This document shows, one piece after another, positions 1-43,837 of a stretch of DNA of 43,837 nt. Position 1 is the first letter of the stretch; each line of letters starts with the position of its first letter. The position numbers and the translations under genes are program-made. The stretch comes from Minisyncoccia bacterium (lineage in GTDB: Bacteria; Patescibacteriota; Minisyncoccia; Phycocordibacterales; UBA9973): NCBI GenBank assembly GCA_038322745.1, contig JBBQGF010000002.1, forward strand, positions 1 through 43,837. The letters are read 5' to 3'. The notes below the pieces were generated by a model. That model was not told where the DNA came from, searched no databases, and worked only from the letters and a program-made list of their open reading frames with translations.

Positions 1-1
1 A

Positions 2-100
2 AAATTTGAAAAAATTAAAGAAAAACTAGCAGAAATTCTTGAAAAATATATTAAAAAAGCATCTATTGATTTTGAAAAAATAATGAATGATATTTATTAA
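2..100 (+). CDS. 3' end of an upstream CDS (C-terminal fragment, product unknown)
   Basis: Frame open from the window edge (...KFEKIKEKLAEILEKYIKKASIDFEKIMNDIY*), TAA at 98-100. Too short to classify. Confidence 0.3.
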   Translation, partial: KFEKIKEKLAEILEKYIKKASIDFEKIMNDIY

Positions 101-120
101 ATATTTGATATAATTATAAT

Positions 121-573
121 ATGGAAAATAAAAAATTATGGACAGCGGTTTTAAATATTCTCTCACTTTGTATAATAATATTTTTTGTTAGTGCATTTTT
201 TGTTTACAATCTAAAATTTATTGGATATATTCTTGTTGTTCTTTCTGGTTTATGTTTAGCATCACTAAAATTATTTAATGTAAAAATTCACACAATAAAA
301 CCAGATATTATTTTTGGAATTATTGATAATGGTATTCTAGCTATTATGTCGGTATTTGGTGCAGAAATTGCAGGTGTTGCAGGAGCTGTGATTGGTGGAG
401 TTGTGGGTAATGCAATTACAGATGGAATTGCTGGTATATTTGAAGGATATTGGGCGGAATATCTTATTCCAGATAAAAGAACCATACTGGGTTCAGCTGT
501 TGGTAAAATGGCAGGATGTTTATTTGGGGCTGGAATAGTATTGATTATTACAAGTCTTTTAGGTTTTGTATAA
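121..573 (+). CDS. small integral membrane protein, Gly-zipper-like (unknown function)
   Basis: 150 aa ATG ORF with several hydrophobic helices and a Gly-rich run GAEIAGVAGAVIGGVVGNAITDGIAGIF. Followed by a hairpin terminator. Confidence 0.6.
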   Translation: MENKKLWTAVLNILSLCIIIFFVSAFFVYNLKFIGYILVVLSGLCLASLKLFNVKIHTIKPDIIFGIIDNGILAIMSVFGAEIAGVAGAVIGGVVGNAITDGIAGIFEGYWAEYLIPDKRTILGSAVGKMAGCLFGAGIVLIITSLLGFV

Positions 574-593
574 AAATAAAATTATAAAATAAA

Positions 594-624
594 AAATACC
601 ATTAATTAGTAATGGTATTTTTTA
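594..624 (+). terminator. intrinsic terminator
   Basis: 11-bp perfect stem aaataccatta / taatggtattt with a 5-nt loop, followed by a T-run. Confidence 0.7.
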
Positions 625-714
625 TTTATATTGAATAATGAAAGAAAAATTAAAGATGACTTGTATAAAGGATAGAGAGGTCGAATTATTAATTTATTTA
701 AGAATATAAAATAT

Positions 715-1119
715 ATGAAAATTAAAAAAAATATAATTGCTGTTTCTACTTTAGCAATCATTGGGATACTTGGACTAGTTGCTGTTAATTCAGTTTCTGC
801 TTATCAAGGTAATTCTGCTACAAAAGGACCAAACTATACAGTAGAGAGACACGATGCTATGGAGAAAGCTTTTGCTACTAATGATTACACATCTTGGAAG
901 AATATTATGCAGGGTAGGGGTCGTGCATCACAGGTTGTAACAAAAGAAAACTTTTCTAAATTTGTTCAGGCTCATAATTTAACACTAGAAGGTAAAACTA
1001 CCGAAGCAAGTTTAATTAGAAAAGAGCTAGGTTTAGGATTAAGAGATGGAAGTGGACAAAATGGAGTTCCGGGCACAGGACGAGGTCAAGGAATGGGTCA
1101 TGGAAGAATGATGAAATAG
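715..1119 (+). CDS. secreted small protein with Gly/Met/His-rich basic C-terminal tail (unknown function)
   Basis: 134 aa. N-terminal signal peptide (..LVAVNSVSA/YQG), a helical middle region, and the tail GTGRGQGMGHGRMMK. Confidence 0.65.
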   Translation: MKIKKNIIAVSTLAIIGILGLVAVNSVSAYQGNSATKGPNYTVERHDAMEKAFATNDYTSWKNIMQGRGRASQVVTKENFSKFVQAHNLTLEGKTTEASLIRKELGLGLRDGSGQNGVPGTGRGQGMGHGRMMK

Positions 1120-1128
1120 TCTAAGATA

Positions 1129-1170
1129 ATAAACTCTAGCCTAATATGTTAAGCTAGAGTTTATTGTTTT
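1129..1170 (+). terminator. intrinsic terminator
   Basis: 12-bp perfect stem ataaactctagc / gctagagtttat, followed by tgtttt. Confidence 0.7.
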
Positions 1171-1208
1171 AGAAAATATAATAAATAATTGTGCTAAAAT
1201 TATAATGT

Positions 1209-1754
1209 ATGGAAGATTTAAAAATATTAACAGATGAACAAATTGTAGAATATATCAGGACAAAAGACAAAGAGTCATATGTGGAGGTTGTTTTACGATA
1301 TCAAGATAAATTGATGCGATATGCAAATTCTTTAGTTCATGATGAACATAAATCAGCTGATATTGTTCAGAATACTTTTATAAAAGCATTCATTAATTTG
1401 AATAGTTTTAATACAAAAATGAAATTTTCTACATGGATATATCGTATAACTCATAATGAAGCAATAAACAAAATTATTAAACATAAGAAAGAAATTCCTT
1501 TACCAGATGACATAGATATAGTAAGTGATGAAGATATAGAATTAAATTTTAACAAAGAAGAGATTAGAGTAAAAGTAAAAAACTGTATATCAGAAATTCC
1601 ACTTATTTATGCAGAGCCGTTAACTTTATTTTTTCTTGAAGAAAAATCATATGATGAAATAAGTGATATTTTGAGATTACCAATAGGAACGGTCGGGACA
1701 AGGATTAATAGAGCTAAGAATTTATTTAAAAATATATGTCAAACCAAGAATTAA
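1209..1754 (+). CDS. ECF-type RNA polymerase sigma-70 family factor
   Basis: 181 aa. Region 2-like DIVQNTFIKAFINLNSF..WIYRITHNEAIN. Region 4 HTH SYDEISDILRLPIGTVGTRINRAKNLF. Confidence 0.85.
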   Translation: MEDLKILTDEQIVEYIRTKDKESYVEVVLRYQDKLMRYANSLVHDEHKSADIVQNTFIKAFINLNSFNTKMKFSTWIYRITHNEAINKIIKHKKEIPLPDDIDIVSDEDIELNFNKEEIRVKVKNCISEIPLIYAEPLTLFFLEEKSYDEISDILRLPIGTVGTRINRAKNLFKNICQTKN

Positions 1755-2215
1755 ATATAACTGAAAATGTAATGAATAAGATTAAAAATGGAGAAGCAAA
1801 GATGAAATCTAAACTTTATTTTTTCTTAGGTTCCACAATAGCAACTATTGGGTTTATTTTTTTAATAACCACCTTGGTTTTTTTAATCAATTTAATAATA
1901 TTTTCTCTCAGGACTCATGGACCTATGGGAGATATTAGATTCGAGAAACTGATTTCTAGTTTCCCTTGGTGGGCTCCAGTTATAGCAATTATTGGAGTTA
2001 GTTTTGGTATTTGGATATTGAAGAAGTTTGATTTTTCTTATAAAAAGAATTTTATTTTTATTGTTACTGGATTTATATTAGCTATTATTGTAGCTGGATG
2101 GTTTATTGATTATCTTGGATTTAATAATCTTATAGAAAGAGGTCCTATGCGAGATTTATACCAGTATCAAAGTGGGGGAGGAATGAAAGGTCAAGGATGG
2201 AGGAATATGAAATAA
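1736..2215 (+). CDS. multi-pass membrane protein coupled to the ECF sigma (possible non-canonical anti-sigma)
   Basis: 159 aa, overlapping the sigma gene by 19 nt. About 4 TM helices and no H-x3-C-x2-C zinc anti-sigma motif. C-tail SGGGMKGQGWRNMK. The start is uncertain; alternative ATGs lie at 1772 and 1802. Confidence 0.5.
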   Translation: MSNQELNITENVMNKIKNGEAKMKSKLYFFLGSTIATIGFIFLITTLVFLINLIIFSLRTHGPMGDIRFEKLISSFPWWAPVIAIIGVSFGIWILKKFDFSYKKNFIFIVTGFILAIIVAGWFIDYLGFNNLIERGPMRDLYQYQSGGGMKGQGWRNMK

Positions 2216-2292
2216 TTATATTTAAAGATTAAATCATGGTTTGACTTCTTTTTATTATTAGTATATCATTCAAATGTAGGTTTGAATGTATT

Positions 2293-2586
2293 ATGAATAA
2301 TATAATAAAAAAACAGAATATAGAATTATTAGCAAAGAAACTAAGAGTGGCAGGGGATTCTAGTAGATTGAGAATTCTTTGTCTTATCTTTAGTGATAAA
2401 AAGGTTTGTGTTTCAGGCATTGCAAAAGAGTTAGGTATGAGTGTAGCAATTACATCACATCACCTACAATCTTTAGCAAAAGAAGGGTTACTCGAGCCGA
2501 GTAGGGAAGGTAAAAAAATCTGTTATTCATTATCAAAAAATGATATGGTAACAGATTTAAAAAAATTTATATGTCGGTATAAATAA
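2293..2586 (+). CDS. ArsR/SmtB-family transcriptional regulator
   Basis: 97 aa. Winged HTH LRILCLIFSDKKVCVSGIAKELGMSVAITSHHLQSLAKEGLL. Several Cys residues. Confidence 0.8.
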   Translation: MNNIIKKQNIELLAKKLRVAGDSSRLRILCLIFSDKKVCVSGIAKELGMSVAITSHHLQSLAKEGLLEPSREGKKICYSLSKNDMVTDLKKFICRYK

Positions 2587-2604
2587 ATTAATGATTAAAA
2601 TTAT

Positions 2605-2850
2605 ATGAATCCAAAAAATAAAAAGGTTATCGTTTATTCAACAACAACATGTCCATATTGTGTTTATGCAAAAGAATTCTTTAAAGAAAATAATGTTTCA
2701 TTCGTAGATAAAAACGTATCTATTGATAGAGCCGCAGGTAATGAGATGGTTAAAAAAAGTGGTCAAATGGGTGTCCCTGTAATAGATATTGATGGAGAGA
2801 TAGTTGTAGGTTTTCAACCAAAAGTCTTTGAAAAATTATTAACTAAATAA
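2605..2850 (+). CDS. glutaredoxin/NrdH-like thiol-disulfide oxidoreductase
   Basis: 81 aa. Active site C-P-Y-C within VIVYSTTTCPYCVYAKEFF, plus the GVPVIDIDGE motif typical of the Grx fold. Confidence 0.85.
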   Translation: MNPKNKKVIVYSTTTCPYCVYAKEFFKENNVSFVDKNVSIDRAAGNEMVKKSGQMGVPVIDIDGEIVVGFQPKVFEKLLTK

Positions 2851-2855
2851 AATTC

Positions 2856-3287
2856 ATGTCTAAGAAAAATACTAAAAATATAAAGTTTTATATATCTGCA
2901 TTAGGAATTATTGCTTTTGTTGTTTTATTAATAGTTTTATTACCAACAGCAGTAAAAACAAAATTAAATGGTGGAGAATTTTTAAGTCTATATAATAAAA
3001 CAGCTAATGCTCAAATTATAGATGTTAGAACACCAACAGAGTTTAATGCAGGTCATATAGATGGTGCTATTAATATTGATTTTGATAATTCAACTTTTAA
3101 GAGAGAAGTTTCTAAACTAGATAAATCAAAAACATACTTTATATACTGTCGTTCAGGTAATAGATCAGGACAAGCTTTTTCTATCATGAAAACAGACGGA
3201 ATAAAAAATATATATGACTTACAAGGAGGTATTGTTTCTAATAAGGACAGTATAATACTATTACCTTCATTAGATATTATTAATTAA
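2856..3287 (+). CDS. membrane-anchored rhodanese-domain sulfurtransferase
   Basis: 143 aa. N-terminal TM helix, IIDVRTPTEFNAGHIDGAINI, and active-site loop YCRSGNRSG. Confidence 0.8.
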   Translation: MSKKNTKNIKFYISALGIIAFVVLLIVLLPTAVKTKLNGGEFLSLYNKTANAQIIDVRTPTEFNAGHIDGAINIDFDNSTFKREVSKLDKSKTYFIYCRSGNRSGQAFSIMKTDGIKNIYDLQGGIVSNKDSIILLPSLDIIN

Positions 3288-3297
3288 AATTTAATTT

Positions 3298-4200
3298 ATG
3301 AAAATACAAAAAAATGAAAATACTATAGATAGATTAATAAGAATGATATTAGCATCGATATTCTTTATATTGGCTTTCTATTGGTCATATGGAGTATTGC
3401 AAATAATTCTTTACACTCTTTCTTTAGTGATGTTAGTTACAGCTATCTCTGGTTTTTGTGCTCTATATAAAATATTAAATATTAATACTATTAAAGAAAC
3501 AAATACTCCCACTTTAAAAATAATACCCATACCACTCACTGTTATATTTTTTGTAATCATAGTTGTAGGAAGTTATTTTAGTAATTTTTTCACTAAAAAA
3601 TTCTTTATTGAGGATTATAATAAAATGAATCAATATTATAAGCAAACTCTATTTTATACAGGACAAGATAAGAGGGTAGAAGCCTTAGATAATTATAATA
3701 AACTGGTTGTTGAATATAGTATATTTGAATCTAAATATATTAAATATCATCCATATGCAATATCTAAAGATAAAGAATTCAACAATGATTTAATAAAAGT
3801 TTCTGATTTAATTATTAATCTGAAAGATAAAGTGAATACTGGTGATTTGAAGTCCGCTCATACTGATTTTGAACAAGTAAGACCGATTTTTCAAGATATC
3901 CTCAAAAGAAATAATTTTTCAATGTTAGCGATAACACTTGTAGATTTTCATGATGCAATGGAAAAGATAATAGCAACATCTGATGCCAAAGATGTATCAG
4001 GAACAATTGCTATTTATGAGGAAGTAAGTAATAAATTAAAAGCAATTGAGGAAGTTGTGAATGACAATGAAATACAATCAATAAGAGGTAAATTAGATGA
4101 ATTGTTAGTTTTAGCACAAAACGATAAATCATTAGAATTATCTTCAAAAGCAGCTGAATTAAAAAGTGCTTTTGTTAAGGTTTATCTTAAAAGAGGTTAG
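3298..4200 (+). CDS. DUF2892 (YgaP-like) membrane domain fused to an uncharacterised helical domain
   Basis: 300 aa. N-terminus IDRLIRMILASIFF..AISGFCALYKILNI resembles the YgaP/DUF2892 two-helix module. This is followed by another TM helix and about 200 aa of helical sequence. Confidence 0.6.
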   Translation: MKIQKNENTIDRLIRMILASIFFILAFYWSYGVLQIILYTLSLVMLVTAISGFCALYKILNINTIKETNTPTLKIIPIPLTVIFFVIIVVGSYFSNFFTKKFFIEDYNKMNQYYKQTLFYTGQDKRVEALDNYNKLVVEYSIFESKYIKYHPYAISKDKEFNNDLIKVSDLIINLKDKVNTGDLKSAHTDFEQVRPIFQDILKRNNFSMLAITLVDFHDAMEKIIATSDAKDVSGTIAIYEEVSNKLKAIEEVVNDNEIQSIRGKLDELLVLAQNDKSLELSSKAAELKSAFVKVYLKRG

Positions 4201-4360
4201 AATATTAAATTAAGGTATTCTTAATAAAATTATATTTAAAAAATCACTTATAATCTATATAAAGCAAATATACTATAATCATATAGGCATTTTAACCTTT
4301 GTTTTTTGTCTATTATAGTAATATAATACAAATACATAAGTATTAAATAATATATATAAT

Positions 4361-5461
4361 ATGAAAAATGAACACAAATATGTCTTGATAATGGCAGGAG
4401 GTTCAGGTACAAGACTGTATCCTCGTTCAACAGAAAAACTCCCAAAACAGTTTCAGCAGATTATTGGAGATAGGTCATTAATTGAACAAGCATATCTGAG
4501 AGCAAAGAGGATAGTTGATGATGACCATATATATGTCTCATCTAATCATAAATATATAGAATTAATAAAGAAACATCTCCCTACTATTCCACTTGAAAAT
4601 TATATTACAGAACCAATAAAAAGAAATACTGGGCCTGCTATCGCACTTGCTACTGCATTGATTTATAAGAAAGATAAAAAAGCTGTCATTGTTGCTACTC
4701 ATTCAGACCATCTGGTTTTAAAAATAGATGAATATACAAAAGTAATAAAAACAGGGATTAAAGTTGTTGAAAATAATCCAAAGTATATTTTATGTATTGG
4801 TATTACTCCCACATCTCCTCATACTGGTTTGGGCTATATAGAAAAAGATAAGAAATTTCTTCATTTAGATGGAGCCACTGTATTTTCCACAAAGTGTTTT
4901 GTTGAAAAACCTAATTTAGAATTAGCAAAACAATATTTAGCATCAGATAATTTTTTCTGGAATGCTGGATATTTTATTTGGCAAGCTGGACATTTTTTGA
5001 ATGAATTAAAAAAATATAGCCCAAAGATATATAAAGGAGTTATAAAGATAGCTCAAACAAAAGGAAAAATTGATTTTGCAAAAACATTAGATATCGAATT
5101 TGTTAAATTTGAAGATATTGCAGTTGATAATTTAATAATGGAAAAAACACCAAACCTTTTAGTTTTACCTGTAGATATAGGATGGTCAGATATAGGGAGT
5201 TGGGATGTTGTCGCAAATATGGTAAATAATCAAGAAAAAGATTTTAATGGTAATTATAGCGAGGGGAGAGTTATAAATATAGATACTCATAATACAATGA
5301 TTCTTTCTCATAATAAAGAAATTGTTATAGCCACTATAGGCTTAGATAACTTTATAATCGTTACGACAGATGAAGCTATTGTGATAGTTCCACGGGGGAG
5401 GAGTGAAGAAATTAAGAAAATAGTCACTGAACTAGAAAAAAATAAAAAAAATATTTTATAA
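4361..5461 (+). CDS. manC: mannose-1-phosphate guanylyltransferase (no fused isomerase domain)
   Basis: 366 aa. Nucleotidyltransferase motif LIMAGGSGTRLYPRS..LPKQF, with GLGYIE and FWNAGYFIW further in. Confidence 0.85.
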   Translation: MKNEHKYVLIMAGGSGTRLYPRSTEKLPKQFQQIIGDRSLIEQAYLRAKRIVDDDHIYVSSNHKYIELIKKHLPTIPLENYITEPIKRNTGPAIALATALIYKKDKKAVIVATHSDHLVLKIDEYTKVIKTGIKVVENNPKYILCIGITPTSPHTGLGYIEKDKKFLHLDGATVFSTKCFVEKPNLELAKQYLASDNFFWNAGYFIWQAGHFLNELKKYSPKIYKGVIKIAQTKGKIDFAKTLDIEFVKFEDIAVDNLIMEKTPNLLVLPVDIGWSDIGSWDVVANMVNNQEKDFNGNYSEGRVINIDTHNTMILSHNKEIVIATIGLDNFIIVTTDEAIVIVPRGRSEEIKKIVTELEKNKKNIL

Positions 5462-5470
5462 TATAAATAT

Positions 5471-6118
5471 ATGCTAATAAATATAAAAAAAATAATAATT
5501 CCGAAACAAATAATTATACTACTCACACTTGCTGTTGTTTTGAATATTTCAAGATTTTTTATTTTTGATAATTATGTTTTCATTTATATTATATGGAATA
5601 TTTTTTTGGCTTTTATTCCTTTTCTTATAACTTCAGTCTTAATTTTATATATAAATAAAGAAAATATAGTAAAACCAATTTTTATTATAAGTTTTATTAT
5701 ATGGATACTATTCTTACCTAATGCCCCATATGTTGTGACAGATTTAATACATTTAGGAAATTTTAGAAAAGTACCTATGATGTATGATATATTTCTCCTT
5801 TTTTCCTCTGCAGGAGTTTCTCTATTAATGGGATTATATTCATTATTTCATATGGAAAAGATGTTACTTTTAAAGTTTTCAAAAAAAATTACTAATATTA
5901 TGATTGCATTTATAATCTTAATAGCTAGTTTTGGTATATATCTTGGTAGATTTCTACGCTTTAATAGCTGGGATTTTTTTATTAGTCATAAATTACTATT
6001 ATCTAGTGTTTGGGATACATTTACTCTATCAAATAATAATACAAATGTATTTACTTATACTCTTTTGTTTTTCTTTTTTATCTATATGTCCTACTTATCA
6101 TTTAAAATCAAAAATTAA
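5471..6118 (+). CDS. DUF1361-family integral membrane protein
   Basis: 215 aa polytopic membrane protein with the LPNAPYVVTDLIHL motif characteristic of DUF1361. Confidence 0.65.
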   Translation: MLINIKKIIIPKQIIILLTLAVVLNISRFFIFDNYVFIYIIWNIFLAFIPFLITSVLILYINKENIVKPIFIISFIIWILFLPNAPYVVTDLIHLGNFRKVPMMYDIFLLFSSAGVSLLMGLYSLFHMEKMLLLKFSKKITNIMIAFIILIASFGIYLGRFLRFNSWDFFISHKLLLSSVWDTFTLSNNNTNVFTYTLLFFFFIYMSYLSFKIKN

Positions 6119-6255
6119 TAGCTAAAATTCAAATTTTATTGCATAATATAAAGATATTATGATATACTAAGTCCAATAATCCCAAAAAAGGATATAATTA
6201 TTAACTATATATAACAAGATACATCCTACTTTGGAATAGGAATATCACTAGTTGA

Positions 6256-6606
6256 ATGGAAAAACTAAATGTATTTAAAATAGAAAGACCATGGGGAAAT
6301 TTTAGACAGTTTACTAAAAACGAATCTTCAACTGTAAAAATTATTACCGTAAGACCAAATGAGTCATTAAGTTTACAGACACATAGTAAGAGATCAGAGT
6401 TTTGGCATATTATAACAGGAGAAGGATTCGTTGAAATAAATCAAATTAAGAAAGAGACAAAGACAGGTGATGAGCACGAAATTCCTGTCGGCTCAAAACA
6501 TCGTTTATCGGCTGGACCATTAGGATTACAAATACTTGAGATTGCTATTGGAGACTTTGATGAGGAGGACATTGTTCACCTTGAAGATAAGTATGGGAGG
6601 GTTTAA
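6256..6606 (+). CDS. stand-alone cupin, type II phosphomannose isomerase-like domain
   Basis: 116 aa. ERPWGNF..., LSLQTHSKRSEFWHIITGEG and HRLS match the cupin that is usually fused C-terminally to ManC. Confidence 0.7.
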   Translation: MEKLNVFKIERPWGNFRQFTKNESSTVKIITVRPNESLSLQTHSKRSEFWHIITGEGFVEINQIKKETKTGDEHEIPVGSKHRLSAGPLGLQILEIAIGDFDEEDIVHLEDKYGRV

Positions 6607-6621
6607 AATATTTAAATTTAT

Positions 6622-7890
6622 ATGGAGAAAAAATCTAAAAAAATAATTAAATCAAATTCTAAAAAAATTCCTACACTAAAAGGTTTAAAAAAAATGGCTG
6701 ATAGTGATATAGTCAAAAAAACTCCTGTTAAAAAAAATATTAAAAAAACACAAAAAGTTTTAGTCAAAAAAATTGCAAAAAAAGTTCCTACTATAAAAAG
6801 AACACTTCTAAAAAAGAAAGTTATACAAAAGACAAAAAATAAAATAGATAAAAAAGAAGATAGAACTCTTAAAAAAGAAACAGTCAAATTAAGAAAAGCT
6901 TCTCATAATCCTATTATTTCTCCAAGTTTGTATTCATGGGAATCAAAAGCTACTTTTAATCCTACAGCTTTTTCTTTTGAAGACAAGATTCATATCATAT
7001 ATAGAGCAATGGGGGAGGATGAGTCTTCAGTGTTGGGATACGCATCTTCGTGTGATGGTATGACTATAGACGAGAGACCTACTTACTGTATTTATAAAAG
7101 ATTTAATAATTTTGTAAAATTTGGTCCACACATTGATTATTCTTCAGGAGGAGGAGAAAATGGTGGTTGTGAGGACCCACGTATCACGCTGATTGGGGAT
7201 ACATTATATATGATTTACACTGCATTTGATGGATGGGGATCATTACGTATGGCTCTAACTTCTATGTCACTCGCAGACTTTAAAAAGAAAAAATGGAATT
7301 GGAAAAAAGAAGTTTTAATTTCACCACCTGGAGAGATGAACAAAAACTGGGTACTTTTCCCTGAAAAAATTAATGGTAAATTCGCTATTCTGCATAGTTT
7401 TTACCCAGAAATTTTAATAAATTATTTTGATAGTTTAGATGAGCTTGATGGTAAAAATTTTATAAAAAGTAATAATACAAGACCCATTGATAAAACTCGT
7501 ACTTGGGATTCATGGTTTCGTGGAGTTGGACCAACTCCAATAAAGACTAAAGAAGGGTGGCTTGTTTTATATCATGCAATGGACCATAGAAATCCTGATA
7601 GATATAGATTGGGTGCACTTATTTTGGATTCAAATGACCCTACAAAAATACTATATCGTTCAAAAAATCCAATTTTAGAACCAGAAGAAGAATATGAGAA
7701 TCATGGTTTAAAATGGGGAGTAGTTTATTCTTGTGGAGCAATAGTAAAAAATGATGAGTTATATGTTTATTATGGTGGAGCCGACAAATTTGTATGTGTT
7801 GCCTCAATGGATCTAAATGATTTAATAAACAGTCTAAAAGAAGATAAAATTATTAAACTTAAAAATATAAAAACAACAAAGAAAATATAA
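6622..7890 (+). CDS. GH130-family glycosidase/beta-mannoside phosphorylase-like protein with Lys-rich N-terminal extension
   Basis: 422 aa. About 95 aa of K-rich tail precede a 5-bladed-propeller-type domain with the GGCEDPRIT and YVYYGGADK motifs. Confidence 0.8.
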   Translation: MEKKSKKIIKSNSKKIPTLKGLKKMADSDIVKKTPVKKNIKKTQKVLVKKIAKKVPTIKRTLLKKKVIQKTKNKIDKKEDRTLKKETVKLRKASHNPIISPSLYSWESKATFNPTAFSFEDKIHIIYRAMGEDESSVLGYASSCDGMTIDERPTYCIYKRFNNFVKFGPHIDYSSGGGENGGCEDPRITLIGDTLYMIYTAFDGWGSLRMALTSMSLADFKKKKWNWKKEVLISPPGEMNKNWVLFPEKINGKFAILHSFYPEILINYFDSLDELDGKNFIKSNNTRPIDKTRTWDSWFRGVGPTPIKTKEGWLVLYHAMDHRNPDRYRLGALILDSNDPTKILYRSKNPILEPEEEYENHGLKWGVVYSCGAIVKNDELYVYYGGADKFVCVASMDLNDLINSLKEDKIIKLKNIKTTKKI

Positions 7891-7893
7891 TAT

Positions 7894-9831
7894 ATGTATG
7901 TATTAAAAAAATCAGACCAGAATCCAATTTTAACCCCAAATCAAAATCATTATTGGGAGGAATTTGCTACATTTAACATGTGTCCAATAAAGCGTGGTAA
8001 AATTATCTATGGTTTATATAGAGCAATTTCTGCTGAAGATAAATTATCAATTCAAAAACAAATTTCTTCAATTGGTATAGGAAAAAGTACGGATGGTCTT
8101 CATTTTGAAGAAAGAGAACCATTTATATCTCCAGAAGAGGATTGGGATGCACTTGGATGTGAAGACCCAAGAGTAACTCATTTTGAAGGAAAATATTATA
8201 TTTTTTATACTGCACTTTCTAAATATCCATTTGGTCCAGAAGGAATAAAAGTGGCTGTCGCTATTTCTAAAGATTTAAAAAAAGTTGAAGAACGCCATAT
8301 TGTCACACCATTTAATGCTAAAGCGATGACACTTTTTCCTAAAAGAATCGATGGTAAAATAGTTGCTATTTTTTCTGCTAATACAGATAATCCTCCTGCA
8401 AAAGTTTGTATAGTAAAAGTTGATAACATAGAAGAATTATGGGACCCAGCTTTCTGGACTAAATGGCTAGAAGATATAGATAGTCATGCTGTGAATTTTA
8501 CTCGCAATAGTTATGATCATTTAGAAGTTGGAGCACCACCAATTTTAACTAAATATGGATGGTTATTAATCTATTCTCATATTCAAAATTATTTTCCTAA
8601 TCCTGAAAAATTAGACCGTATTTTTGGAATAGAGGCATTGTTACTTGATTTAAATGACCCATCTAAAATATTAGCTAGAACAGAAGGTCCTATTATAGTA
8701 CCAGAAGAGAATTATGAAATATCTGGTTATATAAATAATGTCATTTTCCCCACAGGAGCATTATTAGATAAAGATAAATTATCTGTATATTATGGAGCCG
8801 CTGATACAACAGTATGTGTTGCTCATGTATCACTATATGATTTGATAGAAACCATGAATTCCGGAAAGGAAAATGATTGGGGGTTTAAACGTAATCCTTC
8901 TAATCCAATAATTTTTCCAAACCAAAACAATAAATGGGAGGCTAAAGCAACTTTCAATCCAGCAGCAATAGATTTAGACGGAAAAGTACATATCTTATAT
9001 AGAACACTTTCTGATGATAATACTTCTTTTATTGGTTACGCATCATCTGTAGATGGATTAACTATAAATGAAAGATTAGATTTTCCTATTTATTCTCCTA
9101 GAGAATATTTTGAGATGAAAAATATTCCAAATGGTAATTCAGGATGTGAAGACCCAAGGTTAACAAAGATAGGTGATAATATTTATATTTGTTATACAGC
9201 TTATGATAGTTCTCATGCCCCACGCGTAGCAGTATCTTCAATTACAGAAAAGGATTTCATTGCTAAAAATTGGAATTGGACAAAACCAATTCTCATAACT
9301 CCAGAAGGATTAGACGATAAAGATGCTTGTCTCTTCCCAGAAAAATTTAAAGACGGTTATTTTTTCTTACATCGTGTTAGTAATGAAATGTGTGGAGATT
9401 ATTTGCACTCATTAACTTTTGATTCAGAAAATAAGGTAAATAAATGTATAAGAGTTATCGGACCCCGACTAAATACATGGGATAGTGCAAAAGTGGGAAT
9501 TACAGCTCCACCAATAAAAACAAAATATGGTTGGCTATTGCTTTATCATGGAGTATCAAAAAGTCACTCAACTTATCGTGTTGGAGCATTATTATTAGAT
9601 CTAAAAGACCCAGCAATAGTACTAGCTCGTAGTTCTGACCCAATATTTTCTCCACGAGAAGATTATGAAAAATTTGGTATTGTGAATAATGTAGTTTTCC
9701 CTTGCGGAATGATAGTTCGAGATGAAATCCTATATATATATTACGGAGGAGCTGACAAAGTAGTAGGTGTGGCTACAATGAAAATAAAAATTATTCTCGA
9801 TGCACTTATTAGAGGGTCAAAATTTACCTAA
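7894..9831 (+). CDS. tandem double GH130-like protein (two complete modules in one polypeptide)
   Basis: 645 aa. Module a (about 7894-8870) has LGCEDPRVT and SVYYGAADT. Module b (about 8875-9831) has SGCEDPRLT and YIYYGGADK. Both are alignable to the product of 6622-7890. Confidence 0.8.
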   Translation: MYVLKKSDQNPILTPNQNHYWEEFATFNMCPIKRGKIIYGLYRAISAEDKLSIQKQISSIGIGKSTDGLHFEEREPFISPEEDWDALGCEDPRVTHFEGKYYIFYTALSKYPFGPEGIKVAVAISKDLKKVEERHIVTPFNAKAMTLFPKRIDGKIVAIFSANTDNPPAKVCIVKVDNIEELWDPAFWTKWLEDIDSHAVNFTRNSYDHLEVGAPPILTKYGWLLIYSHIQNYFPNPEKLDRIFGIEALLLDLNDPSKILARTEGPIIVPEENYEISGYINNVIFPTGALLDKDKLSVYYGAADTTVCVAHVSLYDLIETMNSGKENDWGFKRNPSNPIIFPNQNNKWEAKATFNPAAIDLDGKVHILYRTLSDDNTSFIGYASSVDGLTINERLDFPIYSPREYFEMKNIPNGNSGCEDPRLTKIGDNIYICYTAYDSSHAPRVAVSSITEKDFIAKNWNWTKPILITPEGLDDKDACLFPEKFKDGYFFLHRVSNEMCGDYLHSLTFDSENKVNKCIRVIGPRLNTWDSAKVGITAPPIKTKYGWLLLYHGVSKSHSTYRVGALLLDLKDPAIVLARSSDPIFSPREDYEKFGIVNNVVFPCGMIVRDEILYIYYGGADKVVGVATMKIKIILDALIRGSKFT

Positions 9832-9902
9832 TTTCTAATTTTAACTTTAATTTGGTATAGTAAATAAAGGGCATAAAACCCCTTTTTTGCTAGTTATACT
9901 AT

Positions 9903-11681
9903 ATGGAAAAAAAAGATTATTCAAATTTACATAGAGGTTTAGTGTTGAAATATTTTTGGCAGGTTGTTAAACGCTTCAAAGTATCATTTTTTGTCGTTAT
10001 TTTATTTACTATTTTATCTTCGGCATTAGATATCTATATACCTTTGCAGTTTTTAAAACTTTGGAATATTTTAAGTCAGAACAATTTTGGATTATCACAA
10101 AACGCAGAATCAATAGTCATACTTATTTTTTGTTTAGGCCTACTCAGGTGGCTATTTCGACGTATTGGTGGTTTTACAAATTCTTATTTTCAAGCAAATG
10201 TTATGGAGGGGCTTCGTAAACAAGCATTCTCTTATATGATTGGGCACTCACATTCATTCTTTGCAAACAATTTTGGTGGCTCACTTACTCAAAAAGTAAA
10301 TAAATATGCCAGAGCATTTGAAAGACTAGCAGATAAAATGGTTAGTGAAGGATTACCATTAGTGATAAGAGCCGTAGGAACTGTTATCGCTATTTATACT
10401 ATGGTACCTAAATACGCATACATATTATCTATTTTTTGTTTTATATTTTTAATTACAGCCCTTGTTTATACAAGATTTAAATTAAAATATGATATTATCG
10501 CTGCAGAATCAGATACAAAAACTACTGGAGCATTGGCTGATTCTATTAGTAACCATTCATCAATTCAACTTTTTGCTGGTCATGATTATGAAAAAGAAAG
10601 AGTGGGGAATGTTATAAAAGAACAAAAGAAAGCTACAGTTTTTAATTGGTATTTATGGGAATCACTTGGTTCAATACAAGCATTGTATTCTGTTGGTATT
10701 GAATTTATTATTTTTTGGACAGCTGTAGGAGACTGGAAACTAGGTCTTTTAAGTTTACCGATTATTATTCTACTTCAAAGTTATATGGCTAGATTGATAG
10801 AAAACTTATGGGGATTTGCTGGTATTGTTCGTACTTTCTATGATAGCTTTGCAGATGCTCAAGAAATGGCTGTAGTTTTAGATACCCCATATAGCGTAGG
10901 AGATAAAATAACTAATCATATAAATAATATAAAAGGTGAAGTTATATTTGAAAACATAACTTATATTTATGAAAATAATAACCAAAAAGTTTTTAATGAT
11001 TTTTCTCTTACAATAAAAGCAGGAGAGAAAATCGCAATCGTTGGTTCATCAGGTGCAGGAAAATCTACATTTGTTCGTTTATTAATGCGTCTATTTAATA
11101 TACAAACAGGTAGAATTTTAATTGACGGTATTGATATCACAACTATTTCTCAAAAAAATCTACGTGAAAATATAGGATTTGTTCCTCAAGACCCAGTTCT
11201 ATTTCATAGAACACTTATGGAAAATATACGTTATGGTCGCAGGAATGCTACAGATGAGGAAGTTATGAAAGCTGCGAGTTTAGCTTATTGTGATGATTTT
11301 ATAGCCAATCTTCCATTAGGATATAAAACTTATGTAGGAGAACGAGGTATTAAACTCTCAGGTGGTGAGAGACAGAGAGTAGCTATTGCACGTGCGATTT
11401 TAAAAAATGCACCAATTCTTGTCCTTGATGAAGCAACTTCAGCTCTAGATTCAGAATCTGAATCAGTGATTCAAGATGCTCTCCATAATCTAATAGAAGG
11501 GAAGACAGTGATAGTTATTGCACACAGATTATCTACTATAAGAGGAATGAGCCGAATAATAGTTATTTCAGAAGGGAAAATTGCAGAAGATGGAACTCAT
11601 GAAAAATTGATTCATAAGAAAAATGGTATATATAAAAAACTATGGGATATTCAGTCTGGAGGTTTTAAATTAAAATTATAA
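9903..11681 (+). CDS. ABC exporter, fused permease/ATPase (MsbA-like)
   Basis: 592 aa. A six-TM N-terminal half, Walker A GSSGAGKST, signature LSGGERQR, Walker B ILVLDEATS. Confidence 0.9.
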   Translation: MEKKDYSNLHRGLVLKYFWQVVKRFKVSFFVVILFTILSSALDIYIPLQFLKLWNILSQNNFGLSQNAESIVILIFCLGLLRWLFRRIGGFTNSYFQANVMEGLRKQAFSYMIGHSHSFFANNFGGSLTQKVNKYARAFERLADKMVSEGLPLVIRAVGTVIAIYTMVPKYAYILSIFCFIFLITALVYTRFKLKYDIIAAESDTKTTGALADSISNHSSIQLFAGHDYEKERVGNVIKEQKKATVFNWYLWESLGSIQALYSVGIEFIIFWTAVGDWKLGLLSLPIIILLQSYMARLIENLWGFAGIVRTFYDSFADAQEMAVVLDTPYSVGDKITNHINNIKGEVIFENITYIYENNNQKVFNDFSLTIKAGEKIAIVGSSGAGKSTFVRLLMRLFNIQTGRILIDGIDITTISQKNLRENIGFVPQDPVLFHRTLMENIRYGRRNATDEEVMKAASLAYCDDFIANLPLGYKTYVGERGIKLSGGERQRVAIARAILKNAPILVLDEATSALDSESESVIQDALHNLIEGKTVIVIAHRLSTIRGMSRIIVISEGKIAEDGTHEKLIHKKNGIYKKLWDIQSGGFKLKL

Positions 11682-11683
11682 AA

Positions 11684-12793
11684 TTATTCTATAATTAGCA
11701 CTACTATTTCTGAAGAAGTTCCTAATCGAAAAGGTATCATTGAAGTCCCTACTCCTGAGCTTGTAATTGATATTGTATTATTGGTCTTATTTAAACCATA
11801 AGCATATTTTTTATATATACTTTTTATAAATAAAGTAAATGGAAAAAATTGTCCATTATGAGTATGTCCGGATAAAATAAGAGAAACACCTGTTTTTGTT
11901 AAGCTTTTTGTGTTTTTAGGATCATGTATAAGAAGTATACTTGATTTTTCTTTATCGTAATTTAATTCATTTAATCTCTCGGTTGTTTTCACTTTAGACT
12001 CGTAATCTACATGTCTGAGTCCTATAATTTGGGTATTGTTTATAATTAATTTTTTATCAGTTGTGTCTATTATGTTCTTTGGGAAATTTGATTTAAATAA
12101 TTCATATTCTTGGCTGTATTTTTCGTGATTACCTTCTACATAATAATTACCAAGTTGAGGGTTAAGCTTATTGAATTGATTGAACCATTTTTCATAAGGG
12201 AAAGATGTTCCTTCTATAATATCTCCTAGTAAAAAAACAATATCTGGTTTCTGTTCATTTATTTTTGATATTACTTTTTTTATATAGTTTTCATTTCTTG
12301 TATTTCCAATATGAAAATCAGAAATAATAACTATCTTTTTTTTAGACCAATCTTTTGATAGATTTTCAGATTTAATAACGTAAGTTTTAATTATAAGATT
12401 ATATGAATTCCAAACACCATAAATTGTAAGTAAAAAAGCGAGATAAATAAATATAATAGCTATCACATCTAGTGGTATATTTGAATTTAAATAACTATTA
12501 ATTATTAATAATATAAATATAAATAATGAAAAAATAAAAAGATATAAAACAAAAACAAGCCAAATAGAACTAATCATATTTATAACAGAGTTTGATTTTG
12601 AGTAATGTTTATACCCATAAAACATTGTAAAAATAAATACAACTGGAACAATAAGGCCTAAAACTATTATGAAAAATTCTAGATATTTCGATTCTATAAT
12701 GTTTGAACTATAAAATGAATAATATGTTAAGTATTCACTTAAGGCTATTATGGAAAAAATAACCAGAGTTATAATAAATAATCGTATTTTCAT
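11684..12793 (-). CDS. membrane-anchored calcineurin-like metallophosphoesterase
   Basis: 369 aa. N-terminal TM helices followed by the DFHIGN, GDIIEG, GNHE and GHTH motifs. Confidence 0.8.
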   Translation of the reverse strand: MKIRLFIITLVIFSIIALSEYLTYYSFYSSNIIESKYLEFFIIVLGLIVPVVFIFTMFYGYKHYSKSNSVINMISSIWLVFVLYLFIFSLFIFILLIINSYLNSNIPLDVIAIIFIYLAFLLTIYGVWNSYNLIIKTYVIKSENLSKDWSKKKIVIISDFHIGNTRNENYIKKVISKINEQKPDIVFLLGDIIEGTSFPYEKWFNQFNKLNPQLGNYYVEGNHEKYSQEYELFKSNFPKNIIDTTDKKLIINNTQIIGLRHVDYESKVKTTERLNELNYDKEKSSILLIHDPKNTKSLTKTGVSLILSGHTHNGQFFPFTLFIKSIYKKYAYGLNKTNNTISITSSGVGTSMIPFRLGTSSEIVVLIIE

Positions 12794-13038
12794 AATTTGT
12801 TGTTAGATTAAAAGATTTAATAATCAATATATAAGATATCACTCAATTTTATAATTACATACTACTAAATGATTATAAAAAAGCTTAAAACTGTAATTAA
12901 ATTAAATGCAGTATTACCAATCTTTAATATACATTTAATTTAAACATCTATATCTTAACACATATTAAGTAAAATTTATTAGATAATTGATTCTTCATGA
13001 ATTACACATAATTTTCTGATATATGTTAAATTAGTATT

Positions 13039-14274
13039 ATGTTCAAGAATAAAACAATTTCAATAATTTTCTTTACAATATTTATCGATATGCTTGGTTT
13101 TGGTATATTGATACCAGTCATTCCTCTTCTTTTTGCAAGTCCTATGTCGGAATTTTATATGCTTCCAGCTCATATTGATATAAAGACTGGATATCTATTA
13201 TTAGGATTTCTTATTGCTGTATATCCGATAGGACAGTTTTTCTCAACACCTATACTTGGTCAACTATCTGATAAATATGGAAGGAAAAAAATATTAATAT
13301 TATCTATTATTGGAACTTCTCTGTCATATTTTATATTTGCTATCGGTATAGTTACAAAAAATGTTCCGTTGCTTTTTATAGCGAGATTTTTTGATGGATT
13401 AACGGGTGGAAATATTTCTGTAGCTCAAGCAATGATAGGGGATGTGAGTACGAGAGAAACTAGAGCACGTAATTTTGGAATGATTGGAGCAGCCTTTGGA
13501 TTAGGTTTTATTTTTGGTCCATACATAGGAGGGAAGCTTTCTGACCCCGCAGTATTATCATGGTTTTCTGCTTCAACTCCATTTATATTTGCTGGAATAC
13601 TCGCAACTCTTAATATTATTTTCATCACTCTTTTTCTAAAAGAAACAAATAAAAATATTCACAACGAAAAAATAACATGGAGTAGATCATTGAATAATAT
13701 AGGAGTAGCTTATCGTATGAAAGGTATAAATATAATATTCTTGACCAACTTTCTTTATAATGGAGGTTTTACTTTTTTCACAACGTTCTTTTCTGTATAT
13801 TTAATAAATAAATTTAATTTTACTCAAGGGAATATTGGCGAACTATTTGCATATATTGGTTTGTGGGGAATTTTTACTCAAGCAGTTATGACTAGAATTG
13901 TAGCTAAAAAATTTACAGAGGTAAAAGTTATTAAATGGACTCTTATTGGTTCCGGAGTTGCGATACTTGCATATTTTTTACCTCAATACTCTTGGCAGTT
14001 AATATTTATTCCACCATTTATGGGATTGTTCAATGGGCTTTCAATGTCAAATCTCGGAAGTTTATTGTCACATGTTTCGCCTGAAAAGAAGAGAGGTGAG
14101 ATACTTGGAATCAATGCATCTGTATCAGCTCTTGCTCAAGCAATACCAGCATTATTATCTGGTTTTATTGCAGTTATTCTAAAACCTACGACCCCAATAA
14201 TCTTTGCTTCTGTATTTATTCTAATGGGAGCCTTTGTTTTTAATAGATTTTATAAAAATATTCATAATAATTAA
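13039..14274 (+). CDS. MFS transporter (drug:H+ antiporter-like)
   Basis: 411 aa, about 12 TM helices. MFS motif A GQLSDKYGRKKIL and RFFDGLTGGNISVAQAMIGD. Confidence 0.85.
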   Translation: MFKNKTISIIFFTIFIDMLGFGILIPVIPLLFASPMSEFYMLPAHIDIKTGYLLLGFLIAVYPIGQFFSTPILGQLSDKYGRKKILILSIIGTSLSYFIFAIGIVTKNVPLLFIARFFDGLTGGNISVAQAMIGDVSTRETRARNFGMIGAAFGLGFIFGPYIGGKLSDPAVLSWFSASTPFIFAGILATLNIIFITLFLKETNKNIHNEKITWSRSLNNIGVAYRMKGINIIFLTNFLYNGGFTFFTTFFSVYLINKFNFTQGNIGELFAYIGLWGIFTQAVMTRIVAKKFTEVKVIKWTLIGSGVAILAYFLPQYSWQLIFIPPFMGLFNGLSMSNLGSLLSHVSPEKKRGEILGINASVSALAQAIPALLSGFIAVILKPTTPIIFASVFILMGAFVFNRFYKNIHNN

Positions 14275-14313
14275 TTTTATAAAAAAATAACTTTAAAAAC
14301 ACTAGTTTTATGT

Positions 14314-14362
14314 AAAAATCTGTTGAAAATTTTAATTTTTAACAGATTTTTATATTTTTTTT
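14314..14362 (+). terminator. intrinsic terminator
   Basis: 11-bp stem aaaaatctgtt / aacagattttt followed by a T-rich run. Confidence 0.6.
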
Positions 14363-14606
14363 AGGCTTCTAGAAATATCCTTTACTCATCGCTTTTATAG
14401 CAGTACTTTTTAAAAATATTTGACTAATCCCTAACATATTTACATAGTGTTGATTTTAGTTAATTTTTGATTAAATTGTCTTTTATTATCTATAAAGTGG
14501 GGGTATAATATAAGCCCAAAAAGCAATTGGGACAATTATTATCAGCTCCGGTGTAAAATCGGAATCTCGATATAAAAATTATCGAGAATAAATTTTTTTT
14601 AAAAAT

Positions 14607-16949
14607 ATGCCTTCTAAAAAGAAAGTTTCCAGTGCAAAAAAAATAATAGCAAAGGTCGTAGAAAAAAATGAAGTTGCTAAGGAGGAAAAGTTTGTAAAGA
14701 ATAGTTTTATTAAAGGCGTTATAAAAAGAGATGGTGTTACTGTTTCTTTTGATATTGAAAAAGTTACGAATGCCATTAATAAAGCCATGCTTGCAAGTAA
14801 CGAAGGCTCTATGAAAGAGGCAGAGATGGTTGCTAATCGTGTACAGATGGAAATTGTTAAAATAGCTAAGAAATATAAGAACTTTATCCCGACAGTTGAA
14901 GGCCTTCAGGATACAGTTGAACAAGAATTAATGCTCTCAGATTTTGTAAAAACTTCTAAGAATTATATTCTCTATCGTGAAGAGCGAGCAAGACTACGCT
15001 CTCATTCTATAACAGTACCTGATCACGTAAAAAAACTTACAGAGGAAAGTAAAAAATATTTTCGTAATCCACTTTCTGAATTTGTTTACTATCGTACATA
15101 TGCAAAATGGATTGAAGAAGAGGGAAGACGTGAGACTTGGGTAGAGACTATTGATCGCTACGTTGATTTCATGAAAAAAAATCTAGGTAAACTTCTAAAA
15201 GAAAGTGAATATAAAGAAGTTAGAGAGGCAATACTCCATCAAGAAGCAATGCCATCAATGAGATTACTACAATTCGCTGGAGCTGCAGCTGAGAAAACAA
15301 ATGTTTGTGCCTACAATTGTTCTTTTGTAGCACCATCTAAGTTTCAAGATTTCGGAGATATAATTTATATATCTATGTGTGGAACAGGAGTTGGATTTTC
15401 TGTTGAAAGTAAAAACATTCAAGCACTTCCACAAATAAAAAATCAAATTGGAAAAAAATTACCAACATTTGTAGTTCCCGACACAAAAGAAGGTTGGGCA
15501 GATGCATTTGTTCATGGTATGAAGACTTGGTTTGATGGTAATGATGTAGATTTTGATTTTTCGTTACTTCGTCCAGCTGGTGCTCGTCTTAAAATAATGG
15601 GAGGAAAATCATCAGGCCCAAAGCCACTTATTGATTTACTCGGATTTACTCGTGAACGTATAATCCGTCGCCAAGGAAGACATCTTCGTAATATAGATGC
15701 ACACGACATAATTTGTAAGATAGGTGAGTGCGTAGTTTCAGGCGGAGTTCGCCGTAGTGCCCTTATATCATTATCTGATTTAGATGATCAGGATATGCGT
15801 GATGCAAAGAATGGTCAGTTTTGGATAAATGAAGGGCAACGTATGCTTGCAAATAACTCAGCAGTCTATAATACAAAACCTACAGAGACAGAATTCCTTA
15901 AAGAATGGATATCTCTTATGGAATCAGGGTCTGGTGAGAGAGGAATATTCAACCGTGGTTCACTTTATAAATCACTACCTAAGAGAAGATTAGAAAAATC
16001 TGCTGACTACATAGGAGAAATGGGTACAAATCCTTGTGGAGAAATAATCTTACGCTCAAGACAATTTTGTAACCTTTCAGAAGTAGTCGCACGTGCCGAA
16101 GATACAGAAGCAGATTTGATGAGAAAAATTCGAGTTGCGACAATCTTGGGAACATATCAGTCAACTTTGACAAAATTTGGATATTTATCAAAGGAGTGGA
16201 AAAATAATTGTGATGAAGAAAAATTACTTGGAGTATCAGTAACTGGTCAATGGGATTCAAAACTTTCACGTGACCCAATTATGCTAAGTAAACTTCGTCT
16301 TGAGTCAATTCGTATAAATAAAATATATGCAAAGAGATTTGGTATAAATGAATCAACTTGTATTACAGCAGTAAAACCATCAGGAACAGTATCTCAGACT
16401 GTTGATTGTGCATCAGGAATGCACCCACGCCATGCACCTTATTATATTCGTCGTGTTCGTATTTCTGCCACTGATTCATTATTTAAAATGATGAAAGATC
16501 AAGGAGTACCATATCACCCAGAAGTAGGACAAACTCATGATGATGCGAATACTTTTGTTCTTGAGTTCCCAATGAAAGCTCCCGAGGATGCAATATGTAA
16601 AGATGATATTTCAGCTATTGACCAACTTGAACACTGGAAAGTTGTTAAGGTAAATTATACAGAACACAATCCTTCCGTTACTATCTCTGTAGGAGAGAAT
16701 GAATGGATTCAAGTAGCACACTGGCTTTATCAGAATTGGGATATTGTAGGAGGACTTTCTTTCTTACCACGTAGTAATCATGTCTATCAGCTTGCTCCAT
16801 ATGAAGCGATAGATGAAAAAACTTATAAACAATTAGTAAGCAATATGCCAGATTTCGATTTTTCAAAAATTGTTACTTATGAAATGAGAGATGAGACAGA
16901 AGTAAAGAGAGAACTTGCTTGTGTTGCGGGTGTTTGTGATATAGTGTAA
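14607..16949 (+). CDS. nrdJ: class II (adenosylcobalamin-dependent) ribonucleotide reductase with N-terminal ATP-cone
   Basis: 780 aa. ATP-cone-like VIKRDGVTVSFDIEKVTNAINKA, class II core motifs (NCSF, GTGVGFS, SGGVRRSA, active-site TNPCGEI) and a C-terminal Cys pair CVAGVC. Confidence 0.9.
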   Translation: MPSKKKVSSAKKIIAKVVEKNEVAKEEKFVKNSFIKGVIKRDGVTVSFDIEKVTNAINKAMLASNEGSMKEAEMVANRVQMEIVKIAKKYKNFIPTVEGLQDTVEQELMLSDFVKTSKNYILYREERARLRSHSITVPDHVKKLTEESKKYFRNPLSEFVYYRTYAKWIEEEGRRETWVETIDRYVDFMKKNLGKLLKESEYKEVREAILHQEAMPSMRLLQFAGAAAEKTNVCAYNCSFVAPSKFQDFGDIIYISMCGTGVGFSVESKNIQALPQIKNQIGKKLPTFVVPDTKEGWADAFVHGMKTWFDGNDVDFDFSLLRPAGARLKIMGGKSSGPKPLIDLLGFTRERIIRRQGRHLRNIDAHDIICKIGECVVSGGVRRSALISLSDLDDQDMRDAKNGQFWINEGQRMLANNSAVYNTKPTETEFLKEWISLMESGSGERGIFNRGSLYKSLPKRRLEKSADYIGEMGTNPCGEIILRSRQFCNLSEVVARAEDTEADLMRKIRVATILGTYQSTLTKFGYLSKEWKNNCDEEKLLGVSVTGQWDSKLSRDPIMLSKLRLESIRINKIYAKRFGINESTCITAVKPSGTVSQTVDCASGMHPRHAPYYIRRVRISATDSLFKMMKDQGVPYHPEVGQTHDDANTFVLEFPMKAPEDAICKDDISAIDQLEHWKVVKVNYTEHNPSVTISVGENEWIQVAHWLYQNWDIVGGLSFLPRSNHVYQLAPYEAIDEKTYKQLVSNMPDFDFSKIVTYEMRDETEVKRELACVAGVCDIV

Positions 16950-16972
16950 TTATTGAAATAAAATAGATTCAT

Positions 16973-17045
16973 CCAGAGGGTATGAAAATTTTTTACTAAA
17001 AATTTTCTGAAGTTTTCGCCCCGTCGGGCTCAAAACCCCCTTTGG
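16973..17045 (+). repeat. structured intergenic element, copy A (three-way junction; unclassified)
   Basis: P1 is ccagaggg / ccctttgg. P2 is a perfect 10-bp hairpin gaaaattttt-tact-aaaaattttc. P3 is gccc-cgtc-gggc. The architecture and P3 loop match copy B at 17805-17909. Confidence 0.45.
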
Positions 17046-17077
17046 ATAAACTATTTTTATTTCAATTAAATAATCTA

Positions 17078-17599
17078 ATGAAAAAATCAGTTAAATATAT
17101 AATAGTTTTTTTGTCAGCCTTTATTATAAGGCTAATGCCATTTAGAGCTCCAAATGTGGAGCCTATTATGGCATCTGTTATGCCAATAGGTAAAGTCTAT
17201 GGTGGATTAATGGCGTTTATGTTTGGATTTATTAGTATTGTTTTATTTGATTCTATAACATCTGGATTTGGTATCTGGACATTAATCACAGCTTTTTCTT
17301 ACGGTACACTTGGATTAGGAGCTCACTATTATTTTAAAAACAGATCAGGCCGTGTAAATTATGCTATATATGCAGTTGCAGCAACTATCTTTTATGATGC
17401 TGTTACAGGACTTACTGTTGGACCACTATTTTTTCACCAATCATTTATGGTATCGCTTGTTGGTCAAATTCCATTTACTGCACTACACTTGCTAGGCAAT
17501 GTATCTTTTGCTATAGTTCTCTCACCAGTAATTGAAAAATGGATAGTGAAAGAAGAAGTGAAAGTAGTCAGTATAGAGAAAACTGTGTTAGTAAATTAG
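17078..17599 (+). CDS. small polytopic membrane protein, putative vitamin (cobalamin) transporter component (ECF-S/DUF6580-like)
   Basis: 173 aa from the ATG (MKKSVKYIIVFL...); the tracked TTG start at 17042 lies inside a hairpin. About 5-6 TM helices. The N-terminal RLMPFRAPNVEPIMA motif is recalled from DUF6580-type putative transporters. Context: between nrdJ and a B12 riboswitch. Confidence 0.45.
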   Translation: MKKSVKYIIVFLSAFIIRLMPFRAPNVEPIMASVMPIGKVYGGLMAFMFGFISIVLFDSITSGFGIWTLITAFSYGTLGLGAHYYFKNRSGRVNYAIYAVAATIFYDAVTGLTVGPLFFHQSFMVSLVGQIPFTALHLLGNVSFAIVLSPVIEKWIVKEEVKVVSIEKTVLVN

Positions 17600-17620
17600 T
17601 TGTATTTTAAAATTTAAATT

Positions 17621-17706
17621 AATGTATTTGGAAATGAGGTTAGATTCCTCTACTGTGCCGCAACGGTAATACCCCGAAAAGGGGATAAGTCCGGTCTTAA
17701 TACATT
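17621..17706 (+). promoter_or_regulatory. cobalamin (AdoCbl-type) riboswitch aptamer
   Basis: P1 is aatgtatt / aatacatt. The core tGGAAAtGAGGTTAGATTCCTCtACTGtGCCGCAACGGTAA, then hairpin CCCCgaaaaGGGG, then AAGTCCGG, resembles the conserved cobalamin-riboswitch core and B12-box. Matched by eye only. Confidence 0.65.
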
Positions 17707-17750
17707 GATGTTTCCCGAGCAGGAGAATATCTCTAAAATATTTAGACATA

Positions 17751-17787
17751 AAAAACTTCTGCTCACACAGAAGTTTTTTAATTTTTA
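17751..17787 (+). terminator. intrinsic terminator (likely riboswitch expression platform)
   Basis: Stem aacttctg / cagaagtt with loop ctcaca, followed by ttttttaattttt. The upstream segment gagcagga could pair with ctgctc as an anti-terminator. Confidence 0.65.
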
Positions 17788-17804
17788 TATAAAATAGTGA
17801 TTGG

Positions 17805-17909
17805 AGCCAGAATAGCTTCTCTTAGAGGACACGAATATTTTCCTGCTGGAAAATTTCTCTGCTCGGCCCGTCGGCCTGCGCAAGTTCCTATAATAGAACT
17901 ATTCTGGCT
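17805..17909 (+). repeat. structured intergenic element, copy B (long inverted-repeat stem plus two tip hairpins)
   Basis: Outer stem agccagaatag / ctattctggct, extended by tctcttagagga / tcctataataga with 2 mismatches. P2 is attttcc-tgct-ggaaaat. P3 is ggcc-cgtc-ggcc. Confidence 0.45.
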
Positions 17910-17936
17910 ACAATATAATTGAATTAAACACAACAC

Positions 17937-18440
17937 ATGCAAAATAAAAGATACATATTTATAGGGATAATAGTACTAATAATAATTAGCGGTTTTTTAT
18001 ATTTGAAAAAAGAAAATCAGATATCCTTAGTAATTCCTTATCAGCAAAACTATAATCAAGAAAAGATAGAAAATAAAATACCAGCCCCTGTAATAAATTT
18101 AAAGAAAATAGAAAATAAACAAGAAATATATAATACAAAGAAAATAAAGGTTGGATTAGTCGTTGAGGGGAAAGAATACAATATTGAAACAATAGAAGGA
18201 TCAACAGTTTTTGAAACGATGCTACAAATTAAAAATAATAGCACAGAAGATAACCATTTTGATTTTAAATACAGAGATACTGCAGGATTAGGAAGTTTTA
18301 TAAATGAAATTAATGGAGTTGCTGGAAAACCTGGTAAATATTGGATTTATTATGTGAATAATGTAAAAGCACAAATTGGTGTATCAAAATATATATTAAA
18401 TGAAGGGGATATTATTAATTGGAGCCAAGAAGGTATTTAA
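17937..18440 (+). CDS. membrane-anchored DUF4430 (transcobalamin beta-domain-like) protein
   Basis: 167 aa. N-terminal TM helix, then GSTVFETMLQ...GLGSFINEINGVAGKPGKYWIYYVNNVKAQIGVSKYILNEGDIINW, the DUF4430 pattern shared with the C-terminal domain of transcobalamin/intrinsic factor. Confidence 0.75.
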   Translation: MQNKRYIFIGIIVLIIISGFLYLKKENQISLVIPYQQNYNQEKIENKIPAPVINLKKIENKQEIYNTKKIKVGLVVEGKEYNIETIEGSTVFETMLQIKNNSTEDNHFDFKYRDTAGLGSFINEINGVAGKPGKYWIYYVNNVKAQIGVSKYILNEGDIINWSQEGI

Positions 18441-18444
18441 AATT

Positions 18445-20601
18445 ATGAAAAAAAATATTTACAAAAAGTTTATTATTTTAGGGATACTAAGTTTTGTTTT
18501 ATTAGGTTTTAATTCTGTTTTTGCAGAAGACGATATAACTCCACCTGTTATTACTCTGAATGGTGCAAGTAGTATCTCTATATTTGTAAATGAAAATTAT
18601 ACAGACCCTGGAGCAACTGCTATAGATAATATAGATGGAAATATAACTTCAAGTATCCTAAAAAGTGGAAATGTAGATTCTAGTATTATAGGAATTTATA
18701 CGATTACATATGATGTTTCAGATACAGCTTCAAATAATGCACAAACAATCAAAAGGATAGTAGAAGTAAAACCAAAACCAAAAGCAGAATTTATAATTCG
18801 TAATGGGGATTCTATTATATATAATGGTTTTATAGAGCTTCCTTCTATTGGAACTATTAAAATTCCTGATAAAGATGAAGTTGAACATAATATAGATTCT
18901 CGTAGTGTACTTGCTCTTCTTTATACTATTGATCAGAACAGAGATGAATTTTTGATTCCCGACTTAGAATATAATAGTGGGTTTGGGTCTCTATATTTAA
19001 AGTGTTTAATCCCTAAAGATACCGAAAGTCTTTGTAATGACTGGCAATATGTTGTGAATAATAAATATCCATCTGTAGGTATGGATAAAAATTCTTTATC
19101 TGGGGATGAGAAGATTTATATTTATTTTGGACCACAAAACAAAATATTACTTAATAAAAACTCTATAAATACAGAAGAAAATTTAACTGTAACATCTCAA
19201 AAATATGACTATGAAAATAATCTTTGGCTGGTTCGTACTGGGGTAACTATTGGAGTTACAAAACCAGATCCAAACAATTCTTGGTCTCCCAATGATGATA
19301 TAAAATCAAAAGTAGATGATACTTCAGGAGTAGTGACTTTTTTATCAATAACTGAAGGAGAATATGATGTTGGAGTAAAAGAAGATTATTATTGGCCAAC
19401 AGAGAAACTTATTGTAATTAAAAAGGTTTTAGAAAATAATGGTTCAGGTGGTGGAGGTTCTACTCCTATTTCAATAGAAAAAATATTTTCTATTCAGAAT
19501 GCTTTAAATTTTATTTCTTCAAAACAAAAAAATGATGGGTCATTTGGGTCCGATATATATACTGACTGGGCCGCGATAGCAGCATCAGCAGGAAATTCAT
19601 ATACACTTAAATCAAGTATTTTAAATTATTTAAAATCAAATCCAATAGATTCATCTATTTTGACTGATAATGAGAGACGAGCAATGGCACTCATGGCTCT
19701 CGGTGTGAATCCTTACAATGGGACAGATATAAATTATATTAAAAAAATTGTTGATAGTTTTGATGGAATACAATTTGGAGATATGTCATTAATCAATGAT
19801 GATGTATTTGCATTAATAGTGCTTTCAAATGCAGGATATAATAGTAATGATGAAATAATTAAAAAAGATATAAATTATTTAATATCTAAACAATCATCTA
19901 GTGGAGGATGGGGTAGTGTTGATATGACAGCCGCTGGAATTGAGGCATTGAGAAGTTTCAGTGGATTAGATGGTTTAACAAACTCTATTTCAATTGCAGA
20001 AAATTATTTAATTTCAAATCAAAATATAAATGGTGGTTTTGATAATTCTTTTTCAACTTCTTGGGTACTTCAATCTATAACAAAAGAAATAAACATATTA
20101 AAAGCGAAAAACTATTTAGCTAATAATCAACAAGTAGATGGAGGACTTGAAAATGTTTCAACAGATATAGATACTAGAGTTTGGGCTACCTCATATGCAA
20201 TACCAGCTATTCTTCATATGTCTTGGAATGATATATTGAATGATTTTTCAAAACCAGAAGAAGTTTCAACTGCATTATCAGATATAAAAAAAGAAGAAAT
20301 TAAAAATATTGTAGTTGAACCAGTAATAATAATTGAAGAAAAGAAAAAAGAAGTTAAAATTGCAGAAAATAAAGAAGAAAATAAAAGTACTATTAAAACA
20401 GTTCAAATAATAAAGAGAAATAAAGTAAAAATTAAACAAAATGATTCTTCATTAACTACTCAAATTTCAGATTATACCCTTAATCAAATGGCCTCTGCTG
20501 GTTCATTGGTTACTCCAGTACCTAATATAATTATATCTACTTTAAATCACATATGGGTTTATATAAAATTACCTTTTATTTGGTTTTGGAGCTTTCTCTA
20601 A
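18445..20601 (+). CDS. large secreted multidomain protein: Ig-like (DUF5011-type) + DUF4430 + Ig-like + prenyltransferase-like alpha/alpha toroid + K/E-rich linker + C-terminal hydrophobic anchor
   Basis: 718 aa from the ATG at 18445, with signal peptide MKKNIYKKFIILGILSFVLLGFNSVFA. The DUF5011-type domain reads ITLNGASSISIFVNENYTDPGATAIDNIDGNIT. The second DUF4430 domain reads GFGSLYLKCLIP...WQYVVNNKYPSVGMDKNSLSGDEKIYIYFG. Toroid repeats include QKNDGSFG, SSGGWGS, NINGGFD and QVDGGLE. C-terminus IWVYIKLPFIWFWSFL. Confidence 0.7.
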   Translation: MKKNIYKKFIILGILSFVLLGFNSVFAEDDITPPVITLNGASSISIFVNENYTDPGATAIDNIDGNITSSILKSGNVDSSIIGIYTITYDVSDTASNNAQTIKRIVEVKPKPKAEFIIRNGDSIIYNGFIELPSIGTIKIPDKDEVEHNIDSRSVLALLYTIDQNRDEFLIPDLEYNSGFGSLYLKCLIPKDTESLCNDWQYVVNNKYPSVGMDKNSLSGDEKIYIYFGPQNKILLNKNSINTEENLTVTSQKYDYENNLWLVRTGVTIGVTKPDPNNSWSPNDDIKSKVDDTSGVVTFLSITEGEYDVGVKEDYYWPTEKLIVIKKVLENNGSGGGGSTPISIEKIFSIQNALNFISSKQKNDGSFGSDIYTDWAAIAASAGNSYTLKSSILNYLKSNPIDSSILTDNERRAMALMALGVNPYNGTDINYIKKIVDSFDGIQFGDMSLINDDVFALIVLSNAGYNSNDEIIKKDINYLISKQSSSGGWGSVDMTAAGIEALRSFSGLDGLTNSISIAENYLISNQNINGGFDNSFSTSWVLQSITKEINILKAKNYLANNQQVDGGLENVSTDIDTRVWATSYAIPAILHMSWNDILNDFSKPEEVSTALSDIKKEEIKNIVVEPVIIIEEKKKEVKIAENKEENKSTIKTVQIIKRNKVKIKQNDSSLTTQISDYTLNQMASAGSLVTPVPNIIISTLNHIWVYIKLPFIWFWSFL

Positions 20602-20742
20602 TTCTGCTATAATGAAAGAACGAATCCGTTAGAATTCACGATTATGGGAAACGGAAAATTATTGTTGGAATCATTATAAATTAATAAAAAGCAAGTATTG
20701 GTCTTATTAAAAAAATAGCGACCATGACACGCTTCTAACAGG

Positions 20743-21120
20743 ATGAAAATTAAATTTATTATATTTGTTGTTGTAGTAGTCTTATTTGTTGGAGGTTTAG
20801 GTTTTTATATGAGTAAAAAAGGTGTAGGACCTGCTAATCTAGATGGATTTGCTAAATGCCTCAAAGATAATGGGGCAGAATTTTATGGAACATTTTGGTG
20901 TCCTCATTGTCAGGACCAAAAGAAATTATTTGGAACAGCTAAATCCTCATTACCATACATCGAGTGCTCCACACCAGATGGAAAAGAGCAAAACCAAGTC
21001 TGTAAGGATAAAAAGATAGAAGGTTATCCAACTTGGATTTTTAAAGATGGGACACAACTTTCTGGAAAACAATCACTCCAAACATTAGCAGATAAAACAC
21101 AATGTGTACTTCCTAAATAA
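20743..21120 (+). CDS. membrane-anchored thioredoxin-like protein (CPHC), of the type fused to bacterial VKOR
   Basis: 125 aa. N-terminal TM helix, FYGTFWCPHCQDQKKLFG and GYPTW motifs. Confidence 0.75.
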   Translation: MKIKFIIFVVVVVLFVGGLGFYMSKKGVGPANLDGFAKCLKDNGAEFYGTFWCPHCQDQKKLFGTAKSSLPYIECSTPDGKEQNQVCKDKKIEGYPTWIFKDGTQLSGKQSLQTLADKTQCVLPK

Positions 21121-21121
21121 T

Positions 21122-21682
21122 ATGCCAGCATACGTAGAAATAATTAATAAGCTTTTATCACTTGGGACAATATTCCTTCAGGTAGTTATTTTATCTATTT
21201 TAATTGGACTTATTTTTTTTCGTAAAAGAGAAAATCCATATTTATTATTTTTTAAAAAATATACTTTTATTCTCGGATTCCTCTCGGGGTTAGGTGCATT
21301 TATACTCTCAATATTTTATTCTGAAATAATTGGATTTCCTGTATGTGAACTTTGTTGGATACAAAGAATATTCTTGTATCCACAATTAATTTTATTTGGA
21401 ATGGAATTATACAAGCGGGATAAATCAATGGTTGATTTTTCTCTAGTTTTTGCAACTATCGGTTCACTTATGTCTATATATCATGTATATGTAGAAAATG
21501 GTGGAACATCAGGACTTTCTTGCGCAACTGGTACTTCATTATCTGGAGCAAATCAAGCATCTTGTGCAGTTCGTTATATATACGAATTTGGTTATATAAC
21601 AATGCCGATAATGGCACTAACACTATCTCTTTTTATAATTATTATTTTAGTAAATTATAAGTATATTACTAAAGTTAAATAA
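21122..21682 (+). CDS. DsbB/BdbC-family disulfide bond formation protein (5-TM variant)
   Basis: 186 aa from the ATG at 21122. First Cys pair CELCWIQRIFLYPQ matches the BdbC signature. Second pair is SCATGTSLSGANQASC. There is an extra N-terminal TM helix. Confidence 0.75.
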   Translation: MPAYVEIINKLLSLGTIFLQVVILSILIGLIFFRKRENPYLLFFKKYTFILGFLSGLGAFILSIFYSEIIGFPVCELCWIQRIFLYPQLILFGMELYKRDKSMVDFSLVFATIGSLMSIYHVYVENGGTSGLSCATGTSLSGANQASCAVRYIYEFGYITMPIMALTLSLFIIIILVNYKYITKVK

Positions 21683-21782
21683 TTTTATTTTTATATTTTT
21701 TTTAATATTAAATAATAATTATTTAATTATCAAATATCATTAAACTGAGGTATTGTAAATTAATAAAATATTATTTAAATTT

Positions 21783-22208
21783 ATGCTTTACGAAAAAATA
21801 GAAAAAAATGAAAGTGACATTGTTTTTGTTTACACAACTTTTAAAAATATAGAAGATGCAAGGTCAGTAGGGTATATGGCAATAGAAGAAAAACTTGCTA
21901 TTTCTGCTGATTATTGGGTTATTAATTCTATTTATCCATGGCAAGGAGTTATCCAAGAAGCAGGTCAATGTATGCTTATGTTTACAACCGAGCATTTGAT
22001 AAGCGAAGAATTAGTTAAATATATTGAAGCGAACCATCCTTATAATATACCTATGGTAATAAGAAGTGAAACATCACTTGTAAACTCTGCATATAAACTT
22101 TGGGTTAATAATACGTTAAGTAAGAAAGAAAAATATATAACTGAAGAAGAACAAGCCTTAAAAGAAGAAAAAGAAACTGCTGGGTATGGATATAGTAAAC
22201 TAAAGTGA
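21783..22208 (+). CDS. cutA: CutA1 divalent-cation tolerance protein with C-terminal K/E-rich extension
   Basis: 141 aa. VFVYTTF...EEKLAISADY..INSIYPWQGVIQEAGQCMLMFTT...HPYNIPMVI matches the CutA fold pattern. Confidence 0.8.
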   Translation: MLYEKIEKNESDIVFVYTTFKNIEDARSVGYMAIEEKLAISADYWVINSIYPWQGVIQEAGQCMLMFTTEHLISEELVKYIEANHPYNIPMVIRSETSLVNSAYKLWVNNTLSKKEKYITEEEQALKEEKETAGYGYSKLK

Positions 22209-22290
22209 TTTATAATTATTAGTAATAAATTTAAAATAAAATTTTAACATAAACTGATTAATAATTAAATTAATATGATATAATATTAAC

Positions 22291-24054
22291 ATGCATCTTG
22301 ATGAGGCAACAATATTAAAACTCCTAGATACTTCTGGCTTAGTAAACAAAAAAGATGTTGCTATGGCACAAAAAAAAGCAAAAGAAACTAATCAGACATT
22401 AGGTTCTGTTTTAATGAGTGATGGAAAATTAACTGAAAAAGATTGGAATAGTATGCAAGCTTTTTCTTTAGGCATTCCTTTTGTCAGTTTAAAAGGAGTA
22501 CATATAGATATTGATGTTTTAAATTTAATACCTGAACCTATTGCCCGTAATAATAATATTATTGCTTATAATAAAGGAGCTCAAGGTCTCGAAGTTGCAA
22601 TGCTTGATGTTGATAATCTTCCTGTTATTGATTTTATAAAAAAGAAAGTTGGAATTCGAATACTTCCTCGTATGACAAGTTCTGATTCCATAAAGGAAGC
22701 ACTTTCTCTTTATAAAAAAAGTTTACAAGCTGATTTTGAAGATATTATAAAAAAAGAAACTGGTTCATTAAAACCAGTTGTAGATAGCTTTCCTTTTGGA
22801 GAAAAAAATAATACTAGTGAGAAAACTGAAAAAGAGCTAGCTGAGGATTTACCTATAGTAAAGATTGTAGATACTCTTGTTTCTCATGCTATATCACAAG
22901 GTTCTTCTGATATCCATATTGAACCAGGGGAAGACTCATTAATTGTTAGATATCGCATAGATGGAATTTTGCATGATGCTATGGTACTTCCAAAAGATAC
23001 TGCTCCTGGAATAGTTGCTCGCATAAAAGTTCTTTCAAATTTAAAACTAGATGAGAAACGTTTACCCCAAGATGGTAGATTTAAAATTGTAAACGACCTA
23101 GGTAGAGTTTCATTTCGTGTCTCTACTCTACCTACATATTTTGGTGAGAAAACAGTTATTCGTATATTGAGAGAAAATGCAAAGGGTTTTTCCCTTGAAG
23201 GTCTTGGTTTCCATGGTGAAGCACTTGAGAGAATTCATAGAGGAATGAAAAAACGTAATGGAATGCTATTAACAGCTGGACCTACTGGTTCTGGTAAAAC
23301 AACAACTCTCTATACAATGCTTGATATATTAAATACACCAGATGTAAATATTTCTACAGTAGAGGATCCTATCGAATATCAAATGGCTAGAATAAATCAA
23401 ACTCAAACAAAAGCAGAAATTGGATTAACTTTTGCGAATGGTCTTCGAACTCTTCTTCGTCAAGACCCAGATATAATAATGGTAGGAGAGATTCGTGATG
23501 GAGAGACAGCTAGTCTTGCAGTTAATGCTTCTCTAACTGGACACCTTGTTTTATCTACTATCCATACTAATTCTGCAGCTGGTGCTATCCCACGTATGGT
23601 AGATATGGGAGTTGAGCCATTTCTAATCGTTTCTACTGTGAAAACTGTTATAGCCCAACGTTTAGTTCGTAAACTTTCAGAAGAAAAAGAACAATACTTT
23701 TTAAGTGAGGGAGAAATGTTAGCTCTTAAAAAAGTTGTCAATTTAGATATAGTTCTCGAATCTCTTAAAAAAGAAAAAATAGTAGAAGAAAATATAACTT
23801 GGGAAAAAATACCATTTTACAGACCAAAACCAAATAAAGATTCACCTGATGGATATAAAGGACGAGTTGGAATTCATGAAGTACTTGAGGTTAGTTCAAC
23901 TATAAAAGAGATGATATTAAAAAGTGCTCCAACTGATGATATTGAAGCAAAAGCAAAAGAAGAGGGAATGATGACGATGTTAGAAGATGGAATATTTTTA
24001 GTAGCGAGTGGAGTAACTTCAACAGAAGAAGTGTTACGTGTGGTTTCAGAATAA
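22291..24054 (+). CDS. pilB: type IV pilus / type II secretion assembly ATPase (PilB/GspE family)
   Basis: 587 aa. N-terminal GspE_N-like domain, Walker A GPTGSGKTTT, Asp box, Walker B IIMVGEIRD, His box LVLSTIHTN. The protein contains no cysteine at all. Confidence 0.9.
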   Translation: MHLDEATILKLLDTSGLVNKKDVAMAQKKAKETNQTLGSVLMSDGKLTEKDWNSMQAFSLGIPFVSLKGVHIDIDVLNLIPEPIARNNNIIAYNKGAQGLEVAMLDVDNLPVIDFIKKKVGIRILPRMTSSDSIKEALSLYKKSLQADFEDIIKKETGSLKPVVDSFPFGEKNNTSEKTEKELAEDLPIVKIVDTLVSHAISQGSSDIHIEPGEDSLIVRYRIDGILHDAMVLPKDTAPGIVARIKVLSNLKLDEKRLPQDGRFKIVNDLGRVSFRVSTLPTYFGEKTVIRILRENAKGFSLEGLGFHGEALERIHRGMKKRNGMLLTAGPTGSGKTTTLYTMLDILNTPDVNISTVEDPIEYQMARINQTQTKAEIGLTFANGLRTLLRQDPDIIMVGEIRDGETASLAVNASLTGHLVLSTIHTNSAAGAIPRMVDMGVEPFLIVSTVKTVIAQRLVRKLSEEKEQYFLSEGEMLALKKVVNLDIVLESLKKEKIVEENITWEKIPFYRPKPNKDSPDGYKGRVGIHEVLEVSSTIKEMILKSAPTDDIEAKAKEEGMMTMLEDGIFLVASGVTSTEEVLRVVSE

Positions 24055-24081
24055 TTATTTATATTATTAAACAATAAAAAA

Positions 24082-25296
24082 GTGAAATTTAAATTTAAAG
24101 AACAAAATAAAGAAGGAGAAACTATTGAAGGCATATCGGAATCACCTGATACATTTTCCTTAGCTCGAGAAATTAGAGAGAGAGGCAGTATTCCTATTTC
24201 AATTACAGAATTTAATGAAAATACTGTTAAGTCAATATTTTCTTTTAATTTTTTAGGAAAAGTTTCACTAGCAGAAAAAATAATGTTTACTAATAATCTA
24301 AGTGGAATGCTTACAGCTGGACTATCATTAACACGTGCACTTGGAGTTTTAGAAAAACAATCAACAAATAAAGTATTAAATAATATAATAAAAAGTCTTA
24401 TTGATGATATAAATAAAGGAGGAACTCTTTCTGCTGGTATGAAAAAATTCCCAAAAGTTTTTTCTGGGGTTTTTGTCTCGATGGTTCACTCAGGAGAAGA
24501 ATCAGGAGGACTTCCTCGTACGCTTACTGAAACTGGTATAACATTAAAAAAGACATACGATTTAAATAGAAAAATAAAAGGTGCTTTGATATACCCAAGT
24601 GTTATAATAGGCGCAATATTTATGATTGGTGTCTTGATGATGATTTATGTTGTTCCTACTTTAACCAAAACTTTTAAAGATTTAGGAACAGAATTACCTG
24701 CTTCTACTAAGTTTATTATTTTTATTTCAGATACATTAAGTGAACATTTTATACTATTTTCACTAGCTATTTTATCAATAATTTCTTCAGGTGTTTTATT
24801 TGCTAGACTTAAATTTACACAGAAATATTTTGACCTCTATATTTTAAAAGTTCCATTTTTAGGAGCACTTATCAAAGAAATGAATACAGCTCGTACAGCT
24901 CGTACACTTTCTTCATTATTGGGTTCAGGGGTTGATCTTTCAAGGTCTCTTAGTATAACTGAAGAAGTACTTCAAAATGTTCACTACAAAGAACTTATTC
25001 GTAAGTCTATAAATTCTATTGAAAAAGGAATTCCATTGTCTGTTGCTTTTAAAGAGAATACTAATTTATATCCTGTTATGGTTGGAGAAATGATAGAGGT
25101 CGGAGAAGAAACTGGAAAACTTTCAAGCATGTTGATGGATATAGCTACTTTCTATGAATCAGAAGTTGATGAAAAAACAAAAAATCTATCTGTTATTATT
25201 GAACCAGTATTAATGATTTTTATTGGAATAGCGGTAGGATTCTTTGCAATATCAATGATTAGTCCAATGTATTCAGTTATGGATAATGTTAATTAA
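24082..25296 (+). CDS. pilC: type IV pilus platform protein (PilC/GspF family)
   Basis: 404 aa, GTG start. Two GspF repeats and 3 TM segments. Directly follows pilB. Confidence 0.85.
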   Translation: MKFKFKEQNKEGETIEGISESPDTFSLAREIRERGSIPISITEFNENTVKSIFSFNFLGKVSLAEKIMFTNNLSGMLTAGLSLTRALGVLEKQSTNKVLNNIIKSLIDDINKGGTLSAGMKKFPKVFSGVFVSMVHSGEESGGLPRTLTETGITLKKTYDLNRKIKGALIYPSVIIGAIFMIGVLMMIYVVPTLTKTFKDLGTELPASTKFIIFISDTLSEHFILFSLAILSIISSGVLFARLKFTQKYFDLYILKVPFLGALIKEMNTARTARTLSSLLGSGVDLSRSLSITEEVLQNVHYKELIRKSINSIEKGIPLSVAFKENTNLYPVMVGEMIEVGEETGKLSSMLMDIATFYESEVDEKTKNLSVIIEPVLMIFIGIAVGFFAISMISPMYSVMDNVN

Positions 25297-25300
25297 TAAT

Positions 25301-27106
25301 ATGGAAAAATATATTAAAATTAATAAAAATGAAGGATTCTCTTTAATAGAAACTATTTTTGCTATTTTTATTTTTATTGCAATCGCAACTGCAGTATATA
25401 CTGGTTTTGTTGGGATACAAAAAGTCATGAATGTCATAAGAGTTAAAGGGATTATGACAAATCTTGCAAATGAACAGTTTGAAATATCCCGCAATTTATC
25501 ATATCAAGACGTTGGAACAATAAGTGGTATTCCTGCTGGTGTTTTATCACAAAATAAAACTGTTTCAAGAGATAATAAAAATTTCAATATAGAAACAACG
25601 GTCCGTAGTGTAGATGATCCTTTTGATGGTACTTTTAATGGGACCCCTCGTGATTTATCACCTGGTGATATGAAAATTGTTGAACTAACTATTACTTGCA
25701 CTTCATGTGGTGCAAGTATGTCTTCGGTTTCTTTTACTACAAAAATTGCACCAAAAAATCTCGAAACAGCATCTACTAATGGGGCACTTGTAATTAGAGT
25801 TTTTGATGCGTCTGGATTACCAGTATCTGATGCAGAGGTAAATATTATAAATAATAATGTAAATCCTAAAATTAATCTAACAGATAATACAGATATCAAT
25901 GGTACTTTAACTATTGTTGATGCACCACCATCTTCAAATGGATATCAAATCATTGTTACAAAAACTGGATACTCTACTGATCGCACATATCCAGTGGCTG
26001 GTCCAGAAAATCCACATCCAACAAAACCAAATGTCACTGTTGTGATACAACAAGTTACTCAAATCTCTTTTACCATAGATAAAACAAGTACTATTAATTT
26101 TTCAACAGTAAATAATCAATGTACTCCAACTTCAGGATTTGATTTTAATATGATAGGTAGTAAATTAATAGGTACAATTCCAAATACATATAAATATTCA
26201 AATTCACTTATTACAAATAATAATGGAGAATTATCCCTTACAGGAATTGAATGGGATACATACACACTTTCAGGGATAGATAGTTTATATGACATTATTG
26301 GAACTAGTCCATTATTATCACTTGGTATTAATCCAAATGTAGTACAAAATATGGAAATAGTTACAGCACCTAAAAATGGCAATAGGCTACTTGTTGTAGT
26401 TAGAGATCAATCAACTGGATTACCTATTACTGATGCAGTTGTTACTCTTACAGGACCTAGTAATTATTCAAAAACTCTTACCACGAATGAAGGATTTCTT
26501 ACTCAGACTGATTGGTCAGATGGTAATGGTCAGGAAGCATTTGGTGCATATAATAAATTTTTAATACAAGATGGGAACATAGATACAACTAAATCCACAG
26601 GGAACTTGAGTCTCAAAAAAGTCTCTTCAAATTATTTACCTAGTGGAAATATTACCTCATCTACTTTTGATACTGGGTCTTCTAGTCATTTTAGACAGAT
26701 TATTTGGAGTTCAATAGTGCAACCTCCACAAACAGGTACTTTAAGTGTTAAAATTCAAATAGCAACAAATAACGATAATTCAACTTGGAATTTTGTAGGA
26801 CCAAATGATACTTCATCTACTTATTTTACTTCAACTAATCAAAATATTAACTCATCTCATGATGGAGATAGGTATTTTCGTTACCGTTTATATCTATCTA
26901 CTGAAAATACTTTATTTACCCCTACTATCTCTGATGTATCTTTCACTTATACATCATCTTGTATTCCACCTGGGCAAGTATCCTTTTCTTCACTATCAAC
27001 AGGTAATTATACAGTATCAATAAGTAAAACAGGTTATCAAAATACATCAAAAACTGTTAGTATATCAAGTAGTTGGACTAAACAAGAAATGACAATCTCG
27101 CCATAA
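25301..27106 (+). CDS. giant pilin-like protein (prepilin N-terminus plus carboxypeptidase-regulatory-like beta-sandwich repeats)
   Basis: 601 aa from the ATG at 25301. Class III signal KNEG/FSLIETIFAIFIFIAIA (Glu at +5). Repeated modules such as VIRVFDASGLPVSDAEVNI...GTLTI...GYQIIVTKTGYS. Confidence 0.7.
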   Translation: MEKYIKINKNEGFSLIETIFAIFIFIAIATAVYTGFVGIQKVMNVIRVKGIMTNLANEQFEISRNLSYQDVGTISGIPAGVLSQNKTVSRDNKNFNIETTVRSVDDPFDGTFNGTPRDLSPGDMKIVELTITCTSCGASMSSVSFTTKIAPKNLETASTNGALVIRVFDASGLPVSDAEVNIINNNVNPKINLTDNTDINGTLTIVDAPPSSNGYQIIVTKTGYSTDRTYPVAGPENPHPTKPNVTVVIQQVTQISFTIDKTSTINFSTVNNQCTPTSGFDFNMIGSKLIGTIPNTYKYSNSLITNNNGELSLTGIEWDTYTLSGIDSLYDIIGTSPLLSLGINPNVVQNMEIVTAPKNGNRLLVVVRDQSTGLPITDAVVTLTGPSNYSKTLTTNEGFLTQTDWSDGNGQEAFGAYNKFLIQDGNIDTTKSTGNLSLKKVSSNYLPSGNITSSTFDTGSSSHFRQIIWSSIVQPPQTGTLSVKIQIATNNDNSTWNFVGPNDTSSTYFTSTNQNINSSHDGDRYFRYRLYLSTENTLFTPTISDVSFTYTSSCIPPGQVSFSSLSTGNYTVSISKTGYQNTSKTVSISSSWTKQEMTISP

Positions 27107-27110
27107 AATA

Positions 27111-27722
27111 ATGTTAAATTTTAAAAAAATTAAAGGTTTTACTTTATTAGAAACTGTTATAAGTATTGCTATTTTTTCCTTAGTTATAGGTCTTGTTAGT
27201 TTATTTGCTAGAGATATTTTTTATTATGGAAGTATTTTTTCTGGAGGTTTAAGTGCCTACGATGAATCTAAAAAAGTTCTTCAACCAATTGCATCTGAAA
27301 TTCGTTCATCATCTCCTTCATCTTTGGGTTCATATCCAATCGAAACTGCAACTGATAATAGTTTTATTTTTTTTGCAGATATAAATAGTGATGGATTAAA
27401 AGAAAGAATCAGATATTTTCTTTCAGGAACAACTTTTAAGAAAGGTGTAATAACTCCAACAGGAAACCCGCTCTTATATATAGTAAATAATGAAGTGATT
27501 ACTGATGTTGTTCATAACATTAAAAACAATGGAACACCTATATTTAATTATTATAATACTAGTTATAATGGTAATACTGCATCATTGGCACAACCAGTAA
27601 TGGTCATAGAAATACGATTAATAAGAATCACATTAATTATTGATACTGATCCAAATAGGTCACCAGTCCCAGTAACTGTTTCAACTCAAATAAACTTACG
27701 TAATCTTAAAGATAATTTATAA
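27111..27722 (+). CDS. pseudopilin / minor pilin
   Basis: 203 aa. Prepilin motif KIKG/FTLLETVISIAIFSLVIGL. Confidence 0.7.
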   Translation: MLNFKKIKGFTLLETVISIAIFSLVIGLVSLFARDIFYYGSIFSGGLSAYDESKKVLQPIASEIRSSSPSSLGSYPIETATDNSFIFFADINSDGLKERIRYFLSGTTFKKGVITPTGNPLLYIVNNEVITDVVHNIKNNGTPIFNYYNTSYNGNTASLAQPVMVIEIRLIRITLIIDTDPNRSPVPVTVSTQINLRNLKDNL

Positions 27723-29191
27723 TGTATTATTTAAATAATAAAAATAAATATAATAGTGGAGTTGTACTTCTGAATGTACTTATTTTTTCTGTTGTTGCTG
27801 TAATGTTTATAGTATTATATTCTGGATGGGTTTCTTATAGTATTAAATTGACAAGAAAAACCTTAGCCAAAGAACAAGCTTTTCAAATTGCTGAATCGGG
27901 GGTTGATTATTATCGTTGGCACTTAGCTCATGTATCAAATGATTTTAAAGATGGAACAAATACAAATGGACCATATACACATAATTATTATGATAAGGAT
28001 GGTAATATTATTGGTAGTTTTATTTTAACAATCACTCCACCTATAATAGGCTCCACAATTGTTACAATTAAATCAGAAGGACATGTTATTGATTTTCCCT
28101 CAATAAAAAGAACTATTCAAACCCGCTTAGCCATTCCTTCTTTTGCAAAATACGCCATTGTAGCAAACGATTTTATGCGTTTTGGAGAGGGAACTGAAGT
28201 TTTTGGACCGATACATTCAAACAAAGGTATTAGATTTGATGGATTAGCTCACAATATTGTTACAAGTGCTGTTGCTACTTATGATGATCCTGATCACTCA
28301 GGAGGAAGTGAATTTGGAGTTCATACTCACTTAAATAATCCAGGCCCTACAATTAATGATTCGTTTCGTTCTCAAGAAGCATTACCTACAAACCCAGTTC
28401 CTAATAGAAGCGATGTTTTTATTGCAGGTCGCCAATTTCCAGTTCCACAATCTGATTTTACTGGTATTACAAATGATCTCTCTACCATTAAAACAAATGC
28501 ACAATCAAGTGGAATTTATCTAGCATCCTCTGGTTCAATGGGATATCATATAATTTTAAAAGTAAACGACACTTTTGATTTATATAAAGTTAAAAGTTTA
28601 ACAGCTGCATCAAGTAGTTGTTCAAATAGTTCGAGTACAAATGATGCAACATGGGGAACATGGAGTATTAAAACAGAAACATTTGTAGCAAACTATAATA
28701 ATCCCAGTAATGGTTTAATATTTGTTGAGGATAATATTTGGTTAGATGGTAAAATTAATACAGCGAGGTTGACGATTGCAGCAGGTAAATTCCCAGATAA
28801 TCCAAGTACCAGAAAAAGTATATTTATAAATAATGATTTACTATACACAAATTATAATGGCTTAGATATAATTGGTCTTATTTCTCAAGAAGATATATCT
28901 GTAGGAATGGAGAGTCCTGATACACTTCGTATTGATGCAGCATTAATGGCAAATAATGGGAGAATAGGAAGACATTACTATAGTAGTTCTTGTCCTTATA
29001 GCAATCGTAATAGTCTTACTTTATACGGCATGATAGGTAGTAGTGATAGATATGGTTTTGCATTTACTGATGGTACTGGTTATGATATCCGTACTATTAC
29101 ATATGATGCAAATTTATTATATGGACCACCACCTTCTTTTCCTTTAACTTCTAATAAATATTCTACTATTTCATGGGATGAAATAGAGTGA
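27722..29191 (+). CDS. PilX-like large pilus-associated protein (N-terminal hydrophobic helix, no Glu5)
   Basis: 489 aa. TAATG overlap with the upstream pilin gene. N-terminus NSGVVLLNVLIFSVVAVMFIVLY is followed by a large Gly/Asn/Ser-rich domain. Confidence 0.55.
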   Translation: MYYLNNKNKYNSGVVLLNVLIFSVVAVMFIVLYSGWVSYSIKLTRKTLAKEQAFQIAESGVDYYRWHLAHVSNDFKDGTNTNGPYTHNYYDKDGNIIGSFILTITPPIIGSTIVTIKSEGHVIDFPSIKRTIQTRLAIPSFAKYAIVANDFMRFGEGTEVFGPIHSNKGIRFDGLAHNIVTSAVATYDDPDHSGGSEFGVHTHLNNPGPTINDSFRSQEALPTNPVPNRSDVFIAGRQFPVPQSDFTGITNDLSTIKTNAQSSGIYLASSGSMGYHIILKVNDTFDLYKVKSLTAASSSCSNSSSTNDATWGTWSIKTETFVANYNNPSNGLIFVEDNIWLDGKINTARLTIAAGKFPDNPSTRKSIFINNDLLYTNYNGLDIIGLISQEDISVGMESPDTLRIDAALMANNGRIGRHYYSSSCPYSNRNSLTLYGMIGSSDRYGFAFTDGTGYDIRTITYDANLLYGPPPSFPLTSNKYSTISWDEIE

Positions 29192-29212
29192 TTTTTATGT
29201 TATAATAAAAGA

Positions 29213-29977
29213 ATGAGACAAAGGGGTAAGATAATAGTTGGTAATTGGAAGATGAATCCGCATTCTGAAAAAGAGGCGGAGTTTATTTGGAAAAGTATCA
29301 ATACATATATGAAAAAAGTTAAAAATTCGGAAGTGGTAATATGCCCTCCATATCCATTTTTATTTATTCATAAAAAATTAAAAATCAAAAATATAAAACT
29401 CGGAGCCCAAGATGTTTATTTTGAAAAGGAAGGTTCATATACTGGAGAAGTTTCAGCTTCAATGCTTAATAATTTTGGCACAGAATATGTAATTGTGGGT
29501 CATTCTGAAAGAAGAAAGATGTGTGATTCAGATGAAACTATAAATAAAAAGATTATTTCTATTCTTAAGTCTAAAATGACCCCAATTTTTTGTTTAGGAG
29601 AAAATACTCGTGACCATAATGGATTTTATTTATCTTTTGTTAAACAACAAATTATAAACGGGCTTGTAAATATTACAAAACCTCAAATGAAAAATATTGT
29701 TATTGCTTATGAGCCAGTTTGGGCTATAGGTGAAAGTGCAACCCGTATTGCCACTGTATCTGAATTTATAGAAATGAGAATTTTTATAAAGAAAATAATA
29801 TCTGATTTATATGATATAAAAACTGCAAATGATATCCGTATAATATATGGTGGATCTGTAAATCCTACCAATGCTGAATCTTTTATAAATGAAGGTAGTG
29901 CCGATGGATTACTAGTTGGTCGTGACAGTCTAACTCCTAAAAAATTTAACACAATTATTAATTTGGCAGGAAAGTAA
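29213..29977 (+). CDS. tpiA: triosephosphate isomerase
   Basis: 254 aa. GNWKMN, VGHSERR, AYEPVWAIG and YGGSV motifs. Confidence 0.9.
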   Translation: MRQRGKIIVGNWKMNPHSEKEAEFIWKSINTYMKKVKNSEVVICPPYPFLFIHKKLKIKNIKLGAQDVYFEKEGSYTGEVSASMLNNFGTEYVIVGHSERRKMCDSDETINKKIISILKSKMTPIFCLGENTRDHNGFYLSFVKQQIINGLVNITKPQMKNIVIAYEPVWAIGESATRIATVSEFIEMRIFIKKIISDLYDIKTANDIRIIYGGSVNPTNAESFINEGSADGLLVGRDSLTPKKFNTIINLAGK

Positions 29978-30076
29978 TAACTAAACTAGTTTTAAAAAAG
30001 TATTTTATTAAATTAAAGGTCAATTATTTTATTATTAAAATTAAATGGAGAAAACAATACCATTATTAATATCTGT

Positions 30077-31198
30077 ATGAAAACAATAAAAGATATCGAA
30101 AATTTAAAAGGAAAGAAAATTGTTGTAAGAGTAGATTTCAATGTACCTATTAAGGATGGTAAAGTAGTGGATGATTTCCGTATAAAAGCAGCTCTTCCAA
30201 CTATAGAATATTTACATAAAAAAGGGGCTATTGTTGTTCTAATTGCTCATATTGGTGATGATGTTACTAGTAGTTTAAAACCTGTTGCTATAAGGCTTAA
30301 AAAGTATATTCCAAATCTTAATTTTATTGAAACTTCTATTTTTTCAGATAACACAGAAAAGATTGTTAATAATTTGAAAAGCGGAGATGTAGTACTCCTT
30401 GAAAATCTTCGTCGTGAAATCGGTGAGAAAAAAAATGCACCATCTTTTGCGAGAGCACTTTCTCGATATGGAACAATATATGTAAATGATGCCTTTTCTG
30501 TATCACACAGAGCTCATGCTTCTGTAGTAGGAATTACAAAATATCTTCCAGGGTATGCAGGATTACAAATGGTTGAAGAAATAAATCATTTATCTAAAGC
30601 ATTTAATCCAAAACATCCATTTTTATTTATTCTTGGTGGCGCTAAATTTGAAACTAAAATTCCTCTAATTAAAAAATTCCTCCGAGATGCTGACCATGTA
30701 TTTATTGGCGGTGCGATTGCAAATGATTTCTTTAAAGCAAAAGGTTATGAAGTAGGTACATCACTTGTCAGTGATGGCAACATATCAATTAAGCCATTTG
30801 CTAAAAGTAGTAATTTAATAATACCTATTGATGTTGTGGCATGCAAAGGTGATAAAAGCCGTAATATAAAACCTAGTGATGTATTGGCAGATGAGTATAT
30901 TGTGGATATAGGGAAAGATACAGTTAGTAAACTAGGAGAGCTAATTGAAAAAGCAAGTTTCATACTTTGGAATGGACCATTAGGTAAATATGAAAGTGGA
31001 TTTTCTTCTTCTACAGAGAAAATTTTGAAATTAATTTCAAAAAGTAAAGCAAGTAGTGTTATAGGTGGGGGAGATACAGTAGCTCTTATTTCTAAATTAA
31101 AACTAGAAGATAAACTAGGATTTGTATCAACTGGAGGTGGAGCAACTCTCGATTTCCTTGCAAAAGGAACACTCCCAGGAATTAAAGCTTTAAAATAA
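30077..31198 (+). CDS. pgk: phosphoglycerate kinase (compact, 373 aa)
   Basis: VRVDFNVP, AHIG, LENLRR, FILGGAKFETKI and STGGGATLDFL motifs. Confidence 0.9.
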   Translation: MKTIKDIENLKGKKIVVRVDFNVPIKDGKVVDDFRIKAALPTIEYLHKKGAIVVLIAHIGDDVTSSLKPVAIRLKKYIPNLNFIETSIFSDNTEKIVNNLKSGDVVLLENLRREIGEKKNAPSFARALSRYGTIYVNDAFSVSHRAHASVVGITKYLPGYAGLQMVEEINHLSKAFNPKHPFLFILGGAKFETKIPLIKKFLRDADHVFIGGAIANDFFKAKGYEVGTSLVSDGNISIKPFAKSSNLIIPIDVVACKGDKSRNIKPSDVLADEYIVDIGKDTVSKLGELIEKASFILWNGPLGKYESGFSSSTEKILKLISKSKASSVIGGGDTVALISKLKLEDKLGFVSTGGGATLDFLAKGTLPGIKALK

Positions 31199-31214
31199 TT
31201 ATTCTATTCTATTA

Positions 31215-31249
31215 AAATTTCCACATTTCTTGTGGAAATTTTTGTTTTT
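31215..31249 (+). terminator. intrinsic terminator
   Basis: 11-bp stem aaatttccaca / tgtggaaattt followed by a T-rich run. Confidence 0.7.
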
Positions 31250-31284
31250 ATAAGAGTAATGATTTTTATGTTACAATCATTATT

Positions 31285-32943
31285 ATGCCAAATCATGTTG
31301 AACTTCTAGATCTACTTTTGAAAAATCGTGGAATAAAAGAAAAAGATAAAGACAAATTTCTAAATCCTAAATATGAACGTGATTTATATGACCCATATCT
31401 TATGAAGAATATGGAAAAAGCTTGTATAAGAATATTTGAAGCCACAGAAGCAAAAGAGAAAATTGTGATATATAGTGATTATGATTGTGATGGGATTCCA
31501 GCAGCGGTTATAATGCACGACTTTTTTGATAAAATTGGATATCTAAATTACACCATATATATTCCAGATAGACATGATGAGGGATATGGATTACATCTTG
31601 ATGCAATAGATGAGTTTATAAATGATAATGTTAATTTACTTATAACTTTTGACTTAGGAATAACAGCACTAGCAGAAGTAATCAAAGCACAAGCAGCAGG
31701 GATAGATGTGATTATTACAGACCATCATATACCATCCTTAGAGGGGATTCCAAATGCTTATGCAGTTCTAAATCCAAAACAAGATGGGTGTAATTATCCA
31801 GATAAAATGCTTTGTGGTGCAGGTGTCGCTTTTAAACTAGTCCAAGCACTAATATTGAAGTATGGAGAATATTGGAAAATAAATAATGGATGGGAAAAAT
31901 GGTTACTTGATATGGTAGGTGTCGCAACACTTGCAGACCAAGTTCCACTCCTTGACGAAAATCGTGTATTTGCATATTACGGATTAAAAGTTTTACAAAA
32001 AGGAAGGAGGCCTGGTCTCACTGAAATTTTTCGTAAAGCTGGAGTTGATATAACAAAACTTAACGAAGAAGATGTAACTTTTACACTTGCTCCAAGATTA
32101 AATGCAGCTAGTCGTATGGCAAGTCCAATGATGGCATATGATGCACTTGCGACAACTGATATTGTATATGCAAAAACTTCTGCTAATAATTTAGCTAAAA
32201 TAAATGATGAACGCAAATACATGGTTGCAGGAATAATGAAAGAAGTAAATAAAGTTTTAGAGAAAAGAGAAGAGAAGGGAATAATAGTTATTGGTAATCC
32301 AAGCTGGAGAATCGGCGTTCTTGGAATAGTGGCTTCAAAAATTGCAGAAGAACACAAGAAACCAGTTTTTGTTTGGGGGTCAGATGGTAGTGATGACTTA
32401 AAAGGTTCATGTCGTTCATGGGGAAGTGCAAACCTTGTAGATATCATGAATGCGTTACCAGAAGGTGCTCTCTCTGGTTTCGGTGGACATGCTGGGGCTG
32501 GAGGATTTTCAGTAACACATGAGGAAATTCATTTTTTAGAAGAGAGAATTCTAAAAGTTTGCGGTGAGGGATTAGAAGTTGAGGAAAAAGTAAAAGATGA
32601 AGGAGTCGATGCTGTTATAAGTATTGATGATATTACAATTGATAATTATAAAGTAATTGAGATGCTATCCCCATATGGAGTAGGGAATCCAAAACCTAAA
32701 TTTCTTTTAAAAGAAATCCCTATATTTTCGATCAAAGAATTTGGTAAAGAAAAAAATCATCTAGAATTAAGTTTTTCAAATAGTAAAGGTAGACAAATAA
32801 AAGCTATAGCATTCTTTAAAACAAGAGAAAGTTATAATAATACACTTGAAGTTGGACAAAGAATAAATTTAGTGGCCACCTTTGAAAAAAGTACATTTGC
32901 TGGTCGCACCGAGCTAAGATTACGAATTATTGATATACTATAA
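31285..32943 (+). CDS. recJ: single-stranded-DNA-specific exonuclease RecJ
   Basis: 552 aa. DHH motifs YSDYDCDGI, ITFDLG, ITDHH. DHHA1 motif GGHAGAGG. Confidence 0.9.
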   Translation: MPNHVELLDLLLKNRGIKEKDKDKFLNPKYERDLYDPYLMKNMEKACIRIFEATEAKEKIVIYSDYDCDGIPAAVIMHDFFDKIGYLNYTIYIPDRHDEGYGLHLDAIDEFINDNVNLLITFDLGITALAEVIKAQAAGIDVIITDHHIPSLEGIPNAYAVLNPKQDGCNYPDKMLCGAGVAFKLVQALILKYGEYWKINNGWEKWLLDMVGVATLADQVPLLDENRVFAYYGLKVLQKGRRPGLTEIFRKAGVDITKLNEEDVTFTLAPRLNAASRMASPMMAYDALATTDIVYAKTSANNLAKINDERKYMVAGIMKEVNKVLEKREEKGIIVIGNPSWRIGVLGIVASKIAEEHKKPVFVWGSDGSDDLKGSCRSWGSANLVDIMNALPEGALSGFGGHAGAGGFSVTHEEIHFLEERILKVCGEGLEVEEKVKDEGVDAVISIDDITIDNYKVIEMLSPYGVGNPKPKFLLKEIPIFSIKEFGKEKNHLELSFSNSKGRQIKAIAFFKTRESYNNTLEVGQRINLVATFEKSTFAGRTELRLRIIDIL

Positions 32944-33051
32944 CAAGTTCGAATTATACAAAACTCCTCTTTATAAGGTCCTCTGATAAGGTAGGATGAG
33001 GGGCCAGACCATTACTCATATGACTTTGTATAATCCTTACCTAATAAACAT

Positions 33052-33522
33052 ATGGAAAATAAAAATATAATAATTTATACAGATGGATCTTCACTTGGTA
33101 ATCCTGGTCCAGGTGGTTGGGGAACTGTAATAATAGAAAAAGATAAAGTCATCAAAGAACTTGGAGGATGTGAAAAAAATACAACTAACAACCGCATGGA
33201 AATGATGGCTGTTGTCCAAGCTCTAAAATACTTAGAAAAAATAAAACACATAGGAGATATAATTATTCATGCAGATTCTGCTTATGTACTTGGAGGTATC
33301 ACTTCTTGGGTTTTTAATTGGGAAAAAAATGGATGGAAAACTTCTAAAAAGGAACCGGTTCTTAATCAAGATTTATGGAAAGAATTAATAACACTTGCTC
33401 GTTCATCGAAAAGTAAATTAAAGTGGCAAAAAGTAAAAGGACATTCAGGTATATTACATAACGAGTTAGCTGACAAAATAGCGACAACTTGTGCTAGTTC
33501 ACAAAAAAACCATTTTAAATAA
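33052..33522 (+). CDS. rnhA: ribonuclease HI
   Basis: 156 aa. IYTDGSSLGNPGPGGWG, NNRMEMMAV, ADSAYV, KGHSG..HNELADKIA. Confidence 0.9.
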   Translation: MENKNIIIYTDGSSLGNPGPGGWGTVIIEKDKVIKELGGCEKNTTNNRMEMMAVVQALKYLEKIKHIGDIIIHADSAYVLGGITSWVFNWEKNGWKTSKKEPVLNQDLWKELITLARSSKSKLKWQKVKGHSGILHNELADKIATTCASSQKNHFK

Positions 33523-33551
33523 TTTTAGAATGGTTTTTATATTTATAAAAT

Positions 33552-34847
33552 ATGTCTAAAAAAGAAATTATAATAGTATTTATTTTAGTAATAATCGCTA
33601 GCGTGCGGTTTTTCTTTTTCATACCAAAAGCTCCTAATTATAATTTTGCTGTTGGGAAGCAGGTAATAATAGAGGGAATTGTTAGTGACGATCCTGATAT
33701 ACGATTAAAAAATAAACATATAATAATAACTCAAGAAAATAAGGATGTGAGCATACTAGTAATAGTTGATAGCAATCTAGATATATCTTATGGAGACAAA
33801 GTAAAATTAGTAGGGATTTTAGAGGAGCCAGAAAATTTTATAACCAATATAGGTAAAGAATTTAATTATAAGAAATATCTTGCAAACCGAGATATTTATT
33901 ATTTAATAAAGAATCCGAATATTAAAATAATTTCAAGTGGAAATGGTAGTTATATAAAGTCCAAATTGTATAAATTACGAACTTCATTTATGAAAAATAT
34001 AAATGAAGTTATTCCTATGCCAGAAAGTGACTTAGCCAATGGTCTTATTCTTGGGGCAAGGGGAGGATTTGACGAAGATATGAAGAATGAATTTATAAAT
34101 ACAGGGACAATCCACATCATCGCACTTTCTGGTTACAATGTTTCAATAGTAGCTGATGGTGTGATGAAACTTTTTGGATTAATTTTTTCTCAAATTATAT
34201 CAATCATTTTTGGAATAATTATAATTTTACTATTTATAATAATGGCTGGAGCATCACCAACAGCTATACGAGCAGGAATTATGGCTACAATTATGCTTCT
34301 AGGCAAGATGACAGGGAGACGATATGATGCAGGAAGAGCACTAGTTATCGCAGGATTTCTAATGGTTGCATATGATCCCAGAGTGATTGTTGATATGTCT
34401 TTTCAATTATCATTTATAGCCACCGGAGGAGTTCTCTTTGTTACACCTAAAGTTATTAATTGGTTTTGGTTTTTACCAATGCGTTTTGGAATTAGAGAAA
34501 TAATGGCTACAACTATAGCTGCCACAATTTCCGTATTGCCTATATTACTTTATTTAACAGGAGTTTTGTCCCTCGTTTCAATCTTTGCAAATATTTTGAT
34601 ACTATTATTTATTCCTATTACAATGCTACTTTCTTTTATTGTTGGAATGTTCGGATATATTTCACCAATATTAGCAGTTTCTTTTGGATATCTAGCGCAC
34701 CTACTACTCCTATATATCCTTTTAGTAATTCACTTTTTTGGTTCACTATCATTTGCCAGTGTCAGTATACAATCATTTCCACTCATTCTCACAATCCTTC
34801 TTTATATATATTTGCTATATTGGACTTTTGGGAACAAAGAAAAATAA
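33552..34847 (+). CDS. comEC: ComEC/Rec2 DNA-uptake channel, N-terminal part (OB/DUF4131 + competence domain), no MBL domain
   Basis: 431 aa. TGTIHIIALSGYNVSIV competence-domain motif within a polytopic membrane region. Confidence 0.8.
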   Translation: MSKKEIIIVFILVIIASVRFFFFIPKAPNYNFAVGKQVIIEGIVSDDPDIRLKNKHIIITQENKDVSILVIVDSNLDISYGDKVKLVGILEEPENFITNIGKEFNYKKYLANRDIYYLIKNPNIKIISSGNGSYIKSKLYKLRTSFMKNINEVIPMPESDLANGLILGARGGFDEDMKNEFINTGTIHIIALSGYNVSIVADGVMKLFGLIFSQIISIIFGIIIILLFIIMAGASPTAIRAGIMATIMLLGKMTGRRYDAGRALVIAGFLMVAYDPRVIVDMSFQLSFIATGGVLFVTPKVINWFWFLPMRFGIREIMATTIAATISVLPILLYLTGVLSLVSIFANILILLFIPITMLLSFIVGMFGYISPILAVSFGYLAHLLLLYILLVIHFFGSLSFASVSIQSFPLILTILLYIYLLYWTFGNKEK

Positions 34848-34903
34848 ATTTAGTATAAATAATAAAAATTAACAATATAATTATTGAGTTGGTAAATAGT
34901 TAT

Positions 34904-35497
34904 TTATTGAGCTTTTTTAAAATTTTCTTCTATTACTTCCCAGTTTAGGTTTGCAAAAAATGCTTCAATATACTTTTTTTTATCAGCAGGAACGTAATCT
35001 AAATAATAAGAATGTTCCCACATATCCAAAGCAAGAATAGGGGATAGTCCAATGAGACTCCCTATATGTTGTTCATCTACCCATTGAGTTAATAGTTTAT
35101 TTTCACTCTTATCATAATAGAGCATTGCCCATCCAACACCACGAGTCATAGCGAGTGCTTTGAAATTCTCAAGCCATATATCGAAACTTAGTTCACTATG
35201 CAATATTACTTTTTTTAGTGAGGATTCATCATCTAAACTTTTTGCTCCACCTAAAAGTGAAGAAAAATATATTTCATGATTTCTCATACCTCCAAATTCA
35301 AATGAAAATCTACGATGAAGTTCACTTAATACATATGCATTCTCAATAGGATTTGTTTCATACTCTTTAATTTTATTTAAAACTAAATTAGAATTATTTA
35401 CATAACCTTTATATAATTTAAGATGTTCCTCTATACTATTTTCGCTTATTCCAATAAGTTTTCCAAACTCAAATATTTTATGTGTAAATATTTCCAT
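34904..35497 (-). CDS. Fe/Mn-family superoxide dismutase (divergent N-terminus)
   Basis: 197 aa. C-terminal signature LALDMWEHSYYLDY. GGMRNHEIYF supplies the second His ligand. The N-terminal helix reads EEHLKLYKGYV in place of the usual H-H-x-K-H-H context. Confidence 0.8.
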   Translation of the reverse strand: MEIFTHKIFEFGKLIGISENSIEEHLKLYKGYVNNSNLVLNKIKEYETNPIENAYVLSELHRRFSFEFGGMRNHEIYFSSLLGGAKSLDDESSLKKVILHSELSFDIWLENFKALAMTRGVGWAMLYYDKSENKLLTQWVDEQHIGSLIGLSPILALDMWEHSYYLDYVPADKKKYIEAFFANLNWEVIEENFKKAQ

Positions 35498-35623
35498 GAT
35501 ATTATTACCTTTACAAACTTTCCAATAAAAAAATGACTACTATAGGATTACGCTCAGACATAAATTTTCTATTGAAAAAGATTGCTACGATTTTTTTATA
35601 AATGTTAATATATAAAGTATAAC

Positions 35624-36493
35624 ATGGAACAAGCAAGAAAATATATACCATATTCATTCACTATTTTACTAGTTATTTTAACTATTGTTATTTGGTTTAC
35701 ACTTTATAAAAATGGGCAACATAGTGAATATTTAAAGGTTGTATATCTTGACGTAGGACAAGGTGATGCTATTTATATAGAAGCTCCAAATGGAATGCAA
35801 ATGCTTATAGATGGGGGTCCTGATGCGAAACTTCTCTCATCACTTTCAAAAGTTATGCCTTTTGCAGATAGATCTATTGATGTAGTTCTTTCTACACATC
35901 TAGATATGGATCACATTGGTGGACTACCTTTACTTATGGATAATTATAAAGTATCAAATATAATTGAAAATGGTGCAAAATCAGATACTAAAATCGCTAC
36001 AATTTTAGAAGATAAAATTTTAAAAAAGAAAATTAACAAAGTTATAGCACGACGTGGAATGAAAATAATTTTGGATGAAAAAAGGAATATTTATTTTGAT
36101 ATTTTATTTCCAGATAGAGATGTTTCTAGTCTAGAATCAAATGATGGCTCAATAGTAGGGAAACTTATATATGGTAAAGAATCATTCATGATGACAGGGG
36201 ATGCTAGTCGTTATACAGAGAATCTAATAGAGTGGAATGAGAATAATGAAACAATTAAATCCGATGTTTTGAAACTTGGACACCATGGTTCACATACTTC
36301 AAATAGTGAACTTTGGTTAGAGAAAGTAAAACCAGAAATAGCTATTATTTCAGTTGATAAAAATAATAAATATGGACATCCTCATAAAGATATATTAGAT
36401 AGACTTACATTCCTTCATATTCCATATTTGAGTACTGCAGATAAAGGTAATATTGTTTTTGAGACAGATGGGAATATATTAATAGAAAAATAA
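35624..36493 (+). CDS. ComEC C-terminal-type metallo-beta-lactamase domain protein (membrane-anchored)
   Basis: 289 aa. N-terminal TM helix, VYLDVGQGDAIYIE, LIDGG, STHLDMDHIGG, GDAS and LGHHGS motifs. Confidence 0.75.
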   Translation: MEQARKYIPYSFTILLVILTIVIWFTLYKNGQHSEYLKVVYLDVGQGDAIYIEAPNGMQMLIDGGPDAKLLSSLSKVMPFADRSIDVVLSTHLDMDHIGGLPLLMDNYKVSNIIENGAKSDTKIATILEDKILKKKINKVIARRGMKIILDEKRNIYFDILFPDRDVSSLESNDGSIVGKLIYGKESFMMTGDASRYTENLIEWNENNETIKSDVLKLGHHGSHTSNSELWLEKVKPEIAIISVDKNNKYGHPHKDILDRLTFLHIPYLSTADKGNIVFETDGNILIEK

Positions 36494-36521
36494 AAAACTC
36501 GACATTAATGTCGAGTTTTTT
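36493..36521. terminator. bidirectional hairpin terminator between convergent genes
   Basis: aaaaactcgaca-tt-aatgtcgagttttt: a perfect palindrome with an A-run on one side and a T-run on the other. Confidence 0.75.
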
Positions 36522-36765
36522 ATTTAATGATTCCTGCTTTCTTTAAAACTGCATAGGCTCCGTGTTTGTTTATTGTTTTGATTGCCTTTGTTGAAATTGT
36601 AAGAGGGAAGTATTTCTTTAGCTCTGGTACATATACACGCTTCTTTTGAAGATTTGTATATTTGCGAACCATACCTGTTGGGTTGAATTTAGTAGCACGA
36701 ACTACGTTAGAGTAGCCTCCTGCCATTATTGAGCCCTTTTTTGTTATATCACATACTTTTGCCAT
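36520..36765 (-). CDS. rpmB: 50S ribosomal protein L28
   Basis: 81 aa from MAKVCDITKKGSIMAGGYSNVVRATKFNPTGMVRKYTNLQKKRVYV. The tracked ORF start at 36810 is an upstream extension. Confidence 0.85.
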   Translation of the reverse strand: MAKVCDITKKGSIMAGGYSNVVRATKFNPTGMVRKYTNLQKKRVYVPELKKYFPLTISTKAIKTINKHGAYAVLKKAGIIK

Positions 36766-36838
36766 AGATGAAACTATGCTATCATATACTCTATATAAAT
36801 GCAAACCCACACGAGGATATTTATATTTTATAATACTT

Positions 36839-37468
36839 ATGCAACCAATTGATGGAATATTTTATGTAATAGTTTTGATTATGTCTGTAGTTGTTCATGA
36901 ATTTGCTCATGGATATACAGCATATCTTCTCGGCGATAATACAGCTCGACTACAAGGAAGACTCACTTTAAACCCTTTAAAACACCTAGACCCATTTGGT
37001 TCAGTTTTACTCCCACTACTTTTAGTCCTCATGAATGCTGGATTCGTTATTGGTTGGGCAAAACCAGTCCCATATAACCCAGATAATTTGACTGACAAAA
37101 AAAGAGGCACTTTTTTTGTTGCTATTGCTGGTATTTTAGCCAACTTATTGATTGCCATCATCTTTGGGTTAATGATACGTTTTGGTCCTGCTCTTACAGG
37201 GATTCCTCTTTCAATTTCTTTTTATAAAATCACTTCTATAATAGTTATTTTGAACTTAGTGCTTGTATTATTCAATCTAATTCCTATTCCACCACTTGAT
37301 GGTTCAAAAGTTTTGTTTTCATTTATCCCACCACAATATAGATATATTGAGAACTTTTTAGAAAAATGGGGGATGTTTGTATTACTATTCTTTATTATTT
37401 TTCTCTGGAGTAGAGTATCCCCGATTATATTTATAGCTTTCTCTCTAATTACTGGAATGCAAATATAG
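36839..37468 (+). CDS. site-2 protease family (M50) membrane metalloprotease
   Basis: 209 aa from the ATG at 36839. HEFAHG zinc motif and NLIPIPPLDGSKV motif. Confidence 0.8.
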   Translation: MQPIDGIFYVIVLIMSVVVHEFAHGYTAYLLGDNTARLQGRLTLNPLKHLDPFGSVLLPLLLVLMNAGFVIGWAKPVPYNPDNLTDKKRGTFFVAIAGILANLLIAIIFGLMIRFGPALTGIPLSISFYKITSIIVILNLVLVLFNLIPIPPLDGSKVLFSFIPPQYRYIENFLEKWGMFVLLFFIIFLWSRVSPIIFIAFSLITGMQI

Positions 37469-37526
37469 CCTTTTTAGCCTTATATTACTAATTTTTAGTT
37501 ACTAATTTAAAAATAGGTATGAGGGC

Positions 37527-37652
37527 TTGCTTTTTTTGAGTCTATATAGTAAAGTACTGAGACTAGTCAGTAATGACTTTTTTTTCTTAACGAAAGAGGA
37601 GTGGCGTAGATGTGTACTCATATCTATGTCATCCGAGTGAAGTTAAGATGTT
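37527..37652 (+). promoter_or_regulatory. rpsL promoter-like region plus structured leader
   Basis: TTGCTT-17 nt-TAAAGT. Then hairpin agtca-gtaa-tgact followed by T8. Then aacgaaagaggagtg (37589-37603) and agttaagatgtt (37641-37652). These blocks recur upstream of fusA. Confidence 0.4.
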
Positions 37653-37674
37653 AACGAAGTTAATCATATTAAAT

Positions 37675-38100
37675 ATGCCTACAATCAATCAATTGGTTCG
37701 CAAGAGCCGTAAAATAATCAAAAGAAAATCTAAAGCTGTCGCTTTGGCTCGTGGTTTCAATTCTATTAAAAATAAGCCAGTTTATTATCCAGCTCCATTT
37801 AAGCGTGGAGTTTGTACAAAAGTTTCTACTACTACTCCAAAGAAGCCTAACTCAGCTCTCCGAAAGATTGCTCGTGTCAGACTTACAAATGGAATGGAAG
37901 TTACTGCTTATATTCCAGGTGAAGGACACAACCTACAAGAACACTCAGTTGTTATGATTCGTGGTGGACGTGTTAAAGACTTAATTGGAGTTCGTTATCA
38001 CATCGTTCGTGGACGTCTTGATACAACTGGAGTTGAGAAACGCCGACAGTCAAGAAGTCTATACGGTACAAAGACACCTAAAGCAGCAGTTAAAAAATAA
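37675..38100 (+). CDS. rpsL: 30S ribosomal protein S12
   Basis: 141 aa starting [13 protein letters not shown], with [10 protein letters not shown] further in. The tracked GTG start at 37612 is an upstream extension. Confidence 0.95.
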
Positions 38101-38106
38101 TTTTAT

Positions 38107-38577
38107 ATGAGAAGAAAAATAACAAATCGAAATATTGTAGAACCAGATATAATGTATAACTCCCAGAAGCTAGGGAAGTTTATTAACAATATTATGATGC
38201 ATGGAAAGAAGGAGACAGCTCGTAAATCTGTTTATAAAGCTTTTGAAATAATAAAAGAAAAAACTGGTAATCCAAACCCTCTAGAGATATTTGATACAGC
38301 TATAAAGAATGCTGGTCCAACAGTAGAAGTTCGTTCACGTCGTATTGGTGGTGCAAACTATCAGGTTCCTCGTGAAGTTCGTCCAGAAAGAAGAACAGCA
38401 CTTGCAATGAGATGGATTATTGGAGCAGCACGTGGAAAGAAAGGAGCCCCAATTCATGAAAAACTAGCTGAAGAACTAATCCTTGCTTCAAAAAACGAAG
38501 GAATAGCAATCAAAAAGCGTGATGATACTCATAAAATGGCAGAATCAAACAAAGCGTTCGCACATTTTGCTTGGTAA
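38107..38577 (+). CDS. rpsG: 30S ribosomal protein S7
   Basis: 156 aa. MMHGKKETARK, VEVRSRRIGGANYQVP and the C-terminus AFAHFAW. Confidence 0.95.
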   Translation: MRRKITNRNIVEPDIMYNSQKLGKFINNIMMHGKKETARKSVYKAFEIIKEKTGNPNPLEIFDTAIKNAGPTVEVRSRRIGGANYQVPREVRPERRTALAMRWIIGAARGKKGAPIHEKLAEELILASKNEGIAIKKRDDTHKMAESNKAFAHFAW

Positions 38578-38585
38578 CAAAGAAT

Positions 38586-38609
38586 AACCCCGAACGGGGT
38601 TTTCTTTTT
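38586..38609 (+). terminator. intrinsic terminator after rpsG
   Basis: aacccc-gaac-ggggtt followed by ttcttttt. Confidence 0.75.
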
Positions 38610-38618
38610 ACCATATTA

Positions 38619-39359
38619 TTGTGCGAGGCCTTGCCTCACACAACAGAGATTGATATAATGTAATTATGTCAATTCGAAAAGTGAATTTAGTTTCTGGAGA
38701 ATATTATCATATTTATAATCGTGGAAATAGTAAACAAAAAATTTTCCACGATGAAGAGGATTATCAAAGATTTATTTTTTTATTATATGTTTCTAATACA
38801 AGTGAAAAATTTGATTTTTATAATTTAAGTAGAAATATTAAATTAAATATTTTTCAAAAAGAAAAAAATAATTGTTTCGTCGGAATTGGTGCATATTGCT
38901 TAATGCCAAATCATTTTCATTTATTGATAACTGAAATAAATGAAGGTGGGATAAGTAAATTTATGCAAAAAATTTCCACAGCTTATTCTATGTATTATAA
39001 TAGGAAATATCAAAGAACAGGTTCATTGTTTGAGGGGAAATTTAAATCACAACATTTAGATACAGATAAATATTTAAAATATATATTTTCTTATATACAT
39101 CTTAATCCTATAAAACTTATTCAGAAAGATTGGAAAGAAAAGGGGATAAAAGATAAAATTACAGCGATTGATTATCTTAATAAATATACATATTCAAGCT
39201 ACTTAGATTTTACTAAAGAAGATAGGGATCAAAAAAATATTTTAAATAGAAAACTATTTCCTAAATATTTTCCTACTAAAAATTCTTTTAATAAAGAGAT
39301 TTTTGAATGGTTAAATTATAATAATTAAATTTTTGTTGTGCGAGGCAAGGCCTCACACA
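38619..39359 (+). mobile_element. IS200-like / REP-associated Y1 transposase element bounded by two near-identical hairpins
   Basis: Left hairpin ttgtgcgagg-c-ctt-g-cctcacacaa at 38619-38643. Right hairpin ttgtgcgagg-c-aag-g-cctcacaca at 39336-39359. They bracket a single HUH/Y1 transposase gene. Total length about 740 bp. Confidence 0.6.
38666..39328 (+). CDS. Y1 (HUH) transposase, IS200/RAYT-like
   Basis: 220 aa. YHIYNRGNSKQKIF, HUH motif MPNHFHLLI, catalytic-Tyr region YIFSYIHLNPIK. Confidence 0.8.
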   Translation: MSIRKVNLVSGEYYHIYNRGNSKQKIFHDEEDYQRFIFLLYVSNTSEKFDFYNLSRNIKLNIFQKEKNNCFVGIGAYCLMPNHFHLLITEINEGGISKFMQKISTAYSMYYNRKYQRTGSLFEGKFKSQHLDTDKYLKYIFSYIHLNPIKLIQKDWKEKGIKDKITAIDYLNKYTYSSYLDFTKEDRDQKNILNRKLFPKYFPTKNSFNKEIFEWLNYNN

Positions 39360-39360
39360 T

Positions 39361-39393
39361 ATGATAGATTTATGATAGAATTGTGATAGAATA
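39361..39393 (+). repeat. 3 x 11-bp direct repeat (RTGATAGAWTW)
   Basis: atgatagattt / atgatagaatt / gtgatagaata, starting 2 nt after the right hairpin. The period is one helical turn. Confidence 0.7.
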
Positions 39394-39421
39394 AATAATA
39401 TTATATTAAAAGAGGGGGTAT

Positions 39422-39446
39422 ATTCAATTCAATTCAATTCAATTCA
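39422..39446 (+). repeat. pentanucleotide microsatellite (ATTCA)x5 abutting the start codon
   Basis: Five perfect ATTCA units between the GAGGGGG Shine-Dalgarno-like box (39412-39418) and the ATG at 39447. Confidence 0.9.
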
Positions 39447-40451
39447 ATGAAAAACAAAACCAACCAAAAAAATAACGATACTAAAAAAAGTAATAAAACT
39501 ATATATATTATTAATACTATATATATAGTCATTATTATAATTCTTATTAGTTTTATTTTAAATAAACCTATTTTAAATGATGTTAAAATTACAAGAGATA
39601 ATAATAATTCATTTAAATTTACTAGTCCAATACTCGACTGTGAAAATGTAAATAATGGTAATGATATTGTCGTTTCAACTGAAAAAGTTTCTGATAAAAT
39701 TAAAGAATTAAAAAATAAATACGGAGTTGGTGCCGTCTCTCTTTATTTTAGAGATTTAAATAATGGTCCATGGGTAGGAGTAGGAGAGAATGAAGTCTTT
39801 TCGCCAGCAAGTCTATTGAAAATTCCTGTAGTTATGGGGCTTTTAAAATACGCTGAAACTAATCCCGAAATATTAAACAAAGAAATTCAGATTACTGAAT
39901 CTGATATTGAGAAAGATTCAATTCAAAATATTATATTCCCAAATGTTTTAAAAAAAGATACTAAATATACATTAGAACAAATAGTTGAATCTGTAATAAA
40001 GAATTCTGATAATGCAGGAATACCTATTATCTTAAACAATGTTTCACCTGAATATATTGGTAATGTTTTCTATTCTACTGGAGTTCCTTATAAAGATCTT
40101 TCAAATGAAGTAAATTTAAATGTAAAAGATTATTCTGGATTTTTTAGAGTTTTATATAATTCATCATATCTAAATCGAGAAATGTCTGAAAAACTCTTGA
40201 AAATGTTGTCAGAAAATGAATATGTAAATGGGCTTGTTGCAGGAGTTCCAAAAGATGTAGTAGTAGCTCATAAATTTGGAGAGAGACGTATCGATGATAT
40301 TAACCAATTACATGATTGTGGAATCGTTTATCACAAATCAAATCCTTATATTATCTGTATAATGACTCGTGGCAGCAATTTTTCAAATCTAGAAAGTGTT
40401 ATAAAAGATTTATCAAGCTATATTTATCAAGAAGTTGATAAAAAGAAATAA
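39447..40451 (+). CDS. membrane-anchored class A beta-lactamase-like serine hydrolase
   Basis: 334 aa. N-terminal TM helix, S-x-x-K (SLLK within SPASLLKIPVV), S-D-N loop (KNSDNAG), K-x-G (HKFGER). Confidence 0.65.
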   Translation: MKNKTNQKNNDTKKSNKTIYIINTIYIVIIIILISFILNKPILNDVKITRDNNNSFKFTSPILDCENVNNGNDIVVSTEKVSDKIKELKNKYGVGAVSLYFRDLNNGPWVGVGENEVFSPASLLKIPVVMGLLKYAETNPEILNKEIQITESDIEKDSIQNIIFPNVLKKDTKYTLEQIVESVIKNSDNAGIPIILNNVSPEYIGNVFYSTGVPYKDLSNEVNLNVKDYSGFFRVLYNSSYLNREMSEKLLKMLSENEYVNGLVAGVPKDVVVAHKFGERRIDDINQLHDCGIVYHKSNPYIICIMTRGSNFSNLESVIKDLSSYIYQEVDKKK

Positions 40452-40477
40452 ATATATAATCTAACTAAGTGAATTAT

Positions 40478-40506
40478 AAAAAAGGCCGATTTACGGCCTT
40501 TTTTTG
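40478..40506 (+). terminator. intrinsic terminator
   Basis: ggccg-attta-cggcc flanked by an A-run and a T-run. Confidence 0.8.
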
Positions 40507-40574
40507 TTTTTTAGTTAATAACTATATGTAAAGTTCATATGTAGTATTATAAGGTTTAAATTGACTAGTTTTAT

Positions 40575-40691
40575 TTGCAAAATATGACAATTTGTTGTAT
40601 ATTCTAATGACACAAGACGTACACGTCTTTTTTTTTACAACGAGAGAGAAGTGTATCAAAAAGTAATTTTTTGATAAAGTTAAGGTATGTT
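40575..40691 (+). promoter_or_regulatory. fusA promoter plus structured leader (paralogous to the rpsL leader)
   Basis: TTGCAA-17 nt-TATATT (40575-40603). Then hairpin agacg-taca-cgtct followed by T9. Then aacgagagagaagtg (40639-40653), hairpin tatcaaaaa-gtaa-tttttgata, and agttaaggtatgtt (40678-40691). Confidence 0.5.
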
Positions 40692-40738
40692 GTATAAAGG
40701 TTTAAGACCCTTTATTTAGTAATTAATTAATTATATAT

Positions 40739-42880
40739 ATGGAAAGAGATTATCCTCTAGAGAAAGTTAGAAATTTTGGAATTATTGCTCATATTGATGC
40801 TGGTAAGACAACCACCTCAGAGCGTGTTCTTTTTTATACTGGGGTTTCCCACAAAATTGGTGAAGTTCATAACGGGGAAGCGACAACAGACTGGATGGAG
40901 CAAGAACAAGAACGTGGAATTACTATTACTTCAGCGGCTGTTACTTGTTTCTGGACTCCTACTTATGCTCTTACTGACAAAAGTCTAAAACACCGTTTTA
41001 ATATTATTGATACACCAGGGCACATTGATTTTACTGTTGAAGTAAAGCGTTCACTTCGAGTACTCGATGGTGCTGTTGTAGTTTTTGATGGAGTTGCAGG
41101 AGTAGAGCCACAATCTGAAACTAATTGGCGTTATGCTGATGAAGCTAAAGTTCCTCGTATTTGTTTTGTTAATAAACTTGACCGAACAGGTGCATCTTTT
41201 GAGCATTCTTATACTACAATTCTTGACCGTTTAAATAAAAATGCTGTTCGAATGCAAATTCCAATTGGTTTAGAAGAAAAACACGAAGGAGTTGTTGATC
41301 TACTCAAAATGAAAGCATTTTATTTTGAAGGAGAAATGGGAAGTAAGGTTGTAGAAAAAGATATCCCTGAAAATCTGTTAAATGATGCTAAAAAATATCA
41401 TGATGAATTGATTGAAAAAATTGTTGAACAAGATGATGCTATTATGAGTGATTATCTTGAAGGGAAAATTCCTGACTTAGATGTTCTCAAGAAGATTTTG
41501 CGTAAAGCAGTTATTGATAATAAGATTTTCCCAGTTTTTGCTGGTTCAGCTCTTAAAAATAAAGGAGTTCAATTGGTGCTTGATGCTGTTGTTGATTATC
41601 TTCCATCACCACTTGATATTCCTGCTATACAAGGCACAAATCCAGAAACAGATGAGAAAGATGAACGTAAAGCAAGTGATACAGAACCATTTTCAGCACT
41701 AGCTTTCAAAGTTGCTACTGACCCATTCGTTGGACAAATAATATTCTTCCGTGTTTATTCAGGTACTCTTTCTGCTGGAAGTTATGTTTATAATCCTCGA
41801 ACTCGTAACAAAGAACGTATTGGACGAATCTTGCGTATGCATGCCAATGACCGTGAAGAAGTGAAGAAAGTTTATGCTGGAGAAATAGCAGCAGCAGTTG
41901 GACTCAAGGATACTATCACATCAGATACTCTTTGTGACGAAGCACACCCAATAGAACTTTATCGTATTGTATTTCCTGAACCAGTTATTTCTCTTCGTGT
42001 TGAACCAAAAACAAAAGCTGACCAAGAGAAAATGGGTATGGCACTATCTCGCCTTGCACAAGAAGACCCAACTTTCCGTGTTACAACTGACCCTGAAACA
42101 AATGAAACAATTATTGCAGGAATGGGAGAACTTCATCTTGAAATCATTGTTGACCGTATGAAGAGAGAGTTTACAGTTGAGACAAATGTTGGTAAACCAC
42201 AAGTTGCATATCGTGAGACTATTACAGGTGAAGCAAGTGTTGAAGGTAAATACATCAAACAATCAGGAGGTCGTGGTAACTACGGTCACGTCAAGATTCG
42301 TATCAAGCCAATGGACCAATCTGTCAAAGTTGAAGATCTTCCTAAAAACACAAAACGTGAAAAAGGATTTGAATTTATTAACACAATCAAAGGAGGAGCT
42401 ATTCCACAAGAATATATTCCTGCTTGTGAAAAAGGATTCAAAGAAGGACTTGATAGGGGAGTTCTCGCTGGATTCAAACTTGAAAATGTTTCTGTTGAAC
42501 TATATGATGGTTCCTATCATGATGTTGACTCAAATGAAATGGCTTTCAAAATCGCAGCTAGTATGGCAGTACAGGATGCATGTAAAATGGCTCGCCCAGT
42601 AATCCTCGAACCTATGATGCAAGTTGAAGTAGTAACACCAGATAAATTCATGGGAGATGTAACAGGAAGTCTGTCTTCAAAGCGTGGACTTATTGAGGGA
42701 ATGGAAGCTCGTGGTATGAACCAAGCAGTCAAAGCAGTTGTTCCATTATCTGAAATGTTTGGGTATATGACAATACTTCGTTCTATGACCGAAGGACGTG
42801 CAAGTTTCACTATGGAATTTATCCGTTATGATATCGTTCCACAAAATGTAGCAACTTCAATTATTGAAGCAAGGAAATAA
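40739..42880 (+). CDS. fusA: translation elongation factor G
   Basis: 713 aa. [39 protein letters not shown] and full-length EF-G domains. Confidence 0.95.
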
Positions 42881-42884
42881 AATT

Positions 42885-42917
42885 AAAATGCCCCGAGGCT
42901 TCGCCTCGGAGCATTTT
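42885..42917 (+). terminator. strong intrinsic terminator after fusA
   Basis: 15-bp stem aaaatgccccgaggc / gcctcggagcatttt (one mismatch) with loop ttc. Confidence 0.8.
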
Positions 42918-42965
42918 AATTTCCAAAGTTATACAAACCCCCCCCACATAATTTATATATTTTAT

Positions 42966-42994
42966 TTGCCTTTATATCTTATATATAATATAAT
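42966..42994 (+). promoter_or_regulatory. sigma-70-type promoter
   Basis: TTGCCT, a 17-nt spacer, then a consensus TATAAT. About 38 nt upstream of the ATG at 43032. Confidence 0.55.
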
Positions 42995-43031
42995 AAATAT
43001 ATTAAAATTAAGGTCTCGAATTTCTTTTCAT

Positions 43032-43673
43032 ATGCAAAAAAATATTAAAAAAGTTTTCTCAGCCTCAATCATCACACTTCTCTTAGTGCAGATGGTTTAT
43101 ATTGCTGTAGAACCAAGTACAGTAATTGCAGCATCTAATTTGTCTGATAGTGCCGTTATTACTCTTAACGTCGATGCTGGTATTTCTATTACAAGTCCTG
43201 CAGATGCGACAATGTCTGCTATAGCTATAGGAACAAATACTTCCATCGGAACTGCTCAATGGACAGTTGTGACAAACAATACGATAGGATACAAGCTAGA
43301 TGTGAAAGCATCTGCTTCTCCTGCTCTCGTAAGTGGAGTAAATTCATTTGCTGATTACACAGAGACATCTGCTGGTGTACCTGAGACATGGAGTGTCGCA
43401 TCTTTAGCTAAAGAATTTGGTTACTCAGCATGGGGGACAAATACTGTAACTGGAACTTGGGGGGCAGCTGGAACTTGTGGTTCAGGTAGTACTATTCCTG
43501 CAATGAAATATGAAGGATTTGCAATAACAGATAGAACTATTGCTACAGCAGCAGTTCCTACAGCATATGCAGGAGTAGCAACAAATATCTGTTTTGCGGC
43601 CGAACAAAATGGTACATTTGCTCCATCTGGAACATATACTGCTACTATTACAGCGACAGCGACAACACTATAA
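43032..43673 (+). CDS. secreted Ala/Thr/Gly-rich surface protein (unknown family)
   Basis: 213 aa from the ATG at 43032. N-terminal hydrophobic segment ITLLLVQMVYIAVEPSTVIAA and a beta-rich T/A/G composition. The tracked start at 42864 overlaps fusA and its terminator. Confidence 0.6.
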   Translation: MQKNIKKVFSASIITLLLVQMVYIAVEPSTVIAASNLSDSAVITLNVDAGISITSPADATMSAIAIGTNTSIGTAQWTVVTNNTIGYKLDVKASASPALVSGVNSFADYTETSAGVPETWSVASLAKEFGYSAWGTNTVTGTWGAAGTCGSGSTIPAMKYEGFAITDRTIATAAVPTAYAGVATNICFAAEQNGTFAPSGTYTATITATATTL

Positions 43674-43692
43674 TTAATTATAATTAATACAT

Positions 43693-43837
43693 ATGAAAAA
43701 AAATACAAAAAAAATTATAACATCCTCAATACTCTCTCTACTGTTTATGCAAATGGTATATACTATTGCAGAGCCTATGGTTGTTACTGCAGCTACTGCT
43801 AGTGATGGTATGCTCGTCACACTCAATGTGACTTCAG
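43693..43837 (+). CDS. paralogous secreted surface protein, 5' part (runs off the window)
   Basis: MKKNTKKIITSSILSLLFMQMVYTIAEPMVVTAATASDGMLVTLNVTS aligns with the N-terminus of the product of 43032-43673 (QMVY..EP...AA...TLNV). Confidence 0.5.
   Translation, partial: MKKNTKKIITSSILSLLFMQMVYTIAEPMVVTAATASDGMLVTLNVTS

Follow-up and report, generated by a model that had tools for sequence, protein, structure and literature searches.

The stretch of DNA analysed here (43,837 nucleotides, referred to as the window) probably carries a locus for both the acquisition and the use of cobalamin, in a Nomurabacteria-like Patescibacterium with a tiny genome. The reading that we favour, and consider likely, is that a B12-repressed surface capture system feeds a CbrT-type membrane protein, with the surface proteins predicted to bind corrinoids by analogy with known B12 carriers. 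Every feature listed in a first-pass annotation of the sequence was recovered in place by profile and structure evidence. Its core idea, a B12-regulated cobalamin locus with two surface proteins combining SLBB/DUF4430 and toroid domains, is upheld because of conserved synteny, the presence of a riboswitch in approximately 80% of related loci, and the results of profile and fold searches, although its treatment of the S-component, the toroid and the precedents for the system required correction.

The nrdJ gene (14607-16949, + strand) encodes a class II adenosylcobalamin (AdoCbl)-dependent ribonucleotide reductase, as first proposed. Its Pfam domains (an N-terminal ATP-cone, RNR_Alpha and the B12-RNR insertion domain RNR-II_ins_dom) and its closest solved relative in the PDB, the L. 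leichmannii AdoCbl RTPR (1l1l, E = 1e-51), identify it as the monomeric RTPR type; it scores 289 bits against TIGR02505, under the cut-off of 340. A cbrT-like gene (17078-17599, + strand) occupies an open reading frame spanning 17042-17599, with the ATG at 17078 as the probable start, giving a protein of 173 amino acids that matches its homologues. The protein matches PF07155 (31.8 bits, over the 26.7 cut-off) and is 70-83% identical across many Patescibacteria, and 9 of its 33 relatives match DUF6580. A profile built from the diverse CbrT-like family had a sole match in the PDB, the S-component of ECF-CbrT (6fnp_A, E = 5.9e-9). By sequence comparison, this small membrane protein therefore belongs to the cobalamin-specific CbrT family of ECF-type S-components. 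The first-pass annotation had described it as a protein with five to six transmembrane helices in a window without BtuCDF or ECF energising genes; since it is itself a CbrT-family S-component, that statement holds for the energising module only, EcfA, EcfA' and EcfT having been found neither in the window nor in any of the 85 loci searched.

Two surface proteins are encoded further downstream. The smaller (17937-18440, + strand) consists of an N-terminal membrane anchor, formed by a single hydrophobic helix, a linker of approximately 60 amino acids and a DUF4430/SLBB domain that matches PF14478 with 49.2 bits (cut-off 23.8), in agreement with its original description as a membrane-anchored DUF4430 protein. 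A profile of its family matched only the beta domains of transcobalamin and intrinsic factor in the PDB (best E = 0.013), which suggests that its DUF4430/SLBB domain is a homologue of the transcobalamin beta domain. The larger protein (18445-20601, + strand; 718 amino acids) was modelled in full with AlphaFold at a mean pLDDT of 83.5. A signal-type helix (aa 2-20) is followed by an Ig-like domain (aa 35-109, 18547-18771, + strand; PF16403, 69.6 bits; PDB matches 2kpn and 4hmc), an SLBB/DUF4430-like beta-grasp domain (aa 113-236, 18781-19152, + strand), a beta-sandwich (aa 240-325) with a disordered Gly linker (aa 330-342; together 19162-19419, + strand), an alpha/alpha toroid of 12 helices (aa 350-597, 19492-20235, + strand), and a disordered K/E/I-rich stalk (aa 608-694) with a C-terminal tail of aromatic and hydrophobic character (aa 695-718; together 20266-20598, + strand), in which the model places a helix at aa 695-717.

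All of the domains that had been annotated in this protein are thus present in the order given, but the SLBB-like domain of the window's own protein falls below the PF14478 cut-off (19.8 against 23.8 bits). Its assignment draws on its homologues, 18 of 52 of which match PF14478 (best E = 4e-13), on hhalign comparison with the small DUF4430 family (probability 71%, E = 3.7e-5) and on the secondary structure of the model, in which its placement relative to the toroid is unreliable (pTM 0.45). A Cys pair was noted for the SLBB-like region. The C-terminal tail, initially annotated as a hydrophobic anchor, is hydrophobic only weakly (Kyte-Doolittle maximum 1.25) and falls short of a textbook transmembrane helix. 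At this position a canonical transmembrane helix with a basic tail is found in 19 of 52 relatives, and the window protein's tail is probably an envelope or membrane anchor. Signal-type N-termini occur in 51 of the 52 family members, and together with the model these sequences place the protein outside the cytoplasm, secreted or anchored. The family is large, with more than 500 homologues and relatives in 247 species genomes, the best 80 all from Patescibacteria.

An AdoCbl riboswitch aptamer (RF01482; 17604-17767, + strand) was matched with 59.9 bits (gathering score 50), and an intrinsic-terminator-like hairpin of 13 bp with a T-run (17749-17780, in an element annotated as 17749-17790, + strand) lies 3' of it, bearing out the cobalamin-type riboswitch and terminator of the first pass. 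Because the 5' arm of the hairpin overlaps the aptamer's final helix, the hairpin is probably the expression platform, and the arrangement would act as an OFF switch. We compared 80 related loci, all from Patescibacteria, and counted riboswitches in the 75 with enough upstream DNA. A homologous aptamer was present in the same place in 62 of these 75 loci, always on the coding strand and just 5' of the DUF4430 gene, and was not detected in the other 13. The aptamer alignment has 88% of cells paired and compensatory changes in 18 of 30 pairs, with a covariation score of 0.365 compared to at most 0.087 when slid. No riboswitch precedes nrdJ or cbrT at any locus compared, and in the window the cbrT-like gene, being 5' of the aptamer, is outside riboswitch control.

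Gene order around the large gene is conserved. The DUF4430 gene is directly 5' of it in 77 of 80 loci, and cbrT and nrdJ are neighbours, in either of two gene orders, in 38 of the 80. In 39 of 80 the cassette is away from both. The riboswitch, DUF4430 gene and large gene are elsewhere found alone amid unrelated housekeeping genes, so this cassette is the conserved regulated unit. In 21 loci, nrdJ and the riboswitch flank a gene for a PduO-type cobalamin adenosyltransferase (PF01923, 148-154 bits); no adenosyltransferase was found in this window. Profile searches also identified genes for a membrane-anchored thioredoxin-like protein (WCPHC) and DsbB at 20743-21682 (+ strand), and in 29 of 69 loci one or the other occurs no more than 5 kb downstream. 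We associate them with the locus tentatively; they may assist the large protein in the oxidative folding of its Cys pair.

These neighbourhoods bear on what the surface proteins bind. They might instead capture another tetrapyrrole or corrinoid (heme, cobinamide or other cobamide precursors), with B12 regulation reflecting a broader salvage function. The lsa1836-1840 operon of Lactobacillus sakei resembles our locus in combining an ECF S-component with secreted transcobalamin-alpha/beta-like proteins, and its deletion altered heme uptake; capture of heme has been proposed for Lsa1839/1840 (bioRxiv 10.1101/864751). That operon differs from ours: it encodes its alpha-like and beta-like parts as separate proteins and includes EcfAA' and EcfT, no riboswitch is reported for it, and the genetic evidence concerns heme rather than B12. 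CbrT also transports cobinamide (PMC5997447), and a histidine-phosphatase gene, possibly CobC-like, lies beside pduO in three loci. However, an AdoCbl-class riboswitch controls the cassette in about four-fifths of loci, the cassette clusters with nrdJ, cbrT and pduO rather than with heme genes, and no heme-related gene was found in the window, so we regard a different ligand as unlikely.

Slightly less likely again, in our view, is that the surface proteins sequester or sense B12, as an extracellular reservoir or by competitive hoarding, while CbrT transports it independently of them. The loci in which the cassette stands apart from cbrT and nrdJ would fit such a role, which has been proposed for some surface binders of Bacteroides; BtuJ1 and similar proteins there are described as extracellular vitamin reservoirs. 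Against this, repression by AdoCbl suits a scavenging device needed when B12 is scarce, and the presence of cbrT beside the cassette at nearly half of the loci points to a functional link. The Bacteroides lipoproteins BtuG, BtuH and others share with the proposed system the concept of high-affinity B12 capture at the surface, encoded in B12 uptake loci, but they have unrelated folds (a beta-propeller in BtuG, another fold in the DUF4465-type binders) and they operate with the TonB-dependent BtuB in a diderm envelope.

The toroid was examined further. Modelled alone (pLDDT 95.4, pTM 0.92), it has the invariant polar motifs LTDNER, FDGxQFGD, NDD[IV]F and xVDxTA. Its profile matches squalene-hopene cyclase with E = 2.5e-14 but transcobalamin with E of only ~1.6; in Foldseek the top family is the class II terpene cyclases (E ~1e-6), and transcobalamin and haptocorrin form the second (E = 3.5-4e-5, TMq 0.61-0.66). 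Among 52 homologues, Pfam matches were SQHop_cyclase_C in 50, TED in 32 and Cobalamin_bind (PF01122) in 29. By both sequence and modelled fold, the toroid is therefore nearest to class II terpene-cyclase repeats, with transcobalamin and haptocorrin as the second-best structural family. The proposal that the protein is built from transcobalamin parts stands in that both fold types are present, but the toroid cannot be equated with the transcobalamin alpha domain in particular.

The least probable alternative is that the large protein is an envelope-isoprenoid terpene cyclase or prenyltransferase, or an alpha2-macroglobulin/TEP-like thioester protein, under indirect B12 regulation: NCBI names for homologues ("terpene cyclase/mutase", "prenyltransferase/squalene oxidase repeat"), top sequence and fold matches to squalene-hopene cyclase and drimenyl-diphosphate synthase, whole-model Foldseek matches to TEP1, C5 and alpha2-macroglobulin, which likewise have beta-sandwiches and a toroid, and one Asp that aligns to the central Asp in the DxDD motif of cyclases point that way, but the motif itself is missing (SVDMTA), the protein has a single toroid whereas the active site of class II cyclases is formed by two, the toroid has no cysteine and so no CGEQ thioester, the protein's location is extracellular, whether secreted or anchored, and neither enzyme role explains why its gene is paired with one for DUF4430 and with a B12 riboswitch.

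Under the favoured capture reading, the functional analogy is with three mammalian proteins, transcobalamin, intrinsic factor and haptocorrin, which combine a PF01122 alpha domain with a PF14478 beta domain. These proteins hold B12 in a clamp formed by a toroid and an SLBB domain. The large protein has the same two fold types in reversed order, as originally noted, with a beta-sandwich and Gly linker between them and a toroid sequence nearer to terpene-cyclase repeats; it is membrane- or envelope-anchored on its stalk rather than soluble, and its B12 binding is predicted. Bacterial SLBB and toroid fusions in either order, with predicted B12 scavenging, were published in 2007 for Gram-positive bacteria, including the swapped order, a second SLBB gene in the operon and a link to ECF-type transporter genes (Burroughs, Balaji, Iyer and Aravind; PMC1796856). 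As in those systems, which occur in Gram-positive bacteria and some archaea, our locus has an SLBB domain fused to a toroid (C-terminal, as in the Bacillus example), extra Ig-fold domains, signal peptides, another SLBB paralogue encoded in the same operon and a host without B12 synthesis that is predicted to scavenge it. It differs in belonging to Patescibacteria, in having cbrT and nrdJ (and pduO in relatives) as neighbours where those systems usually lie beside CbiO/CbiQ-like ECF module genes, none of which were found nearby here, in the direct control of the cassette by an AdoCbl riboswitch, and in a stalk with a C-terminal hydrophobic tail in place of LPXTG. Our literature search found no paper on such a system in Patescibacteria, consistent with the earlier statement that it is uncharacterised in CPR-type bacteria. 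In L. delbrueckii, nrdJ-cbrS-cbrT-pduO form a cluster (PMC5997447), which parallels our loci in the homologous S-component, its clustering with nrdJ and the pduO gene of 21 relatives; a shared ECF module is defined in that species, whereas ours adds the riboswitch-controlled surface cassette.

We propose that the large protein, its Ig, SLBB-like, beta-sandwich and toroid domains held away from the cell by the flexible stalk, would bind corrinoid at the cell surface, whether free or derived from a host, possibly in concert with the small protein, and hand it on towards CbrT, which would bind cobalamin in the membrane and carry it inward. NrdJ requires adenosylcobalamin for the production of deoxyribonucleotides. 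The riboswitch and terminator directly 3' of cbrT would gate the two-gene cassette, so that plentiful AdoCbl terminates transcription and switches off the costly capture proteins while nrdJ and cbrT, 5' of the riboswitch, remain on. The locus is a patescibacterial case of the gene kit predicted in 2007, with B12 binding likewise predicted. Transport might be energised by a shared ECF module encoded elsewhere in the genome, or CbrT might act alone. BtuM of Thiobacillus denitrificans, an S-component-like cobalamin transporter from an organism without an ECF module (PMC6072759), has no associated surface binders and, being unmatched by the CbrT-like family profile in the PDB search, belongs to a different S-component family, but it would be the precedent if CbrT of Patescibacteria works alone.

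A cobalamin riboswitch was found immediately upstream of two genes for predicted surface proteins, downstream of a B12-dependent ribonucleotide reductase gene and a small membrane protein gene. The AdoCbl riboswitch (17604-17767, forward strand) is a full-length match (1-149) to RF01482 of the cobalamin clan, at 59.9 bits against a gathering score of 50. It is followed on the same strand by a terminator-like hairpin of 13 bp with a T-run (17749-17780), the 5' arm of which overlaps the last helix of the aptamer. Because the hairpin overlaps this 3' helix, we infer that the riboswitch acts as an OFF switch. We did not detect a second riboswitch upstream of nrdJ or cbrT at E up to 5 in 14200-18000, and none precedes nrdJ or cbrT in any related locus scanned. 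The features listed in the first-pass annotation, namely nrdJ, a membrane protein, a riboswitch with terminator, a DUF4430 protein and a 718-aa protein, were all recovered in the window.

To place the locus in its lineage, we compared it with related genomes, at least 247 species-representative members of which encode a relative of the large protein. The best 80 of these 247 are all Patescibacteria (Nomurabacteria, Paceibacteria, Falkowbacteria and unclassified members), and the small DUF4430 gene lies directly upstream of the large gene in 77 of these 80 loci. The 75 loci (of 80) with enough upstream DNA were scanned with a covariance model derived from nine aptamers that Rfam had confirmed. 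The model identified a riboswitch in 61 of them, always on the coding strand and just upstream of the DUF4430 gene, and an Rfam re-scan of the 14 model-negative loci added one more (L072), giving 62/75. The aptamers of relatives score 50-64 bits for RF01482, or match RF01689 or RF00174. In the alignment of 59 distinct aptamer sequences, paired cells make up 88% and changes on both sides are seen in 18 of the 30 pairs, with a covariation score of 0.365 versus at most 0.087 for slid controls. Both cbrT and nrdJ adjoin the cassette in 38/80 loci (25 in the order cbrT-nrdJ and 13 in the order nrdJ-cbrT). In 21 loci, nrdJ and the riboswitch have between them a gene for a PduO-type cobalamin adenosyltransferase (PF01923, about 150 bits; for example, L035 at 3065-3682 and L017 at 2869-3426, with 19 others), and in three of these loci pduO is followed by a histidine-phosphatase gene, possibly CobC-like; neither gene was found in the window. 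In some genomes the riboswitch-DUF4430-large cassette stands alone amid unrelated housekeeping genes. As the linkage holds across these loci and the cassette also occurs on its own, the riboswitch and the two surface-protein genes form a conserved co-regulated unit. In one related locus (L023, 4762-4914) the small DUF4430 gene is missing, and the riboswitch immediately precedes the large gene.

The nrdJ gene (14607-16949, forward strand) encodes an ATP-cone, an RNR_Alpha domain and the insertion domain that only B12-dependent RNRs have (PF21995, 34 bits against a cut-off of 27). Among solved structures, its product comes closest to the L. leichmannii adenosylcobalamin-dependent ribonucleoside-triphosphate reductase (1l1l, E 1e-51). 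Its score against the NCBIfam equivalog TIGR02505 (RTPR) is 289.3 bits, under the cut-off of 340, and we therefore describe NrdJ as a divergent RTPR-type member with an added ATP-cone.

For the membrane protein gene that follows on the same strand, the most likely start is the ATG at 17078, since this gives a 173-aa product and the homologues of the protein are 172-174 aa long. The protein scores over the Pfam cut-off for the ECF S-component family PF07155, and an exhaustive search of representative proteins returned 231 related clusters. A family profile built from 33 diverse members had a single match among 177,635 PDB sequences, 6fnp_A (E 5.9e-9), which covers 147 of the 178 profile positions. 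The 6FNP sequence matched, a membrane protein of 182 aa, belongs to the ECF-CbrT vitamin B12 transporter (PMC5997447) and shares the motifs PNV(E/Q)P and GFGIWTL with the window protein. On this sequence evidence, the small membrane protein is a CbrT-like member of the cobalamin-specific ECF S-component family. The earlier guess of DUF6580 for this protein was borne out in part of the family, with 9 of the 33 members matching. The first-pass annotation also held that the window has no BtuCDF or ECF energising genes. Because the membrane protein belongs to PF07155 and its sole PDB profile match is to ECF-CbrT, the locus does contain an ECF-type component, and it is the absence of an energising module from the window that stands. 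Cobalamin binding and transport by the CbrT-like protein are predicted from the neighbourhood of nrdJ, the riboswitch cassette and, in relatives, pduO.

The small surface protein (17937-18440, forward strand; 167 aa) consists of one N-terminal hydrophobic helix and a DUF4430 domain that matches PF14478 at 49.2 bits, against a gathering score of 23.8. A profile of its family (23 members) matched only the beta domains of transcobalamin and intrinsic factor in the PDB, weakly (best E 0.013). By profile comparison, the small protein is a clear DUF4430/SLBB member.

The large protein (18445-20601, forward strand; 718 aa) was modelled with AlphaFold from 52 homologues (mean pLDDT 83.5), the inter-domain geometry of the model being unreliable (pTM 0.45). 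The model comprises a signal-type helix (aa 2-20), an Ig-like domain (aa 35-109; PF16403, 69.6 bits), a beta-grasp-like domain (aa 113-236) with one helix (155-165) followed by a beta-hairpin, a beta-sandwich (aa 240-325), a disordered GSGGGGS linker (aa 330-342), a 12-helix alpha/alpha toroid (aa 350-597), a disordered K/E/I-rich stalk (aa 608-694) and a C-terminal helix (aa 695-717). Signal-type N-terminal segments are present in 51 of the 52 relatives. At the C-terminus, 19/52 relatives have a canonical transmembrane helix and basic tail, and the tail of the window protein is aromatic and weakly hydrophobic. In the window's clade this region (20527-20598) carries a conserved aromatic motif, roughly I(W)xxIKxPFxWLxxxLGF, in place of a classical transmembrane helix, and another clade terminates in NWFxRLLxxIFxIF; the aromatic motif may serve as a signal for anchoring or sorting that is particular to the lineage.

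The beta-grasp-like domain of the window protein matches PF14478 at 19.8 bits, under the 23.8 cut-off, and 18 of the 52 homologues match this family at E up to 0.01 (best E 4e-13). Aligned with hhalign to the small DUF4430 family, the domain gave a probability of 71% (E 3.7e-5, 83 columns). Its profile had no transcobalamin match, and nothing meaningful, in the PDB. The modelled helix (155-165) and hairpin (169-177/182-190) agree with the helix-then-hairpin layout that defines the transcobalamin-like SLBB clade (PMC1796856). The DUF4430/SLBB assignment of this SLBB-like domain is thus less clear from sequence than that of the small protein.

The toroid modelled alone gave a pLDDT of 95.4 and a pTM of 0.92. 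In Foldseek searches, class II terpene cyclases ranked first (E about 1e-6 to 2e-5, TMq 0.62-0.75), ahead of transcobalamin and haptocorrin (E 3.5e-5 to 5.5e-4, TMq 0.59-0.68), intrinsic factor (E 1.5e-3, TMq 0.62), and thioester domains and farnesyltransferase beta (E about 5e-3). The toroid superposes on transcobalamin 7qbg_A (E 3.5e-5, TMq 0.66) and haptocorrin 4kki (E 4e-5), behind the terpene cyclases. PF01122, the transcobalamin alpha-domain family, had no match in the window's large protein at E up to 0.01 and was matched weakly by 29/52 homologues (best E 2.5e-7). We do not claim PF01122 membership, because the toroid profile matched squalene-hopene cyclase among PDB sequences (E 2.5e-14) and not transcobalamin (E about 1.6). 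Judged from sequence and models, each half would share its fold family with the corresponding half of transcobalamin, with the toroid itself outside PF01122. The initial proposal that the large protein carries both transcobalamin halves in reversed order would therefore hold for the fold families and for the order, with the SLBB-like domain preceding the toroid, and fails for membership of the toroid in the transcobalamin family proper. Transcobalamin, intrinsic factor and haptocorrin are soluble chains with the toroid followed by the beta domain, whereas the large protein is probably anchored and runs from SLBB-like domain through beta-sandwich to toroid.

The fold ranking would also fit a class II terpene cyclase, and NCBI names members of the family 'terpene cyclase/mutase family protein' or 'prenyltransferase/squalene oxidase repeat-containing protein'. 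This reading is made very unlikely by the absence of the DxDD catalytic motif (there is no D.DD anywhere in the large protein, and the aligned position is SVDMTA, kept as x[VIL]D[MLFI]T[ASG]), by a single 12-helix toroid rather than a two-toroid (beta-gamma) site, and by the extracytoplasmic location. The riboswitch linkage argues that the NCBI names are probably misleading. For a thioester domain (TED) like that of alpha2-macroglobulin or complement, the Pfam TED match is 23 bits over 39 residues, and this reading is very unlikely because the toroid has no cysteine and hence no CGEQ thioester motif, both cysteines of the protein lying in the SLBB-like domain. The Foldseek matches of the whole 718-aa model to TEP1, complement and alpha2-macroglobulin (TM 0.2-0.28) are a multi-domain artefact of beta-sandwiches plus toroid.

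These two cysteines, C187 and C197, are the only ones in the large protein and are nearly invariant across the family. Directly downstream of the large gene are genes for a thioredoxin-like membrane-anchored protein with a WCPHC motif (20743-21120) and a DsbB homologue (21104-21682). Of 69 related loci, 29 have a Trx or DsbB gene no more than 5 kb downstream. This adjacency, together with the sole, invariant cysteine pair, suggests that the Trx-like protein and DsbB are a dedicated disulfide-forming pair. Just downstream of these lies a type IV pilus or type II secretion-like gene set (22291-29191), which is kept in the closest relatives and encodes a T2SSE ATPase, a T2SSF platform protein and a pilin that carries a methylation motif at its N-terminus.

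The window contains two copies (16952-17066 and 17800-17914) of a palindromic structured element of about 95-115 nt, one in the gap between nrdJ and cbrT and one that separates the riboswitch terminator from the DUF4430 gene; in close relatives, neither spot has the element. Each copy has a variable outer stem, an A/U hairpin (GAAUAUUUUCCUGCUGGAAAAUUUC), a GC hairpin (CGGCCCGUCGGCC) and then GCGCAAG, and the folding z-scores are -6.6 and -5.2. A metagenome scan with the GC hairpin returned mostly ABC Walker-A coding sequence and, once filtered, about 13 further true copies on low-GC contigs, with compensatory changes in 20 of 26 predicted pairs. All copies sit between genes, in either orientation relative to these, and no Rfam match was found at E up to 5. 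In these features the element resembles a REP/MITE-like repeat or a terminator that works in both directions. RAYT-type Y1 enzymes mobilise REP elements, and the window also has an IS200-like Y1 transposase ORF (38666-39328; PF01797, 41 bits), which might be tied to the repeat.

In the mechanism that we propose, nrdJ and cbrT would be expressed whatever the B12 level, and the riboswitch, as an operon-internal or 5'-UTR OFF switch, would shut the capture cassette when AdoCbl is sufficient, as the terminator implies. Under scarcity, the cell would display the large protein on its stalk and the small protein close to the membrane. By analogy with transcobalamin, a corrinoid may be clamped between the toroid mouth, which is lined with invariant polar residues of the motifs LTDNER, FDGxQFGD, NDD[IV]F and xVDxTA, and the SLBB domain of either the large or the small protein. 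It would then be handed on to CbrT and adenosylated by PduO, encoded nearby in relatives. Corrinoid binding, hand-off to CbrT and energisation are all inferred steps.

As for energisation, no EcfA, EcfA' or EcfT gene was found in the 43.8-kb window or in 85 related loci. The sole tandem-NBD ATPases among these 85 loci, encoded near the cassette in L018 and L082, were considered as an ECF module and are ABC-F translation factors (NF000355, 316 and 393 bits). The L082 locus also has a strong DUF6580 S-component gene (3785-4339, 154 bits) directly after the large gene. An S-component-like protein, BtuM, is able to import B12 without a module (PMC6072759). We think it rather unlikely, as a complete account, that B12 uptake in this group of Patescibacteria dispenses with an ECF energising module, with a stalked, transcobalamin-like two-protein surface relay feeding a solitary CbrT as the only supply for the sole ribonucleotide reductase. 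If it were true, scavenged B12 would gate DNA synthesis, and hence growth on a host or community, and the operon-internal riboswitch would set the use genes, 'always on', apart from the capture genes, made 'on demand'.

Several parts of this system have precedents. Burroughs et al. (2007), who defined the SLBB superfamily, described bacterial SLBB and toroid fusions that have the toroid at either end and additional Ig domains, are encoded in operons with a second SLBB paralogue and CbiO/CbiQ-like neighbours, and occur in hosts without B12 synthesis; they predicted B12 scavenging (PMC1796856). They further predicted that transcobalamin has its prokaryotic counterparts, and proposed ancestors, in these proteins (PMC1796856). 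In L. sakei, an ECF operon encodes separate secreted transcobalamin-alpha-like and beta-like proteins, and its deletion revealed a link to heme uptake (bioRxiv 10.1101/864751). ECF-CbrT has been characterised biochemically, and CbrT was first predicted to be a B12 transporter from an nrdJ-cbrS-cbrT-pduO cluster (PMC5997447), which the cbrT/nrdJ/pduO arrangement in Patescibacteria reproduces. Given these precedents, the architecture and the B12-scavenging idea were already known. The present analysis adds Patescibacteria as a lineage, a cassette that is systematically under AdoCbl-riboswitch control, regulation that is split within the nrdJ/cbrT cluster, and the lack of a nearby ECF module. Our literature searches found no paper describing the system in Patescibacteria/CPR. 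The riboswitch linkage is the strongest available in-silico evidence for the 2007 prediction on SLBB and toroid proteins.

Members of the CPR, which includes the Patescibacteria, are mostly uncultured and reliant on other organisms for most vitamins. The proteins of this locus are small and tractable, making a first biochemical test of the 2007 prediction possible, and a conserved B12-repressed capture cassette beside a B12-dependent RNR suggests that a large CPR group needs cobalamin for growth, a concrete requirement that can be tested.
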